From positions 551-64,550 of the forward strand of contig CAZGZR010000004.1 in NCBI GenBank assembly GCA_964529745.1: 64,000 nt of DNA, read 5' to 3'. Each line of letters starts with the position of its first letter. The stretch's first letter is position 1. Source of the stretch: an uncultured Candidatus Bathyarchaeia archaeon (GTDB taxonomy: Archaea > Thermoproteota > Bathyarchaeia > TCS64). Positions 1 through 64,000 of the stretch are shown piece after piece. Made by a program: the position numbers and the translations under genes. The notes under the pieces are model-generated. The model was not told the origin of the DNA, did not search any database, and saw only the letters and a list, made by a program, of their open reading frames with translations.

Positions 1-198
1 GGTTCCCTTCTGTACGTCTGTGAGCTCCCCGAGGTCCACCTTGTAGATCCAGACTTTCCCCGGGACTCCCTGTAGCTTCTCCCAGGTCGGGTATATGCTC
101 TTCACGGGTACGCTGCTGTCAGGGAAGACGGCGCCGTACTTCACTATGCCCTCCGCGTTCAGGTAGGCGGTTCCTCTATAGTCAGGTCTGCTAATCAT
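1..198 (-). CDS. Hypothetical protein, partial (runs off window)
   Basis: Manual translation MISRPDYRGTAYLNAEGIVKYG...; ATG overlaps the end of the upstream ORF. Confidence 0.65.
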   Translation of the reverse strand, partial: MISRPDYRGTAYLNAEGIVKYGAVFPDSSVPVKSIYPTWEKLQGVPGKVWIYKVDLGELTDVQKGT

Positions 199-472
199 CT
201 TCTGTCTTCTCCTCTACCCACACGAAGCTATACGAGCACCGGGGTAAAGCCACTATGTCTATGGGCTCCGTCGGGAAGTCCCTGCATTCCTGGGGGCGTT
301 TCTCGTAGATCAGGCATTCCCCCGTCTCTGGGTTAAAGTGCCGGCAGTCCCCGTTATTCACAACCTTGAAGAACATGTTTGCCTCTACGTAGGCTCTGAC
401 TCGAACCGGCAGGGTCTCAGGGCGGCAGCAGTCGCCGCAGCCGCAACACGCCCCTTCACGCACCCACGGCAC
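191..472 (-). CDS. YkgJ-like CxxCxxCC metal-binding protein
   Basis: CCGCGDCC...C...C.IYEKRPQECRDFP motif; start moved to GTG 472 after the upstream stop. Confidence 0.75.
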   Translation of the reverse strand: MPWVREGACCGCGDCCRPETLPVRVRAYVEANMFFKVVNNGDCRHFNPETGECLIYEKRPQECRDFPTEPIDIVALPRCSYSFVWVEEKTEDD

Positions 473-474
473 AG

Positions 475-843
475 CTACCCCTCTATTACTCCATGGATCT
501 CTACAAGCCTGAGCTTCCCCACTACCTGCTGTTTCATGTATATCTGGTCCGGGTCGTCCCAGATGTCCCACATCTCGTTCTCTGTGCCCTGCGCGATTAC
601 GCCAGCTTCGTCGAGGATCGCCCATCTCTGGGGCTCGTTTAAGAGGAGTATTTCTTTCAATTTCTTCCTGCCGTGATCCATGACGCAGTGTTCACAGTAG
701 AGGTCGCTGTAGTCATGGTCGGCGCAGAGCGAGTTAGCGCCTCTGCCTGAGAGGTTACAATAGAGCTCCGTTAGGGGGTATTCTCGGCCACACTCCGCAC
801 ATCGAGCATATATTTCACGTATTGCCTGCTCTTCTGGAATCAT
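475..843 (-). CDS. Zn-finger hypothetical protein
   Basis: CAEC, YCEHC motifs; operonic overlap. Confidence 0.65.
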   Translation of the reverse strand: MIPEEQAIREIYARCAECGREYPLTELYCNLSGRGANSLCADHDYSDLYCEHCVMDHGRKKLKEILLLNEPQRWAILDEAGVIAQGTENEMWDIWDDPDQIYMKQQVVGKLRLVEIHGVIEG

Positions 844-1028
844 TCAGCACCGTCTCTCTCCTCGAAGAGGCCGCGATCAGGGTTGCTAGAACACGTACCG
901 CAGACGTTGGGGTATTTCGCTCTCACAGACGCCGTGCAGTGAACATAGCCCCTGCCACTGTGCTTACATTCCTTGGGCCGGGGATCTCTGTCCGAGTACG
1001 GGAACGGCGACGGCTCCTTACCCTTCAC
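840..1028 (-). CDS. Small Cys-rich protein
   Basis: 62 aa, CGTC; 4-nt start/stop overlaps on both sides. Confidence 0.6.
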   Translation of the reverse strand: MKGKEPSPFPYSDRDPRPKECKHSGRGYVHCTASVRAKYPNVCGTCSSNPDRGLFEERDGAE

Positions 1029-1426
1029 GACGTCTCACCTGTTACCTGTCTGAGTGTTTCAAGCCTCACGAAGTTAGCTAGAAACCCGACGTCCTTGAGC
1101 ACCAAATCTGTGAACTTGACCGCTACCGTGAGTTGAGCCGGGGACATGTTCACGGGATCCATGTCGAAGTACAGGGCCTGCTTTCTGGTTTTTCCTATCT
1201 GTAGCATCGTCTTTGTCAATGATTTGATGTACCTTTTTATCGGGTCTTCCTCTAACTCCTCATTGATGTACAGTTTTATTATGCCGCTTATTGTATCAGA
1301 TAGGTCTAGACACTCATCGGAGGTTACATTCATCTTCACTAACTCCTCGGTACAGAAAGGCGAGTAGTTTTCCTTGAAACACCTTGCAGCGTTCTCCAGC
1401 AACTCGGTTCTTCTTTCAGCGCTCAT
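1025..1426 (-). CDS. Hypothetical protein
   Basis: 133 aa ORF in tight operon. Confidence 0.65.
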   Translation of the reverse strand: MSAERRTELLENAARCFKENYSPFCTEELVKMNVTSDECLDLSDTISGIIKLYINEELEEDPIKRYIKSLTKTMLQIGKTRKQALYFDMDPVNMSPAQLTVAVKFTDLVLKDVGFLANFVRLETLRQVTGETS

Positions 1427-1428
1427 AA

Positions 1429-1713
1429 TTATTCAGTCTCCTCATATCTCTCTATTTTAATGATCGCCCAATTCAAACAAGGCGTGTTTTCTGTCGGTAA
1501 TTTACGGATAATCGGTTCACCTTTTAACTGTTCACCCGATTGGTTGTATACGCTAATTTTGATTTTCACTTCACTAAGGGCTGTTTTGTATTTATCGACT
1601 TCTTTCAATGCCCTATGTAGCGGACAATCTAGCTCACAGTCGTCGGGATCACATACCATCTGATCCCCGTTTCTATCGGTTTCCCCCTCAACCATACACA
1701 GGTACTCCATCAT
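1429..1713 (-). CDS. Hypothetical Cys-rich protein
   Basis: 94 aa ORF in tight operon. Confidence 0.6.
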   Translation of the reverse strand: MMEYLCMVEGETDRNGDQMVCDPDDCELDCPLHRALKEVDKYKTALSEVKIKISVYNQSGEQLKGEPIIRKLPTENTPCLNWAIIKIERYEETE

Positions 1714-1916
1714 TTTTTCCTTCCTTTGTGTTTCTTTAACGATTCAGCGACAAAATAATCAACTCCCTCTCTTGGTGCATGTTTCAGATACTCTGCATGA
1801 TCTCTATCCAACATTCTTTGAGTTCTGTACCCAATATAGAAACTATGTAACGCTTTTAATCCAAGCAATAAATAAGACCCTATACCAATATTAACAAGTA
1901 AGTTCAGGAGATTCAT
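1710..1916 (-). CDS. Small membrane protein
   Basis: N-terminal hydrophobic helix, basic tail. Confidence 0.6.
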   Translation of the reverse strand: MNLLNLLVNIGIGSYLLLGLKALHSFYIGYRTQRMLDRDHAEYLKHAPREGVDYFVAESLKKHKGRKK

Positions 1917-2083
1917 TTTTTCCCTCCTTTATCTGAGGCTACGGATGTTTTGTACGGTCTAATGTAGCCTTCTTCTTCTGCACATTGTTTACAGAAATAC
2001 TTGACCTCCTCATCACTACCCTCCGCAGGTAGACCAATGACGATAATTTCTTTTACTTCGCCACACTTACTACAGATATTCAT
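1913..2083 (-). CDS. Small Zn-finger protein (not in ORF track)
   Basis: MNICSKCGE...FCKQCAEE, 56 aa; ATGA overlaps with neighbours. Confidence 0.65.
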   Translation of the reverse strand: MNICSKCGEVKEIIVIGLPAEGSDEEVKYFCKQCAEEEGYIRPYKTSVASDKGGKK

Positions 2084-2211
2084 GGTTCCGATCTCCTAAG
2101 TTCTTTAGAGTCTAAGGGGCATTCGATGTCTAACGCCTCTAAGCAGATCTCCCGCTTACATTCTCTGCACATGATGTCTCTCTCAGCATGTTCCTCCAGG
2201 TAATAATCCAT
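2080..2211 (-). CDS. Small Cys-rich protein (not in ORF track)
   Basis: MDYYLEEHAERDIMCRECKREIC...CP, 43 aa; fills operon gap exactly. Confidence 0.55.
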   Translation of the reverse strand: MDYYLEEHAERDIMCRECKREICLEALDIECPLDSKELRRSEP

Positions 2212-2214
2212 TTC

Positions 2215-2526
2215 TCACCCTCCCTGAGGCCCTACGGACTTGTAGAGCTCCATGGGCCGCCCGTACTTCTTGAGCCACACCACCATAGGTTTCTTGGTGC
2301 TCTCCAGCATCTTCTCGAGGCGAGCTCGTACCTCTTTCTCCGAGCCGTAGAACCGGGCCAGAGGGTTGAACCATATCGTCCAGTACCTGCTATCCCCCAG
2401 AGGGTGCCTCTTCTTCAGGATCAGGAACGCCGGCTTCTCCGCTATTGGCTTTCCTTCCCACTGGAGATAGTAGGCCTCGTCCGCCTCCCCAGCGAGAATA
2501 TCCAGCGCGAGTTCTAACCTACTCAT
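2215..2526 (-). CDS. Hypothetical protein
   Basis: 103 aa ORF, operonic. Confidence 0.6.
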   Translation of the reverse strand: MSRLELALDILAGEADEAYYLQWEGKPIAEKPAFLILKKRHPLGDSRYWTIWFNPLARFYGSEKEVRARLEKMLESTKKPMVVWLKKYGRPMELYKSVGPQGG

Positions 2527-2948
2527 CTCATGTACCTTTCTAACGCTTTACGATCCTTAATCCAGCCTGTATGTCCAGCGCTCCATCTATATAGCCTATA
2601 AAGGTTCTCTACCTCGAGTCGGATCATATCTTCGGGCAGCAGCCTCATGATCTCCTCGCGCCGGTACTCCTCGTCATGGAGGATGCGGTCAAGGTACGGG
2701 GTGTAGTAGTCGCCATCTTCTTCGAGCCCTGGCCACCCCATAAATACACCCTGTACGGACCTGGGGCGCCCTGTAGCCATCAGCTTCTCTGCTAGGTACC
2801 GTCGAACCTCTGGGTGAGTGGGGAACCTGATCCTCTTTGTGTCGTCCTCGAGCAGTTGGCTCTTATCGTTCAGGAACTTGTAAAACCCGACTGTTGAGGG
2901 AAACCTGCCTTTGAACCTCTTCTCTAGGGTTCTTCCCGTGACAATCAA
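2523..2948 (-). CDS. Hypothetical protein, first gene of left operon
   Basis: TTG start preceded by GGAGG RBS and promoter/operator. Confidence 0.65.
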   Translation of the reverse strand: MIVTGRTLEKRFKGRFPSTVGFYKFLNDKSQLLEDDTKRIRFPTHPEVRRYLAEKLMATGRPRSVQGVFMGWPGLEEDGDYYTPYLDRILHDEEYRREEIMRLLPEDMIRLEVENLYRLYRWSAGHTGWIKDRKALERYMR

Positions 2949-2969
2949 CCCGTGGCCTCCACATGTGTT

Positions 2970-2984
2970 TATACAAATTGTATA
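2970..2984. promoter_or_regulatory. Palindromic operator copy 1 (TATACAAATTGTATA) overlapping minus-strand TATA-like box
   Basis: 7-1-7 palindrome, one of six copies, all just upstream of start codons. Confidence 0.75.
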
Positions 2985-3040
2985 TTTATGGTTTAGGATT
3001 GGGGCTGCAAAACCCTCATAAACCCCTTTTCAGAGTAGTA

Positions 3041-3121
3041 TTTGGCCCCCGGGAAGGCTAGTGTAGCTCATCCATGGAGTGAGTACCCGTGGCCAAACGG
3101 GATAGCACACCCGGGGCCAAA
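3041..3121. ncRNA. Candidate structured small RNA (multi-branch hairpin)
   Basis: Closing stem TTTGGCCCC(C)GGG/CCCGGGGCCAAA; inner stems GCTA/TAGC, CTCA/TGAG, CCCGT/ACGGG; intergenic. Confidence 0.45.
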
Positions 3122-3243
3122 TTATAACGGGGTCTTACATGGAGGAGCTTTTCAGAGCCGGTTTCGCTCTCGGGATTAAACTCGGAAAAGAGATCAACCT
3201 GACCTCAAACCTTCCAGAAATAGTGAAGACTATACGGGAGGTC

Positions 3244-4086
3244 CTAGCCGCGTCCCAGGTACCGGCGTAGCTTGGCCGTCTTCTCCGCTAAGTCCAGGAA
3301 GTCGCTTAGAGACCTCATGTAGCACAGCAGCACAGCCCACAGCCCCACCCCCAGACCTATCATGCCCCACGCAGAGGGTGTAGAATAGTGAAAGAACAGG
3401 GCCAGAACCGCTATAGCGAAGGCTATTAGGGTGGTCACCGCTTGGGTCCTGGTTATCCACCACGCCTTTGTTCCCATGACGTCTAGCGCCGCCTGCCTGA
3501 AGCCGCAGCCGCTTTCCTCGGGGGCCTCCCCGTCATAGCAGCGTAGACAGTCGGTGTCGTTCTGCATACACGAGGCTGCTATGAACCGCCCCTGATCCAT
3601 GAGCTCCTTCCGCAGCTGCTCCCCCAGATCCTTCGTCTCAGTCAGCGCCTCACCCCACGTCTTCCCATCCTGGATCACCAGCCTTAACCCGTTGTTGGCG
3701 AGCTCCTTAAACGAGTCCAGGGCGTTCGTCGTGAAGCTAAACGGCTTGTTGTACCCCCAATAGACTCGACCCTGCTTCCAGGCCTCCACCCCTAGCTTTT
3801 GGGCGCTTAGGCACGCCATGGTGTAGATCACCGGCGGCGCCTCGTCCACATTATCCAGGTCCACAACCTTTTCGCTGCTGCAGCCGTATAGGGCTGTCTC
3901 GTTGCCGTGGTTATAGAAGGCCAGCAGGTCCTTACCCTTCCAGGCGTCCATTACCTCTTGACGGGTTACAATGCCCCCCTCCAGCTTCACCGGCGGATCG
4001 GGGAAAATGCCGGCAGCCTCCAACCCCCACTCGTGGCTGTATACGGTAACCTCGTCGAACACCGGTGCAACCAGAAGGACGTCCAT
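3244..4086 (-). CDS. Clan CD (caspase/gingipain-fold) cysteine peptidase-like protein with C-terminal TM helices
   Basis: FYNHG and YTMACLSA His/Cys dyad motifs; two hydrophobic C-terminal segments. Confidence 0.6.
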   Translation of the reverse strand: MDVLLVAPVFDEVTVYSHEWGLEAAGIFPDPPVKLEGGIVTRQEVMDAWKGKDLLAFYNHGNETALYGCSSEKVVDLDNVDEAPPVIYTMACLSAQKLGVEAWKQGRVYWGYNKPFSFTTNALDSFKELANNGLRLVIQDGKTWGEALTETKDLGEQLRKELMDQGRFIAASCMQNDTDCLRCYDGEAPEESGCGFRQAALDVMGTKAWWITRTQAVTTLIAFAIAVLALFFHYSTPSAWGMIGLGVGLWAVLLCYMRSLSDFLDLAEKTAKLRRYLGRG

Positions 4087-4087
4087 G

Positions 4088-4324
4088 CTACTTTCTTCCG
4101 TTGACCTGTTCCAGTACCTTCCGTCTAAGCTTAGGGTCCCGCTGAAGACTAAGCATAAACGGCGCTACGACGCCGGACTCTATGGCCGGCGGTATGTTGT
4201 CATGCTCAAGACTGTCCCGGAGCTCCTTGAACGTCATGGACACCATGCCGGAGATCACCTTCTCGTCTGGGCAGGCCTCCGCCTCCATCTTGAGAGCCGC
4301 TATAGCCAGCTGTCTAGTGTTCAT
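4088..4324 (-). CDS. Hypothetical protein
   Basis: 78 aa, operonic. Confidence 0.6.
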   Translation of the reverse strand: MNTRQLAIAALKMEAEACPDEKVISGMVSMTFKELRDSLEHDNIPPAIESGVVAPFMLSLQRDPKLRRKVLEQVNGRK

Positions 4325-4553
4325 CCGGTTTACCCTCGTTTTCCGCTATTTCAACGATTCTCTGAACCGCCGCCTGCGTAGCCTGTCTCTCCACCAGGAG
4401 AGTGTACGCCACAACCAGGACGAGCCCCAAGACTATGAGGACCACGCCCTCAGGAAGAATAAGGCCCTGCTGTACGAAGTCCAGCCCCAAGTAGATCAGG
4501 GCTACACCGACGGACAACAGAGCGCTTTTCCCCGCTTGATCAAGTGAAACCAT
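4314..4553 (-). CDS. Small 2-TM protein (holin-like)
   Basis: Two hydrophobic helices and charged tail; start moved to ATG 4553 (MVSLDQ). Confidence 0.6.
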   Translation of the reverse strand: MVSLDQAGKSALLSVGVALIYLGLDFVQQGLILPEGVVLIVLGLVLVVAYTLLVERQATQAAVQRIVEIAENEGKPDEH

Positions 4554-4635
4554 ACCATATACACAGGGTTCTCCCGATTTAAAATAACCCTCCACCAGTA
4601 GTAATATACTGGACGACCCTAACTATAATCTCGAG

Positions 4636-5187
4636 ATGTCTGAAACCAGCTCAACCCTAGAGTACCTACCTCTAGTAGCTTCGGCGCCCCTAAGGAGCAT
4701 AGGAAGTGCCCTGGACCCCTCGCTAGCTCAAGGACTCGAGGACCAGTTAGTGGCTACCGTCGAGCAGAGAGGCCGCAAGTTCAGCAAGCTCGAGGTGCTG
4801 TACAGTCCCCTGGCGCCGCCGGCGTTGGCTTGGAGGTACGAGTGTCAGACGTGCCGGTTCTGGCAGGATCCCAACAAGTGCAGCATAGTCGGGGTCGACG
4901 ATGTGGACACATACGGGCCTCTCTTCGGCGGAGAAGCCGTAGGGCCCCGTCACTGGTGCGCCCTCTGGCTTAGCCCTGAGGCTGTGCCTCCTCTTCATTG
5001 GCTCCACAGCCAGATTGACCCCCGGGTCATAGACAGCTACCGGACCGCCGCCGTGGCGACGGGCAGTGACGGGCTCCCCGCTCGAGGCGCAGGGAGAAGG
5101 ACGGGCACCGCTAAGGAGCCTACGGGTCCCCTGGGGCGGCTATCCGAGGAGGCCCGCCGGATAAGGCACATGCTTTTAGCCAAGTAG
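4636..5187 (+). CDS. HiPIP-like 4-Cys protein with C-terminal GTAKEPTGPLGRLSEE tag
   Basis: CQTCRFW...CSIVG...VGPRHWCALW resembles the HiPIP C-x2-C-xn-C-xn-WC pattern. Confidence 0.55.
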   Translation: MSETSSTLEYLPLVASAPLRSIGSALDPSLAQGLEDQLVATVEQRGRKFSKLEVLYSPLAPPALAWRYECQTCRFWQDPNKCSIVGVDDVDTYGPLFGGEAVGPRHWCALWLSPEAVPPLHWLHSQIDPRVIDSYRTAAVATGSDGLPARGAGRRTGTAKEPTGPLGRLSEEARRIRHMLLAK

Positions 5188-5302
5188 GTCTAGGGTATAC
5201 TGTAGCTCTTCGTGTGCTATGCCCCCATTTAGACTCGAGGAGCTACCTGTCTCCAACTATGTTGAACATATATTTCAACAATAATGATCACAATAGTAAC
5301 CA

Positions 5303-5455
5303 ATGTACACATTAATTCTCATGTAAACTATCGTTTTAATTGTAATATTTGTAATATTTGTCATCTATCGTATACATAAGTTCTAATGTAAATTATCGTT
5401 TTAATTATAAAATTTTGTTACCTATCATACATTGATGTACACCTAAATTCTCACA
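5303..5455. repeat. AT-rich degenerate ~65-bp tandem repeat (2-3 units)
   Basis: ATGTAAAYTATCGTTTTAATTRTAA at 5321 and 5386; ATGTACAC..AATTCTCA at 5303 and 5436. Confidence 0.6.
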
Positions 5456-5756
5456 AATGCGTATTAATATGAATAAATGTGCATCTTAATCGTACAACTA
5501 AATTAGATGTGTTAATCATAAAAATTATATCCTGTCAAGAAAAAGAAGGTATTACAGACTCGCGCCTCCGGCAAGGCCCATCTACGGGTGGGGTTCCTGT
5601 CAAAATAGTCGAGCTAACGCGTGAAGCTGCTGACGAGCAGTGAAGGACGATAGGTGAGTCGGGTGTGCCCCTGCAAATAGTGACGTGGGGACCGAGGGAG
5701 GCCGGACCCGATAAACCGCCTCACACTATATGTTATACATACCTCTTATGTTTCTA

Positions 5757-7016
5757 TTATGCTGGTGGAGTGAAGTGAGTTATTGCGCCGGTTTGTCGGA
5801 GTAACGCGATTGTGTTTCCCGAACCCATCAGCGTCGTTACAACTATTTGTTGTCCTGCATAGTTATAGACTCCTAAATCTAAGCCCCGGTCTTGGGTTGG
5901 AGCTCCTTGATCGTCATATGTATATACGTCGTCGAAGAGCCAGTGTGTCTGGTTCGCGCTTTGGTTGCCAACGGATATGCCGTCATAACCGCCGTTAGAT
6001 TGGTCGTTGTTGAACACGGAGGGACCTATAAGTTTAAGGTACTTTATCCCGTAGGCTAGTAGGATTCCATTCAGCTCGTTTTCATGGTAGCTGCCTCCGA
6101 TTATCTTCAACTCGCTTATGTTCCAGGCGTCGTCTCTGCCTCTTATGTATGCTCCGTTGCTTTGGTTAGAGTATCCCTCACAGTCTTCCATGCAGAGGCG
6201 TCTACCACCCATCTGGGCTCTATACCCGTTTTGAATGTTCTCATAGGCTTTACATCGGATCAGGGTTACATCGGTCCAGTAGTAATCCAGGGCTACGCCT
6301 GTACCGCCTTCGATGTTCCAGCCGTCTTCAGTGTTTTCGTGGGATTCACAGCCGATAAACTCTACGTTATGGATAATGCCGTTGTTGAAGCCCTTTCTAC
6401 CGTTACTCCATGACTCGCAGTTTATTACGCAGACATCTTCACACGGAGTTGCGGGTAGACTTCCCTCAAAATAGATGCCGTCTTGGCCGTTCGAGTAGGT
6501 TCTACAGTTCTCGAGATAGACACCTAACCCCTTGAGGTATATTCCCTTTCCATTGAAATCGTGTGCAGCTACATCTTTTATCGTGATATCTTCTCGTCGG
6601 GTTCCGTCCGTCGCTACGCCACACCACAGGTCTGTATTATAAATAGCTTTATTCCCGTTTAACATGCCCCCTAAAAAGGTAACCTTGTCCCCCGTTATGA
6701 TAAACATGTGGTGATTCCCACCAAGGTCAACCTCCGCGTTATACAGGTTTACGACTACATTATCACCTGTCTCTAGCTGTGCATCTGTGGTAAGTTCTCC
6801 GATTAAGACTACCTCTTCCTGCCATGTTCTCCCTGCGGTAAGCTCGCTTAAGGCCCCCGTCCATGCCGCCGAAAGAGTATCATAGCGTGTCACATCTCCC
6901 GTTATACCATTCTTGGTGTAATAGACAGTCGTTCCATCCTCTTCTTCACTCCAAAGCATACACGATGTAGCTACCTCAGCCACAGCGACCCCTGAGCCTT
7001 GAGGCGGAAACGGCAT
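5757..7016 (-). CDS. Right-handed beta-helix (pectin-lyase-like) protein, probable spike/receptor-binding protein
   Basis: Repeated C.s..N..dG.. coils; N-terminal MPFPPQGS tag. Confidence 0.8.
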   Translation of the reverse strand: MPFPPQGSGVAVAEVATSCMLWSEEEDGTTVYYTKNGITGDVTRYDTLSAAWTGALSELTAGRTWQEEVVLIGELTTDAQLETGDNVVVNLYNAEVDLGGNHHMFIITGDKVTFLGGMLNGNKAIYNTDLWCGVATDGTRREDITIKDVAAHDFNGKGIYLKGLGVYLENCRTYSNGQDGIYFEGSLPATPCEDVCVINCESWSNGRKGFNNGIIHNVEFIGCESHENTEDGWNIEGGTGVALDYYWTDVTLIRCKAYENIQNGYRAQMGGRRLCMEDCEGYSNQSNGAYIRGRDDAWNISELKIIGGSYHENELNGILLAYGIKYLKLIGPSVFNNDQSNGGYDGISVGNQSANQTHWLFDDVYTYDDQGAPTQDRGLDLGVYNYAGQQIVVTTLMGSGNTIALLRQTGAITHFTPPA

Positions 7017-7074
7017 CTAAACACTACTCCAAACAACAAATACAACTTAGCATACTTTAAGTTCACGTTATCTC

Positions 7075-7524
7075 TTAGTCGTACCTCACCACTATCGTTT
7101 CGGCCCAAAGCTGGCGTACCAAGTTCGCAGAGACCCTGATCTTCACATTGTCGCCCGGGTTCAGCGCAGCCCAGAACGCTGGCGCATCTGCCAGAGCGTC
7201 GAAGCATAGCTCCGTGTCTAGGACGCCCGCGATAGCGTTAACGGTGGTCACGGTGTGGGTATTGTAGACCTCACCACAGGCTCCAGCGTAGTAGTTCACG
7301 GTCAGGTTATTGGCTCCCGCGACCCTTGGCCACATCACTATCTCGACGCTGGTGGGGCTCGTCCAGTCGTGGGGCACACGAAAGCTAGCCCAACCCAAGT
7401 TACCACCGTCGATTCTGGCCGGGTGTATCGAGGCGCCGCCGCCATAGTCAAGCTGGGTGATGAACTGTGCGCTGAACTGTCTTGTGGACGCTGGTGCTTC
7501 TGAACCCTGTGGAGGAAAAGGCAT
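7075..7524 (-). CDS. Beta-rich putative virion protein
   Basis: Same MPFPPQGS N-terminus; beta-sandwich-like pattern. Confidence 0.65.
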   Translation of the reverse strand: MPFPPQGSEAPASTRQFSAQFITQLDYGGGASIHPARIDGGNLGWASFRVPHDWTSPTSVEIVMWPRVAGANNLTVNYYAGACGEVYNTHTVTTVNAIAGVLDTELCFDALADAPAFWAALNPGDNVKIRVSANLVRQLWAETIVVRYD

Positions 7525-7537
7525 CTAAAACCTCCTC

Positions 7538-7960
7538 CTAGGAGGGTACACCTACTATCTCAACAACCTTTATGGCTAGAGCCGTGTGAGCCCCCCCATA
7601 CTGAAGATTGATGCTGTCCCCTGTCGTCACCACTATGTCGAAGGCGTAGGCACAGTCCGCCGTCAACGCTACGTTGCCGTTCAAATGCTCCGTAACCGTG
7701 ACCCCTGCCCTCGTCCTAGTTACGCTTAGCACCGCCGCGCCGTTGAACGCTGCGTAGATCCTGAACGTCGTAGGGCTATAAGTGGGTGTAAGGGCTGCGC
7801 CGAAGATATCCGTATTCGCAAGTACCGGCGTGTTGAACACCTCTCCCTTCAGCACGCCCTCTCGGACGGTCCGAAGCGCAGCCGTAAGTACAGTACCAAG
7901 CGAGTCCTCAAGTGCGGCCTCTACGGCTGCCTGTACCTCAGCCTCCGTTATTCCTGTCAT
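7538..7960 (-). CDS. Putative virion protein
   Basis: Ala/Val/Thr-rich, helix then beta domain; structural context. Confidence 0.6.
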   Translation of the reverse strand: MTGITEAEVQAAVEAALEDSLGTVLTAALRTVREGVLKGEVFNTPVLANTDIFGAALTPTYSPTTFRIYAAFNGAAVLSVTRTRAGVTVTEHLNGNVALTADCAYAFDIVVTTGDSINLQYGGAHTALAIKVVEIVGVPS

Positions 7961-7965
7961 CTACT

Positions 7966-8757
7966 CTATGCCTCCGGCCACTTCAGAACCTTATCTACAG
8001 GGCTCTCCGTCTCAGGCTCCTCTTCCGGGTAAGACACTGGACACTCGGGGACGCCGTCCTCGGGGTCTGGGTGTTTCAGCACTTTCAGCAACGATGCCTC
8101 AGGAGTCTCCGGTGCGGGGGGTAGCTGCTCCTGTATCCCAGGTAACAGTTCCAGGAGGGAGATCAACCTGTCTAGCCTCGAAACCACCTGGTCCAGCCTG
8201 TAGTACGCCCCCAAGGGGCCAGCTAAGCCATGACGGTCTATCCAGTACCCTTGTCTCGCCTCCAGAATCTCGGTGAACTCTACGCTGCTCAGGGCAACGG
8301 CGGCCAGTATGTCATCGTCTATCCCTATCTGGAATCCTAGAAGCATCAGATCCGATATCCATTTCGCCCACTCCGTGTTCCTGTCGAAGGTCACCAGGTA
8401 GTACGCTATGTCCAGGGTCTGGTTGACGCCCGTGTTGTTGTGAGCCTCCAGGCTGAGGGGGTTACTCTGGGTGCACAGCACCCACAGCGGGTACGGGGAG
8501 TCCAGCACACTGTGAACCATAGGCACGTTATGTTCCTTTACCTCCACCTGTCTCTGAACGAAGTAGAAGTTACTCGTCGGAGGGCCGGGGGTGAGCTCCC
8601 CGTAGTTCACCACAAATATCTGCCATACTATATCGGCGGTGGGTGGGGCTATGCTTATGTCTGTCTGCCCCGGCGCGAAAGTCGTCTCCACGGGGTACTG
8701 CTTGAAGCGTCCCATCCTAGTGTTTATCGCTATGCGAACCTCTTGTGGCTGGTACAC
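7966..8757 (-). CDS. Putative virion protein with Pro/Glu-rich tail
   Basis: Beta-rich N-domain, P/E-rich C-terminus with duplicated KVLK.P. Confidence 0.6.
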   Translation of the reverse strand: MYQPQEVRIAINTRMGRFKQYPVETTFAPGQTDISIAPPTADIVWQIFVVNYGELTPGPPTSNFYFVQRQVEVKEHNVPMVHSVLDSPYPLWVLCTQSNPLSLEAHNNTGVNQTLDIAYYLVTFDRNTEWAKWISDLMLLGFQIGIDDDILAAVALSSVEFTEILEARQGYWIDRHGLAGPLGAYYRLDQVVSRLDRLISLLELLPGIQEQLPPAPETPEASLLKVLKHPDPEDGVPECPVSYPEEEPETESPVDKVLKWPEA

Positions 8758-8876
8758 TACTTAGCCTCCTTCCCCTTCTTGCTAAAGTCCAGTACCTCGT
8801 ACTCGACGCCCTTAGGGGCACGGGTCACCTTCACGATGCCTTGGCCTTTCGGTGCGTAGATCTTTAGCTTGGTCAT
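8757..8876 (-). CDS. Small basic protein (not in ORF track)
   Basis: MTKLKIYAPKGQGIVKVTRAPKGVEYEVLDFSKKGKEAK; stop overlaps next start. Confidence 0.55.
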   Translation of the reverse strand: MTKLKIYAPKGQGIVKVTRAPKGVEYEVLDFSKKGKEAK

Positions 8877-8911
8877 CACCATCTCTAAAGGTTAAGGGTT
8901 CTTCAAGCTTA

Positions 8912-10366
8912 TTATATTGCTCTAATCCCCCAGACCCGCATCTCGCCTCTTCCATCGATCAGATCCTGTGTTTTCACTATGTTGAAGCCGTTTTCACGTA
9001 TTAGGCGGGTCAACAGGTTCAGGGTGAAGAAGTAGAACTCGCACGGCTCACAGTATTTCCAGTCGGGGCCAAAGTCTCGGTTGTTCTGGGATGCCCCTGT
9101 CTTCAGCAGCAGCAGGCCGCCGGGCTTGAGCAGCTTACGCATTAGGTTTAACTCGTAGCTGGGTCTATGGAAGTGCTCTATAGTCTCCTTGGTCACTATG
9201 GCGTCAAAGTAGCCCTCCGGCCACGGCGCCGTCTCCAGGTACCCTATATGCATCTTTATAGAGAAGTGCTCCGCACCCCACTCGGCGCTCGTCCTGTTTG
9301 GCTCCACACCGTAGACCTCATAGCCTCTCTCAGCTAACCCAGCTGAGTGATACCCCGTAGCGCATCCCACATCTAGAACCCTGCCGCTACGCACATAGGG
9401 TCGTATCTCGTTCAGCAGCAGCTTACCCGCGATCTCGGTCTGGCCGGGAGCTAGCTCCTCTTTTGCGAATACCTTCCTCTCCAGTTTGTCATCGGGTGCG
9501 TATCCCTGCCTGTCTCTGTTCTTCACATAGATCAAGCCGCAGCCGTCGCAGGTGACGAAGGTGGCGCCGCTCTTCTCGAACGCCGGTGTGTACTCCTTGC
9601 TGTGACACACCACACACTCGTCTAAGGGATAGCCGCCGGAGTCCAGCACCGCATCCAGAGTCTTCTTTAAACCCGTCCCCTCGAGGGATAGCTCAGTTTT
9701 CTTTAGGCGTCCTAATATCAAGGGCCACTTTCCCCTTAGGCTCCTCCTGTTTCGGCTGGGCTGAGTGTTCACATTCTGGAGGCTCATTATCTTGGGTACA
9801 TAGATAGCCCTGTACCCCGCCCTCATCATCCAGTAGAATATCTTGAAGTCCCAATAGTAGCCGTGGTCTACCATGTGGTGCGTCTCCCTGAACGCGTCCC
9901 TGTTATACAGCTGCCCGGAGCCTATTATCTGGGCTACGTCGTCCGCTCTCGTTATCTGATTGGTTCTCCTGATATCCACAATGTTATCCTTGACAGCTAA
10001 CACATCTCCGTAGATCACACCTACGTCGGGTGCTGCATACTCCTCGAGCACGCTTCTACGGTCTGACAGCATAAGATCGTCGTCGTCATTCCACGCAACG
10101 AATTTGTTCTCTGCTTCAAGTAGAGCTCTATGCACTGCATGAACTACGTCTATGTGGTGATCCTCTATCTCCGGGGTTACGTCCTGAGTGAAGACTTTTG
10201 CGCCACGGTCAAGCAGCCAGGCCTCCACCGCTTCAAGTCGGTTTCCCAGCTTAACGGGGTCCAGATAGATCCTGATCTCATCAGGGTCCTGCTCCTCTAT
10301 ACTCTTGTATGCCTCCTCCAAAAGACGACCTTCTCGAGATACCAGCATACACGCCGAGAACTTCAT
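8912..10366 (-). CDS. GT2 glycosyltransferase fused to Zn-binding class I SAM methyltransferase
   Basis: WNDDDD (DxD) in N-domain; CVVC..CDGC and VLDVGCATG in C-domain. Confidence 0.8.
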   Translation of the reverse strand: MKFSACMLVSREGRLLEEAYKSIEEQDPDEIRIYLDPVKLGNRLEAVEAWLLDRGAKVFTQDVTPEIEDHHIDVVHAVHRALLEAENKFVAWNDDDDLMLSDRRSVLEEYAAPDVGVIYGDVLAVKDNIVDIRRTNQITRADDVAQIIGSGQLYNRDAFRETHHMVDHGYYWDFKIFYWMMRAGYRAIYVPKIMSLQNVNTQPSRNRRSLRGKWPLILGRLKKTELSLEGTGLKKTLDAVLDSGGYPLDECVVCHSKEYTPAFEKSGATFVTCDGCGLIYVKNRDRQGYAPDDKLERKVFAKEELAPGQTEIAGKLLLNEIRPYVRSGRVLDVGCATGYHSAGLAERGYEVYGVEPNRTSAEWGAEHFSIKMHIGYLETAPWPEGYFDAIVTKETIEHFHRPSYELNLMRKLLKPGGLLLLKTGASQNNRDFGPDWKYCEPCEFYFFTLNLLTRLIRENGFNIVKTQDLIDGRGEMRVWGIRAI

Positions 10367-10368
10367 TT

Positions 10369-11046
10369 CTAGTCCGCCCTGTGCACCGTGATAGTGAAGT
10401 CATGAGGCATGTACGTATGGTCGAGGGTAACCTTCCTGCCTAAAAACCACATACAGTGATCCAGAACCTTAATGGGGTCGTACTGAAAGTCCCTCGAGTT
10501 AACATGGTCCGCATGGGTGGATAACATGTTGAACGCCATAGCCTTTCTGGTCGCCGCCCAGCAGTTATCAAGTATCTGGTACGCCCATCTGTGCTGTTCT
10601 TCGGGGTTCCCTATCTTCTTCGTGAGCACGCCGGACATTATCACGTAGTCGTATTGTCTATCCAGAGCCTCCACCATGTCGTGAACCTTGAAGCTTATCG
10701 GGTTTCTAGAGGGCAATAAGTTAGGGTAATGTTCTTCTGCTTTTTTCACCATTTTGGTGGATATGTCTATTCCTGTGTAGCTCCACGGGTAATCATATTT
10801 GTCCCTCAGATAGTCGATTAGATTACCCAGACCGCAGCCTACATCTAGTATCGTTATGTTTCTAAACAGTCTCCCCCACACGGAACAGATATCGGGTATT
10901 ATCCTGCATAGGACCTCGAACCTTTTCCTCTGACTGCGCCAGCTGCCCCAATCTAAGGCCTGGGGACTGAACCCATATCTCTCAACATTACAATCCCAAT
11001 ACTTCTCAAGGTTCTCTACTTTATTCACTTCCTCTACTTTATCCAC
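10369..11046 (-). CDS. Class I SAM-dependent methyltransferase (sugar-cluster type)
   Basis: ILDVGCGLG, YTGIDIS, C-terminal DHTYMPHDFTI. Confidence 0.85.
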   Translation of the reverse strand: MDKVEEVNKVENLEKYWDCNVERYGFSPQALDWGSWRSQRKRFEVLCRIIPDICSVWGRLFRNITILDVGCGLGNLIDYLRDKYDYPWSYTGIDISTKMVKKAEEHYPNLLPSRNPISFKVHDMVEALDRQYDYVIMSGVLTKKIGNPEEQHRWAYQILDNCWAATRKAMAFNMLSTHADHVNSRDFQYDPIKVLDHCMWFLGRKVTLDHTYMPHDFTITVHRAD

Positions 11047-11726
11047 TCTCTCGCCCCCGGTCCATACCTCATTAAGGGATCCAGTATACTTATGTCTCCA
11101 TAGGGTTCATACGTGCACCGCCATTGTTGGACTTCTACCTCTATCCCTGCCTCCTTGAAGAGCTCCGTGTCCAAGTAATTTTTGTATGCGGTGCCCCCTG
11201 AGAGGTAAGTGTCCGCGTTGTATAATCTGCACAGGTCTACAAGCAGCTGATTACCTCCCTCCGCTAGTCCTTTCCCCGTGAGAGGTTCAACGCGCTTCAC
11301 CATGGATATTACGTCGCTCAGCAAAACCATGTGCGTGTCTATCCCTAAAATCTCCTTTAAGGTATAGATTCCCGTTAAGCTTACGTCCACCAGCATCTCC
11401 CGGTCTAGGCTTAGCTCTGCCGTCTTGTACCCAACGAGGAAAAACGGCTTCTCATGGTAGCACTGTTTTAGTGTTTTCAGGTGCTTATCCATCCATCGCC
11501 CGGGAACCAACCGTACCTGATTGATGGGCTTGAACAGGTCTTCATGGTTGACGGGAATGGTTCGCAGCAGCTTGTCCTCGTTCATCCACAACTCGTAGCG
11601 CTGCTGCCAGCTGCCCTTCTTGAACTGGAGACTATCGAGTATAACAAATACATCTGACTCTATCATGCGATTGAAAAAATGAAGGCAGGGAAAGGGCCTA
11701 GGTTGGTATGCTGCTAATGTCACCAT
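11034..11726 (-). CDS. WbqC-like protein
   Basis: YQP.PFP..FFNRM..SDVFVILD..QF, YLSG, SILD signatures. Confidence 0.85.
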   Translation of the reverse strand: MVTLAAYQPRPFPCLHFFNRMIESDVFVILDSLQFKKGSWQQRYELWMNEDKLLRTIPVNHEDLFKPINQVRLVPGRWMDKHLKTLKQCYHEKPFFLVGYKTAELSLDREMLVDVSLTGIYTLKEILGIDTHMVLLSDVISMVKRVEPLTGKGLAEGGNQLLVDLCRLYNADTYLSGGTAYKNYLDTELFKEAGIEVEVQQWRCTYEPYGDISILDPLMRYGPGAREWIK

Positions 11727-12354
11727 AGAGTTGTACCACCTTGAAGGGTTCAGCCGCGTGATACCCTGCGTGGAGACCCCAATACTCCGCCCTAACCCTT
11801 ATTGCCTCTGGACTCCTTGGGTGCGGCCACGGTCTGCACTCCGTGATGTAGGCCTTCATCGCCTCCACCTTCTTTTCAAGGGTCTCAGCTATATCTACGA
11901 AAAGGTTTGGCTCGAACTCCCCTACTCTCCATACGGTGGACTCGAAGCAGATCAGGTTTATCCTCCTATGCTCCTTTGGTCTCGAGTACACCCGGGCGGT
12001 CTCGTAGATTATCCTGTGATCCTTGTTGAGCTGGGTTGGGCTGTTGGTTATGAGCAGGTTGGGCTCAAGTTCCAGGGCCTCGAACCTTTTGTTTATGTCT
12101 ATCTGGGCGTAGGTGTCAAACCTTTGGTTAGCTAGGTTAAGCCATTTTACATCTGTTACTCCTAGTATAGCGCAGGACGCTACGGCCTGGTCCCTCAGGT
12201 CGTCGTATTTGGGGGCGTGGAGCAGGCCGTCACTGGCGAACACCAGGGTAATCTCTGTCTCTTTCTCTGTGGCCAGCTTCGCTATGTAGCCTCCTGCACC
12301 TATCACCGCGTCGTCCGGGTGGGCGCACAATACCACTACTTTCATCTTTATCAC
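11698..12354 (-). CDS. PIG-L/LmbE family deacetylase
   Basis: AHPDD, DH, KKVEAM..Y and HPRS motifs. Confidence 0.9.
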   Translation of the reverse strand: MIKMKVVVLCAHPDDAVIGAGGYIAKLATEKETEITLVFASDGLLHAPKYDDLRDQAVASCAILGVTDVKWLNLANQRFDTYAQIDINKRFEALELEPNLLITNSPTQLNKDHRIIYETARVYSRPKEHRRINLICFESTVWRVGEFEPNLFVDIAETLEKKVEAMKAYITECRPWPHPRSPEAIRVRAEYWGLHAGYHAAEPFKVVQLYGDISSIPT

Positions 12355-13208
12355 CTTAGGGGGACGTCGGGTAGACGCCCAGCTATCTCCCCGTCTCTAT
12401 AGACTATCTTGAAGGGGAGCTCTTCCAACTGTTCCCTTATCACCGCCGGCAGAACCTTAAGCCCATCAATGAAGCGTTTTTCTAGGGGTACGCAGTGGCG
12501 CCGGCAGTAATCACGATACCATTCGGGGGCTAGTTTCTTCACTTTCTCAAGGGTCAGCCCCTTCTCGGCCTCCACGTACTCGGGTATGGACCCATGGGAC
12601 CCGTCTAGAATCCAGTCCGGTTGACGCATCCGGTACCAGACTCTCCACGCTGGCCTTACTAGGCTCAGGTTCACCCCGAACATTCCCATCATTGTTCTCG
12701 ATTTTAAATCCGGGAAGGTGGGTCTATCCCTCGAGGCCGGTGGATCCGCCTCAATTATCCGTCCCACCTTATGAAACAGCAGCTTGTGAGGGACGTTACA
12801 CGGGGTTCTGTCGAATACATGTGTGTAGTCCCCGCAGAGGTTGATGTCTCCGCAGCGGATCATCCACCGTTTGTTACGGTTCTCTTCAACCAGCCTCTTT
12901 AAAGACTTAGTGCTGTATGGGCCGTCGCTGTTCATGACTAGGTTCGCGTCCTGCATCAATATCCAGGGGTGGCTGCAGAGCTCTATGGCCCTGTAACGAC
13001 TCTCGTACATGAGCAGCCCGCTCTCTATTTTTACTTCTCCCGGAATGTTTAGCTCTGCTAGGGTTTCCTCCGCCTCTTTTACAGTGTTATCCCAACTGCC
13101 GTTATCCAGGACCACCACCTCGTCCGCGAACCCGTCCACACTCTTTAGGGCGAGGGGTATGCTTTCCTCTTCGTTCCAGCTGATCACCGATACGCTGATC
13201 TTAGTCAT
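12351..13208 (-). CDS. GT2 glycosyltransferase
   Basis: ISVSVISWNEE, VVLDNGSWDNT. Confidence 0.85.
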   Translation of the reverse strand: MTKISVSVISWNEEESIPLALKSVDGFADEVVVLDNGSWDNTVKEAEETLAELNIPGEVKIESGLLMYESRYRAIELCSHPWILMQDANLVMNSDGPYSTKSLKRLVEENRNKRWMIRCGDINLCGDYTHVFDRTPCNVPHKLLFHKVGRIIEADPPASRDRPTFPDLKSRTMMGMFGVNLSLVRPAWRVWYRMRQPDWILDGSHGSIPEYVEAEKGLTLEKVKKLAPEWYRDYCRRHCVPLEKRFIDGLKVLPAVIREQLEELPFKIVYRDGEIAGRLPDVPLR

Positions 13209-14008
13209 GTTTATCCAGGTACCCTAGTTTCTTCAGTCGCTCCTGGAGCATCTTCGTCTCACTAGGCGGAGGCATCTCCGTCAGGTCCAGCACCACAGGC
13301 AGGATATCCTTGATGTGAGGCGGTTTCTCGAATCCTAGGGGTATGCTGCTGCTGAGGAAGGAGTACCTGGTATGGTAGCCCCGGGTGCACTCATTGTGTC
13401 CTGGGATAACTACGCGGCCGCTCTTCCGCGTCAGCATACCGTGGTCGCTCATTATCAACAAGACGCCGTCGTCACCCATAGCCACCTTGACCGTCTTGGC
13501 CATGTCAGCGCACCAGACGTAGAGCTTGTCCATCGTCTCCTGGCTCCAGGCGTACATGTGCTGCAGAAAGTCGGTTCCCCAGATATGGATCATGAGGAGC
13601 GGCGGCTTCTTCTTTAGGGCCTCCATGTACAGGCTGCGCCTATGATTCATCTGGATCCAGCACTCCCCAGCGAACGTTCTCATGGCCACGGGCTTACCCA
13701 TCGCCCTAGTCATACGTCCCTCGGGGAACCAATCTATGTTCTCATGGGGTACCTGTATTGCTACGCTGCCGGGAACCAGGTCGAACAGGTTGGGGACCTT
13801 CAGCGCTTTTTTACGGTACTGGTTCCCTGTTACACCGTTCTCTTTAGGCATCTTCCCGGTGGTTATGACGGCCCACAGCTGGGCGGTGGAGGGATCGTTT
13901 ATCCCTATGTTGTTGTCCACCTTCCAGCACTCGGCTTGGGCGAGCTCAGGGATATCCTTCGCTATGCTCCACTCAAGCGCATCGAAATCCGAGGATGCAA
14001 ACGCGCAT
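13201..14008 (-). CDS. Alkaline-phosphatase/sulfatase-superfamily protein with a +1 frameshift at 13985-13987
   Basis: ATG 14008 gives MRVCILGF; +1 shift gives DALEW...; SDHG and C-terminal ERLKKLGYL motifs. Confidence 0.7.
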
Positions 14009-14758
14009 CTACACCATCACCTCCTCTAAGATTATTTCTCCCTGTCTCAATTCATCCCAATGTAGAGACATATGACAATTTCGACATAAACTTGTAAGGT
14101 TTGAGGGGTTATTATTAGTTTTAATGTGATCTATGTGGTGTACATGTAGTTTATACTCTAATTCATCTTGATTTATTCCACATAGTTGACAAGTATAGCT
14201 ATCTCTTTTTCTTATTATCTCTTTAAGTTCTGTACAAAATTCTGCACCGTAAGGCTCAAAGGATATCCCCCCCTGCCAATTAGGGTGATTCTCCCCCGCA
14301 TTTTCTCCCTTCTTAAACTGAGTTTCTCTAAAGTTTGTTATTCCTTCAGGAGACATCCATTCCTCTATTGGTTTTCCTTTTAAGGGTGAAGGTTGACCAA
14401 GATGGGCTTCTGACATGTGGTTAGCATATTCTAGATCTTGCCATAACTCTTTAATTCTCTCTGAGTTCTTCTCTCGGAAGCGTCCTAGGCTTAAGGTTTC
14501 CTCACGTGATCTCGTTGGTATACTGTATCTCTTCATAGCTGTCTGAATCGCCTGTCGTGAACAAGGGTATAGATCGGCTATTTCATTCTGACTTAAGTTG
14601 TCTTCTAAGTATAGTTTAGCTAATTTTTCTCTATCTAAATATAACTTCATCCTTGCCTTGTCATGACATTCATGAGAACAGTATTTTGCTGTGTCTTCTC
14701 GATATGGTCTAACCTCAAAAAGGTTACCACAGTACTCACAAATTAAACTAATAGGTAT
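14009..14758 (-). CDS. HNH homing endonuclease with N-terminal Zn finger and HTH
   Basis: CQLC..VHHID..N..NL..LCRNCH; AT-rich; in-frame CEYC..YCSHEC extension back to ATA 14758. Confidence 0.85.
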   Translation of the reverse strand: MPISLICEYCGNLFEVRPYREDTAKYCSHECHDKARMKLYLDREKLAKLYLEDNLSQNEIADLYPCSRQAIQTAMKRYSIPTRSREETLSLGRFREKNSERIKELWQDLEYANHMSEAHLGQPSPLKGKPIEEWMSPEGITNFRETQFKKGENAGENHPNWQGGISFEPYGAEFCTELKEIIRKRDSYTCQLCGINQDELEYKLHVHHIDHIKTNNNPSNLTSLCRNCHMSLHWDELRQGEIILEEVMV

Positions 14759-14760
14759 GC

Positions 14761-15513
14761 TTAGACCTCCTTATCCAGTATCAGTATCGCCTGCTCCCGG
14801 GGGCTTCGGTGCTCCCCGGGGATCTCCTTCCGGTCTGGCCACAGCAGCAGCCTTCCCTTGAAGGGCGGTGTCAGTTTGCTCGTCGCCTCGTCTATCTCCT
14901 TGAGCATGTACCTGTGGCTTATCAGGCCGTCTTCTCTTATCGTGAACACCGGCATCGTGGGGGGAAGCATAGCCACCACCAGCCTCTTCTCCGTGTGATC
15001 CCACATCTGCTGAAGGGGTTCATAGAGTAAAGGTAGGTGCTGTACTACTTGGAGGCTGAAAACAGTATCGTAGACCCCTGTATGAGGCGGCGCCCACCCC
15101 CTCAGTCCTGATATGTCGAATACGTCCCCTACCTCAAAGCAGGCCTCATTAAGGGGGAAACATTCTCGGGCCAGCTTTATCATGTTCTCACAGTCTAGCC
15201 CCAAGTACTCCGATATGAGGGCAGACCCCATCTTTAGCACCCCAAACAGGTGTCCAACGCCACACCCCATGTCTAGCACTGTCTCCCCGCGTAGATACTG
15301 CACCACCCTCTGTGTTCGATGTCTTTTCCCTCTCTGCCCTATCGTTCTGGGCTTATAATCTGGGGACGGGTTACCCCAGCCCTTCAGACACTCCGCTGCG
15401 TGGTCTGGGTTATGCGTCCACGGCTCCCAGAACCTGTTCTCAGGGTCTAAGGGTCGTCCCTTACTCCCCCACTCTTTGTAGAGTGGGCTGTCCTTTGCGT
15501 TCAGTCTCTTCAT
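14761..15513 (-). CDS. Class I SAM-dependent methyltransferase
   Basis: VLDMGCGVG, YLGLD, VVQHL. Confidence 0.85.
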   Translation of the reverse strand: MKRLNAKDSPLYKEWGSKGRPLDPENRFWEPWTHNPDHAAECLKGWGNPSPDYKPRTIGQRGKRHRTQRVVQYLRGETVLDMGCGVGHLFGVLKMGSALISEYLGLDCENMIKLARECFPLNEACFEVGDVFDISGLRGWAPPHTGVYDTVFSLQVVQHLPLLYEPLQQMWDHTEKRLVVAMLPPTMPVFTIREDGLISHRYMLKEIDEATSKLTPPFKGRLLLWPDRKEIPGEHRSPREQAILILDKEV

Positions 15514-16571
15514 CCTAATCCCTCTATTATCTCGAGCTCCTCTTCAATGACGCCTATATTCGTGCTCCTGTCAAACTTCAGACCCTGCCTTATGGAGTCA
15601 CTACATAGAATCTGATACAGCACGGGGTCCTCCTTCAGTATCTCTAGGATATGCCTCTTGGTCGGCTCGAAGTCCTTGAACACCAGGCCCACGGATCCCA
15701 TCTGCTCCCTGCACGCCCCCGCCTCTCTCGCCACTGGATAGCAGCCGGCGTTCATGCCCTCGTAGAGCATTAGACTCGCGGACTCCGCTGGGCTGGGATG
15801 AAACAGAACTTTGCTGGCTGCCATGAAGCCGGCTACCAGGCGGCGAGGTATGTTCACGTAGTGCTCAAAGTTAAGGGAGTCCGTCAGTTGTTTGACGTCC
15901 ATGGGGTCCTTCACCAGGAAAATCCCTACTACGGTTAGACCCACCTCGCTGAGCTCCGTAGCCTCCTGGAACTCCTGACTCAATACCTTGGCGCCCTCTT
16001 TCTTCCCTCCAAACCAGCTGTGCCGGTACTTCGCTGAAAACACGACGTCTATTTTTCTGTCCTCCCAAGGCATAGCCGCCTCCCGGAAAGGTCGATAGTC
16101 GTGAGGGGCATAGATCACCCGGGGCTCTGGGGCGTTAGGGGGAATGTATGGCGCTAGTATCTTCTTCTGGGTCTCGCTGTTGGTCCATATCCTGGCCACG
16201 GCGTCGGGGTTCCACCTAGTAGGAGGCGCTATGTTCCAGCAAACCACAGGGCATTTCACGTACTCACCTATCCAACTGTAGTCTAGATACGGCACTAGGA
16301 GCATGTCGCTCTTATTCCACTCTTCAAGTGGCATCCGCTGCGGGGTTTGTCTCTGAATCGGGTACCCAAACTCAAAGTTATCCAGGGTCAGGTTGTATGC
16401 AAGGTGGTAATCCAGTATTCTCTCTTTCTGGGATATGTGGCCTCCCAGGAAGTTTCCGTACACCTTGACGTCGTGACCCATGGAGGCGAAGCAGTCGGCG
16501 AACCCGGATATCATGGTCTGCTGGCGTCCGCCGGCGCTGGCTAGGTTATACTCTAATACGCTGATCTTCAT
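15510..16571 (-). CDS. GT4 (GT-B) glycosyltransferase
   Basis: GG..Q N-motif, HPSPAESASLMLYEGMNAG (EX7E). Confidence 0.8.
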   Translation of the reverse strand: MKISVLEYNLASAGGRQQTMISGFADCFASMGHDVKVYGNFLGGHISQKERILDYHLAYNLTLDNFEFGYPIQRQTPQRMPLEEWNKSDMLLVPYLDYSWIGEYVKCPVVCWNIAPPTRWNPDAVARIWTNSETQKKILAPYIPPNAPEPRVIYAPHDYRPFREAAMPWEDRKIDVVFSAKYRHSWFGGKKEGAKVLSQEFQEATELSEVGLTVVGIFLVKDPMDVKQLTDSLNFEHYVNIPRRLVAGFMAASKVLFHPSPAESASLMLYEGMNAGCYPVAREAGACREQMGSVGLVFKDFEPTKRHILEILKEDPVLYQILCSDSIRQGLKFDRSTNIGVIEEELEIIEGLG

Positions 16572-17707
16572 CCTCTCACCTTCACCCCTAGATCCTTAAG
16601 GCGGTCCTTGACGTCGCTCTCCTGCTTAGATAGATAGCTGATCTCATTATAGTAGTCCGTGAACAGTTTTTCGTACCTGTCTAGCGCCTTCTCCATATTG
16701 AAGGTAGTCTCTAGCTCCTTTGTCTGCCGCCACCTGATCGCATTCCACTCGGGCTCGGAGGTTAAGAGTACGCTTAGCATCCTAGCCCAACTCTGGGGGT
16801 CGTCATGGTATGCGTTGAGGGCCGCCTTGAAGGAGTTCCCCCACCCGCACCTACTTACCACGCAGGGTACCCCTGCTGCATAGGCCTGAAGCACGGACTG
16901 AGGGAGGTTCTCGCTGAAACTGGGGAGCGCGAACACCCGGGTCTCCTTGAACAGCAGGTTAAGGTCCTCCATGTAGCCAGTAAACTTGTAGTCTTTACCC
17001 TCCTCGAGGCCTAGAACCTGAAGCATATTATCAAGTATGGGGGAAAGCGTGGGGCCTGCCCCCACTATCGCAAGCTCCGCCTCTGGAACCTTTGATTTAA
17101 CCAGGTTAAACGCCTGTATAAGGGTGATATGGTTTTTAATGGGGTAGACCCGGGCCAGACATGTCACCACCGGATCAGGACTCATGGGCTGCCTCTCTAT
17201 CGCGTCTACGTCCACGATCGTCGGTATCACAGAGCATCTTTCCCCGCCTACCATGCTCTTAACTTGACCAGCGGTGTTTTCGCTCGCCGCTATTATGTGG
17301 TCGACGCCTGCGAGGGCTGACACCACGAAGGGTATTACCTCATGGTATTCCGGTAGGGTAAGCAGCTCTAACAGGTTTATCCCCAGCCTCATGAAGATAG
17401 GGTAGTTGCTCTTAAGCCTCGACAGGTCGCTGTAGGTTGTTATGTTGAAGTTGTGTATCACAAAGATATCGGGGTTCAAGGCCTCCGTTGCCTCCGCCAC
17501 CGATCTCGTCGCATAGTACATAGGCACCGGTGAATCCGTTTTTGCCTCAAGGAACGGCTTCTCTGTGTTTATATCCAGAGGAGGCACATGTAGAAGCATA
17601 ACCTCTATGTCTCTTTCCCTAAGTTTTCTCGCTACAAGCTCGGCCTGAGGGGTAGACCCTGTTCGCCCACCTATCTGAGTGGTCCAAACTACCTTAATTT
17701 TGCTCAT
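16568..17707 (-). CDS. GT4 glycosyltransferase
   Basis: ARVYPIKN, PSFSENLPQSVLQAYAAGVP. Confidence 0.9.
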   Translation of the reverse strand: MSKIKVVWTTQIGGRTGSTPQAELVARKLRERDIEVMLLHVPPLDINTEKPFLEAKTDSPVPMYYATRSVAEATEALNPDIFVIHNFNITTYSDLSRLKSNYPIFMRLGINLLELLTLPEYHEVIPFVVSALAGVDHIIAASENTAGQVKSMVGGERCSVIPTIVDVDAIERQPMSPDPVVTCLARVYPIKNHITLIQAFNLVKSKVPEAELAIVGAGPTLSPILDNMLQVLGLEEGKDYKFTGYMEDLNLLFKETRVFALPSFSENLPQSVLQAYAAGVPCVVSRCGWGNSFKAALNAYHDDPQSWARMLSVLLTSEPEWNAIRWRQTKELETTFNMEKALDRYEKLFTDYYNEISYLSKQESDVKDRLKDLGVKVRG

Positions 17708-17719
17708 TTAATCACATAC

Positions 17720-17872
17720 CTATGGCTTCAGCCGCTGAGTTTTAGGTTTCCCCCAATCGTCCAGATAGTCACATATTATCTGATCATACGCCTGCTCAAT
17801 GGTGATCCCCATCTTAGCGGCGTACTGTTTAACCCGGGTATGGGCTCGGTCCGTTATCTCAGGTCGAGGCAT
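17720..17872 (-). CDS. Ribbon-helix-helix-like regulator (not in ORF track)
   Basis: MPRPEITDRAHTRVKQYAAKMGITIEQAYDQII..., 50 aa, heads the glyco operon. Confidence 0.6.
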   Translation of the reverse strand: MPRPEITDRAHTRVKQYAAKMGITIEQAYDQIICDYLDDWGKPKTQRLKP

Positions 17873-17960
17873 ACTATATTAACTGTCAGTAATGTCTTTT
17901 ATGTCATTTTCTCCGGGATTTCTTAAATCTTCTTCAGAAACTATAAACAATGGAAAAAAA

Positions 17961-18701
17961 ATGTCACAGACATTATCGTTAGGAGAACTAACACCTAACA
18001 TGCCAGAGCAGAAACGAAGCAAGCTAGCAACCGCCAGTGGATGGGACTGGAAAACCGCCGGAGACATCAACGAGGCTGATATCTTCGAGAGAGAGTACAA
18101 CGCCATCACCGGCTACTACTACGCCGAGAACACTCCCATGGGAAGGTCTATCCTAGCCCTGTTCCAGCACTACAAGCCAGTAGTTGCTGCATGGGTCAAG
18201 GAGTTTAGCTACAACGAGGACAAGGTGGGGGGCTCCTTCGCAGGGATACACGCCCAAGGCGCACAGGAGACCCTGATAAGGCCCCTCGTCCCCGAGTCCT
18301 TCGCACACGCTCAGTACACCCAGCAAGGTGCAGCCGCACCTGAGACCATCAACCTCATCCCCGACGACACACAAGCGGACGGGTCCACGGAGACAGCTAC
18401 CGAGGACGTGAAGACCTGGATCATCTTCGGTTACGCCGAGCTCATCGCAGGCGTCCCCATCGCAACCATCGTCCAGGAGCACATCAACGACCAGGAGGGC
18501 CTAAGAAACCCCCTGTACTGCTATCCTCAGACAGCAATGACCGACCTGCTCCTCTACGAGAGGGGTTCCGCCCTCTGGATCGAGACAAAGGAGCAGCTGG
18601 ACATCGACTACTTCGTTCGGAACGACACCGTAACTGGATTCTGGCCGATAGGCCTAGAATGCATCACTGAGAGCGGCATCACCGATATCTATCTCGGCTA
18701 G
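17961..18701 (+). CDS. Candidate major capsid protein (jelly-roll-like)
   Basis: Acidic 246 aa protein with beta-rich C-half, strong C-ending codon bias, first gene of a divergent operon. Fold is inferred. Confidence 0.45.
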   Translation: MSQTLSLGELTPNMPEQKRSKLATASGWDWKTAGDINEADIFEREYNAITGYYYAENTPMGRSILALFQHYKPVVAAWVKEFSYNEDKVGGSFAGIHAQGAQETLIRPLVPESFAHAQYTQQGAAAPETINLIPDDTQADGSTETATEDVKTWIIFGYAELIAGVPIATIVQEHINDQEGLRNPLYCYPQTAMTDLLLYERGSALWIETKEQLDIDYFVRNDTVTGFWPIGLECITESGITDIYLG

Positions 18702-18717
18702 GCTGGAGGTTATCTAA

Positions 18718-19020
18718 ATGGGTTTAGGTAAACTTCCAGGTCAGCAGCTGATAACGGTCGGTTGCAGAGACGGGCCTTCAAGCTACGCTCGAAGCGGATT
18801 CAACATCAGGGTCGACGTCGGCGATATCACCAAAGAGACAGACGTATTAGGCATCTACACTAACAGCCCCCAGATCGCGGCTCAGATCTCAGGCTTCAGC
18901 GGGAACAAGGTCATAGCCATAGCTTACTACCAGAGAGGCGTTCCAGGCGTCTTCCAGGAAGTGAGTGCGGGCACCGACCTTAGCGACGTAAGGTTCTGCG
19001 CTGTCGCCAAAGGGCGCTAG
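18718..19020 (+). CDS. Putative virion protein
   Basis: GGAGG RBS; MGLGKLPGQ N-terminus; beta-rich. Confidence 0.6.
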   Translation: MGLGKLPGQQLITVGCRDGPSSYARSGFNIRVDVGDITKETDVLGIYTNSPQIAAQISGFSGNKVIAIAYYQRGVPGVFQEVSAGTDLSDVRFCAVAKGR

Positions 19021-19063
19021 GCAGGCTTCCTAATTCCTGTAAAAATAGAGAGATGAAGGAAAG

Positions 19064-19972
19064 ATGGAGAAACAAACAACCATCAAGGAACGCTTGCTAG
19101 GCACCGGAGACAACTTTATCCTTCTTTTTGCCACCAAAGAAAGCGGCGGCGTTTCAGGTGAGAAGCCCCCCGCAGGCAGAGCCTTCTTCTTTAAGACCCT
19201 CGCCTCCATAGAGCTCAACAGGATTTACAGGGAAATCATGACCGCCGAGACGGCGGACTACTTGGCCACCGAGACCGGCATAGACTGGGGATACCTAGGA
19301 TCTACTGGAATCGGCTCAGGAGACGACATACTTAGGATCGAGAACGATCCTTGGTGGATGTATCACTTCGGTTACTCCCCTCTCCAGTGGAGCCTCAGGG
19401 TCTATAAGAGGCTTGACGTCGGCGACCCGATAACTGGTTGGGAATACAGCCTCAGCGACGAGCCGGACCCCACCGCAGGGGACGACTATGGGTACGTTTC
19501 AGGCAGGGAGTGTCTTGATTACTGGGATCCCCCTATCACGACGGAGACCGTGGCCTTCAGAAGCAAAGATAACGGACGCATGTGGGATTGGGGCTTCTAC
19601 AACGAAAGCGACGAGAGGCAGATCAACCCCATTCTGCACATCGTAGGCGCCGCATACAAGATCATACCGATAGTAAAGACGACGATCCAGGACAAACTGA
19701 TAACCGGTGAGATCCCCCGGCGGCTAATAACCGTCGACGGACTCAAGAACTTTACCGAGGAGACCATAATCCCCAAGGAATGGAAAGCCGTGGGGAACGA
19801 GCAGGAGGTAACCTTCGATCAGATAACCGGCGTGTTCGCTCGGGGTCAGAGAGTTGTACGAATGCCCGTCATGGAGGAAACCGCAGCTAGACTAGGTGCA
19901 TTTATGGCTCCTGGAGAAGACGCATCAAAGGCTATTGACCGCCTACTCAACCAGCAGGTAAGGAGGGCCTAA
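19064..19972 (+). CDS. Putative virion protein
   Basis: 302 aa, acidic/aromatic, in candidate structural operon. Confidence 0.6.
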   Translation: MEKQTTIKERLLGTGDNFILLFATKESGGVSGEKPPAGRAFFFKTLASIELNRIYREIMTAETADYLATETGIDWGYLGSTGIGSGDDILRIENDPWWMYHFGYSPLQWSLRVYKRLDVGDPITGWEYSLSDEPDPTAGDDYGYVSGRECLDYWDPPITTETVAFRSKDNGRMWDWGFYNESDERQINPILHIVGAAYKIIPIVKTTIQDKLITGEIPRRLITVDGLKNFTEETIIPKEWKAVGNEQEVTFDQITGVFARGQRVVRMPVMEETAARLGAFMAPGEDASKAIDRLLNQQVRRA

Positions 19973-19974
19973 TA

Positions 19975-20352
19975 ATGGGCGTAAGTAAACTACCTGATCA
20001 ACGTAGGTGGATTCAGAGAACCCGGGAAGGAGACATAACCGGCCCCAGCGCCGGCGCCAACCTGGTAACCTATGAGTCCGACTATGAATCCAGGCTAACA
20101 CGTCTCGAGATCCACAGCGACAGAGGTGGCTTCTTTGAGGTCTATGAGCGCAACCACAACGGCAGCAGCCCCGTAAAGAGGGCTAGCTTCCGCATGGCTT
20201 CAAGCGGAGGCGAGATAAACCGTAAGGGCACCCTCGAGGACCCGATACTAACCTGGGCCGCAGGGAAGGAGCTCACAGTCCAGATCGTGCCAAGCGGCGG
20301 AGCAGCTGAAAAGTCTCAGGCATGGATAACATTCTGGGAAGAGAATCCATAG
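19975..20352 (+). CDS. Putative virion protein
   Basis: MGVSKLPDQ N-terminus; beta-sandwich pattern; T-run after stop. Confidence 0.6.
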   Translation: MGVSKLPDQRRWIQRTREGDITGPSAGANLVTYESDYESRLTRLEIHSDRGGFFEVYERNHNGSSPVKRASFRMASSGGEINRKGTLEDPILTWAAGKELTVQIVPSGGAAEKSQAWITFWEENP

Positions 20353-20502
20353 ACTTAATTTCCCCCCTTTTTTTGATTATCTGTGAATAGCTTAAGAGAT
20401 TCTGTATCTAGGTGGACTTGTTCAGGGGTAGGTACACGGAAAGCAGTGGCTAACTGGTGTACTTCATCTAAAAACAGGGGAAAAGCCAGAAAAAAGTAGG
20501 GG

Positions 20503-20952
20503 CTACTTCGTAAGCGTCGGGATGGCTACCGCCGGCTTCAGCGCATACGCGGGAGTGCCGTTCTTCACGAGCGTGGGAGTCTTCTCTGTCACCCTTGTCG
20601 GTAGAGCGAAAGGTACTCCTCGAGGAGGCTGACCGGTGGTGGGGTCGACGTTGCCCTGCTTCTTGTTGTACATTTCCTTCCCGTTGCCTTTCCCAAACGA
20701 AGGCAACATGCTCGATAGCTCCGGGAGAGGCGGGAGATTAGGCAGATCAAGCTTAGGAAGCGTGGGGAACCCCTCTAACTTTGTTCCTGGCTTCTCTAGA
20801 CTCTTCTGGATATCGCCAAGCATCTCATTGGGACCCTTCGGCAGGGAGAACCCCATGCTGGTTTTAACCATGCTGCTGAACTGTTTCTCAGGCTGAGCTA
20901 GGAACTCCGTGAAGCCGCTTAGCTTCGGTGCAGATTGGGGTAATGCGACCAT
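20503..20952 (-). CDS. Pro-rich hypothetical protein
   Basis: LP repeats. Confidence 0.6.
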   Translation of the reverse strand: MVALPQSAPKLSGFTEFLAQPEKQFSSMVKTSMGFSLPKGPNEMLGDIQKSLEKPGTKLEGFPTLPKLDLPNLPPLPELSSMLPSFGKGNGKEMYNKKQGNVDPTTGQPPRGVPFALPTRVTEKTPTLVKNGTPAYALKPAVAIPTLTK

Positions 20953-20963
20953 TTCTAGCTACC

Positions 20964-21212
20964 TCACTTCCTCACGAGATCAACCGGTGTGTCCAGCGCC
21001 TCCGCGACTCCGCCCCCCAGAGTCTTTAGGGCGCTGCTGCCGGCGGTAACGACGTCGTTGACAGCGTTGTGGGGTCCAGCGTCTCCCAGAGGGCCCTTGT
21101 TGAGAGACACCGTTATGTCACCGCTTATACTCGCCGGGATGCTTGCTAGACTATCAAGGACTCCCTTCACTATCTGGTGAGGTAGCTCCTTGGGTATTTC
21201 CGGGGTCTTCAC
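20964..21212 (-). CDS. Small amphipathic protein
   Basis: 82 aa, Ala/Gly-rich helices. Confidence 0.55.
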   Translation of the reverse strand: MKTPEIPKELPHQIVKGVLDSLASIPASISGDITVSLNKGPLGDAGPHNAVNDVVTAGSSALKTLGGGVAEALDTPVDLVRK

Positions 21213-21257
21213 TTTAAGTCACTATGAGTAGATAGATAATCAATGCTTTTAAGTTTT

Positions 21258-21572
21258 CTAGAAGATTTGCCGTAATAACGCATCAAGCATAGCCTTAGGT
21301 ATCAACGGCTTTATCACAAAATAGTAGACCCCCGCCGTGATCAGCAGTCCAAGTATCAAACCAACCCCCATTCCCACCAGAAAACTCGTTTGATTCCACT
21401 CTGAAACAAGAAAACTGGCTCCACAGTGGGGGCACTTCACCCATCCAGGGGCTACGTTAAACGTTGTTTTGCAGAAGGGACATACAAAGGTGAGCTCCGG
21501 CCACTGGCTTTCCCAGACCTTAATGGGTAAAGGCGGATATGGGGGCGGTAAAAGACTCAGGTACTGCTGCAA
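21258..21572 (-). CDS. PPPYPP / Zn-ribbon / TM protein
   Basis: PPPYPPLP, CPFC..CPHC, GMGVG TM helix. Confidence 0.65.
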   Translation of the reverse strand: MQQYLSLLPPPYPPLPIKVWESQWPELTFVCPFCKTTFNVAPGWVKCPHCGASFLVSEWNQTSFLVGMGVGLILGLLITAGVYYFVIKPLIPKAMLDALLRQIF

Positions 21573-21583
21573 TTAACCCTCTC

Positions 21584-23062
21584 CTACACCAAGGCGCAAT
21601 ACTTCAGCAGCCCATAACCAAGGACCGCACTCTTCTCAGCGGGTATCTGACTCATTTTCTTCTTTACGTCATCTATGCTGTCTATGTAGAACCGGTCTAG
21701 CGCGTGGGCCGTGATGCCTCCAACGTGGGGGGTGGCCATGCTCGTCCCTATCATCATGTCGTAGCCGTTGGGGAAGTAGTCGTTTATCCCGTCGTACCAG
21801 GGAGTGCAAGCCGCTACGATCTGGCTGTTCTGGTCTCCGCCTATGCCGGCGACGTCCGGCTTCAAGAAGTTGTCCCCGTATTCCTGGTAGTGCTCGTCAA
21901 AGGCGCTGGGATTCTCTTCATACCAGGTTCCTTGAGGCCCACGGCTTGTGTAGCTCGAGGCTCGGGGTTCCTTCCAGTCCATGGCACCCACCGTTAGAAC
22001 GTATGGAGACGCCCCCGGGCTGTTTATGCTCCAGTCTAGTCCGTCGTTGCCGGCAGCCACTATGAAGTTTGTACCGTACTTCTTGTACAGGTTCTCCACG
22101 AGGACGCACTCGGGATCATCCTTAACGGATCCCATCAAGGGACCACCCAGACTCATGTTGACCACCTTGGCGCCCTTCTTGGCGCAATACTCCATGGCCT
22201 TCATGATCTGGAAACTCGTCGCAGGCCCTAGTGCTGAGAACACTTTCACATGAAGGTAACGTGGAGCCGAGGCTACGGGAATAAATTTACCGTATCTGGG
22301 AGAATCTGCAGCACGGCCAAAGGCACAGCTTGAGACCCAGCTGCCGTGCCCCATTGTGTCGAAGGGCGGCTCCACTGTTAGGCTTATAGTGTCGTAGTCA
22401 ACGAAAGGTACCCCCAGGGCCCCGTTGAAGGGGAAAGGAGGCGGAGCGTTTACCCCTGTATCTATCACTGCTACCTTTGTCTCCTCGGAGAGAACATTTT
22501 CGACTGGTGCCTCCATTAGCTGTCTAGTCTGGGTCACCAGCTTCCAGTCTCTTGTAGTGAGCATAGGGGGGAACCCGCCGAATATCTTACTTAGGCTCTC
22601 CTCTGGGCTCTTCAAGATATCCAGCGGCGTCGATAATATGTCTAGAGCTGCTTGAAGGGGTGTAGGTATCTGAGCAGCTGGCTTAAAGTCTATGCCTAGA
22701 CCCCCTAACTCGTTACGCGACAGCTTCGAGAGTACAGGGTCACGGAAGACCGCGATGCGCTTGAATATCTCATCAACCCCCACGGCCATGGGGGATACAC
22801 GTTTCTGCATGGAGACCTGGATTACCCCCGACCATCGAGCTACTTTATCGAAGTCTCCCGGTTCAGGTAGATCACAGAAAACAAAGTCATCCACCACGCC
22901 CTGAACAGAGTATCCCTCGTTTCTCAGCTGGGCCGCCACATTGGGGGCTTCTCCCGGCTGCACATGAACAGTAGCCAGTATTCCCTTCAGGTCTTTACCT
23001 TTTCGCTCGGCCTGCTTGAAGGCCGTCTCCGCCCATGGATTTACTTTTCCATCCATCACCAT
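21584..23062 (-). CDS. Subtilisin-like S8 serine protease with propeptide
   Basis: VIDTG, GHGS, AAGN, GTSMATPH catalytic motifs. Confidence 0.93.
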   Translation of the reverse strand: MVMDGKVNPWAETAFKQAERKGKDLKGILATVHVQPGEAPNVAAQLRNEGYSVQGVVDDFVFCDLPEPGDFDKVARWSGVIQVSMQKRVSPMAVGVDEIFKRIAVFRDPVLSKLSRNELGGLGIDFKPAAQIPTPLQAALDILSTPLDILKSPEESLSKIFGGFPPMLTTRDWKLVTQTRQLMEAPVENVLSEETKVAVIDTGVNAPPPFPFNGALGVPFVDYDTISLTVEPPFDTMGHGSWVSSCAFGRAADSPRYGKFIPVASAPRYLHVKVFSALGPATSFQIMKAMEYCAKKGAKVVNMSLGGPLMGSVKDDPECVLVENLYKKYGTNFIVAAGNDGLDWSINSPGASPYVLTVGAMDWKEPRASSYTSRGPQGTWYEENPSAFDEHYQEYGDNFLKPDVAGIGGDQNSQIVAACTPWYDGINDYFPNGYDMMIGTSMATPHVGGITAHALDRFYIDSIDDVKKKMSQIPAEKSAVLGYGLLKYCALV

Positions 23063-23080
23063 TTCACCATTTTTTAGAGC

Positions 23081-24070
23081 TTATACTAGGAGGAAGTTAT
23101 CCGCCCAAGCGGTACCTCCTTTCAGGTAATACCAGGATACCCCCCACAGGTAAATATGACAGATGTTCGATGACAGCCTATTTTCCTCCTGGTAAACCTC
23201 CACGCCCTCCTCGAGGACCTTGAACAGATTATCCTCGAACCTGATCTCTACCCGATCCGGGTCTTTGGCCCTATCCTTACCATATAGTACATAGTCTCCC
23301 AGGGCGTTTATGCTGAATCTGTTTTTTATTCCCCACACGAATACATTATATCCCTGATTATAGGGAAGGGAGTACATTTCCTCTGATTCGGGCAGCACGG
23401 TCAACGCGCAGATCTCGTAATAGTCACTGTGTAGAGCAGCCGATATCCTCTTACCTGTGACGTCCACGGGTTTCTCGTTCCATATACCCCCGCCGCGTCC
23501 TGTGTTTGGACAAGATATCTCTAGGCGCCCGTTTTGCTCAGATGCTTTTCCAATTCCAGAATAGGGGCTAGCTATAGTGAATATATTCCAGACTTTTTTA
23601 TCGAGCTCATTGTCGTTGAAGTTATCCCAGAGCACATCGGTCTCGTAGGTTGGGAGCACTATAGGTAGACTCGGAGGCAGCTGTATAGGTAGACCCGTCT
23701 CACCTAAAACCACTCTCAGCTTAACCTGCTTTTTCTCAATGGTCACCGTATCCTGATATTTCCCTTGTCTGTCTGTCATTCCCGATGAGAGACTATCGTT
23801 ATTCCCATAGATGCTTACAGGGAATAACGGTACTCCTAGTCCTGTCTTCTTCTCCAGGACCTCCGCCAAGACCTCAGCATCCAAAGCGGCATCCTCGAAA
23901 CTGGTGCTAACCAAGCTGGCTTTCAGATCAAATGGACTAATCGAGTCCAGCACTCTACCCAACTTTGGCAGCATTAAGGAGACCGTCCTTAAGGAGACCG
24001 TGGGAGTGGGAACACCCTCCAGGGTTAGATTCCTTAGGGCCGCCTCCACCTCAGGGGATACCTCACTCAA
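23081..24070 (-). CDS. Putative virion protein with C-terminal lectin-like beta-sandwich
   Basis: WDNFNDNELD..W start of ConA/LamG-like domain, ends ADNF. Confidence 0.55.
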   Translation of the reverse strand: MSEVSPEVEAALRNLTLEGVPTPTVSLRTVSLMLPKLGRVLDSISPFDLKASLVSTSFEDAALDAEVLAEVLEKKTGLGVPLFPVSIYGNNDSLSSGMTDRQGKYQDTVTIEKKQVKLRVVLGETGLPIQLPPSLPIVLPTYETDVLWDNFNDNELDKKVWNIFTIASPYSGIGKASEQNGRLEISCPNTGRGGGIWNEKPVDVTGKRISAALHSDYYEICALTVLPESEEMYSLPYNQGYNVFVWGIKNRFSINALGDYVLYGKDRAKDPDRVEIRFEDNLFKVLEEGVEVYQEENRLSSNICHIYLWGVSWYYLKGGTAWADNFLLV

Positions 24071-24330
24071 TGTTTGTTCACCTTCTTAGAGGGTTCAACA
24101 AGTTCCTTAGCTAAGTTAAGCATGGGCTCCATTTCCTTATCAAGCTTCTCTAAAAGTTCAACCCCCTTCTTCATCGTCGGCTCCGTTTTTTCTATAACCT
24201 GACGTAGCTCTCTTACTTCCTTCACTAGCTCCGGTGCGTTTTTATTGAAAACCTTAATCTCCACTACAAGGGTTTTTACATCATCACGTAGATCCCCTAT
24301 AGCCGCGCTCAACTCCTGAAACATCGCCAT
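24067..24330 (-). CDS. Coiled-coil protein
   Basis: Heptad pattern. Confidence 0.6.
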   Translation of the reverse strand: MAMFQELSAAIGDLRDDVKTLVVEIKVFNKNAPELVKEVRELRQVIEKTEPTMKKGVELLEKLDKEMEPMLNLAKELVEPSKKVNKH

Positions 24331-24351
24331 AAATTAGAGTATGTCGATAGA

Positions 24352-24612
24352 TTAGAAAAATATTGGTATTCCCATCCTTTAGCTACCTTTATACTCTTCA
24401 ATAATCTAAGGGCTAAATGGCTAAAAATGCCACCCGCACGGACAATCAACCTGAAAGGAGTCGATCTATCAGCCTACGATATCTGCTATAGTAATCGTAA
24501 AGGAGAAGTACTATGTATAAACGCCCCCGACAAAGACGAGTTAAAAGAACTCTTCACATGGGCGTTAGCTGAAGTAGAGATGAACCCTTAGAGTTAGAAA
24601 AATATTGGTATT
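24352..24612. repeat. 19-bp direct repeat TTAGAAAAATATTGGTATT (24352-24370 and 24594-24612)
   Basis: Exact match; second copy is the 3' end of the UbiA gene. Confidence 0.85.
24427..24591 (+). CDS. Small hypothetical protein between the direct repeats (not in ORF track)
   Basis: MPPARTINLKGVDLSAYDICYSNRKGEVLCINAPDKDELKELFTWALAEVEMNP. Confidence 0.5.
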   Translation: MPPARTINLKGVDLSAYDICYSNRKGEVLCINAPDKDELKELFTWALAEVEMNP

Positions 24613-25469
24613 AAAAGTGGGATCGACGCTATCAGCGGAAATAGCATCATAACCCCCAGACAGAAAATCACTCCTCGAGGAAAGTCGTAATCCAGGATTA
24701 TCCCCAGGAAATGGCTTATGGGTAGTATAAGCACCGTCCAAAGAGTCACCTGAGGCATCAGACCCATCAAGACGAAGGCTACCTGCATAACCATTGATCC
24801 AGTCGCCAAGAACATCCATATCTGACTCGGCTGTATCTTAGCCTTCATCATGTAGTACGCCACAGTCTTTATCTTTTTCTGGAAGTCAGTCTCAACGTCC
24901 GGCCACTGATCTAATGTGTATATTATGCCGGCCCAGAACCCTAGTAGTATCCCAGCAGCCAGACCCGTAGCATCCACCGGCTTCAACAGAGAATACGCGA
25001 AAGTGGTCGCACCGAATCCATGTCCTAGAAAAAGCGCTATCTCCCCTAGGCCTCGAGGCTTGAAGAAGTCTGTATAGGTTATAGCCATGGCCGGCCCAAT
25101 AGCGTACACGAGAATAACGTCTAACCTAAGCGGCGCATACGTCACTAGGAGGGCTATGCTAAGTAAACCGAAACCAATGGCTGAAGCTATTACCTCCGTC
25201 TCGGTTAGCAGCTTTAGAGGCAGCACCTGCGCCCCAGCCGTGTAGGGCTTTATGGTGCTCCCGTTCTCGGCGGAGTCAAGGCCTCGGGCGTAGTCTCTCC
25301 AGCTGTTTATGAAGTGGGCGCTAAAAAGCCAGAATAGGGTAGCCAAGAAGGATACCCCCCACATCTTCCAGTTGAAGCCGGCTAAGGTGACGCCTAACAG
25401 GGTGTTGAACAGCATCCATGGGAACACGAATAGTCTCGTCGCCATTATCCAGGCTTTTACTTTGCTCAT
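24594..25469 (-). CDS. UbiA/MenA-family prenyltransferase
   Basis: W..ATR, NSWRDY..GLD, D..PDVETD..K.KT motifs; multiple TM helices. Confidence 0.85.
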   Translation of the reverse strand: MSKVKAWIMATRLFVFPWMLFNTLLGVTLAGFNWKMWGVSFLATLFWLFSAHFINSWRDYARGLDSAENGSTIKPYTAGAQVLPLKLLTETEVIASAIGFGLLSIALLVTYAPLRLDVILVYAIGPAMAITYTDFFKPRGLGEIALFLGHGFGATTFAYSLLKPVDATGLAAGILLGFWAGIIYTLDQWPDVETDFQKKIKTVAYYMMKAKIQPSQIWMFLATGSMVMQVAFVLMGLMPQVTLWTVLILPISHFLGIILDYDFPRGVIFCLGVMMLFPLIASIPLLIPIFF

Positions 25470-25852
25470 TGTACCACCTTCGCTACTATGGCGCTCATGG
25501 CCCTAAAGGATTTGGCCCACTTCTCGCATTCTATCAGGTTTATGTTGCCATCGGATGCGGTCTCTATCACGAAGTTACCCTTGGTTATTGCTTCTCTCAG
25601 CGATAGATCGCCGGACACCACATCTAAGAAGCAGTCCATGGTGCACTTCAGTACATGGACGGGTTCCTCATTTCCTTCTGCGTACACGATCCTTTGACCG
25701 TCACATTTCAGCTTAAGGGTCTCGCCGTCTATGCCAACAACCTTCAGCATAGACACCCTGCCCTTTCCTTCCTGGTAAAACTCCTCCGCCTCCTTATAGA
25801 AACGATCTTGAAGCTGTAGGAGCTTATCAACTATCTTTTTTACGTTACCCAT
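25466..25852 (-). CDS. SCP2 lipid-binding domain protein
   Basis: F.DVVSGDLSLREAITKGNFVIE resembles SCP2 C-terminal pattern. Confidence 0.65.
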   Translation of the reverse strand: MGNVKKIVDKLLQLQDRFYKEAEEFYQEGKGRVSMLKVVGIDGETLKLKCDGQRIVYAEGNEEPVHVLKCTMDCFLDVVSGDLSLREAITKGNFVIETASDGNINLIECEKWAKSFRAMSAIVAKVVQ

Positions 25853-26608
25853 CTACATCATCCTCTCTAACACTTTCTCAAGAATCACCCGACGTATCGA
25901 CTTCCCCCTCTTCCTCAGAATAACCGGGTTCTTCATGGCTTCGAGCACCAGTTCAACGGGAAAGTGGTTTATCAACTTGTTTTTTGCTACATCTAGCCGC
26001 ATCGGTATCTCCATTAGCGTCGGTATCCCCTGGTCCTCAAAGTCGTGATCCTCAGGAAAAATGTTGAATCCATAACCACACCTAGGGCACTCCACTAGGG
26101 TCATGTTCTTGACGAGTCCTAGGATAGGAGTCTCTGATTCCCTGCAGAGCTCTATAACCCGCTCCACATTGGACTTAGCTAAAACGCTGGGAACCGTCAC
26201 GACAAGCACATAGTCCATCAGAGGGATCATCGCCTGAGGCTCATTTCCGGTTCCGGGGGGAAAATCCACTATCAGATACTCTAGCCCGCTCCAGTCTGTT
26301 TCAGTGAAAAGCTGCTTAGCGGCTGCTGATAAGTCGTCACCCGCCCACATCACCGGGTCACCCTCAGAGGCTAATTGACCTAGTGATATGAACTTTAGCC
26401 CATCCTCGTCTGTTGGGATGAACCTGTCATCTTCAACGACAAGGGGTGCTTTACAGAGTATATCGGTCAGGTTAGGGCCTGTCAGGTCGACGTCCAGCAT
26501 ACCTGTACGGTATCCTTTACGCTGGAGGGCCCTTGCTAGGCTGTGAGCTACTGTGGTTTTACCTGTTCCGCCCTTTCCGCTTATGACTCCTATCTTCGTA
26601 AGCGTCAT
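25853..26608 (-). CDS. Mrp/NBP35 (ApbC-like) P-loop ATPase
   Basis: SGKGGTGKTT, DVDLTGP, DFPPGT, NM...CPRC. Confidence 0.85.
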   Translation of the reverse strand: MTLTKIGVISGKGGTGKTTVAHSLARALQRKGYRTGMLDVDLTGPNLTDILCKAPLVVEDDRFIPTDEDGLKFISLGQLASEGDPVMWAGDDLSAAAKQLFTETDWSGLEYLIVDFPPGTGNEPQAMIPLMDYVLVVTVPSVLAKSNVERVIELCRESETPILGLVKNMTLVECPRCGYGFNIFPEDHDFEDQGIPTLMEIPMRLDVAKNKLINHFPVELVLEAMKNPVILRKRGKSIRRVILEKVLERMM

Positions 26609-26651
26609 AATCTATATACTGAGGTATGACAGTTTTAAATCATAGTGTGAC

Positions 26652-26852
26652 ATGTCCGAAAGAATCTCCGTCAGAGTGACGGTTGAGGAAAAGGAAATGG
26701 CCGATAAGCTAGCCAATTATCTCTACACAAAAGGCAAAATACAGGAAAACAACGTAAGTGAGGCAGTCAGGCTTAGCATACGGTTTCTAACCCAGGAGCT
26801 CCTTAAAAACATCGAGGCCGAACGTCTAGGCGTGTTGCCAAGGAAGATGTAA
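26652..26852 (+). CDS. Ribbon-helix-helix regulator
   Basis: RISVRVT..EK...NVSEAVR. Confidence 0.7.
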   Translation: MSERISVRVTVEEKEMADKLANYLYTKGKIQENNVSEAVRLSIRFLTQELLKNIEAERLGVLPRKM

Positions 26853-26854
26853 CA

Positions 26855-28294
26855 ATGTCAGACAGAAACAGAAACAAGAACCAGAACAAGGAGTTACCAT
26901 CTCTGAATAACTCTCAAGGAGACCCTCAGGGGGAAACCTCAGAGGATCGCCACGAGCCCCTCAGAGAGGGTGAACCTGAAGAAAACCCCACTCCAGAGGA
27001 CCCTCGAGAGACGGCCCGTAATATGCTCAGACAAGGAATACCAGAAGAAGAAATAGCAACTAAAACGGGTTTAACCACAGCCGTCATATACGGTCTAAAA
27101 GGCGCTCTTCGGTCCTCGGGTGAACTTGTCCCTGAAGGAGAGGCAGAGGAGACCCCCTCCTACCTTCCCCCAGAGATACAGTACATACAAGATGCTAAGG
27201 CATTCATTCAGTCACGTCTATCAGAAATATACGGGATAGGAGCTTCAGATAAGGTAGTCATGAGGGCGCTTAACGATGATGTTAGCGCCATGAGGGACCC
27301 CAACCTACTTCACGCATTCATAAAGAGCCTGGCGATTAAGGCTAATGATCAGCAGCTGGGTATCTTCTTGATTAGACCCCTGTTCAATCAGTATCCTATG
27401 CTACCTAACATGGTGGACATGGTGACTCGAGGACAGAATGCCCCTAACACGCAGCCAATGTACTTGGGTGGCTCCACAGGGTGGAGTGGACGCCCTGACT
27501 ATACATATAGGTTCAACACGGGGTTTGGAACCGGATATGGACAGGAGTATGGATTCCCATCTGTTCCTGTTCATCAAGGTTATCCACCCGGGTATTTCTC
27601 GCCTAGCTACAATATGCCCCCGAAACCTCCAGGTAAAGTGCACAAGGTGGTCTATGACGGTCAGGAGATAGAGACCGATGCAGATGGGTACAGAGCATGG
27701 CAGAAGTTCATTCAGGAAGAGAAGGACCGGGAAGAGGAGAAGGAGCAGAGGAAAGAGAAGCACGAGCTTGAGATGACTGAACTGAAGAAGCGCATCGAGG
27801 ACAGCGGAAAGGATGAAAAAACCATACCGGTTGATATTGACGGACAGAAGATAGACGTACCGATGTCCATGGCGCCTCTATATTTGGGTCTTAAGGAGAA
27901 CCCAAAGATGGAGGAACTTAGAACCAAACTGGAAGAGGCGAAAGAAGCGCGTAACAGAGAGTCACTTGAACGCCTAGAGAAAAAAATTGAGGATCAGCCC
28001 TCTTTCATGGATCAGCTGAATTACTATAACAGCGTAGCGCCACAGTTGGGGTTCCACACAGGGGCTAAATCGACTCTAGACCTGGTGGACTCCGCTAGAG
28101 AGGATTTTAACGTCGTTGCTCAAAAAATCCTTAGCAAGATGCCGGGGGGCAATCAGGACTTTATTCCCCAGGTAAATAGAACTCCCCAAGAGAGGGACGA
28201 AAAGGCACGGCAGATACTCGAGGGACTTGATAAAACCGAGGGTCTCCTGGCCGCCGAGGACGAGCTGATGAAGGCTGCTAGCAAGGTAACATAG
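26855..28294 (+). CDS. Large HTH / G-Y-P-rich / coiled-coil protein
   Basis: N-terminal HTH (EEIATKTGLT), low-complexity middle, coiled coils. Confidence 0.7.
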   Translation: MSDRNRNKNQNKELPSLNNSQGDPQGETSEDRHEPLREGEPEENPTPEDPRETARNMLRQGIPEEEIATKTGLTTAVIYGLKGALRSSGELVPEGEAEETPSYLPPEIQYIQDAKAFIQSRLSEIYGIGASDKVVMRALNDDVSAMRDPNLLHAFIKSLAIKANDQQLGIFLIRPLFNQYPMLPNMVDMVTRGQNAPNTQPMYLGGSTGWSGRPDYTYRFNTGFGTGYGQEYGFPSVPVHQGYPPGYFSPSYNMPPKPPGKVHKVVYDGQEIETDADGYRAWQKFIQEEKDREEEKEQRKEKHELEMTELKKRIEDSGKDEKTIPVDIDGQKIDVPMSMAPLYLGLKENPKMEELRTKLEEAKEARNRESLERLEKKIEDQPSFMDQLNYYNSVAPQLGFHTGAKSTLDLVDSAREDFNVVAQKILSKMPGGNQDFIPQVNRTPQERDEKARQILEGLDKTEGLLAAEDELMKAASKVT

Positions 28295-28348
28295 CAACCC
28301 CTTTTTTTATACCTAACAACATATCTTTCATAGAGGAGATATCTGGCT

Positions 28349-28591
28349 GTGACCGATAGCGACCTTAATACTCTTCTACGGCAGCTGGTGCCGGCGCCGC
28401 CACCGTATCCACCCGTACCCTTGTTTCTGTTAGAGAACGAGACCGCCCTAAAGGAGATTTTTAAACCGACGTTTAGAAATGACATACTTTTAGACTCGGT
28501 TTCGTGGGGTGTAGGTGTAGGGATAAGCCGGATCATAAGACAGGCACTATCACAGTTGAAGATACCTGGAGCAAAAAGTGTGGAGATCTAG
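28349..28591 (+). CDS. Small PPPYPP protein with GxGxG segment
   Basis: PPPYPPVP...WGVGVG; GGAG RBS. Confidence 0.6.
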   Translation: MTDSDLNTLLRQLVPAPPPYPPVPLFLLENETALKEIFKPTFRNDILLDSVSWGVGVGISRIIRQALSQLKIPGAKSVEI

Positions 28592-28593
28592 AT

Positions 28594-30402
28594 ATGAGTA
28601 GGGAAGAGAGACAGGACCCCTTTGAGGCGATAGCGAAGGGATTGAAGCAGGTTCAAACCGTAGTAACTACTTTTGACCAGGGAATGAAGGTAATAGACGA
28701 CATGGCCAAGAGGATTGATGATCAGTTCGGTGTCCCACAAAATGAACCGGCGCCGCAGCTCCCTAAATCCCCCGAGAGGCCACCCGCTGCGACTAAAGTG
28801 TACGGCGCAGAGGCCAAGACCTACAAAGGACAGACAGACGTAGACTACTGTATCGAATGTCTAACAGGCACAACTAAGCTGTACACAGGTAACTCGACTG
28901 TTAAGATAAGTAGCATACTGGATAAACACACAGTAATCGGTCACACAGGACAAGTTGAGAGTATTGATAATGTGATTAGCAGAGACTACGATGGCCCATT
29001 AGTAGAGTTAAAGTTTGCTTACACTAACATTCCGCTATACATATCCCCGGAACACCCCGCATACATTGTCAGAAACGTTAGAAAGCCTCAGTCTACATGG
29101 AGAGAAGAGGGAATACAAGAAAAAGACTTAGATTGGGTTCCATGTGAAGAGTTAACTGACAGAGATTTCATTGCTTTTCCTAGGATAAGGGAAATTAAAG
29201 ATGTAGAAATAGCCTCTGAGCGACTTATGGAACTGTCAGGTATATATATAGCTGAAGGGAGCCCAGACAAACAAGAAAGGGGTTTGAATGTAATCTTTAG
29301 CTTTGGACGAGATGAAGTCGAGCTAATAGGAGACACCGTAAACCTGATTGAGAATATCTATGGGATTACTCCCTGTGTTACAGACACCGAAACTCAGACT
29401 GCAGTAAGGGTGATTTTTTCTAGTAAATACTATGGCCCATATTTCGAGCAGTTTGGCAAGGGAGCTAAGAATAAAACTATTCCACAGTGGGTACTCTACC
29501 TACCTGAATACAAGCAAGTTAAGTTACTTAGAGGTGCCTTTAGGGGTGATGGATCACCAGGAGAATACTGTTTCAGATATACAACGGTATCAGAACAGCT
29601 AGCTTACAGACTTAGATTACTGTTATTCCGGCTGGGTATACTACATGGCGTATATGAGAGAGAAAAAGATGATTCTGAGATAAATGGCCGTAAGATAAAG
29701 GGCGGAACATATTACGAGATAACAATATCTGGAGACGCCGCTAGACAATTTGCAGAGATAACTGATTTCGAATATGACGGAGGAGAAAAAACAGCCGGTA
29801 ACCATGGATACGTCACGGCGAACTACGTCTTCATACCTATAAAAGAAGCGAGAAAAATTCACTTTAAGGGGAAACTCTATAACCTACATGTACCTGGCTC
29901 CGAGTCTTATCTGACTATTCACGGTGCTCTGCATAACTGTGCGGTCAAGCACAGCCAGACGGCCAAGGTTCTCATGAGAGAGGCACTACAGAGAGCAGAG
30001 TCAAACGGTGTGGATACAGAGGGTGTGAAAGAGAAGGTCCGGGGCGTCGTTGAGGAGCTGTCCGGCCTGGAAGACGACACAACCACTGTATCCAGTCAGC
30101 AGGTGATAATCCTTAACGGCGCCTCCAGAGACCTACGTAAGTTCATCTATGAGTCCAGGGCTGAGATTGGGGGAGCGAAAATAAGCACTCTCCGAGAGAT
30201 CAAGACCATGATAGATCAGCTGGTGGAGGCCACTTACAAGGTTAGAGAGACAGAGGAGTGTATAGGCTGCACCACTGAGCAGATATGCGGCGGGATAGCT
30301 GAGTGCGTGGATTTTGTCGATAAGAATGTGGAGGGTATTAGGGACCCGGCGGTGATACGTAAGGTATTAGCTGAAGCCCGGCGAAAGTACGGCAGAGAAT
30401 AA
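28594..30402 (+). CDS. Helical Cys-motif hypothetical protein interrupted by an intein (mature ~242 aa)
   Basis: Start ATG 28594; extein junction restores YCIECAVKH. Confidence 0.8.
   Translation: MSREERQDPFEAIAKGLKQVQTVVTTFDQGMKVIDDMAKRIDDQFGVPQNEPAPQLPKSPERPPAATKVYGAEAKTYKGQTDVDYCIECLTGTTKLYTGNSTVKISSILDKHTVIGHTGQVESIDNVISRDYDGPLVELKFAYTNIPLYISPEHPAYIVRNVRKPQSTWREEGIQEKDLDWVPCEELTDRDFIAFPRIREIKDVEIASERLMELSGIYIAEGSPDKQERGLNVIFSFGRDEVELIGDTVNLIENIYGITPCVTDTETQTAVRVIFSSKYYGPYFEQFGKGAKNKTIPQWVLYLPEYKQVKLLRGAFRGDGSPGEYCFRYTTVSEQLAYRLRLLLFRLGILHGVYEREKDDSEINGRKIKGGTYYEITISGDAARQFAEITDFEYDGGEKTAGNHGYVTANYVFIPIKEARKIHFKGKLYNLHVPGSESYLTIHGALHNCAVKHSQTAKVLMREALQRAESNGVDTEGVKEKVRGVVEELSGLEDDTTTVSSQQVIILNGASRDLRKFIYESRAEIGGAKISTLREIKTMIDQLVEATYKVRETEECIGCTTEQICGGIAECVDFVDKNVEGIRDPAVIRKVLAEARRKYGRE
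28858..29937 (+). mobile_element. Intein with LAGLIDADG homing endonuclease (360 aa)
   Basis: Starts CLTG, SPEHP block B, LSGIYIAEGS and LLRGAFRGDGS, ends LYNL...LHN followed by Cys. Confidence 0.93.
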
Positions 30403-30443
30403 AGATTTATCGAAGCCCCGTCCCCTTCTTTCTTAGAGCAGCT

Positions 30444-30899
30444 ATGAGTGAGAAAAAGGGGTACGGATACGGTAACCCTGACGAAGAGGAGACCCGAAGG
30501 AAGGCGCTGAAGGCTACAGAGATTTTCCTGGAGGAGAAATTAGGTTCCAGGGTGATAACCGTCGACTTGGATGGTGATCTACCGGTTAGGAGTACAGGAC
30601 GTATGTTTGGAACCGCAAAAGAGCCTACGGGCCCCCTTGGCCGCCTCTCCGAGGAAGAAAGAAAGCTGAGACATGGGGGATCCATGGTGCTGATAGCAGA
30701 CCCCGAGGTAACCGAGATAGTCCGGGAGAATCCTAAGCTCTCATTTGCGGAGAGAATACAGGCTATCAAAGAGACACCGTGGGCCCAGAATTGGGCGAAG
30801 GGTATGTGTAACCTCGTTAGACCTGATATCTCGCCTGAAGAAAAGGAAACGTGCGTGACCGACCTATCCGAATACCTGGCTAGAAAAGCGGTTACCTAG
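30444..30899 (+). CDS. Hypothetical protein with GTAKEPTGPLGRLSEE tag
   Basis: 16-aa identity with the 4636..5187 product. Confidence 0.7.
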   Translation: MSEKKGYGYGNPDEEETRRKALKATEIFLEEKLGSRVITVDLDGDLPVRSTGRMFGTAKEPTGPLGRLSEEERKLRHGGSMVLIADPEVTEIVRENPKLSFAERIQAIKETPWAQNWAKGMCNLVRPDISPEEKETCVTDLSEYLARKAVT

Positions 30900-30917
30900 A
30901 AAAAGAAAAAAGGAGGT

Positions 30918-31109
30918 TTAAGCCATAGCAGTGGCCCAGGCGTCTCCCCAGTTGGTCTCGGTTAGAGCCGCCTTCATGCCCTTAAGGCAGATGGCCACGT
31001 CCATTCCGCCTTTCTTGCCACAGTCGTAGTACTTTGAGGCGCCTCCGAGGGCGCTGATCTTCGCTATGTACTTTCTCTTGCCCTTTTCGATCATGGCTGC
31101 CTTGCTCAT
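30918..31109 (-). CDS. Small basic protein (possible nucleoprotein)
   Basis: K/A-rich, 62-63 aa, biased codon use. Confidence 0.55.
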   Translation of the reverse strand: MSKAAMIEKGKRKYIAKISALGGASKYYDCGKKGGMDVAICLKGMKAALTETNWGDAWATAMA

Positions 31110-31130
31110 GTCAGATCGATCTTTAGGTTA

Positions 31131-31541
31131 TTGGGAATACATATAAGCCTTCCCGGACTACAAATGTATTCGGTTTGTGGTCTCTTGAAGAAGGAAATTA
31201 CGCTGACCGTCAGAATGACACCTGAGATGTATGGTTCCATCGAAAAGAACGCGGAGCGGGCGAAAGTCAGTCTAGCCGAGGTGGTTAGAAGGGCGGTACG
31301 GTACACCTTGAGTGATGATGTTCTGTTGGTTTCCTTGAACAACTATGAGAGATCGTACCTGGAGGAAGTGGCCAACAACTTGGGGGTTATGCCGAGTGAG
31401 GCTATAAAGATGCAGCTGCTTGCGATGAAGGTGATGGAGACCTACGGTGTCTTCAAGTCTATAAAGCCAATAAATGAGATGCTAGAAGAGTTAGAATCCA
31501 AGCGTCATATAGAGGAGGATAAAGCAGATGTCCAAACATAA
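31131..31541 (+). CDS. Tandem RHH/CopG-like regulator
   Basis: LTVRMT..MY..I...A....SLAEVVR; true start probably further downstream. Confidence 0.65.
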   Translation: MGIHISLPGLQMYSVCGLLKKEITLTVRMTPEMYGSIEKNAERAKVSLAEVVRRAVRYTLSDDVLLVSLNNYERSYLEEVANNLGVMPSEAIKMQLLAMKVMETYGVFKSIKPINEMLEELESKRHIEEDKADVQT

Positions 31542-31630
31542 CCGTCAAAGTGAGTACCGCCTAGATGAGGCGGTTAGCAGGGTTAAAGGCCTTCCAGAGG
31601 GTCCGAAGAAAGAGATGATAATTAAAGCCG

Positions 31631-32353
31631 TTGTCAACTATATCAATGGAGTCATGGGATATGGCTGAAGAAGATCAACCAGAAGAATATGAGATACAGT
31701 TTATGCCGGATAAACGATGGCTACCTGTAGCTGGACCCCCGTTCGGGAGTCGAGAAAAAGCAGAGGAACACCTGGAGGAGTATCGAAAGAGGTTAGGTGT
31801 AGAGGTTCGCGTGGTTCGTCGCCCAAAGATCTATGAGATATGGAACTTCAACGAATTAGCGCCAAGACTGAATGGAACCGACAGAGCTCTTAGAGAATTG
31901 AAGAAAAGAGGAGAAGCCGGTGCAATAGTTGGGTGGGCGATATATAAGCAGAGAGTAGAACAGCTAATAGGAAGCGCCCTGGGAGAAGGTAAGGAGGGGC
32001 CGTTTGCCCGAGAACCGAGTTATCGTGGTCCTCTCTACGCTGACCTTGATGCTGCGGGTGAGACCAATCTTATCTCGCGGATAGAAAAGCTTTGGGAGAA
32101 ATACCCTGACCGAGTGCCAAGTAACGAGGTTCTTGATCTTAAAGAGGCATGGAACGAAGAGTTCACTAGACGAGTGGGCCGAAGTATCCCCCGGTCACCG
32201 CAGGACCTCACCCGGGAAGACATAGATGCGTCGAAGAAGGTTACCAAGGAGCTCTACCAGAAGAAGGCGGAGCGGTCCGTAGATGAAGAAATGGCTGAGC
32301 TTGAGCGGATGAAGAAGGACCTAGAGGAGAAGATGCGGCGCCTCCGAGGCTAA
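31631..32353 (+). CDS. Hypothetical protein
   Basis: 240 aa, coiled-coil C-terminus. Confidence 0.65.
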   Translation: MSTISMESWDMAEEDQPEEYEIQFMPDKRWLPVAGPPFGSREKAEEHLEEYRKRLGVEVRVVRRPKIYEIWNFNELAPRLNGTDRALRELKKRGEAGAIVGWAIYKQRVEQLIGSALGEGKEGPFAREPSYRGPLYADLDAAGETNLISRIEKLWEKYPDRVPSNEVLDLKEAWNEEFTRRVGRSIPRSPQDLTREDIDASKKVTKELYQKKAERSVDEEMAELERMKKDLEEKMRRLRG

Positions 32354-32359
32354 CCGGTA

Positions 32360-32701
32360 ATGTCTGCTATAGATAAGGCCATCCAGGATCATGAGCGCAT
32401 ATTATCTGACGGTCTCACCGAGGCGGACGGATATAAACGCCGACTAGACACCCTAATAGAGCTTAAGAAGATACACCATGAGCATGTTGACCTCTCTCAA
32501 TATCCTGGCGGGGAGAAACCGACGAGAAGAGAGAGGGCTAAGGCGTTGAGTCTTTTGTGCTGGGGTGACTTGGCGGGCTGCTGTGCACCGTCGAAGGGCT
32601 GTACTACGCATCTGGCGGTCTGTGAGTTTCTGGGGGTTGACCCTGAGGAAGTTTTCTCTGCTAAGGTTAAAGCGGTCAGGAAGGTCATGGATTCTGTGTG
32701 A
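32360..32701 (+). CDS. Cys-cluster protein
   Basis: CWGDLAGCCAPSKGC. Confidence 0.6.
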   Translation: MSAIDKAIQDHERILSDGLTEADGYKRRLDTLIELKKIHHEHVDLSQYPGGEKPTRRERAKALSLLCWGDLAGCCAPSKGCTTHLAVCEFLGVDPEEVFSAKVKAVRKVMDSV

Positions 32702-32830
32702 TCCCCAAATCGGGGAAGAGGAAGAGGATTGGCGCCGCCTTTAGGGAAATTCAGTTTTTCTTCAGAGTTATGGTTATCCCCGGCGACGTCGATATCTTAG
32801 AAGCTATACCTGAGATATAAAGTTTCTAGG

Positions 32831-33154
32831 CTAAGTGTATAGCTCTCTGAAGGCGTGGCTATACAGAACTGCGTTTATCTGTTCTACTGTTTTCTTTGTC
32901 GCTTCTACATTGTTATCGTCTATTGCGTCGTACAATATGTTCGAGAGTTGAACTAAGTCTCCATTAACATTGCAGGTTCTAGAAGCACTATCGCTGAGTC
33001 CCTTAATTGTCTCAGCCTGCGGTAAAGCTAACTCACGAAGGCTGGTGTCCCGTGTGTCTCCTCTCTTTATCAATCTGAGTACGGCATCAATTTGATCAAG
33101 CTCCATTTCCATGCTCATACCCTTAACAAAGCAACGCGCTGGAACTTCCATCAC
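32831..33154 (-). CDS. Helical hypothetical protein
   Basis: 107 aa, GAGG RBS. Confidence 0.55.
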   Translation of the reverse strand: MMEVPARCFVKGMSMEMELDQIDAVLRLIKRGDTRDTSLRELALPQAETIKGLSDSASRTCNVNGDLVQLSNILYDAIDDNNVEATKKTVEQINAVLYSHAFRELYT

Positions 33155-33206
33155 AGTTACCTCTAACTAGAACATAACGTGATGATAGATAAATGTATTT
33201 TTAGGT

Positions 33207-33803
33207 CTAGATGGTCTCTGCCTCGTAGACGTCTATCTTCTTCATAAGTGAGAGCGTTTTCCACCATGCTTCGGCCTGCTGAACCTCGACGGATAGATCG
33301 TTGTCGTACTCAGGGAAAGGCTGAGCTGCTAGCTCCAGGAGGGGCGCAAGTTTGAGGTCCCGCCTGTACTGGTTAACCTCCTCGAAGGTGATTTTCTCCC
33401 TGTCTTTGAAGGGCTCCCGTTCCTCGGGTCCGAGTGCGGCGAGCTCGTAGGCGGTGGACTTGGCTATGCCTCCCTGCCTGTATAATTCCTCGAAGCACGG
33501 CTCGAGCGTCGTTAGGCTGATGAGGCGGAACACCGCCGCTTGGCTGATGTTGAGGAGGCCTGCAAAGTGGTCCTGGGTTAGGGTTACCTCGTGGGGTCCC
33601 TCGCCTTTGTCCAGGGGTACCTTCTCTCCTATCAGGCGGGCTATCTCGCGGCCCTCCTCAAAGGGGTCTCCCCGGCGGTGGATGATGTACAGCTGGTCAA
33701 GGACCACCTGCTGCTGCTCCCCTATCTCAACGGGTTTATCCTCGTTCACGCTATCAACTCCCTTTCCTCTTACTCCCTTGGTGCCGTCTTTGATGATAGC
33801 CAC
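33207..33803 (-). CDS. ParB/Spo0J-like HTH protein lacking the N-terminal CTPase domain
   Basis: P.EE...I..L..LTQ..FA.LL.ISQ..V.RL..L...G.I..S.AY.LA pattern; no GxRR. Confidence 0.6.
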   Translation of the reverse strand: MAIIKDGTKGVRGKGVDSVNEDKPVEIGEQQQVVLDQLYIIHRRGDPFEEGREIARLIGEKVPLDKGEGPHEVTLTQDHFAGLLNISQAAVFRLISLTTLEPCFEELYRQGGIAKSTAYELAALGPEEREPFKDREKITFEEVNQYRRDLKLAPLLELAAQPFPEYDNDLSVEVQQAEAWWKTLSLMKKIDVYEAETI

Positions 33804-33878
33804 GTCGACGATCCCATTTAGTAAATAAGACCTTAATCTTATCCCCTGTTTTCATTGGCTCTCTCTTTTTTGCCATAC

Positions 33879-34580
33879 TCATTTTTTTAGCACCTCCAGT
33901 TGGAAGCCGTGACCCTTGATTTTGTCGACCGCTGGGGGTATCCTGTTTTCTTGGTTTATGTACTCGAAGTGGAACCTGGGGAACCGGAGTATGACGCCTG
34001 GCTTGTACTCTTTGACTCGGTTTAATGGTTCTCCTTTTGTGTCGTAGGCTCTGTTAATGACATACTTCACAGAGGGCGTTTTAACAAGGAAAGCCTCTGT
34101 GTCATACATCTTTTTCAGGGTGTGCTTAGCGTTTGACTTGGCTGAGGATAGATCCCAGAGGTCCCCGATACACAGGTGGACGTCCTGCTTCTCCGTGGGG
34201 CACCACTCGTCTCTGAGCTTGTATCCGAACTGAGGTATAGCCCGGGGATGGACTAGCATAAGCTGGCTTAGCCCCGGCGTGAGGTTAGAGAGATCACTGT
34301 TTATGGGAATCTTCTTTGATACGCCGTCCATTATGGCCTCCTCAATGTAGTCAGGCACGAAAGGGTAGTTGCCCTTACCGATCCACATGATTACGTGCCG
34401 GACCCCGTTGGCGTCTGGTGGTGTCACGATGGGGGCGCGGAAGTAGCCTCCAGGGTACTCGACGACGGGATCCACCAGGAAGCTTGTTAGGGGTAGCCCC
34501 CCGATGCTCTCACTTACGCATAGGTAGAGGCTGTTTTCCTTTCGGGTTCCGCAGCCTCTTTCAGGGACGGTTTCACTCAA
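33879..34580 (-). CDS. Hypothetical protein
   Basis: ERGCG.RK..SLY N-terminus; preceded by operator. Confidence 0.7.
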   Translation of the reverse strand: MSETVPERGCGTRKENSLYLCVSESIGGLPLTSFLVDPVVEYPGGYFRAPIVTPPDANGVRHVIMWIGKGNYPFVPDYIEEAIMDGVSKKIPINSDLSNLTPGLSQLMLVHPRAIPQFGYKLRDEWCPTEKQDVHLCIGDLWDLSSAKSNAKHTLKKMYDTEAFLVKTPSVKYVINRAYDTKGEPLNRVKEYKPGVILRFPRFHFEYINQENRIPPAVDKIKGHGFQLEVLKK

Positions 34581-34596
34581 ACAAGGTCACGGATAA

Positions 34597-34611
34597 TATA
34601 CAATTTGTATA
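34597..34611. promoter_or_regulatory. Palindromic operator copy 2 (TATACAATTTGTATA)
   Basis: 16 bp upstream of start 34580. Confidence 0.75.
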
Positions 34612-34753
34612 ATATATGAGGTTAGTGCTTTGTGTAGTGGTTGCCGCACTCCGTGCAGATTATTGAGACCCTGCCTGCGTGCTGGTCCTCATCTATCCTG
34701 CCGAGGGCCCCGCAGCGGGAGCACCTTTCCCAATAGAGAGTTTCGGTCAAGGG

Positions 34754-35281
34754 TTAAGCTTCTATGAGGATTGAGTCTACGCTGATCTTGGTGTCGAGAT
34801 GGGGGCTGCTGGTGATCCACACGGCGTCTATGGGCTCCGTAACGCCTATGTTCTCTATCTCCCAGGTCTCGTAATCGTCTTTCAATACCTGGTATTTCAC
34901 GTAGGCGGATTTGAAGCCTGTCGGCCTTGTAACCATACAGTCTATGCCTATGAGGGAACGCCAGTCTACGTCTTTCTTGGCGGTGAAAGTGATCTTGTCG
35001 ACGCCCTCGAGGTCGACGTACTGTAGTATGCCGCCGATGTAGAAGGCACCGAATGCGGCCTGCTTACATGTGATATCCACTACGCCTATGGCGGGGGGGT
35101 CTAGACGTCGTTGCTCAACTTCGGTGCCGATGGTTGGAACCCAGTCCCCTAACGACAAGAAGGGGTCAAACAGGAAGCTCTTGGTGGAGAAGAAGCTGCC
35201 GGTGACTTTCTTGGGTGCAAGCTGATCGACGAGGCTGCTTAGAGACTGCATATCAGTTATCTCTATTGTGGGTTTCCTCAA
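34754..35281 (-). CDS. Beta-sandwich (carbohydrate-binding-like) protein
   Basis: DL.G...ITF...ISVDSI pattern. Confidence 0.55.
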   Translation of the reverse strand: MRKPTIEITDMQSLSSLVDQLAPKKVTGSFFSTKSFLFDPFLSLGDWVPTIGTEVEQRRLDPPAIGVVDITCKQAAFGAFYIGGILQYVDLEGVDKITFTAKKDVDWRSLIGIDCMVTRPTGFKSAYVKYQVLKDDYETWEIENIGVTEPIDAVWITSSPHLDTKISVDSILIEA

Positions 35282-35353
35282 TATAGTTTGCGCTGGATAA
35301 CCTGTGCAGGTGTCAGGGTTTTTATGTGGTACCCCCCAGTTGTTAGGTATACC

Positions 35354-36160
35354 ATGTCCATGCTCACGCCGGATATGCTTAAGGCCCGGATAAGGCTAGC
35401 AATGAGGCACCCCAACTCGGCTACTCCTGCAAGAGAGATTATTGAGAAGGCCCTAGAGAAAAGAGTCTATGTGGCGTTTAGCGGTGGCCGCTGTAGCCAG
35501 GTAACCCTCCACCTGGTCATACAGCAGGATCCAGATATCCCCGTGATGTTCAACAACACCGGCGTAGAGTACCCTGAAACCGTGAAACATGTGCACCGGA
35601 TCGCCGAGGAATGGAACCTAAACTTCAAGGAGATACGCCCAGAAACCGATTACTGGACCCTCGTTAAAGAGCACGGGTTCCCCCAGCTGAGGGGCTCCTC
35701 TAAGAAGAAGGGACGGCCAAGGAAGCCGGCGTGCTGCAGGTACCTGAAAGAGGAACCGGCTAAAAGATACATGGAGGAGCACCACATGGATGGCTTTATC
35801 TCGGGGCTTCGGGTAGAGGAGAGCCGCCCCCGGGCGTTGGCGATATACCAGAGGGGTCCCTATTACTTGGCTAAGAGGGACGGTATCTGGAAGTTCCACC
35901 CGGTGGCTGTGTGGTCCATGGGAAAGCTCATGAGGTATGTGAAGGACCACGATATCCCTTTGAACCCGCTTTACGAGAAGGGCCTGCCTCGAGTAGGCTG
36001 TATGCCGTGCACTGGATTCTTGGACTGGCGGCAGCAGCTGATGGAGGTTAACCCAGAGTATTATAAGTGGCTTAACCGGGAGTACCAGAAGTCGCTAGGC
36101 GAGCCTACCCTATGGGAGTTCGTCGACGAATACGATCTCTGCGTCGAGGACCTCAAGTAA
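35354..36160 (+). CDS. PAPS-reductase-family protein (variant PP-loop)
   Basis: AFSGGRCS, NTGVEYPET, CC..LK.EP, GLRVEES..R, RVGCMPC. Confidence 0.85.
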   Translation: MSMLTPDMLKARIRLAMRHPNSATPAREIIEKALEKRVYVAFSGGRCSQVTLHLVIQQDPDIPVMFNNTGVEYPETVKHVHRIAEEWNLNFKEIRPETDYWTLVKEHGFPQLRGSSKKKGRPRKPACCRYLKEEPAKRYMEEHHMDGFISGLRVEESRPRALAIYQRGPYYLAKRDGIWKFHPVAVWSMGKLMRYVKDHDIPLNPLYEKGLPRVGCMPCTGFLDWRQQLMEVNPEYYKWLNREYQKSLGEPTLWEFVDEYDLCVEDLK

Positions 36161-36269
36161 TCCCTTTATGGGATTACGTTAATGTTCACCGTTTAGAAAC
36201 CTTGTTTTAACAGCATTATAACCCGTGTAACAGCACAAGATATAAATTACTGTCTGTTGTTAAGAATAA

Positions 36270-36350
36270 CTGAGGGTTGGGCGCGTAGGGGTCCAGGGCC
36301 ATTCCGGATCAAGAACCTCTGGGCCTTCTCACCCTCAGCCTGAACTTTTT
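36270..36350 (+). ncRNA. Candidate hairpin small RNA upstream of origin
   Basis: TATAAATTA at 36241; CTGAGGGT/ACCCTCAG stem plus 11-bp inner stem with G-U pairs; T5 at 36346-36350. Confidence 0.5.
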
Positions 36351-36537
36351 GAGGTAGTCCAGCGCCACTGGACTACGTAACTGTTTTAATGGTGATATAC
36401 CCCCTCTAGATTGATCCGGAATGGAACGTGATCAATGTAATCTCAAAGAGGATAAGTTTCTCTCCCGGCCGCCGATCGTCTCCTACAGACAGGATAATCC
36501 TAATATCTGTGATACAATTATACCGCTGCTTCTAACT

Positions 36538-36692
36538 TCTACGCAGGTAGTCTACTGGGAGGAGACTACCTACTCCGAAGGTCTACTAGCAAAAACTACA
36601 GGTAGTAGTCTACCAGTAGACTACTACCCCCCCTATTTCACTAATAGTCAATCGGAGGAGATAGTCTCTTGTCAGTAGACTACCTGCGTAGA
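36538..36692. repeat. 155-bp imperfect palindrome with GTAG(T/A)CTAC iterons; candidate replication origin
   Basis: Perfect 20-bp outer arms (36538-36557/36673-36692) and 13-bp central arms (36601-36613/36616-36628). Confidence 0.8.
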
Positions 36693-36701
36693 CGACAGAA
36701 G

Positions 36702-37256
36702 ATGATTAAACAGCTCACAAAACTAATCTTTCTATCTGATATACCTCACGAATGGGTTCTAGATGAGCTACATAACCTCGTCTTAAACATGAGCAGCTTC
36801 AAGGTTTTGGCCTGCATCCTCAATCACCGGGCAGCCACGGCCTACTTTCTAAGAAGCGAGCTCAAGATGACGAAACCGACGGTCTACAAGTCTCTGAATT
36901 ATCTAAAGGATCAGGGATACATCGTTGAGTCTAGGCCTGTGTCAATTAAGGGGACCAGGAGCGTGAAGGTGTATGCGGTCCCCGATTACACAGCCGACGA
37001 CGTTCTACACGCCAGGGAGAAAGACAGGATCACTAGGACGCCGGCGTACACAGAGGTAGAGAGGATATACCAGGCTATGCTTGACGATTATCTCCTGTTG
37101 AAGATAACTAACTATCTGCCTGAGAGGAAAAAGATCTACACCGGTTCGCTGAACGAAGTGGGAAGAAAACTCGTCAAGGGCGTAAGGTGGCTGGATATAC
37201 AGCCTATGGTTCTACAGAAATTTGAGGATCAAGGCTACAAAGTAGTAGTGGGGTGA
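36702..37256 (+). CDS. Winged-helix protein, candidate origin-binding initiator
   Basis: LKMTKPTVYKSLNYLKDQGYIVE wHTH; directly before mcm; ATG 36702. Confidence 0.75.
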   Translation: MIKQLTKLIFLSDIPHEWVLDELHNLVLNMSSFKVLACILNHRAATAYFLRSELKMTKPTVYKSLNYLKDQGYIVESRPVSIKGTRSVKVYAVPDYTADDVLHAREKDRITRTPAYTEVERIYQAMLDDYLLLKITNYLPERKKIYTGSLNEVGRKLVKGVRWLDIQPMVLQKFEDQGYKVVVG

Positions 37257-37260
37257 CAAT

Positions 37261-39318
37261 ATGGCAGAACAAAAAGAGGAAACATACGACTCTCAATTTA
37301 TACAGTTTATAGAGGATTACAAAATAGGGAGGGGATACCCCTACGAAAAGAAAATATCCTTATTGGTAACCGAAGGAAAGAGAAGCTTAACCGTAGACTA
37401 TACTGACTTGTACGCTTACGATATTGGCCTGGCAGTTAAGGTTCTTAACAACCCGATCTTGATGCTCAAGGAGTTTGGGGTAGCTGTGTTTCAGAAGATG
37501 CGGCCAAGTCTATCTCCTCTAGATGCAGAGCAGTTAAGGGCCTACGAAGAAAAAGAGAACGTGATCACTGTCAGGTTCAATAAGGTACCGAATCTAGTAT
37601 CATTACGCCACCTGGAAGCAGCTCACATAGGGACGATGATAACCGTGACCGGCATAGTGGTAAGCACCAGGGTACCTTATCCAAAGCTAACAAAAGCCGT
37701 GTTCAGGTGCATGACCCCCGGGTGCAAAACGGTCTCAAATGAGTTAGTGCAGCCCTACGAATTCCTGTTCCCGACACCGGGAGAGTGCCCCAACTGCAAG
37801 GGTAATATGTGGATCGTCGACCCAATGCTAAGCACATACACGAATGTTCAAGAAGTAAAAATTCAGGAGCGACCTGAGGAACTTCCCCCGGGTCAATTAC
37901 CTCACAGCATCAAGGTCCTCCTTAAAGACGACTTAGTGAACACCGTGAATCCAGGAGACCGAGTGACTCTAACCTGCATAGTCTCCGCTAAACAGGTGAA
38001 ACCAAAGTCCCTTGAAATGGAGCTACTGCTAGAGGGAAACTACGTTGAGCAGATAGCGCCGGGGCAGGAGTCCATGGAGATGTCACCAGAGGATCTAGAC
38101 AAGATAAAGGAGCTCGCAGCGGATCCCTACATATTCAACAAGTTAGTGGAAAGCATGGCGCCGAGCATCTATGGGCACAGGTACATCAAAGAGGCCATGG
38201 CGGAAGCTCTCTTTGGTGGGGTCCCTAAACAGATAGGAACCACAAGGATAAGAGGAGATGTAGACGTTCTGATGGTAGGTGACCCGGGCACCGCCAAGAG
38301 CCAGATGCTCGAGAGAGCAGCTAGACTAGCTCCCCGGGGGCTACTGACGACAGGTAGAGGGTCGACGGCGGCGGGGCTCACGGCGGCAGCCATCCAGGAG
38401 AGAGGAGGCGGCGGCTTCGTCCTCGAGGCGGGGGCCCTGGTTCTCGCGGATAAGGGTGTCTGCTGCATAGACGAGATCGACAAGATGAGGGACGAGGACA
38501 GGGGCGCCATACACCCCGCCATGGAGCAGCAGGTGGTGAGCATCGCCAAAGGAGGGATAGTTGCGACCCTCAATGCAAGGACAGCGGTGATAGCTGCAGC
38601 GAACCCCACCCTGGGGCGGTATAACCCCTACCAGACGATAACCGAGAACATCACATTATCGGTGCCCCTGCTAAACCGGTTTGATACCATATTCGTGATG
38701 AGAGATGAGCCGAATCCTGAGCGGGATGCGGAGATGGCGGACCACATCTTAAGGATGCACCGAGCCCCAGAGGAGATGAAGGCGCCGATACCTGACGAGC
38801 TTCTACGCAAGTACATAAACAGCGCAAAGGCGATAACGCCGACGCTGACGGACGAGGCGGTTAAGATGCTGCGAGACTTTTACCTGAAGCTTAGAGCCGC
38901 GTCCGTCGATTCAACCATAATGATAACGGCTCGACAGCTGGAGAGCCTGATAAGGCAGAGTGAGGCAAGGGCGAGGGCACGGCACAGTAAAGAAGTGACG
39001 GAAGAGGACGCTATGGGTGTCATAGCCCTGATGAACAACGTCATGACCCAGATAGGCATAGACCCAGAGACGGGACAACCGGACCTAGATATAATCTTGA
39101 CCGGGAAACCAAAGAGCCTTCAGGATAAGCTTCAGAGATTGCTCACAGTGATAAGGGAGATGTCAGTGAACACGGCTGTAAGAGACGATGATCTATACGA
39201 AGTTCTCCAAAGTGACCACGGCATGGCCCTCAGCGAGTCCGCTAGACTGGTTGGCATATTGATGAGGGATGGAGCAATATTCAGTCCACGCCCAGGGTTC
39301 TACAAGGCCATAAGCTAG
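37261..39318 (+). CDS. mcm: MCM replicative helicase
   Basis: Zn finger, GDPGTAKSQ, CCIDEIDKM, AAANP, ITARQLES, C-terminal wH. Confidence 0.97.
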   Translation: MAEQKEETYDSQFIQFIEDYKIGRGYPYEKKISLLVTEGKRSLTVDYTDLYAYDIGLAVKVLNNPILMLKEFGVAVFQKMRPSLSPLDAEQLRAYEEKENVITVRFNKVPNLVSLRHLEAAHIGTMITVTGIVVSTRVPYPKLTKAVFRCMTPGCKTVSNELVQPYEFLFPTPGECPNCKGNMWIVDPMLSTYTNVQEVKIQERPEELPPGQLPHSIKVLLKDDLVNTVNPGDRVTLTCIVSAKQVKPKSLEMELLLEGNYVEQIAPGQESMEMSPEDLDKIKELAADPYIFNKLVESMAPSIYGHRYIKEAMAEALFGGVPKQIGTTRIRGDVDVLMVGDPGTAKSQMLERAARLAPRGLLTTGRGSTAAGLTAAAIQERGGGGFVLEAGALVLADKGVCCIDEIDKMRDEDRGAIHPAMEQQVVSIAKGGIVATLNARTAVIAAANPTLGRYNPYQTITENITLSVPLLNRFDTIFVMRDEPNPERDAEMADHILRMHRAPEEMKAPIPDELLRKYINSAKAITPTLTDEAVKMLRDFYLKLRAASVDSTIMITARQLESLIRQSEARARARHSKEVTEEDAMGVIALMNNVMTQIGIDPETGQPDLDIILTGKPKSLQDKLQRLLTVIREMSVNTAVRDDDLYEVLQSDHGMALSESARLVGILMRDGAIFSPRPGFYKAIS

Positions 39319-39659
39319 TGTGAGGGGTTAAGCCAGAAGAGTGAATCCCTTTTCTCTATTACTAAGCTATGGTAACTAAAGGGATAGGGCTTATCTGGGT
39401 TAGGAACGAGTTCTCGGGTGACGAGGCCCTTCTTCCTGAGATGGTAGAAATAGATCCTCATGGATTCATAGTTACCCCGTCTAATGTGAACCCCTACCGT
39501 ATCTGCTTCGTCACAGAACCGGTTCCACTCCTGATTGACCTGTGTAATAGTTTTTCGGGGATTAAGGTACAGGTAGTTGCGGATCCACAGTCCCTTAATG
39601 CTAGTGGTGGATCCCTGATGCCTGTAACGCTCAACAAGCTCTCGCTCCCAAGGCTCCAT
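39315..39659 (-). CDS. Winged-helix DNA-binding protein
   Basis: NYESMRIYFYHLRKKGLV; start moved to ATG 39659. Confidence 0.6.
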   Translation of the reverse strand: MEPWERELVERYRHQGSTTSIKGLWIRNYLYLNPRKTITQVNQEWNRFCDEADTVGVHIRRGNYESMRIYFYHLRKKGLVTRELVPNPDKPYPFSYHSLVIEKRDSLFWLNPSH

Positions 39660-39698
39660 GACAGGTGTTAATAACCGTAATAACAATTTAAGTTTAGC

Positions 39699-39977
39699 AT
39701 GTCCACGATGGACCGTTGGACCGGTGGAGCTCGCCCCCGTCAGGAACCAAGGATAGCTAAGGAGATAATACCCCTGGAAAAGTGGGGCGAGTACAGAGGA
39801 TACGGGATATGGCTTCACCCCATCCACGGTTACTTCGTCATAAAGGAGGGCTGGCAGAGGATGAACCTGCAACGGATAGACACCCCTGAGGACGCCAGAG
39901 ACTTCATTAACAAGTTGCCCCCGCATCCAACCTTCTATGAAACCTTAATGAGGATATCCGGGCACAAGGTTAGATGA
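39699..39977 (+). CDS. Hypothetical protein
   Basis: 92 aa, divergent from the previous gene. Confidence 0.5.
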   Translation: MSTMDRWTGGARPRQEPRIAKEIIPLEKWGEYRGYGIWLHPIHGYFVIKEGWQRMNLQRIDTPEDARDFINKLPPHPTFYETLMRISGHKVR

Positions 39978-39978
39978 G

Positions 39979-40956
39979 TTACTGATATCGGTCTAGCTTG
40001 GTGTTATTGTCTAAATTTTCTAAACGTCTTATTATCTTCTGGGAGTCTCCCTTGTCGTACTTTATCCAGGGTACCACCATATAGAAGCGGCGGTTAACCC
40101 ACCGTCTAAGGTGGTGATGGTAGGTTCCCCTCATGTCGTTATAGGGCATCACATAGGGCATTACTCCGAGATCGATGAGTGTCTGTACCCTGTGCTTGTC
40201 CTGCTCGTAAGTAGTGTTGTAGCCTATCAGCACGTAGAACATTAGGTGACGTGGTTTTATGCCGGCGTCTAGAAGCGTCTTTATGCCCTTCAGTACAGGG
40301 GGTTCTATCTCAGGGAAGTCCCACGCGAAGTATAGCCGTCGATACCTGAAGGTTTGATCGTAGTACCATACCTGACTAAGGAGCTCTGCGTTCTCGGGGG
40401 TAACAAGTCTGATGTCCAGGCCCTGGCTGAAGGACGTCTTTTTTCTTAGGTCTATCAACTCCTCTAGCTTGGTGACATAGTTAGGAGAAGCTAGAAAGTT
40501 GTTATCGAGAATCTGGATCTTGTTGAACCTTGGTTCCAGGAACTCCTCTATTGGTGAGTGTTCACATATCCAACCCTCCTTCTTTGGAACGACGCAGAAG
40601 GGACAGTTACGGATGCACCCCCTGCTGGTGAAACCAAGGCTGTAATCTACATCTGGGTAAAGACTGTAATCGGGTTTCAGATGCCGGGCCTCGAGAGGTA
40701 TTTTGCTGGTCAAGTTGAATCCGGTGCCGCCGAAGAATATCTCTGCGTCCGGGTACCAGGTTGAGGCCAGTATAGCCTTTTCCCGGTTCTTTGTGAAGAC
40801 GCAGCTGATATAAACCTCGTCTGGGTTGTGGTCTGAGGCTCCAAAGGATACCTCGTTGCCCTGTTTTTTAAAGTAAGTTGACAGTTGCATAAGGGCGAGG
40901 TTAGGGTAGTCGCTGCCGTCGGCGTCGATGAGGAGTACGTGTTTATTCATGGTCAT
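39979..40956 (-). CDS. Radical SAM protein (virus-associated type)
   Basis: TSRGCIRNCPFC, LDNNFL, QGLDIRL. Confidence 0.9.
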   Translation of the reverse strand: MTMNKHVLLIDADGSDYPNLALMQLSTYFKKQGNEVSFGASDHNPDEVYISCVFTKNREKAILASTWYPDAEIFFGGTGFNLTSKIPLEARHLKPDYSLYPDVDYSLGFTSRGCIRNCPFCVVPKKEGWICEHSPIEEFLEPRFNKIQILDNNFLASPNYVTKLEELIDLRKKTSFSQGLDIRLVTPENAELLSQVWYYDQTFRYRRLYFAWDFPEIEPPVLKGIKTLLDAGIKPRHLMFYVLIGYNTTYEQDKHRVQTLIDLGVMPYVMPYNDMRGTYHHHLRRWVNRRFYMVVPWIKYDKGDSQKIIRRLENLDNNTKLDRYQ

Positions 40957-42433
40957 TGAAATACTCCGTTAGTCTGCCTACGTTCTCAGGTGGGGGCTCG
41001 TAGCTGTCGGTTCTGATCCGTCTTTCACACATCTCTACGTATTCGGGGTTGATCTCTATGCCTATGAAGCGACGGCCAAGCCTTCTTGCTACACGAAGTG
41101 CAGTTCCTGATCCTGCGAAGGGGTCAAGGACAACACCGTTTCGGGGGCAGCCGGCTTTTATGATCGGTTCGATTAACGCGGGAGGAAACACCGCAAAGTG
41201 TGCTCCAGAGAAAGAATAGGTGTTTATTTCCCACAGGTCCCCCGGATTTTTACCTTTTGAGTTTCCTAAAGCATTGTCGTGTGGTTTTCCTTCCCTACGA
41301 GCCTGAGCCCTTCTTTGTTGATATTGGTTGTACTGAGTGGATGAATCAAATTTAGTTTCGTATCTTTCAGCTAATCCCTTTACTATATCTGCGGGTCTAT
41401 TGCCGTGTCCAGGTGCATCACCGTATAACTCCCCCTGTTTATCTCCACCCATTTGCTGCATTACGGTGGGCTGAGTTATGCGCTGAATAGACGACTCCAT
41501 GTAAGGCTCTCTTATCGCGTCAAGATCAAAATAGTATTGAAGGTTTATGGTAGCACCCAACAGCTCCTTAGGTATCTCGTCTCTGCGTTTTACGCCGCCG
41601 TGGTCTCTCCACCACTCCTTAAGTTTTAACCAAGTAAGATGTCGAAGAGGTTGCTTCTCTTTGTTGGGTTGGTTTCCGACTATATGGTAGTTGCTCCGGG
41701 CGTCACTGCGGACTAAGAAGAAGACGAACTCGTAACTGCTGGTGAATCTATCTCTTGTGCTCTCTGGCATGTGATTAGGCTTATACCAGATAGCAGCGTT
41801 TCTAACGAGCCAACCGTCCTCTTGGAGGGCTATAGCTACCCTCGAGGGGATTAAGAGAAGCTGCTTAGGCTGAAGCCAGCTGGTAGAGGGTCCATAGTAC
41901 CGTGCTCGATTCTGGTGGCCTTTATGTTTGTTCCCCGTAAGATCACTTTTATCGTATGCTGGATCAGTGCCGCCGGTTATGCTGCAATAGCTATCTCCTA
42001 AGTTGAGCCAATAGGATCCATGGGGATTCAACACGCGCTTGATCTCGTGGGCGACCTCGACCATGTGATCTATGTACATTTGGGGATGGGGTTCGAGGCC
42101 TAGACACCCGAGCCAGGCACCACAAAGAGAACAAAAACTACCGCTATTAGTTGGTCTAGAAATCTCGTCTTGTCTATCCGGGTTCGTTAATGTGGACGTC
42201 GAATAATCACCGGGTTTATTGCCTCTCTTATATCCCTGCCATGATAGGTTTTCACCCCACTCGTGATTACAAGTTGGGTCTCCTCCCCAGATCGTAGGAG
42301 GCACCCCATAATCTCTAAGCCCCCAATAGGGTGGAGACGTAACAGCTAGGTCGACGCAGGACTCGGGCCACACCTTCATGATGGCTCTACAGTCACCGCA
42401 CAGAACTTGGTTAACAGGTACCTCGTCACTCAT
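40943..42433 (-). CDS. Beta-class DNA methyltransferase (SPPY, probably m4C)
   Basis: TSPPYW ... HFAVFP ... VLDPFAGSGT. Confidence 0.92.
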   Translation of the reverse strand: MSDEVPVNQVLCGDCRAIMKVWPESCVDLAVTSPPYWGLRDYGVPPTIWGGDPTCNHEWGENLSWQGYKRGNKPGDYSTSTLTNPDRQDEISRPTNSGSFCSLCGAWLGCLGLEPHPQMYIDHMVEVAHEIKRVLNPHGSYWLNLGDSYCSITGGTDPAYDKSDLTGNKHKGHQNRARYYGPSTSWLQPKQLLLIPSRVAIALQEDGWLVRNAAIWYKPNHMPESTRDRFTSSYEFVFFLVRSDARSNYHIVGNQPNKEKQPLRHLTWLKLKEWWRDHGGVKRRDEIPKELLGATINLQYYFDLDAIREPYMESSIQRITQPTVMQQMGGDKQGELYGDAPGHGNRPADIVKGLAERYETKFDSSTQYNQYQQRRAQARREGKPHDNALGNSKGKNPGDLWEINTYSFSGAHFAVFPPALIEPIIKAGCPRNGVVLDPFAGSGTALRVARRLGRRFIGIEINPEYVEMCERRIRTDSYEPPPENVGRLTEYFNDHE

Positions 42434-43751
42434 TCACCGCATACTCCGTTAACTTTATGGGGATAGCGTTGACTCTTTGGACGCCTATCTTATGCCACTT
42501 CTTCTTTATCTCTATCCCCACGTAGTTGATCCCCAGCTGCTTGGCTGCCACGCACGTCGTATAGGTCCCGCCGAAGGGGTCGACGGCTAACCCTCCTGGA
42601 GGCGTACCCAGCCTCAGCAGCCAGGCCATGAGCTTCACCGGCTTGACCGTGGGGTGAACATTTCTACGGGGCGTAGTCTTGGCGCCGTCGAGCCGCGCTT
42701 TTCTCCCTCCCGATAGATTCAGTTTAGACTTTGGCTTTTTCTTTGGACCCTTGTAGACTCCGTACTCCTTCTCCTTGGTGGTGGGTTTAGGGACGTCCAG
42801 GAACCCGTATGTCTCCACCCACACCTTACGGTTCCAGTAGGCAACGTCTTCTACTATGCCGTGGGCGTCGGCCCACAGGTCGAGGTCGAAGTATCGCCAG
42901 CTGTCCCCCTCGTCTCCGTAGGTGTGCTTAGCCTCTATCTCCGTCGGCTCTCTATCATAGTGGCCATAGGCTACACGGTTAAAGGGGCCGAGGTGGTGGT
43001 GAGGCTCTATCTTACCGGACTTGGTTATCGTGCCGTCGCTTAGAGCCTGATCTGACACTATGAGATTAGCGGGGAACCTACCCTCCCCTGGGTCTCGTCT
43101 CACGGCGTGAGCCTTACCCTGGAAAGCACTGTTACGCGCAGACTCGTATAGGTCCTTCCTGTACCAGTTGTTATCCTCAAGGGCCTCCTCACCAGAGAGA
43201 GGGATAAGGCAGTCACCTACATTGATGGCGCCCGTTCCCCACTCCATGACGTTCTCGGCTATCGTGGGCTCGCTCAGGGGCTTATGAACCATAAGAACCG
43301 GTTCAAGGGCTGGTTTCAGCCCCGTTATACTTTTCCAACCATTATACCGCTCTGCAACAGGAAACGATTCATTAAAAAGAGGTAGCATAGGTGAGGCTTT
43401 TTTTTCTAGCTCCTTTCTGATGTCCATAGCCTTAGGAAACCCTGTTTTGTATATCCAGGATATGAAGCTCTGAGTGGTGACGAACCCCACCTTCTCCAAG
43501 AGCAAGACCATTCGTGCGAGGAGGTCCTGACGGGGGCTACACATCACGAACGCTATGCCCCCGGGCTTAAGCACCCGGTGCATCTGGGTAAACGCCTCAA
43601 GGGGCGGCAGCGTCTTATCCCAATCCAGCTCCATGTACTCTAGACCGTATGGGGGGTCCGTTGCGAAAGTGTCCACTGTGTTGTCTTCCCAGGTGTCCAT
43701 GACCGGGATGCAGTCGCTACAGATCAGTTGATTAACCGGCGGCTTAGGCAT
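42426..43751 (-). CDS. Beta-class DNA methyltransferase (DPPY, probably m6A)
   Basis: TDPPYG ... GFPKA ... HPTVKP ... DPFGGT. Confidence 0.92.
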   Translation of the reverse strand: MPKPPVNQLICSDCIPVMDTWEDNTVDTFATDPPYGLEYMELDWDKTLPPLEAFTQMHRVLKPGGIAFVMCSPRQDLLARMVLLLEKVGFVTTQSFISWIYKTGFPKAMDIRKELEKKASPMLPLFNESFPVAERYNGWKSITGLKPALEPVLMVHKPLSEPTIAENVMEWGTGAINVGDCLIPLSGEEALEDNNWYRKDLYESARNSAFQGKAHAVRRDPGEGRFPANLIVSDQALSDGTITKSGKIEPHHHLGPFNRVAYGHYDREPTEIEAKHTYGDEGDSWRYFDLDLWADAHGIVEDVAYWNRKVWVETYGFLDVPKPTTKEKEYGVYKGPKKKPKSKLNLSGGRKARLDGAKTTPRRNVHPTVKPVKLMAWLLRLGTPPGGLAVDPFGGTYTTCVAAKQLGINYVGIEIKKKWHKIGVQRVNAIPIKLTEYAVNE

Positions 43752-43755
43752 TGCT

Positions 43756-44382
43756 TCACCACTTCCTATCGAAGCTTTCTTTCATCATGGTGCCGGCTAT
43801 CTTCACGTAGTACATCGCCTGCTCTATCCTCTCCCAGCCGAGGACGTCCTTGATCTCGTAGGGGCTGAACCCTTTACGGGCTAGCATGGTCGCAAAGGTG
43901 CCTCGGAGGCAGTGGGGGAAAAGCCGGTGGTGTAGATCGGTTCTGTCTTCCAGGTCTGTGAGGAGACGGTTAACGTATTGGCGCCAGGGGTATACCTCCA
44001 TTACCTCTCTGTGGTCCTTGTAGAACCACTTCAGTTGATCTTTGTACTCGGGGACGACGGGTATGGTGCGGGCCCCCGCCGGCGTCTTTGGCTGCCAGTA
44101 TCCTGAGGGCTTGGTGATCTTGTTTTTCTTGTTGCGGTACTCTTCTCTGCAGGGGGTGCAGTCGCACTTCATTCGGGAGGGTATTGTTATTATCTCCCGG
44201 GGCCAATTCACCCAATCTTTTTTCATGTGTGTGAACTCGCTTACCCTGAACCCGACGTAGACGAGGCTGCGGAACGAAAAATCGTCTAGTCGGGTGGCGC
44301 AGGCGTCTAGCACGGCGTCAACTTCCGGATCGGTTAGAATGTTTTCCTTTGTCTTGGGCTTAGAGTAGTCCTTGCGAGTCAT
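43756..44382 (-). CDS. Compact tyrosine recombinase, SNJ2-like integrase
   Basis: GFRVSE, CDCTPC insert, WQPKT, HCLR, LGW, catalytic Y; 208 aa. Confidence 0.85.
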   Translation of the reverse strand: MTRKDYSKPKTKENILTDPEVDAVLDACATRLDDFSFRSLVYVGFRVSEFTHMKKDWVNWPREIITIPSRMKCDCTPCREEYRNKKNKITKPSGYWQPKTPAGARTIPVVPEYKDQLKWFYKDHREVMEVYPWRQYVNRLLTDLEDRTDLHHRLFPHCLRGTFATMLARKGFSPYEIKDVLGWERIEQAMYYVKIAGTMMKESFDRKW

Positions 44383-44420
44383 TGTGTTACATCTCTTTCA
44401 ACTTATGTAATAAGTCTTAA

Positions 44421-44762
44421 GTGCGTAGGGAGAACGGCTTAGGTGAGGCCACCATTTTGGTGAAAGACGAGATCGACGAGATAAAGAAACGCATGATGCG
44501 TGAGATTATCAAGGAACACAAGGACCGCAATGATCTTACTGAGGCGCTAGCCTTCCTCCGGGAGATACGCGCAATGGCGGTACAGATGGATTGGGATCCA
44601 TGGCTGACGAGGCAGGCGCTGGTGATGGCCCTCGAGTTCGACACCTTGGCCGCCTTGGAGAAGGGCGTAACTCAGCAGCAGCTGGACAACTTTGATGCCC
44701 CCGTGAAGGTAAACGTAAGGGAGCTTCATGAGGAGTTCAAGAGACACGGGGTGAAGTGGTGA
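44421..44762 (+). CDS. Hypothetical protein
   Basis: Helical ORF divergent from the integrase. Confidence 0.6.
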   Translation: MRRENGLGEATILVKDEIDEIKKRMMREIIKEHKDRNDLTEALAFLREIRAMAVQMDWDPWLTRQALVMALEFDTLAALEKGVTQQQLDNFDAPVKVNVRELHEEFKRHGVKW

Positions 44763-44766
44763 TGAG

Positions 44767-45060
44767 ATGAACGGAGAAAAGACATCTAAAGACTCTATAC
44801 CAGAGGAGGGACGTATCAAGATTGACGAAAAGACTCGTAAACTGTTTAAAGATCACGATAATAGTCTTAAGGTCTCTGTTGAGGATAAATCCTGTATAGA
44901 CTTCATAGAGGATTTGAAGACCCATTGTGCGGACGAGATACAAGGCTCTAAAAGCTTGATAAAAGAAGGGGTTAACTCAAGATACTACGAAGGAATGAAA
45001 GACGCCTATGAGATAGTTTTAGAGAAGATAAAGACGTTTGAAGGTGAAGATGATGCTTGA
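44767..45060 (+). CDS. Hypothetical protein
   Basis: Operonic, YYEGMKDAY. Confidence 0.6.
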   Translation: MNGEKTSKDSIPEEGRIKIDEKTRKLFKDHDNSLKVSVEDKSCIDFIEDLKTHCADEIQGSKSLIKEGVNSRYYEGMKDAYEIVLEKIKTFEGEDDA

Positions 45061-45397
45061 CGAGAGAACCGCACTACTTTACATCTTGAAGGATGCTGTT
45101 GAGAAGATACAGAGCCACGAGGAGACCCTTAGACACATAGTTGAAGAGCTAACCCAGGCATCCCCCCTAACTGGTGAAATGGTGAAAGATGAAGAGATCT
45201 ATGAGAGCGTCACGGTGAGGTCCCAGCACAGAGTCACCTTAAAGATGGTTCCTGAGGGATCGGTGTGTCATCTTCACATATACAGGTCGAAACGCCCCCG
45301 GTCATGCAGCTGCGGCGGAAAAGAAGACTGCCCCCTGTGTGAAGGGGAGGGACAATACTATCCTGTGACGGGGGTGCTGCTGGAGAGGGTTACATGA
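45038..45397 (+). CDS. Hypothetical protein with C-terminal Zn finger
   Basis: CSC...CPLCEGEG. Confidence 0.6.
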   Translation: MKVKMMLDERTALLYILKDAVEKIQSHEETLRHIVEELTQASPLTGEMVKDEEIYESVTVRSQHRVTLKMVPEGSVCHLHIYRSKRPRSCSCGGKEDCPLCEGEGQYYPVTGVLLERVT

Positions 45398-45684
45398 CTC
45401 GTCACAGTTGGGACTACGAGAAGAGTCCTGGACGCGCTATCTGTGGTAACTGTGGAATGGACGTTAAGGCCTGGAGAGTGAAAGAGGGAGGCCTACCTGA
45501 GTGTAAACCTGAGAACGTATTCAAGCAGAGTAGCCTAGACTGTAAGGATCACATGACCGCTGCGATAGCCGGGAGCCTCAACTGCTGGTACTGTGGCCGC
45601 ATGTACACCAAGGCAGAGCTCAAGGCGGGGCGAAAAATCAGTGAAAACCGGGTGGAAAAAGCCCTGAATCCCGTTCAAAAATAA
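45394..45684 (+). CDS. Zn-finger protein
   Basis: CGNCG, CWYCG. Confidence 0.6.
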   Translation: MTRHSWDYEKSPGRAICGNCGMDVKAWRVKEGGLPECKPENVFKQSSLDCKDHMTAAIAGSLNCWYCGRMYTKAELKAGRKISENRVEKALNPVQK

Positions 45685-45921
45685 CCCGGTTTCATCATGT
45701 AATCAAGTTTCTATGAAAATGCTGTAAAGTAGGGCTCTGGTTGCCGTGAAGAACGCAAGTCAGGGAGGGGGTTACTTAAGCGTGTTTCGTTAAGACTGTT
45801 TGGGAATCCCGTTAATTTACCCACTTTTCCTGTACTCCACTACATAAACCTGTGAAACATAAATATGAGGCTTAGAGCGTAGACCTTATAACCCTATGGA
45901 ATAGATACAGATGAGACGGAT

Positions 45922-46161
45922 TTGCCACGAAAACCGCCAAGTCAGATTGTAGCCGCAATTTACAATGTAATAAACGTAAAACGAGCTATGAGCGTGAACC
46001 AGATAGCGGCGGAGGCCGGCATATCATGGAGAACAGCCAGGGACTACGTTGATCTTATCCTGAAGGTACAGGACCAACCCCCACTAATAGTCGTCCCCAT
46101 GGAGGACGGGTTTGACAGATACAAGAGGGAGAGTATGGCAGGGAGGCCTCCTAAGAAGTGA
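45922..46161 (+). CDS. HTH regulator
   Basis: MSVNQIAAEAGISWRTARDYV. Confidence 0.7.
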   Translation: MPRKPPSQIVAAIYNVINVKRAMSVNQIAAEAGISWRTARDYVDLILKVQDQPPLIVVPMEDGFDRYKRESMAGRPPKK

Positions 46162-46314
46162 CCGAGATAAACAGGAACAAGCTCAGGCAGGAGACGGTAG
46201 CCTTCATGACCGATGGGTGGAGTCGTCATGAGCGGACGCATTTTGACGACTGGCTGGAGGAAGAAGTGAAGCCCTACTACTCAGAGCTATACCGTTTCAT
46301 CAAGGAGGGAGAAT

Positions 46315-48126
46315 ATGACCCCACAGCCTAAAAGTATCTTAATAGGGTTTGCGGGGGGCAGCGGAAGCCCCGTGTACCTAGAGCAACATCATACAACCAT
46401 AAGCGGCCAAACCCAGAAGTCCGGGAAGACCACGGGCGTAAAAGCGATGATAGCACGCAGCGCCATGAGGGCCGTGGTGTTCCTCACCAAACGAGGCGAG
46501 ATAGGGTTCCATGGGTTCCCCGAGATCCAGCCTTATTACCGAGAACCCAAGAAGGGGGCACTCATAGACTGGCAGTACGTGGAGGCGATACTTACCGCCA
46601 CCATGGGAGAGAAGATGAAGATAGAGAGGAGCTTCATAATCAACGCCTGCAAGGGAGCACATAGCCTTGAGGACGTGTACCAGAACATCTTAGGGCGCAA
46701 AGAGAAGGCACGCAGAGGCTTCGACATATCGGTGTACACCAACTTGGCCGCCTACTTCGAGATAATCCTACCCCAGATCAAGGCGCGAAGTTTCGCCACG
46801 AGTCTACCCCTTGAGAAGGGCGTCAATGTGATGAACCTGCTGGACCTCACGGAGGAGATGCAGGCCCTGGTCCTCCAGGCGACCCTCACCTACATCATGG
46901 ACCGGATGCGAGGGGTGATAGCGGTGATCCCCGAGGCCTGGAAATTCATACCCAAAGAGGGAAACCCAGTAAAACTAGCAGCTGAAAGCTTCATCCGCCA
47001 AGGAGCCGCTCTCAACAACTACCTATGGATTGACAGCCAAGATCTAACGGGTGTGGACACCAAACTGTTGAAGCAGTGTAACAACTGGCTTATGGGATTC
47101 CAGAGAGAGCTCAACGAGGCGGAGCGGGTAGCTAAGACGGCGGGCAAGAAGGTAAGCTACACCATGATCCAGTCGTTGAAGCTGGGGCACTTCGTGCTTC
47201 TCCAGGGGACGGAGGACCCCAAGTTGGTGTACCTGTGGCCGGATAGGGTGCCGATGCAGATGGCGATTGATGTGGCTATGGGACTAATTGAACCGGAGGT
47301 AGTGAAGGCATACCTGGAGAAGCTTAGCGAAAAATCGCTGGAAGAGGAGGAGGAGATGTACAGACAAAAATGCGAGGAGCTTGAAACCGAGAAAAAGCGC
47401 CTAGAGGATGAGTTAGAGAAGCTGAGGAGCCAGCCTCCTGAGGGAGGGGTGGACCCTGAGATCGTGGAGAAGGTGCAGCGCCTGGAGGCCGAGGTAACGG
47501 AGCTTAAGGTGCTGAAAGAGGAGTACGATGAACTCAAAGCTGAGAAAGAAGTGGCAGAGGGTCAATGTGACAAGCTGCTCAAGGAGAAAACCGCCCTCGA
47601 GGGGGAGAACACCAAACTGTCTAATGAAGTGGCTAGGATGGAGAACAATGTGAGGTCCGTTGATCTCATAGCCGAGGCGGTGGCAAACATAGTGTTCCCC
47701 AAAGTAGAAGATAAAATCGTGGAGAAACTGAACCTGTCCGCTCCTCGAGGGGAAGCCGAGTTGGGGGTAGACGTCGAACTAGAGACCTCAAAACCCCATC
47801 TTACGCTAACGGAGAGCCGCTACAAGGTGACCTTCAAGGAAGACACCCAGGAAGGAAGAATCCTGTTGCTATGGATTCGGGGGGAACTGAACAAAGGGGA
47901 GGGGTTCACAAAGGGTAAGGTAAGGACCCTCTACAAGAAGTATGGCTGGGATAACTATCACGCCCGGTGGACGGGGGACGCCCTAACAAAACTCGTAGAT
48001 TACGGCTTCCTGGAGACAAAGGTATTCGGGAACCGCACCGACTATTTATTCACCATGACCCCCGAAGAGGCAGCGAAAGAAGACAAGATGGATCTCGAGG
48101 TTGTACCCAAGCTGGTGAAAGTTTGA
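46315..48126 (+). CDS. HerA/FtsK-like ATPase with coiled coil and C-terminal wHTH
   Basis: GQTQKSGKTT Walker A, VIPEAW Walker-B variant, R.G, IDSQ. Confidence 0.75.
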   Translation: MTPQPKSILIGFAGGSGSPVYLEQHHTTISGQTQKSGKTTGVKAMIARSAMRAVVFLTKRGEIGFHGFPEIQPYYREPKKGALIDWQYVEAILTATMGEKMKIERSFIINACKGAHSLEDVYQNILGRKEKARRGFDISVYTNLAAYFEIILPQIKARSFATSLPLEKGVNVMNLLDLTEEMQALVLQATLTYIMDRMRGVIAVIPEAWKFIPKEGNPVKLAAESFIRQGAALNNYLWIDSQDLTGVDTKLLKQCNNWLMGFQRELNEAERVAKTAGKKVSYTMIQSLKLGHFVLLQGTEDPKLVYLWPDRVPMQMAIDVAMGLIEPEVVKAYLEKLSEKSLEEEEEMYRQKCEELETEKKRLEDELEKLRSQPPEGGVDPEIVEKVQRLEAEVTELKVLKEEYDELKAEKEVAEGQCDKLLKEKTALEGENTKLSNEVARMENNVRSVDLIAEAVANIVFPKVEDKIVEKLNLSAPRGEAELGVDVELETSKPHLTLTESRYKVTFKEDTQEGRILLLWIRGELNKGEGFTKGKVRTLYKKYGWDNYHARWTGDALTKLVDYGFLETKVFGNRTDYLFTMTPEEAAKEDKMDLEVVPKLVKV

Positions 48127-48134
48127 CGGAGGGC

Positions 48135-48797
48135 ATGGTTCCATACTTTGAGGTACCCGACGAGGAGTTGCGGTGGCTGGTTGACAAGGTGAACAGCAGG
48201 CTAAAGGCGCCTCTGCCGGCAGAGGAGATACTTAAGTACGCTCGAGAAGATTTCACTAAGGCTAATCTGGCTCAGGCGGCGCTTTTGTTTAAGATGCAAG
48301 ATAGTTACTGCACCAGGTGCGGCGCGTGCTGCCGGACAAGCAACCCGATAGACTTCACCAAGGAGGAGCTTAGAGCCGTGGCCAAGCGGCTAGGCACCAG
48401 CTACAAGCGTCTGAAGAGGAAGCTGAGGGCGACGCCACGGGGTGACGGCCGAATAATGGTGCCGGGTAAGCCCTGCCCTTTCCTCGAGGGGCGCAACCAT
48501 TGTACGATATACGATCTGCGTCCTATTGTGTGTAGATGCTATCCCTTAGGAAAGGGGGTAGGGATGGCGATCCAGGGAAAGGGGTTTATGATGCCGAGCA
48601 GCAGCTGCGAGGCCGTACAGGGGATGATGACAGACGTAGTTTTGGCTCACATCGCTTTGGGTAATCTACTTGATGAAAACGACACCATTAGAATCGAGTT
48701 GGATTCAGCCTTCTTAGATAAAATAGATAAGATAAGGGAGTACCCTAAAGCGATTCAGTTTCAGATGCTCTACGAAGCCATGGAGGTTACGCCGTAA
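48135..48797 (+). CDS. YkgJ-like CxxCxxCC protein
   Basis: CTRCGACC, CPFL, CTIY..RP..CR.YP; start ATG 48135. Confidence 0.8.
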   Translation: MVPYFEVPDEELRWLVDKVNSRLKAPLPAEEILKYAREDFTKANLAQAALLFKMQDSYCTRCGACCRTSNPIDFTKEELRAVAKRLGTSYKRLKRKLRATPRGDGRIMVPGKPCPFLEGRNHCTIYDLRPIVCRCYPLGKGVGMAIQGKGFMMPSSSCEAVQGMMTDVVLAHIALGNLLDENDTIRIELDSAFLDKIDKIREYPKAIQFQMLYEAMEVTP

Positions 48798-49327
48798 TGC
48801 CCTGGGAGAGATACCAGCCCCCGACGGTGGGAAAAGGAGGGTCCCCCATGAGGGACAAGGTATCAGTCAGGAAGGACGGGTTTAGCATAAGCAATAACCT
48901 GTACGAAGAACACCTGTGCGACCCGAATAGGCCTCTGATAGAGATATTCGTGAATAAGGATACTCAAGAGATCGGGTTCAGAGCCTCAGAGTACGGACAT
49001 AAACCAAGGCAAAGGAAAGACACTACCTGCGCCATTGTCTACGCTAAAGGCATTATGGCCACCTGGAAACCAATTCCTGGTAGGTATCCAGCGAGATATG
49101 ACCCAGACGCCGACTTGGTTGTGTTTAAGCCAAAGCTTACGGGTAACATTGAGCAGCGGGAGAATCCACTTGAAGAACAACCTGGGAGGAAGGTGTGCCC
49201 TCAGGGCCTTGAAAAGCCCCTCGAGGACCCGGACATCTGCCGCAGCCGCTGCGAAGGATTCTATAAAAGAAGGTACGGTGACAACCCAGAATCGTGTAGA
49301 TGGAACGGATGGGAAGAGGGTGTATAG
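48797..49327 (+). CDS. Hypothetical protein
   Basis: 176 aa, operonic. Confidence 0.6.
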   Translation: MPWERYQPPTVGKGGSPMRDKVSVRKDGFSISNNLYEEHLCDPNRPLIEIFVNKDTQEIGFRASEYGHKPRQRKDTTCAIVYAKGIMATWKPIPGRYPARYDPDADLVVFKPKLTGNIEQRENPLEEQPGRKVCPQGLEKPLEDPDICRSRCEGFYKRRYGDNPESCRWNGWEEGV

Positions 49328-49537
49328 ACAAATAATGGTTGACGCTAGAGCCCTGATCGAACACCATGAGGAGAGAACGGGCCGCTGTTTCACAATGGCG
49401 TGTAGGTGGAACAAAGATGAGGGCTGCGATAAGCCTAAGGAGGCGCCGTGCCCCCAAGAGGTGGTGCTGACCGGGAACATGGACGCCGGCGCCGGTATAG
49501 ACATGAAGAGGGAGTGGAAAAAACGGGTACCAGTATA

Positions 49538-50401
49538 GTGGAGAGAGGAGTCCCCGACGTCTACATGGAGATGGATCGGCGGGACCAGTTACAGATAGTA
49601 GCCGAGGCCATGGGCGAAGTTGTAGAAGAGCTCGTTTATGTGGTTCAGGGGAAGAAAGGCCTCAGCTACAAGGGAGTTAACACCATAGGCTTCTATATGG
49701 GGGACTTAGGGGTTGAGGAATGGGTGGACTGGCAGAGAATACAGATGGGGGAACAGATGTACTGGAGCGCCACCGTCAGAGGGTACAACGAGCGGTACAA
49801 CCTGAAAGCACTAGGAACCGCCGAGGCCCCCGAGATGATGGAGGTCTACGACAGAGACGACAAAAAAAACAAGATACCGGACGGTAAAGGCGGTTTTAAG
49901 ACCCACCTAGAGTTTGACCGGTTTTGTCGTCGCAAGGCTCTAAGCATGGCGCAGCGGAACGCCAAGCGGGCGGTTATACCTGAACCCGTGTTACTGAAAT
50001 GGCTAAACTACTTCTGGGATAAGAAGCAGGGGAAAGATGTGGAGATCCCCTTCAAGGTAAAGGCAGTGGATGCCGACTTTAAGGTAGTGGACGAAGCAGG
50101 AAAGGAAAAAACGAAACCTAAACCTCAAAGGAGAGACAGGACGAAGAAGAGCGAACCACAGCCGACGGGAAACGAAAAACCGACTGTTGAGATGGTGACG
50201 GCGATCCTGAGCCTGGGGGGCTTCAACAAGAAGAAGGCAGAGCAGCTCATGGAGATCAGAGAAGAAGAGAAGTACATAGTGGTGAAGCTAAAAGATGATA
50301 TACCGGATGAAGAGTATTACCGCCTAGAGCAATCCCTAACAAGCTTTAAACCCGAGTACCGAGAAACCGGTGGGTACGGCGAGTTCTACATAGAAAAGTG
50401 A
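49538..50401 (+). CDS. Possible single-strand annealing (Rad52/Sak-like) protein
   Basis: GLSYKG..., ATVR...GTAE, KALSMAQRNAKRA helix; family call weak. Confidence 0.45.
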   Translation: MERGVPDVYMEMDRRDQLQIVAEAMGEVVEELVYVVQGKKGLSYKGVNTIGFYMGDLGVEEWVDWQRIQMGEQMYWSATVRGYNERYNLKALGTAEAPEMMEVYDRDDKKNKIPDGKGGFKTHLEFDRFCRRKALSMAQRNAKRAVIPEPVLLKWLNYFWDKKQGKDVEIPFKVKAVDADFKVVDEAGKEKTKPKPQRRDRTKKSEPQPTGNEKPTVEMVTAILSLGGFNKKKAEQLMEIREEEKYIVVKLKDDIPDEEYYRLEQSLTSFKPEYRETGGYGEFYIEK

Positions 50402-50408
50402 GGCTTAC

Positions 50409-51404
50409 ATGCAGACAAGCGACTATGAGGAACCCATAGAGGCCCCCAACAGGTGCTCGGAGTGTGGCTCTAGAAACTTGGTAACCACTCAAGACACCCT
50501 CGAGGTAGTGTGCCGCGACTGTGGAACTGTATTGACGACGGTAGTGGCCAACCGAGATAGAGAGTGGAGGGCCTTTTCCTACGATGAACACCAGACACGA
50601 ACAAGAACGGGCCCGCCTCTTGATAGTCGTATAGAGAAGCCGTTGACGACGTACATACCTCAGAACGGCATAGACACGAACGGGAACCTTCTGGACTTAG
50701 AGACCCGACGACAGATGCGACGGATCTCGAGGTGGAACAACAGGGTTAACACCTTCGACTCCAGGGATCGAAACTTCAGGATAGCACAGACAGATCTTCT
50801 TACAATAAGAGATAACCTAAACATCCCTAACGGAGTCTATGAAACCTCTCTGTTTGTCTACCGTAAAGCCCTGGACGCATCGCTCATTAGAGGAAGAACG
50901 ATAAAAGACATAGCGCTGGCAGCCATGTACATGGCGTGCAGAATCAATGATCACCCCATCTCCATCACCGAGTTTGCGGAGAAGGGGGACTTAAAGAAGA
51001 AAGACCTGGCCCGCTGCTACCGGCTGCTGATCCGAAACCTAGACATTGATATCCCCAACCCTCAAGAGAAGCAGAGGATAAAGCGTATAGCTAACAAGCT
51101 GGAGATGAACCTTACAGTTCAGCAGTACGCATACCTGATCCTCCAAGAAGCGAAACGGCTGAGATCCACCATAGGTAAAGACCCAAAAGGATTAGCAGCG
51201 GCCGCACTCTACCTGGCTCAGAGATATATTGACTCTGGCGAGAAACCTAAAACACAGGAAGAGATAGCAAACGAAGCTAAAACGACGGAGGTAACCGTCC
51301 GTAACCGGTATAAAGGGCTCATAAATGACCTAGGCGAGGAAAAACTTCTCGAGATAAGAGACCACCTAAGAGGCTCGAATTTCTACTTTTCTGATGCCTC
51401 ATGA
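50409..51404 (+). CDS. tfb: Transcription initiation factor TFB (TFIIB)
   Basis: CSECG..CRDCG ribbon, EWRAF, RTG, two cyclin repeats, GKDP.GLAAAALY, TTEVTVRNRYK. Confidence 0.95.
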   Translation: MQTSDYEEPIEAPNRCSECGSRNLVTTQDTLEVVCRDCGTVLTTVVANRDREWRAFSYDEHQTRTRTGPPLDSRIEKPLTTYIPQNGIDTNGNLLDLETRRQMRRISRWNNRVNTFDSRDRNFRIAQTDLLTIRDNLNIPNGVYETSLFVYRKALDASLIRGRTIKDIALAAMYMACRINDHPISITEFAEKGDLKKKDLARCYRLLIRNLDIDIPNPQEKQRIKRIANKLEMNLTVQQYAYLILQEAKRLRSTIGKDPKGLAAAALYLAQRYIDSGEKPKTQEEIANEAKTTEVTVRNRYKGLINDLGEEKLLEIRDHLRGSNFYFSDAS

Positions 51405-51703
51405 AACAGGTGCGTCGGGTCCTCAGGGTGAGCTCGGCAGAAAAACACGTCGGCGCCGTAGTCTAATGCAAGCCGCCAAGCAGCTAGAGCAGGTTTAAGC
51501 TTCTTAAACAGGTACACGCTGGGCTGCACCAGCTCACCGTCGTCGGTCTCCTCGATCACCCGTTTAAGGTTCACGTAAAACTGTGTGCTGGTTCGAGGCC
51601 GAAAAGTATAGCCCAGAAGAAAGGGACCTCCCGGGTTCTCGAGATCCCTTAGCGAATCTAATATTTGATGGGCTTTACTCACTCTGACCAAATGGCTCGA
51701 CAT
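51383..51703 (-). CDS. Cas2/VapD-fold-like protein
   Basis: LLGYTF...FYVNLKR...LVQPSVY. Confidence 0.45.
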   Translation of the reverse strand: MSSHLVRVSKAHQILDSLRDLENPGGPFLLGYTFRPRTSTQFYVNLKRVIEETDDGELVQPSVYLFKKLKPALAAWRLALDYGADVFFCRAHPEDPTHLFHEASEK

Positions 51704-51768
51704 AAACTATACACTTACACTATATTTTAATAATATCTTACGTTATACCCTATACAAGTGCACGAGTT

Positions 51769-52119
51769 ATGAAGAAGGGTATCGTAATATTCGCTATCCC
51801 CCGGCGGTGGCCTCCTGACGCACCGGCTGAGGAGCAACGAGACCTCTACGAGGAGATAAAGACGGGAAAGAAGACCGTGGAGTACAGGGACGCAACACCG
51901 TATTGGGCGAAAAGGCTTCTTATCCATAAAAGGGTTCCACCGACAAAGTACCGACACAGCTTCAAGCACCAGCTGAAAGTGAAGAGGGCTTGGTTCACCG
52001 TAGGGTTTCCCAAGGGGAGTGTCCCGCGCCTCGAGGCCGACATAACTGATCTTATCTACGACTCGGATACAGAGCAGTTCGAGATACACATAGCCAATGT
52101 GAAGGAGGTAAAGGAATGA
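51769..52119 (+). CDS. ASCH domain protein
   Basis: YEEIKTGKKTVEYR..TPYW..RL. Confidence 0.8.
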   Translation: MKKGIVIFAIPRRWPPDAPAEEQRDLYEEIKTGKKTVEYRDATPYWAKRLLIHKRVPPTKYRHSFKHQLKVKRAWFTVGFPKGSVPRLEADITDLIYDSDTEQFEIHIANVKEVKE

Positions 52120-53520
52120 AGGAAAATGATCCGAGATTCAACCGTCTTAAAGAGCTTGGCCATAAATGTGGGTTTCTAGGGGTTAGCTGGGATACCTCAA
52201 AAGAGGGAATCATTATTAGGATTTGTTTCGACTCCCCAGAAGAAGTAGAGAAACCTGTCTCTCCATGCGGTAGCAGTCTAGAAGACAGTGTAAAGATTAG
52301 GGAGGTGACGGAGTGACAGAGAAAAAAGAGTTTCAGTTCATAGAGATCGATGCCCTAGCGAGCCTGGAAGAGGAGTTCGAGCAGGGAGGCCGCCCCTTCC
52401 AGGGGTACCTCATGAGAAAGGTGCTGGACACCGTGGCGCCCGGGTGGAGAAAAGAGCATCCGCAGTACAAGATACTCCTGAAACAAGAGGAAGCTAGAGA
52501 CAAGATTCAGGGACGAAAGTAAAATGGATGATGAGATGTGTGTTCTCTGCCGTAAGGCTATGGGGCGAGGTACTAAGCCCCGCTACGTCATAGATTGGGA
52601 GAAAGGGGAGCTGCTAGGTAGGGCTCACACTGGCTGCGTAGACGAAACCTTGGAACCCAGATTCTATTATCCTGTGATGCCTCCGGCTTCCTTGGAGATA
52701 GCGTTTGCGAAGAGGCTTAAACCGGTGATAGACGATATCAGTATGCGGAACGAGGGAAAAAAATGGGATAAAAACGACTTCAATAAGTTTCAGTTAGCCA
52801 CGGCGGTAATATTCAAGGTCTCGAACGCGGAAGAATTTGCTGAGCATCCCAGAGTGAAGGCGTTAACCAGCTGGTGGCTGACCGGCTCAAAGATAATAGA
52901 TCAGGACGAATACGATTCTTATTTTGAGTGGATACACAGCTTTTTAGAGGAGGGGTAAAAAAATGGGCAAATTAGGTATTTTTCAAGATATTAAATGTTT
53001 ATTAGGTCTTCATAGGATGCACGCCTTCAATTTTTATGATGAACACGGAAATCTATGGTATACAGATGAATGTTTAAACTGTTCACATGGGGTATGCTTC
53101 AGATTTGTTCGTAAGTTATCTGAAGAAGAAAGAGAAAAACCAATCTGGGAGATACTAGGAACAACAAGAGAGATTTATTATGGGGAAGACAATAAGGTGA
53201 GAAAACAATTTCTGGAGGTTTCAACATCAAGACCCCCTTGGTTGTACCTACATAGAGCCTATTTATAGGTAGGATAATTAAAATCGGGGTATCCTTGTAT
53301 AACCTGAATGTGGGTGTTAAAGAAGCTAGACGAGTTGATCATGAAACACGCGGTATTGAAAGGCCTAGCGTTTGGGGTTATCCTCTTCATCATATTTCCT
53401 CTGTGGGGTATCTTAGGGAGACTAGAGCAAATAATGATGTGGCTGAAGGGATACGACTACGATAGAGGGTACAGCGGGTACCGCCACAGAGAGACCGGGA
53501 AAAGACCCCCCTCGTCTTGA
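52116..53520 (+). other. Run of five small orphan CDS (52116-52316, 52313-52522, 52524-52958, 52963-53268, 53308-53520)
   Basis: Co-oriented, mostly overlapping or adjacent ORFs. Confidence 0.6.
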
Positions 53521-53554
53521 TGGATTATTAAATACCTCCTAGAGAATACTGTAA

Positions 53555-54403
53555 GTGGCTATGTTCAAGGAAAGGATTCACCCTAATCTAGTATCCGTCC
53601 AAAACATATTCTTCGGACGAATGTACACCAGCGACCTGATCCTGATGTACCGCGCCATAACTGGACGATACATAGAGTACCCCAGCCTCTTCGCAATGAC
53701 CGCCTGCCTGGGACTATTCCATGACACCACCCAGGCGCTGGGGCTTGTCGGTGCCCCCACCACAACCGCGCTGATGGTCGGAAACATGGCCGAGATATAC
53801 TACAACGACGCCGTTAGAAACACGGTGTTCAACCTCGACGTCGAGGAGTTCCAGGACCCGGAGCTCCTGGAGGGCTGGGACGGATTCACCGATCTGCTAT
53901 GGAAAGACATTAAGCGCATGAAGCTAACACCGCCTAAGCTACCCACGCTGGCCTTCGATATCCCTAAAATCACGATCCCCCCTGAGCAGCTCGATACCCT
54001 GTCCATAGAGGACCGATTCGTGTACTACATCTACAGGGGCGACGTCGAGTGGACCGAATACGGCTTAAAGACGATATCGCAGTACACCCCTGAAATGGTG
54101 CCCCTAATATCCACCTTCTACCCAGACTTCAAGAGGATCATGGAGCTCTACGGCGAATGGGTAGGCTCCAGAATATTCCGAGAAGAGGCCACCGAGAGAG
54201 CAAAGATCATAACCAAAGTGGTTTTCCTCAGCAACTACCGTTGGTACGCCCTGGTGGGTGATCTCCTGTCCCCCGTCGACGTGATATTCATGCGGTCAGG
54301 GTTCCAAAGAGGCCTGCTAAAGGTGGCGGACATGATAAGGAGGGAGGCAGAGGGGATCCACCTAGTATCTGAAAAGGAGGCATACCCTAAGGCCTGGCTG
54401 TGA
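53555..54403 (+). CDS. Hypothetical protein
   Basis: 282 aa; TATA-like TTATTAAATA upstream. Confidence 0.7.
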   Translation: MAMFKERIHPNLVSVQNIFFGRMYTSDLILMYRAITGRYIEYPSLFAMTACLGLFHDTTQALGLVGAPTTTALMVGNMAEIYYNDAVRNTVFNLDVEEFQDPELLEGWDGFTDLLWKDIKRMKLTPPKLPTLAFDIPKITIPPEQLDTLSIEDRFVYYIYRGDVEWTEYGLKTISQYTPEMVPLISTFYPDFKRIMELYGEWVGSRIFREEATERAKIITKVVFLSNYRWYALVGDLLSPVDVIFMRSGFQRGLLKVADMIRREAEGIHLVSEKEAYPKAWL

Positions 54404-54413
54404 GGCGACCGCC

Positions 54414-54947
54414 CTGAGGGAGAAACTGAAGGAACGCCTAAGTGAGCGCCTACGGTTCAGGGGAACCGTCGAGAAGTACGGACTTAAGCCGGCGTACAAG
54501 GGGCTCCCCCTCGAGACTATTTTGCTGGTTGACATATACCTGATTTCTGGTGAAATGGTGACAGATCACCTTTGGCTTAATGTGACAAAGGGGTTCAAGG
54601 CGCTAGGAACCCTCTACCCTGGAGACGTCGTAGCCTTCGATGCTCGAGTGACGTCCTACTTGAAGGGCTACGAGGGTGAGGGTGAGCCCCAGGAGTTAGA
54701 CTACAGGCTGAGCCGCCCCACAAACGTTAAGTTATGGCGCCGCGGCGACACGGGGAGCCCAGACTATTACCTGGTGTGCCCTGAGTGTGGATACCATAAC
54801 CGCCAGGGAGAAGAAAACTGCCGGCGCTGCAGGGAGCTCCTGGTCCAGATATCTGGACAAGAGGAGTGTGTACCCGAGTATACACCCTCCTCGAGGACGC
54901 TGTATCAGCAGCAGACGCTTTTCCCTGAAGCTGAGGAGGAGAAGTGA
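54414..54947 (+). CDS. Virus-type hypothetical protein with C-terminal Zn ribbon; probable CTG start
   Basis: In-frame LREKLK..RFRG..EKYG.K..YKG..TILL extension, TDHLW, FDARV..Y.KGY; CPEC..CRRC. Confidence 0.65.
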   Translation: MREKLKERLSERLRFRGTVEKYGLKPAYKGLPLETILLVDIYLISGEMVTDHLWLNVTKGFKALGTLYPGDVVAFDARVTSYLKGYEGEGEPQELDYRLSRPTNVKLWRRGDTGSPDYYLVCPECGYHNRQGEENCRRCRELLVQISGQEECVPEYTPSSRTLYQQQTLFPEAEEEK

Positions 54948-55003
54948 ATTAGGCTTGAATATATGTACATATACTATTGACCATATATCGGAGTCTCTAA
55001 GGC

Positions 55004-55543
55004 ATGTCTTGGAATAACGAGAACCGTAAGCGGCTTGAAGAAATCTATACTCGCCTTGGAGAGACGCCCCCCTGTCCCGTTATTAAAGGGGTCTTATTAA
55101 GGGAGATACGAGAACAAACTGAGTATTGCCTACTAATTAATCCTTATGGTAAAACCCCTGAAGAGGTTGGTCTTGACGTATACAGTCAAGACTATCACCT
55201 GAGAACAAGACTGGTCTCTGGGTCTTATCTGAATAAATCGACGAGAAAACCCCTGCTTATCTCTACTGAACTCTACAACGGCGACACGTCTCCTGTCGTA
55301 GCTGACATAATAACGGCGGTTGGAAACCAAGACGATGTATTCTGTAAGGGAGGCTACGTGTACGGAGAACATGGCTTCGTGTGCTATCACAGAACAAAGT
55401 CATGGGATTCACTGGAGGCTATGACGCTCCGGGAAGCCCTAAAGCGAAGGGGAGGGGACAATAAGCCAACATTTGAGGCGTTCAATCATTTTTATAGTAA
55501 AATCTGCGAGTATCAATTCAAGGATAACGGAATACCCCTTTAA
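55004..55543 (+). CDS. Hypothetical protein
   Basis: 179 aa. Confidence 0.6.
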   Translation: MSWNNENRKRLEEIYTRLGETPPCPVIKGVLLREIREQTEYCLLINPYGKTPEEVGLDVYSQDYHLRTRLVSGSYLNKSTRKPLLISTELYNGDTSPVVADIITAVGNQDDVFCKGGYVYGEHGFVCYHRTKSWDSLEAMTLREALKRRGGDNKPTFEAFNHFYSKICEYQFKDNGIPL

Positions 55544-56242
55544 TTAAGAAGAGGCTCTACTATAATGCTCTAAGGCTTCTTTTCCCTTTTCCGTGATCCT
55601 GTATCGGGCTCGGTGATGCCTAACTTTGGTACTTGGATTGATGCTTAGATGCCAGTCCGAGGTTATCATGCCTTCATCCAGGAGTGTCTTTAGGCTGCGG
55701 CTGTAGCTAGCATATTTCCTGTTGGCCTTAGCGGTGCCCTCATGAAGTTCATCTACCCAGTCAAAGTGTTTCTTCACCACGGGGCTGTCTTTCATCTCGG
55801 GATGCTCGAGGGAGAGCCTGACCGCCATTATGCGGCCCATGAAGTTGTAAGGTGCAGCAGACTGCCCTATCCTCTTTCCCATTAAAGCCGAGGCTACTTT
55901 CATCTGAGGAGGCGCGTGGTCATACTCATGGTCCCAATAATCTATCGTTTGTAGACCTGTTTGACCTGGGCGGACTCTGTACTGTTTCCCCATAGCCTCT
56001 ATTTCCTTTATTTTCTCCTCAAGCTTCTCTTCTGGGACCACAACCATCTCCCAGCCCCATTTTCTCCTCTCTGTATAGGGGGTGATCCCCTCGGCTCTCA
56101 AGATGATCTCCGTCTGCTCTATGCCGTGGGTTGCCTCATGGTATCCATGCTCCTCGGGGTCCTTCAAGTCGTTGAGTACCTGGAGTATGCTAAGCATCTT
56201 TTTTCCCATTCTGAACCTTCTCATGTGTGGAGCGCTCCTCAT
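55544..56242 (-). CDS. Winged-helix protein with large internal insertion
   Basis: SYSRSLKTLLDEGMI...RYRITEKGKEAL. Confidence 0.65.
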   Translation of the reverse strand: MRSAPHMRRFRMGKKMLSILQVLNDLKDPEEHGYHEATHGIEQTEIILRAEGITPYTERRKWGWEMVVVPEEKLEEKIKEIEAMGKQYRVRPGQTGLQTIDYWDHEYDHAPPQMKVASALMGKRIGQSAAPYNFMGRIMAVRLSLEHPEMKDSPVVKKHFDWVDELHEGTAKANRKYASYSRSLKTLLDEGMITSDWHLSINPSTKVRHHRARYRITEKGKEALEHYSRASS

Positions 56243-56328
56243 AACTTAACGTTTAGTCAGTTAAGGGGAGCCCATCAGAACATATAAAAGTTAAGTTACC
56301 CTCGTCAAGGAGGTTAAGCCGTGAGTAA

Positions 56329-56877
56329 GTGCGGATATCCGCACGAACTCTTTCCTGTTTGGATATCCGAACAAGAAGGCGAAGACCGTCTTCACCTAAG
56401 GAGTTAATATTATCGATGGATCAGTTTTCCTAACTATGCTTGAGCCGTATGGCGCCCACTTTAGTATCTTGACGTCTATTGCGTTAAGTAGATCGACGTG
56501 CTTCCAGTAAACCGGATGTGTCTTTCTCTTGGCTATGATCCCTCTCTGCGTGAGCCTGTTCAGTGAGCGGTTCACCGAGTACCTGACATCTTCGTAGGGG
56601 CGCCCAGGAGGCCAGTCAGGATCCCCCATGTGAGCCATCCCATAATATATGCGTTGATCTAACGGTAGCCTCTCGAAGAGCTTACAGTATTTGGCGACGT
56701 CGGGGTATAGTGCACAGGTTACTTCCTTTGTTGTCATCCAGCCCTTGTTCTCCTTGAGGATGCGAAGGATATCCCGCTGTTCGTTGCTTAGTCCTCTTCC
56801 CATTTCTATCGGTATCAGAGTTAGAGTGATACCATTAAAAAGTTTGCGGGTTGGCCTATACGTTCGGATATCCTAAT
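56329..56877. promoter_or_regulatory. Three GGATATCC-centred palindromes (56329-56344, 56356-56373, 56862-56877)
   Basis: GTGCGGATATCCGCAC perfect; TGTTTGGATATCCGAACA; GTTCGGATATCCTAAT. Confidence 0.5.
56396..56803 (-). CDS. Winged-helix regulator with insertion
   Basis: LSNEQRDILRIL..MTTKEV...SVNRSLNRLTQRGII. Confidence 0.7.
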   Translation of the reverse strand: MGRGLSNEQRDILRILKENKGWMTTKEVTCALYPDVAKYCKLFERLPLDQRIYYGMAHMGDPDWPPGRPYEDVRYSVNRSLNRLTQRGIIAKRKTHPVYWKHVDLLNAIDVKILKWAPYGSSIVRKTDPSIILTP

Positions 56878-57047
56878 GAGAACGTATTATCCATATTAGC
56901 GAAACGGTGGTGGTAAAATTAACATGTTTAATGAAAACAGGGCTGAGGCTAGATCATGGGCTGCTGAAAAACATGGGTAGAATTAACAGATTTGTGTAAC
57001 CGTTAATCAATAATACTTCCTCTTGTGCCCGCACGAGAAAAAAGGGT

Positions 57048-57302
57048 TTAGAGGTTTAGTTCGCCTAGAACCTTTCCGTCCTGGTGATAGTGTTCCTTGA
57101 GGGCTTTCTTCAATGGGGCCAGGGCGTAATCGATCTCTATCTCCCGGACGTAGCCTATTGCGTTATCCCTCTCGGCGACCACTATAGCCATGATAGTCTC
57201 TGTTATGGCTGAAGCTTGCTCGGGCTCCATGATTCCGCTTAAGCGGTCTCGAAGGACGTCTAGCTGAGCCTCTGCCTCTTCTGATAAAGTAGGGTCTTTC
57301 AA
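57048..57302 (-). CDS. Hypothetical protein
   Basis: 84 aa, preceded by operator. Confidence 0.6.
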   Translation of the reverse strand: MKDPTLSEEAEAQLDVLRDRLSGIMEPEQASAITETIMAIVVAERDNAIGYVREIEIDYALAPLKKALKEHYHQDGKVLGELNL

Positions 57303-57323
57303 CTCAGAACCTCAGAATCAGGT

Positions 57324-57338
57324 TATACAACTTGTATA
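57324..57338. promoter_or_regulatory. Palindromic operator copy 3 (TATACAACTTGTATA)
   Basis: 21 bp upstream of start 57302. Confidence 0.75.
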
Positions 57339-57468
57339 TTTATCGTTTATGTGGAGAATGGCACCGCCGTAGAAATGGGAAGGGTCAGGATGCCTGAAGG
57401 GTGCCCTAGAGCCCTTCTTGAGGCCACACACTACGACGGTGCACAAATAAAGAAAAGGGCACCCGTGT

Positions 57469-58464
57469 TTATCGTTTGCGGTATCTGCTCCGATATTTCC
57501 TGAGGGTGTCCACCAGCTGGTCGACGTCGGCCTTGTTGTCGCAGAGTCGGCTAACACGTACCGCCTGCCGGACGTTCTCGGTGCCGAGGTCGCTACAAAC
57601 CTTCTCAGCTATGTACCTGGCTAAGTCTTCCGGTGTGCCTCCCATGATTAAAAGGTTGGTGGAGACGTTGAGAAACTGTTCCCGGGTGTACTCAGAGAAA
57701 TACAGCTGCTCAAACCTGCTAAGCAACTCGGCGCTGAGCCCCTTGACCGTATTAGCCGCCGCGAACACGACGGTTCCCAGCTGATCCTCTCGGTACCGCT
57801 GATACATGGTCTCGATAACCCTGCCGGTCTCCATGAGGCTAAGCAGCGGCGCGACGTCACGGTTACGGAGCTTATCGATCTCGTCTATGAGAAGAATCCT
57901 AGGCCGGTAACCCATGAGAAAATCGCTTAACCCTGGACCGGTTAGTCTGGACCCCAGCAGATAGTAGCTTCCAGGTATGCGTTCGAGCTCCATGAGGAAA
58001 AGCGTCTTAGCGCTTGCCGGCGGCCCATAAAGAAGCCAGTTGACGCGAACACCCATGTCGAGGGTGCGACGCAGCTGCTGTTTAACGTCGTCGTACCCTA
58101 TCACGCTGCTGAATAGGTCCGCCGGCGCCGTCGGTATCGTTACGGGGGCCGCGTCCTCCAGTTGGTTGACACCCACAGCCATGAGTGCCTCAGGTATGGC
58201 TTTAGGGTGCATGGTGACGTACCCGGTGCCGCTGTTAGACTTGTACACGCGCCGGAGAATCCCCCGAAGGTGCATAAGGTGCAGCAGCGGGGGGCTTATC
58301 GGCGGGCTGAAACTGTCCCACTGCCATCCCAACGTAAAAAAATAGGGGTCCTGGTAGTGCTTTTTCTCATAATCGTGAATGCGCTCAAGGTCCCCAGTGA
58401 CATTGGGGCGTTCATCAAGCAGCCTCAGTATCTCGATGACCACGGGTACCTTATCGATCTCCAA
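57469..58464 (-). CDS. AAA+ ATPase with N-terminal helical/wH domain
   Basis: YGPPASAKT, LLIDEIDK, AAAN, LLSRF. Confidence 0.88.
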   Translation of the reverse strand: MEIDKVPVVIEILRLLDERPNVTGDLERIHDYEKKHYQDPYFFTLGWQWDSFSPPISPPLLHLMHLRGILRRVYKSNSGTGYVTMHPKAIPEALMAVGVNQLEDAAPVTIPTAPADLFSSVIGYDDVKQQLRRTLDMGVRVNWLLYGPPASAKTLFLMELERIPGSYYLLGSRLTGPGLSDFLMGYRPRILLIDEIDKLRNRDVAPLLSLMETGRVIETMYQRYREDQLGTVVFAAANTVKGLSAELLSRFEQLYFSEYTREQFLNVSTNLLIMGGTPEDLARYIAEKVCSDLGTENVRQAVRVSRLCDNKADVDQLVDTLRKYRSRYRKR

Positions 58465-58466
58465 GT

Positions 58467-58661
58467 CTAACCCTCACTTGAAACGAGCTCAGTTGGGTAC
58501 CATTTCCCGTCTTTAATGACGATATGCCCCTCACGGTCTAGTTCAAGCAGCTTCATGCTCCAGGAGTTTTTCCCTAGGTGTAGATGATCGGCTAACTCAA
58601 GGCCGTTGAAACGGCCGGGGTTCTCTCGTATAGCGTTTAGTGCTCGGTCCTTGTTTGTCAA
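58467..58661 (-). CDS. Small wHTH protein
   Basis: AIRENPG..GLELADHL...LLELDREGHI; start approximate. Confidence 0.55.
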   Translation of the reverse strand: MTNKDRALNAIRENPGRFNGLELADHLHLGKNSWSMKLLELDREGHIVIKDGKWYPTELVSSEG

Positions 58662-58663
58662 GT

Positions 58664-60148
58664 CTACGCAACCGCCTCTAACTCTAACTCGTGTAGCTTC
58701 TTTATGTAACGCTGATACTGATTTAACCGGTCCTCGGGAGCGCAGTTGATGCAGTTGATAGATCCGTCCTCCAGTCTGATCTCGCGGCCGTCGGGTATAG
58801 CGGCGCCGCATTCCTCACAGGTGTAGCCTTCAACCGCTGGTGTGGGTTTAGCCGGGGGCTCGGGCTCCGGTATAGGTTCGGGCGCCGGCTCGATGGGTTC
58901 AGTGGGTTCTATTATCTGTCTACTTGATAAGAATAACCTTGTGTGCTCTTCTCCGTATATCGATCCCTCGTTCGCTCGCCAGATAGTCCCGTCCAGGTCC
59001 TTGTAGTCCATACTTGGATTCTTTAACTTGTTTATTGCCCTCTTCAATGCGTCGACGGCCGTGATCCCCCGGAAATGGGTCCAGGGGTGTGACTCATAGC
59101 CTGCAGCGGGGGAAATAGAAACTATGGGGCTGCCTCGAATATTATCCTTATCCTTGATGGATATGCTGTACTTGTGGTGTATCAGGTCTCTTAACTCGTT
59201 GTAGAGTTCGTCGATGGTCTCCACCGTTTCTTTAGTACGAGATAAAGGTTCGCCTTTACAATAGGGACAAACTATATCCGACTTGGATATGGTTTTTCCG
59301 CAGTGTCCGCAGCGGTACACTATCTCCAGGGGCTTATACAGCGTCGGAACAGGGCTCCAGTCTACCCACTCGGCGCCTAGATAGTTTCCGCCTATACAGG
59401 GGGCAATGTAATAGTATAGGTGACCCCTGTAGATCTCCGCGTCTACCTTGATGGGCATATCCGTAGATAGGGAAAGGGTTACTACCTCGGCTATTTTGCA
59501 CACCTGGTTAAAGAAGGGCGCTAAGTAGCCTACACTGAAGTTAGCTATTTGATGGGTACCGGCGTTGTCGTTATACTTGAGCTCTAGTATGTGGTCACTG
59601 CTTCTTTTGAGGGGTATATCCTCAGCGGATTCGTCGTCGTTGGCCCCAAACTTAACCTGATCCTCGGATAGTTTGATGCTGAAATGCTCGTAGCCGTTAA
59701 AGTCCTTCAAGACGGATCTAATAGACTCGGTTACTAGGCGTACCTCGGACTTGTAGAATATCCTGGGCTCGGGAACCTCCTCGTCGGGGGGCTCCAGTAA
59801 AGGGATCCGTTTCTCTCTGCGTAGATCGTCCGTGTAGACGAAAAGCAGCCGGCCTTTCTCCTCCTCTAACTCGATGGTTAACATGGCGTCCAGCTTCTTA
59901 GCGTTTGACCGGAAAACCGTGTTACGCGCCTTCACGACATTAAAGAAAAGGGTCCTCGTCTCGGTGCACTCGTACACGTCAAAAGCGTCCGCCGGGATCT
60001 CGAGGTCAAGGAGCCCCATGTGGCCGGGGTCCATTGTCACTAGGGTTACCTTGTCGGGGTAGAACGTAAAACGCGCCTCCTCAACTAAGGTACCCACTAC
60101 ATAGAGCAAATCCCGAATAAACTCGGGTCTACTTGTTTCTAACCTCAT
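58664..60148 (-). CDS. pcn: PCNA sliding clamp with ~245-aa C-terminal extension
   Basis: MDPGHMGLL, LSTDMPIK, YYIAP core; then Zn ribbon, unknown domain, P/E linker, CEEC..CINC. Confidence 0.88.
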   Translation of the reverse strand: MRLETSRPEFIRDLLYVVGTLVEEARFTFYPDKVTLVTMDPGHMGLLDLEIPADAFDVYECTETRTLFFNVVKARNTVFRSNAKKLDAMLTIELEEEKGRLLFVYTDDLRREKRIPLLEPPDEEVPEPRIFYKSEVRLVTESIRSVLKDFNGYEHFSIKLSEDQVKFGANDDESAEDIPLKRSSDHILELKYNDNAGTHQIANFSVGYLAPFFNQVCKIAEVVTLSLSTDMPIKVDAEIYRGHLYYYIAPCIGGNYLGAEWVDWSPVPTLYKPLEIVYRCGHCGKTISKSDIVCPYCKGEPLSRTKETVETIDELYNELRDLIHHKYSISIKDKDNIRGSPIVSISPAAGYESHPWTHFRGITAVDALKRAINKLKNPSMDYKDLDGTIWRANEGSIYGEEHTRLFLSSRQIIEPTEPIEPAPEPIPEPEPPAKPTPAVEGYTCEECGAAIPDGREIRLEDGSINCINCAPEDRLNQYQRYIKKLHELELEAVA

Positions 60149-60173
60149 TTTCTTGTGGCCTCCACCCTGAAAA

Positions 60174-60188
60174 TATACAACTTGTATA
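60174..60188. promoter_or_regulatory. Palindromic operator copy 4 (TATACAACTTGTATA)
   Basis: 25 bp upstream of the PCNA start. Confidence 0.75.
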
Positions 60189-60202
60189 TTTAACAGTTAA
60201 GG

Positions 60203-60222
60203 GGTGTAGCGATCGCTACACC
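60203..60222. terminator. Perfect 20-bp palindrome GGTGTAGCGATCGCTACACC
   Basis: Lies just past the stop of 60232..60366; terminator role is inferred. Confidence 0.4.
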
Positions 60223-60231
60223 AGGTTAATT

Positions 60232-60366
60232 TTAAGCACCTTCAAGAAAACGGTGCAGGTCCTCACGTTCACGACGCCGTCGGCGCCATCGACGTATAGG
60301 CTCCACTGCTACATAACCCAGCACAAAAAGAATGTAGATGATACAGACTAAGGTACAGGGGTTCAT
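60232..60366 (-). CDS. Small TM + poly-Arg peptide (not in ORF track)
   Basis: MNPCTLVCIIYILFVLGYVAVEPIRRWRRRRRERE..., ATGA overlap. Confidence 0.55.
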   Translation of the reverse strand: MNPCTLVCIIYILFVLGYVAVEPIRRWRRRRREREDLHRFLEGA

Positions 60367-60517
60367 GGGTTGTACGGCTCGATCGTTATTCTAATCAGGT
60401 CAGGGATTTTGAGGGTTTCTTTAACCCACTCGGCTGTATCGTCCTGACTCATGACGTCCTCACTCTCCTGGTCCTCAGTCTTCAAGAGGGTATAGAAAAG
60501 CTTAGAATCCGGCACGT

Positions 60518-60832
60518 CTAACCGCCTCGTGCCGCACTTAGCTTTTTTTCTACCGTCTCGGTTATGTGGTCCCATAGTTGGGGCTCAGTCATGACGGCTG
60601 CATAAAGCCTACGGTGTCCACCCTTACCGGTGGTTTCGGTGAAGTCGCATACAGTTTCGTCGACCATAGCGTTTAAGAAGTTGATAACTGAGGCTCGACT
60701 GATCGATCCCCTGGTCTCAGGGGACAGTCCTAACAGGTCGTTGACTTTTAGCCATACGTCCCGTGAAGACAGGTTTTTATTGGAACCCCAGAGTATACGC
60801 AGCATTTCCTTCTGGTAGTCCTTAAAGATCAT
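60518..60832 (-). CDS. BlaI/MecI/CopY-like winged-helix regulator
   Basis: MLRILW...SSRDVW...SRASVINFLN.MV...RLY. Confidence 0.7.
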   Translation of the reverse strand: MIFKDYQKEMLRILWGSNKNLSSRDVWLKVNDLLGLSPETRGSISRASVINFLNAMVDETVCDFTETTGKGGHRRLYAAVMTEPQLWDHITETVEKKLSAARGG

Positions 60833-60888
60833 TTCTAAGCCCTCCTGTGATAGGTCCAGAGATAAACTTGTTATTTTTTTTCCCTCCT

Positions 60889-61412
60889 TTACTTTTTATT
60901 CTGCCTCTCAGCTAAATTAGCTGAGGTCTCGGCTGTACCTTTCACCTGGTAAAACAGGTAACCCCCAGGGGCCACCACGAGATCAACGCTGTACTGTGGA
61001 ACCTCTACACACGCGACGGCCTGAGTTAACCGGTTCAACACCTGGATCGCCTCTTCTCTGGCTGCAAACTCTGACCGTCTACGCCTCAGGTAACCCTCAT
61101 AGCTGTACGGTATACCCCAAGCGGCATAAGCAGCCCTGGCCAACGCCTCCAGACAAAACCTTGAGGTCTGGACCCGGATCGGCTTATGGACCCCATAGCA
61201 CACCAGATCACCATTTCCGGCCTTTTCCAGCTGCTCGCCGCATACACCGCATTTTATGCTGAGCCCCGGCGCGTCCACGCTGGGCTCCAGCGCCGGCGCG
61301 TATTGTGCTATTGGGTAGGGCTCGATCGTGAACCATAACCAGCGCCGGGGGATAACCCCCCAGGGCTTAGCAGTGGGCAGCTTAGCTTTTAACGGATAGA
61401 TCATGAGCCCCA
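60889..61412 (-). CDS. Zn-ribbon hypothetical protein
   Basis: CGVCG...C..H; start approximate. Confidence 0.55.
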
Positions 61413-61415
61413 GGG

Positions 61416-62111
61416 TCACCTGTTGAAGTGTTGGGCCCAATACTCGGGGCGTAGTATCTCGCTGTGATCGAAACCGTCGGAGTCGCATAACTCCTTATAG
61501 AAACGGCCTAGGGGCGTAGGGTATTCTTTAATCCCCTCGGCCGTCTCAGCGTAGGCGTCCTTTTTCGGTAGGTTGATCAGCTCTATGTAAACGTCCCCGT
61601 CTCTCCAGTTTAGCAGCGTTATGAGATCGTTAATGGCCTCGAGGTCCTGGGTGTAGTTGTCGATCGCTATGTATGCGTAAAAGCCCCAGTGGTCCTTATT
61701 CCAGTCGCTGGCCCATATCTTGATCCAGTCGCCTGGCGGCTCAGCGTTAACGGTGTTCCAAAAGCCCTTATACTTCAATGCGTAGGGCTTAGCCTTCAGC
61801 TGCTCCTCAAGGTGCCGGCGCCGGTCCTCGCCTCGTTTTAATCCGTTCCCTGGCGTGTGGTGCCTGTACAGGTAGCCGTCGACGGGCTCCCCGTTGACCT
61901 CCTTATGGTCTAGGCATCCCTCGCAGCGCTCCTTAGTGATCCGATATAGGCACGTCATACAGGTGATCAGGGGCGTATCAGTGGTGAAACTTATCTTGCA
62001 GCTTATGCACCGGTAGATCCCCTGATCGGGGTCTTCGCATGTTACCCAGCGGCCTAATCCGCAGCTGGGACATTTCCCACTCGTTGAGTGGGTTAGTTGT
62101 GTGGCCTCCAT
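61416..62111 (-). CDS. Cys-rich (multi-Zn) hypothetical protein
   Basis: CPSC, CISC, CMTC, CEGC. Confidence 0.65.
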   Translation of the reverse strand: MEATQLTHSTSGKCPSCGLGRWVTCEDPDQGIYRCISCKISFTTDTPLITCMTCLYRITKERCEGCLDHKEVNGEPVDGYLYRHHTPGNGLKRGEDRRRHLEEQLKAKPYALKYKGFWNTVNAEPPGDWIKIWASDWNKDHWGFYAYIAIDNYTQDLEAINDLITLLNWRDGDVYIELINLPKKDAYAETAEGIKEYPTPLGRFYKELCDSDGFDHSEILRPEYWAQHFNR

Positions 62112-62129
62112 GTTTCCACCGTATAAGCT

Positions 62130-62144
62130 TATACAACTTGTATA
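62130..62144. promoter_or_regulatory. Palindromic operator copy 5 (TATACAACTTGTATA)
   Basis: 18 bp upstream of start 62111. Confidence 0.75.
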
Positions 62145-62183
62145 TTTAACGTTTAAGGCTATGTTTATGTTTAAGAAAAGGGG

Positions 62184-62639
62184 TTACTCGGGCCGGTATT
62201 TCTCGGGACCCTCGGTTAAAACGCCTCGATCGCTTATCTCGTGTTCGCACTCGCAACACTCGACGACTCCATAGGTATCACCTGGCTCGACGTTTTCGTA
62301 TCGGCCGGTTTCTGGGTTAAATTCCCAGGTGCTGCGCTCCTGATAGTACACAGTCTTAAGCGGACGACAACACTGGGGACAATAGGGCGGCGCGTAGACT
62401 CGGGGCGCCTGATCCATCTTAACCTCCAGAGTCTTTAGATAGGGTATAGACTCAGCTATTAAATCAAGGGCCTGGGGGATCGTTGAAGTGTCCCCCAGGT
62501 TGTCGCCGTTCATGCCTCCAGCTGGGTTAACGTAGTGGTAACCTACCGAGTATGGTTTCTCCGAGTCCTCCAGGTTGTGATAGATCACTACCGTAAGGGC
62601 CTCGTTATCCTTTTTTGGTTCTTTACTCACGTCGATCAC
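62184..62639 (-). CDS. Zn-ribbon hypothetical protein
   Basis: CPQC, CCEC. Confidence 0.6.
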   Translation of the reverse strand: MIDVSKEPKKDNEALTVVIYHNLEDSEKPYSVGYHYVNPAGGMNGDNLGDTSTIPQALDLIAESIPYLKTLEVKMDQAPRVYAPPYCPQCCRPLKTVYYQERSTWEFNPETGRYENVEPGDTYGVVECCECEHEISDRGVLTEGPEKYRPE

Positions 62640-63004
62640 CTGGGCCTGTGATCTGGGTACAACATGGACCCAGTTAATTGAACCATGTAGTCGCGGCCGC
62701 TCATTGCCTCGACGTACTCGATGATTGCGTTTTGCTTAGACGCCTCCAGCTGCTCGAACCGGATCACGTCATGCGCCAGCATAATCGTTAAGTCGCAGCT
62801 GTAACAAGCGGCGCACCGTTCGCAGTAATCGACGGTTTTACCTTTTCTGAAACGCTGGATTATACGCTTAGCGTGATCGGCGGTGTGATATCCTATAGAT
62901 CCGTCGACCATAGCTGCGATAACCCAGGTTTCGCCTTTCTCTTTTAGGGCCGCGTCGATCAACTCGATGCGGTCCTTTTCCGTTTCTGTGGCCTCATTGT
63001 TCAC
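62636..63004 (-). CDS. Hypothetical protein
   Basis: CERCAAC; start moved to GTG 63004 because the longer ORF begins inside the operator. Confidence 0.6.
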   Translation of the reverse strand: MNNEATETEKDRIELIDAALKEKGETWVIAAMVDGSIGYHTADHAKRIIQRFRKGKTVDYCERCAACYSCDLTIMLAHDVIRFEQLEASKQNAIIEYVEAMSGRDYMVQLTGSMLYPDHRPR

Positions 63005-63018
63005 TAACGAACACCGTT

Positions 63019-63033
63019 TATACAAGTTGTATA
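63019..63033. promoter_or_regulatory. Palindromic operator copy 6 (TATACAAGTTGTATA)
   Basis: 14 bp upstream of GTG 63004. Confidence 0.75.
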
Positions 63034-63664
63034 ATTTGGATATAAACCTTTTTTTTTAAAAAAAAGTTTAATTGATAGGGATCGATTTATCCAGGTTACC
63101 CAGGTTATTGTTACAAAACCGCACAGTTTTGTAATACCCAAATAATGCGTTATTTTGATAATAATCGAATTGATAATAAATTGTCTCATTTTTTTAAAAA
63201 ATTTTTTTTTTCAAAAAATAATATAGGTTATTTCTCCATAATCCCTTTAATTTTCCTATCAGCTGCTTAGTCATGAACCTGGAAAAAGCGATAATCGACG
63301 ATTACGCGGATCAAGTCATGTTTGAGGTTGAATTAATAAAGTCGCTTATGAAGGATAACAACCTGGAGACACTGAAACATTTTAGGGCCTTATCCCAGGA
63401 CGATCGATCACTCGTTTTAGACTTGTATCGGTAATCTCTTTTTTTTCCCTGACCGTCAACGTATTGACGTCTATCAATGTTTCTACGATCCATGCATGCC
63501 TAAGATATATTGAGATCTATCAATATTTTCTGGGGCCCTCGTGTTCGAGATCATGATGGTTGGGCGTCCAATATTTTAGCGGTCAGGACCCCCCCAAGAA
63601 CATCTTTAGGAGGACCCCCCGAGCGCGGGGGCTCCGTGATCCCGTATAATTTTTGTTTCTACGT

Positions 63665-64000
63665 CTACTTTCCAGCTGGCGTTTCCAGGTGTTGATAAAC
63701 CTGACTCATATCCTGGACCATACCCATGATCTCCCGGGCCTCTAGGGCGCCCTCCCGGTACGCCTCGAACTCTCCGGGGCTCACGGTCCTGAGGGCTTCC
63801 AGGAACTCGCCGGCGTGCACGAGCTCCTCCCTGGTTATGTCCAAGTATAGCTTCTCCAGGTGCCCCATGTCTGGGGGTAGGGCCTCAGCTATCTGTTCGT
63901 AGAGCTGGACGGCTTCGTACTCAGCCGCTACGCTTAGCCTTATGGCCCGGGCTGCCTCGTCGGGGGTGAACTTCCTAGGATACCTAGTGACTGAAGAGGG
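63665..64000 (-). CDS. Ferritin-like (rubrerythrin/encapsulin-associated Flp type) protein, 5' partial
   Basis: RAIRLSVAAEYEAVQLYEQ...DITREELVHAGEF di-iron motifs; frame open to the window edge. Confidence 0.85.
   Translation of the reverse strand, partial: PSSVTRYPRKFTPDEAARAIRLSVAAEYEAVQLYEQIAEALPPDMGHLEKLYLDITREELVHAGEFLEALRTVSPGEFEAYREGALEAREIMGMVQDMSQVYQHLETPAGK

Follow-up and report, generated by a model that had tools for sequence, protein, structure and literature searches.

A palindromic four-box array ahead of a winged-helix–MCM gene pair as a candidate control site of an archaeal replication module

How the MCM helicase is targeted and loaded without Orc1/Cdc6 in archaeal viruses and plasmids is an unresolved problem, and a role in these steps for the DNA-binding domains that are fused to some MCM proteins is merely hypothesised in the excerpted text of a preprint (PMC12934983). 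The locus analyzed here raises a related question: what does a large palindrome do when it lies beside a winged-helix (wHTH) gene and an MCM gene, on a contig that appears to represent an archaeal mobile element or virus and is binned with a probably Bathyarchaeial genome? Our tentative answer is that the intergenic region at 36.3-36.7 kb of the window (the whole 64-kb stretch of DNA that was analyzed) would act as a cis-acting control site of the element's replication module. The locus offers a compact and separable test case, comprising four candidate sites, a small and soluble-looking binding protein, and a full-length MCM. Expression and in vitro assays would be feasible for all three parts, so the uncultivated host is no bar.

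Architecture and rarity of the palindromic region

The control region is a non-coding stretch of 508 bp (36161-36668) that contains two dyad modules. It is bordered on the left by a plus-strand gene of the PAPS-reductase family (35288-36160; Pfam PF01507, E 3.6e-33). An 85-aa ORF that runs through it (36421-36678) matched 0 Pfam families and is probably spurious, and a search of the region against Rfam returned nothing above the gathering score, the best hit being OTKONC with 23.2 bits against a required 141.4 (E 0.73).

The initial annotation had described a 155-bp palindrome in this region, and its components were all recovered. The outer arms (36538-36557 and 36673-36692) are perfect, with full complementarity across 20 bp; 16 of the 21 positions inward of them match; the centre is formed by a 13-2-13 palindrome (36601-36613 and 36616-36628); and four GTAG[AT]CTAC units are present at 36547, 36605, 36616, and 36675. 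Together with extensions on its flanks, the palindrome forms the main dyad module, P2 (36529-36701), the 66-nt arms of which (36529-36594 and 36636-36701) are 79% complementary and separated by 41 nt.

This palindrome of repeated binding-site-like boxes, 155–173 bp in length, is real and very unusual, and it lies far beyond chance expectation. Among perfect inverted repeats whose arms lie at most 300 bp apart, its 20-nt arms are the longest of the 2.83-Mb genome; the runner-up measures 16 nt, and 285 reach at least 14 nt. The palindrome holds four of the five GTAG[AT]CTAC copies in the window, and 4 of the 36 in the genome. Shorter oriented repeats follow the same symmetry, with TCTAC occurring four times in the left half and GTAGA three times in the right half; the combined total of 7 per 155 bp is the maximum for the window (mean 0.42). 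When 36529-36701 was folded as single-stranded DNA using DNA energy parameters, we obtained −48.2 kcal/mol (z = −10.6), a value equalled by none of 200 shuffled sequences. A blastn comparison of the 64.7-kb contig against itself (E <=1e-5) returned the palindrome as the sole internal repeat, and the contig thus carries no long att-like repeats; terminal direct or inverted repeats are likewise absent from its ends. Two other low-GC contigs of the bin (C6 and C43), considered as further pieces of the element, proved to hold ordinary cellular genes, so that the low GC content of the present contig is by itself no evidence of mobility.

The repeats are captured more accurately as four dyad boxes of ~27 bp, beginning at 36352, 36545, 36600, and 36659. 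Three of these make up the main palindrome, and the fourth sits 193 bp upstream within a smaller one, module P1 (36300-36423), in which perfect 13-nt arms (36300-36312 and 36411-36423) surround box A. The single-stranded fold of P1 (36296-36427) reached −26.2 kcal/mol (z −4.9), and 0 of 200 shuffles were as good. Box B (36545-36571), a AGGTAGTC-N11-GACTACCT dyad, served as the reference copy; box A (36352-36378; AGGTAGTC-N11-GACTACGT) is 67% and box D (36659-36685; AGATAGTC-N11-GACTACCT) is 78% identical to it. Box C (36600-36628) is the perfect 13-2-13 palindrome and comprises two 9-bp units with a centre-to-centre distance of 11 bp. The pattern TAGTC-N11-GACTA occurs only four times in the genome, three of them in this region (including a match at 36355 in box A) and none elsewhere on the contig. 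Since the box motif is confined to this region of the contig, it would be the target of the wHTH protein, provided that the protein has a specific target on the element.

The winged-helix protein and its MCM neighbour

The wHTH gene (36669-37256, plus strand) encodes 195 aa when read from TTG 36669, or 184 aa when read from ATG 36702. An SD-like GGAGGAG (36655-36661, plus strand) is located 7 nt ahead of the TTG codon; such motifs precede 23 of the 65 putative starts in the window. The relative P0002 aligns from residue 1 and lacks a Met where ATG 36702 would fall. Based on these sequence comparisons, TTG 36669 is the probable start, and box D and the right outer arm would consequently overlap the site of translation initiation. 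The initial annotation had placed the palindrome upstream of the gene. It does adjoin the gene, but its right arm covers codons 2-8 if translation begins at TTG 36669.

The N-terminal part of the protein is a TrmB/MarR/Lrs14-like winged helix. Pfam assigned it 25.6 bits for TrmB, equal to the cut-off, and 24.1 bits for MarR against a cut-off of 24.6. The AF2 model has a pLDDT of 88.2, and its winged-helix domain is matched best by 1ku9 (Z 10.2, rmsd 1.4, 63 residues aligned). The best matches from Foldseek and VIA were MarR/ArsR/Phr/Lrs14 regulators, as were the PDB sequence matches. We therefore predict with confidence that the protein is a winged-helix DNA-binding protein; by sequence, it is assigned to an uncharacterised TrmB/MarR-like family. 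In the family alignment (A2), the winged helix is followed by a linker with the conserved motif 'A.ERDR..RTP.Y.EV.RI.QL.LDDY' and a small C-terminal domain. The linker and C-terminal domain had no clear structural match in the fold search. The C-terminal 91 residues, modelled alone, reached a pLDDT of 74 and gave weak, tied matches to the Slx4 CCD (Z 5.7), the Rpa2 WH (Z 4.9), and the Cdt1 C-terminal domain (Z 4.8). Among its Pfam (E<=0.01), NCBIfam, and PDB-sequence matches, the wHTH protein showed no detectable relationship to Orc1, Cdt1/WhiP, or plasmid Rep, and no Rep-family protein was found.

Of 79 genomes from the order, 65 matched a conserved chromosomal member of the family that is single-copy and located among ordinary metabolic genes, suggesting that the default role of the family is that of a transcription factor. 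Among metagenome contigs, alignment A3 identified two short contigs only and alignment A1 none; the two family members encoded there are not followed by MCM. A tblastn search of phage and plasmid records with the wHTH protein gave no match, and protein and alignment searches of viral contigs or genome contigs gave nothing usable on its relatives.

The MCM helicase gene (37261-39318, plus strand) is complete, with N, OB, P-loop, and lid domains recognized by Pfam. It begins after a gap of 4 nt from the wHTH stop codon, the two being separate ORFs (36669-37256 and 37261-39318). Related genomes have one chromosomal MCM each, and in an order-wide search the element's MCM shared 50-56% identity with it; relatives in viral contigs showed 31-35% identity. 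P0002 is the sole close relative of the wHTH protein (59% identity) and P0061 that of MCM (69%; all others <=56%). Each of these two comes from one contig only, 21,907 bp long and of the same source in both cases, from which we infer that the wHTH and MCM pair has been kept in two of two known elements. Fused wHTH-MCM forms of this wHTH family were absent from 8000 scored long candidates, which is weak evidence. Complex prediction for MCM and the wHTH protein returned a score of 0.00, a result that counts neither for nor against binding.

Operator and origin readings

The four boxes are probable sites for dimers of the adjoining TrmB/MarR-like protein, three of them in a 173-bp hyphenated palindrome and the fourth inside the second, 124-bp palindrome; binding of the wHTH protein to these dyads is what their confinement to this region suggests. 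Boxes C and D adjoin or coincide with the SD motif and start codon of the wHTH gene, and their occupancy would cover the likely promoter, ribosome-binding site, and first codons, leading to autoregulation of a co-transcribed wHTH-MCM operon. Good support for this comes by analogy from the chromosomal orthologues. Of 17 orthologues of the host type, with 62-100% identity to the copy in the host, 16 carry the perfect palindrome TACTTGTTAACAAGTA or a near variant at their own promoter, directly upstream of a TATA-like CTTATAAG, and the 17th is one base off. We infer that the element's protein probably likewise autoregulates its own operon.

We further propose that the same nucleoprotein array would most likely also mark the element's replication origin, with the wHTH protein taking the place of Orc1/Cdc6 and the element's own MCM being loaded at the array. 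Operon autoregulation together with a probable origin is the reading that we favour, tentatively, and we place it somewhat short of an even chance. A bolder version appears unlikely. In it, a stand-alone wHTH protein of ~195 aa, drawn from a host family of transcription factors, would serve as a minimal initiator independent of Orc1/Cdc6. Its dimers, bound to four boxes in a cruciform-prone array, would switch off their own operon and also load the MCM of the element, at an origin that is GC-neutral and lacks an AT-rich unwinding element.

The initial annotation had proposed an Orc1-independent origin, bound by the adjacent wHTH protein as the recruiter of MCM. In favour of this proposal stand the winged-helix neighbour, its coupling to MCM, the recurrence of the pair in its one known relative, and the lack of orc1/cdc6 in the window, which Pfam scans of 56 window ORFs bore out, as none contained an Orc/Cdc6 family. 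In the genome, Cdc6_C (PF09079) was found only on contig C37, not on the contig studied here (C4). The sequence CCACTTTCACTCACCnCTCC, whose identity as the host ORB is an assumption, is located upstream of orc1 in three of three relatives; the window has no match to it with at most one mismatch and one weak 2-mismatch match at 45486.

Other parts of the proposal fared less well. The palindrome has no AT-rich unwinding stretch: it is 45-60% AT in 40-bp windows, its flanks reach only 65-70% over 40 bp, and a list of the 20 most AT-rich 60-bp windows does not include it. A stretch farther upstream between the same two genes, 36192-36251, is on that list. With no AT-rich stretch, melting would be aided by extrusion of the palindrome or by protein-induced distortion. 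GC skew tracks gene strand (r = 0.73), and once this contribution was removed, the residual skew changed sign near 24-27 kb, about 10 kb away, rather than at 36.5 kb. Two other intergenic regions look more like classic origins than the palindrome does, namely 5300-5510 (82% AT, with a 46-nt direct repeat in two copies and a 13-nt direct repeat in three) and 63018-63232 (85-90% AT, with T/A tracts). The palindrome region is a plausible candidate origin, and recruitment of MCM by the wHTH protein is conjectured by analogy with WhiP/oriC3 and with wHTH-MCM fusions.

The same observations leave considerable room for a simpler explanation, in which the wHTH protein only represses its own operon and thereby sets the level of MCM, with replication starting elsewhere on the element. 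Control of this kind would resemble the copy-number or lysogeny-type circuits exemplified by CopG-RepB of pMV158-type plasmids. We regard this as a serious possibility, though one that remains well under an even chance. The promoter palindrome conserved in the host orthologues is typical of autoregulated factors; the SD motif and start codon share sequence with box D and the right arm; family members exist without an adjoining MCM; and the missing AT-rich stretch, the distant skew switch, and the repeat-bearing, AT-rich regions near 5.3 kb and 63.1 kb, which could serve as origins, all fit. However, four boxes spread across 330 bp exceed the needs of a simple operator, and so do a dyad symmetry that is kept up across the spacers (79% over 66 nt) and the longest inverted repeat of a 2.8-Mb genome. 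Moreover, an origin-recognition factor is still required by an element that brings its own MCM but no Orc1/Cdc6; the wHTH protein, encoded 4 nt from MCM, is the sole DNA-binding candidate seen beside it, and the wHTH-MCM fusions of other archaeal viruses favour a direct role. If the region is an operator only, the locus still documents an uncharacterised wHTH family with host and mobile-element members, along with its likely recognition logic.

An effect at the RNA level appears improbable. Here, the palindrome would act as a leader hairpin that blocks translation, as a small RNA, or as a terminator or insulator that closes off the PAPS-reductase gene. TATA-like ATATAAAT and TTATAA sequences lie 300-450 nt upstream, and if transcription is supposed to start from those near 36216-36247, the SD motif and start codon would fall within a stem; the fold obtained with DNA energy parameters is a single extended hairpin that has GGAGGAG paired to the left arm. 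The boxes, however, are internally symmetric DNA dyads that recur as direct copies, which resembles protein sites more than a single stem, and the Rfam score cited above lies far below the gathering score.

Still less probable is a partition (centromere-like) site with the wHTH protein as centromere-binding protein, comparable to AspA of pNOB8 or type III TubR. Fold and sequence searches with the wHTH domain did bring up AspA and TubR, and the window contains a ParA/Mrp-type ATPase gene (25853-26608). Yet these matches are no better than those to dozens of generic wHTH regulators, the ATPase gene lies 10 kb off on the opposite strand and is best matched by the NUBPL/Mrp iron-transfer family (PF10609), and the wHTH gene is coupled to MCM rather than to a partition ATPase.

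Finally, a non-functional or different DNA feature (a MITE-like insertion, a protelomerase or recombinase site, or a fold-back artefact of the assembly) has scarcely any probability, despite the large palindrome with 20-bp perfect terminal inverted repeats and a gene for a 208-aa tyrosine recombinase 7 kb away. The fold-back artefact considered in the initial annotation can be set aside, since two further assemblies, built from public sequencing runs, each have a contig that spans the palindrome with 0 differences from the window and no joints there, one of 24.6 kb at depth 101 (X1) and one of 39 kb at depth 30.4 (X2); as the reads may be the window's own source data, this represents independent assembly rather than independent DNA. 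The palindrome is single-copy within the genome and hence not a member of a MITE family, nor a transposon remnant. The telomere-resolution site offered as an alternative was rejected as well, as the arms are imperfect, the centre has a non-symmetric 2-nt spacer, and the feature lies mid-contig, where contigs read through it; the tyrosine recombinase is the sole recombinase seen, and Pfam scans of the window ORFs contained none of protelomerase size.

Known counterparts

For the favoured reading of the array as operator and probable origin, a functional precedent is oriC3 of Sulfolobus, which is independent of Orc1 and requires the adjoining tandem-winged-helix protein WhiP; WhiP also binds repeats within its own ORF, and the system has been proposed to originate from a captured extrachromosomal element (all according to the excerpted text of PMC3607249). 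As far as that text goes, the two loci share an Orc1/Cdc6-independent origin or candidate origin, a small winged-helix gene beside it, and sites inside the gene's own ORF, whereas the repeats of oriC3 are AT-rich and the site described here is GC-neutral and palindromic. The wHTH protein showed no Cdt1/WhiP similarity in Pfam, NCBIfam, and PDB-sequence searches, the evidence for a second winged helix in its C-terminal half amounts to a weak lead (Z <=5.7), and it shares an operon with an MCM that the element itself encodes.

A second parallel is provided by the MCM proteins of Thermococcales viruses and integrated elements, which carry an N-terminal wHTH extension of ~200 aa proposed to recognize the origin without Orc1/Cdc6 (excerpt of preprint PMC12934983). 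To the extent described there, both arrangements place a winged-helix module of ~200 aa immediately before MCM and lack Orc1/Cdc6. Unlike in the fusions, the wHTH protein here is encoded by a separate ORF with its own stop codon and a 4-nt gap. If the initiator reading is true, the locus would constitute a two-gene, one-site archaeal replicon module, a split counterpart of the wHTH-MCM fusions and a functional parallel to WhiP/Cdt1.

The protein also resembles autoregulated archaeal TrmB/MarR/Lrs14/Phr regulators in fold, in weak sequence matches, and in having dyads at its own likely promoter and start, as the host orthologues have at their promoters. It differs from them in the four boxes within two nested palindromes, in its coupling to a replicative helicase, and in a linker and C-terminal domain that lack a clear structural match.

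Among eukaryotic viruses, the SV40 core origin contains inverted GAGGC pentamers and HSV oriL is a 144-bp palindrome, each recognized by a dedicated origin-binding protein and each with an AT-rich element beside or inside the dyad. The present region is similar in forming a large dyad of short oriented repeats that flip at the centre and overlap the promoter of a replication gene, and dissimilar in having no AT-rich element as well as unrelated proteins and hosts. It likewise departs from a canonical archaeal Orc1/Cdc6 origin, as the contig has no orc1/cdc6 and no AT-rich unwinding element lies between the repeats, and from an iteron plasmid origin, as its repeats are symmetrically arranged dyads with neither an AT-rich region nor a Rep-family protein.

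A match in gene order is provided by Altiarchaeum virus BK059162.1, in which a PAPS-reductase gene is followed by a 644-bp repeat- and AT-rich region and then by MCM. Both loci thus have a repeat-rich intergenic region just upstream of the MCM module with a PAPS-reductase gene beyond it; the viral region, however, is strongly AT-rich with repeats of 10-bp period, and the region described here is neither. The Altiarchaeum-virus MCM has a weak N-terminal TrmB/Rrf2-like wHTH, for which hhalign with the family profile A2 found no detectable homology (probability 4%); the MFTV1 MCM N-terminus gave a probability of 0.2%. Relative to the MCM module, the PAPS-reductase gene occupies the same side in BK059162.1 as on the present contig, and its synteny is seen in both BK059162.1 and HFTV1.

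A nested palindrome composed of dyad boxes

The palindrome ahead of the wHTH and MCM genes (36538-36692) has fully complementary 20-bp outer arms (36538-36557 and 36673-36692), pairs at 16 of the next 21 positions inward, contains a perfect 13-2-13 palindrome at 36601-36628, and carries four GTAG(T/A)CTAC units, at 36547, 36605, 36616 and 36675. The observation made in the initial annotation is thus confirmed in each of these details, and it is extended here. The 155-bp coordinates are correct but too narrow, as the full dyad has 66-nt arms (36529-36594 and 36636-36701) with 79% complementarity. In a census of perfect inverted repeats of at least 14 nt with arms no more than 300 bp apart (285 in the whole 2.83-Mb assembly), this was the longest, at 20 nt, with the runner-up at 16 nt. 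It was also the sole internal repeat of the 64,740-bp contig C4 (blastn, E ≤1e-5), and its single-strand fold (−48.2 kcal/mol, z −10.6) was matched by none of 200 shuffles. TCTAC occurs four times in its left half and the complement GTAGA three times in its right half, and these 7 copies per 155 bp are the window maximum (mean 0.42). On these four grounds, the palindrome is not a product of chance.

From its sequence, the repeat is best resolved into four dyad boxes of ~27 bp with the pattern AGGTAGTC-N11-GACTACCT: box A (36352-36378), box B (36545-36571), box C (36600-36628, with tighter spacing and corresponding to the perfect 13-2-13) and box D (36659-36685), at start-to-start distances of 193, 55 and 59 bp. 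The core TAGTC-N11-GACTA has 4 copies genome-wide, three of them in this control region, and in this search the dyad boxes were the only candidate wHTH sites on the contig. The large palindrome comprises boxes B, C and D, and because the symmetry runs on through the spacers, it is more than three similar sites in series. Box A lies near the middle of another palindrome, whose 13-nt arms are perfect (36300-36312 and 36411-36423; fold of 36296-36427, −26.2 kcal/mol, z −4.9), and the feature therefore reaches about 240 bp further left than first reported.

The wHTH-MCM operon and the wHTH family

The first gene downstream of the palindrome encodes the wHTH protein and could start at 36669 (TTG, 195 aa) or 36702 (ATG, 184 aa). 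GGAGGAG lies 7 nt ahead of the TTG, no Shine-Dalgarno-like motif precedes the ATG (in the window, 23 of 65 putative starts have such a motif), and P0002, the only close relative (196 aa, 59% identity), aligns from residue 1 with Leu at the position of ATG 36702. We therefore favor TTG 36669, in which case box D would cover both the start codon and the ribosome-binding site. The right perfect arm, initially placed upstream of the gene, would then fall in codons 2-8.

The MCM gene (37261-39318, +) begins 4 nt past the wHTH stop and is complete (685 aa; N, OB, P-loop and lid domains). Its product shares 50-56% identity with the single chromosomal MCM in 77 of the 79 genomes of the order and 53% with the host's own on contig C37, and the matched relatives are labelled Bathyarchaeota by their sources. 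The only closer MCM, P0061 (69% identity), is encoded on one 21,907-bp contig, which shares its source with P0002. The wHTH and MCM pair appears conserved in both known elements, the two genes being presumably adjacent in the relative.

By sequence, the wHTH protein belongs with TrmB/MarR/Lrs14-type regulators: TrmB (Pfam) scored exactly at its gathering score (25.6 bits), MarR slightly under its own, and the NCBIfam matches to Sta1, MreA and Lrs14 were all sub-threshold. A search of 1.84 billion representatives returned 58 relatives at E ≤1e-3, mostly ~200 aa and matched over their full length, with a common motif, A.ERDR..RTP.Y.EV.RI.QL.LDDY, downstream of the winged helix. In a confident AlphaFold model (pLDDT 88.2), residues ~23-108 resemble MarR, ArsR, Phr, Lrs14, TubR and AspA-type winged helices (top match 1ku9, Z 10.2, rmsd 1.4 over 63 residues). 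A separate model of the C-terminal 91 residues (pLDDT 74) gave only weak, tied matches to small winged-helix-like protein-interaction domains (Slx4 CCD, Z 5.7; Rpa2 WH, 4.9; Cdt1 C-terminal domain, 4.8), and a winged-helix-like C-terminal domain is a lead, not a finding.

A second full-length family member (E 3e-50, family profile) is found in the same genome on contig C94, among ordinary genes for an EndoMS/NucS-type endonuclease, a metallo-beta-lactamase-fold protein, a nucleoside phosphorylase and an ABC permease. The single-protein query matched in 65 of 79 genomes of the order, and an atlas search for the family also indicates Bathyarchaeota. Seventeen host-type orthologous loci (62-100% identity to the host copy) were examined. 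In 16 of them the promoter carries the perfect palindrome TACTTGTTAACAAGTA or a close variant, the 17th being one base off; it stands immediately 5' of a TATA-like CTTATAAG, about 60-70 nt ahead of the start, and is missing in four more distant family loci of the same table. In the host copy promoter (C94:1443-1558) and orthologous loci L012-L028, the arrangement of GTTTACTTGTTTACTTGTTAACAAGTA followed by the TATA-like element is deeply conserved, and it is kept across genera whose proteins are merely 62-67% identical. Such a conserved promoter palindrome is the signature of an autoregulated transcription factor, and the host member would be an uncharacterised, order-wide autoregulated factor. 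Because its orthologues show this signature, autoregulation is the safest inference, by analogy, for the element's copy. In two family members, found on short metagenome contigs, no MCM follows. In one of these two, on contig L041 (674-809, 1623-1910), a pair of ~26-bp dyad boxes separated by 111 bp covers the gene's own start and N-terminal codons; the boxes encode similar peptides (DLLSRRVN and DFLTRLVN), and the product of the following gene has both a sigma-70 region-4-like HTH and a TFIIB zinc ribbon.

Possible roles: initiator site, operator or both

The likeliest reading, which we hold tentatively, is that the site serves as initiator and operator alike: with wHTH bound to the four dyad boxes, its own wHTH-MCM operon would be repressed, and the same site would mark the origin, where the element's MCM would be loaded without Orc1/Cdc6. 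The reported lack of orc1/cdc6 in the window holds, with no Cdc6_C domain on C4 and the sole genome copy on C37, and a conserved motif that lies upstream of orc1 in 3 of 3 relatives matches nowhere in the window at ≤1 mismatch. Since an element with its own MCM needs a site selector, and wHTH is tightly coupled to MCM, wHTH is the obvious candidate to pick the loading site. A preprint describes Thermococcales viral MCMs with a ~200-aa N-terminal winged-helix extension, proposed as origin recogniser where Orc1/Cdc6 is missing (PMC12934983). In Sulfolobus, according to PMC3607249, oriC3 fires independently of all Orc1/Cdc6 and depends on the neighbouring tandem-winged-helix protein WhiP, which additionally binds repeats located in the ORF that encodes it. 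The element's system would work like both, yet it is a sequence member of neither. An Altiarchaeum virus (BK059162.1) has the same order: its PAPS reductase gene is followed by 644 bp rich in repeats and AT, and then by a 777-aa MCM whose N-terminus carries a weak TrmB/Rrf2-like wHTH. That region (1229-1872) contains four ~30-nt box copies about a 10-bp-period ATATATC array with a central dyad, making it a textbook-looking candidate origin.

The main rival, a distinctly possible reading, keeps wHTH binding and autoregulation and places the origin elsewhere. The palindrome has no AT-rich stretch (45-60% AT, nearest flanks up to 65-70%). GC skew, a weak guide in archaeal elements, follows gene strand on C4 (r 0.73), and the residual after coding-strand correction, negative to ~24 kb and positive beyond, switches about 10 kb left of the palindrome and so does not bear out an origin there. 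Two other intergenic regions resemble a textbook origin more closely. The first, at 5300-5510, reaches 82% AT and has a 46-nt direct repeat in two copies (85%) and a 13-nt repeat in three, an iteron-like rival origin candidate on the same contig. The second, at 63018-63232, is the most AT-rich stretch of the window (85-90%) and has T8A8-type tracts. The 16-bp TTATACAACTTGTATA (62129-62144) and TATACAAGTTGTATAA (63019-63034) are perfect complements; both members of this inverted-repeat pair lie upstream of minus-strand genes and are probably promoter or operator sites, possibly an origin. Also against an origin at the palindrome are the lack of detectable relatedness of wHTH to Orc1, Cdt1/WhiP, Rep proteins or the Altiarchaeum-virus MCM N-terminal domain and, as weak evidence, the lack of any fused wHTH-MCM form in the family matches. 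Readings of the palindrome as an RNA-level element, as a partition site, or as an artefact, MITE or telomere site are unlikely even when taken jointly, and a fold-back assembly artefact is contradicted by separately assembled contigs from two public runs (24.6 kb, depth 101; 39 kb, depth 30.4; the two runs may be source data of the assembly), which span the palindrome with 0 differences and no joints.

Gene content of the element

Many genes of contig C4 are mobile-element or virus-like. Besides the MCM, it encodes two DNA methyltransferases, a phage-family radical-SAM protein, a small tyrosine recombinase, a PAPS reductase and a complete TFIIB-like TFB (50409-51404), along with many ORFs without matches; a second TFB is on contig C6 of the same bin. 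A PCNA homologue with a ~240-aa C-terminal zinc-ribbon extension (58664-60148, −) adjoins the gene for an AAA+ protein with weak likeness to clamp loaders (57469-58464, −), and the element thus appears to bring its own clamp module. MCM, PAPS reductase, methylase and PCNA are found together in archaeal tailed viruses as well, e.g. HFTV1. A 632-aa ORF (28504-30402) contains a LAGLIDADG homing-endonuclease (intein-type) domain and looks like a protein of unassigned family interrupted by an intein. C4 has no terminal direct or inverted repeats and, since blastn (E ≤1e-5) found no internal repeat beyond the palindrome, no long att-like repeats.

A perfect 19-nt direct repeat, TTAGAAAAATATTGGTATT, at 24352-24370 and 24594-24612 (242 bp apart), flanks an intergenic region by a UbiA-family gene. 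On contig C43 (about 14200-17300), a tyrosine integrase beside a D5-like primase-helicase (D5_N + DUF5906) makes up another small integrated element of this bin, separate from C4. In separate assemblies of the two deep runs, the contigs break at the same two positions, 43428-43467, a 40-bp stretch also present in a low-depth variant contig, and about 58230-58250. Strain variants or repeats are thereby suggested where the methyltransferase and integrase genes meet and within the AAA+ gene.
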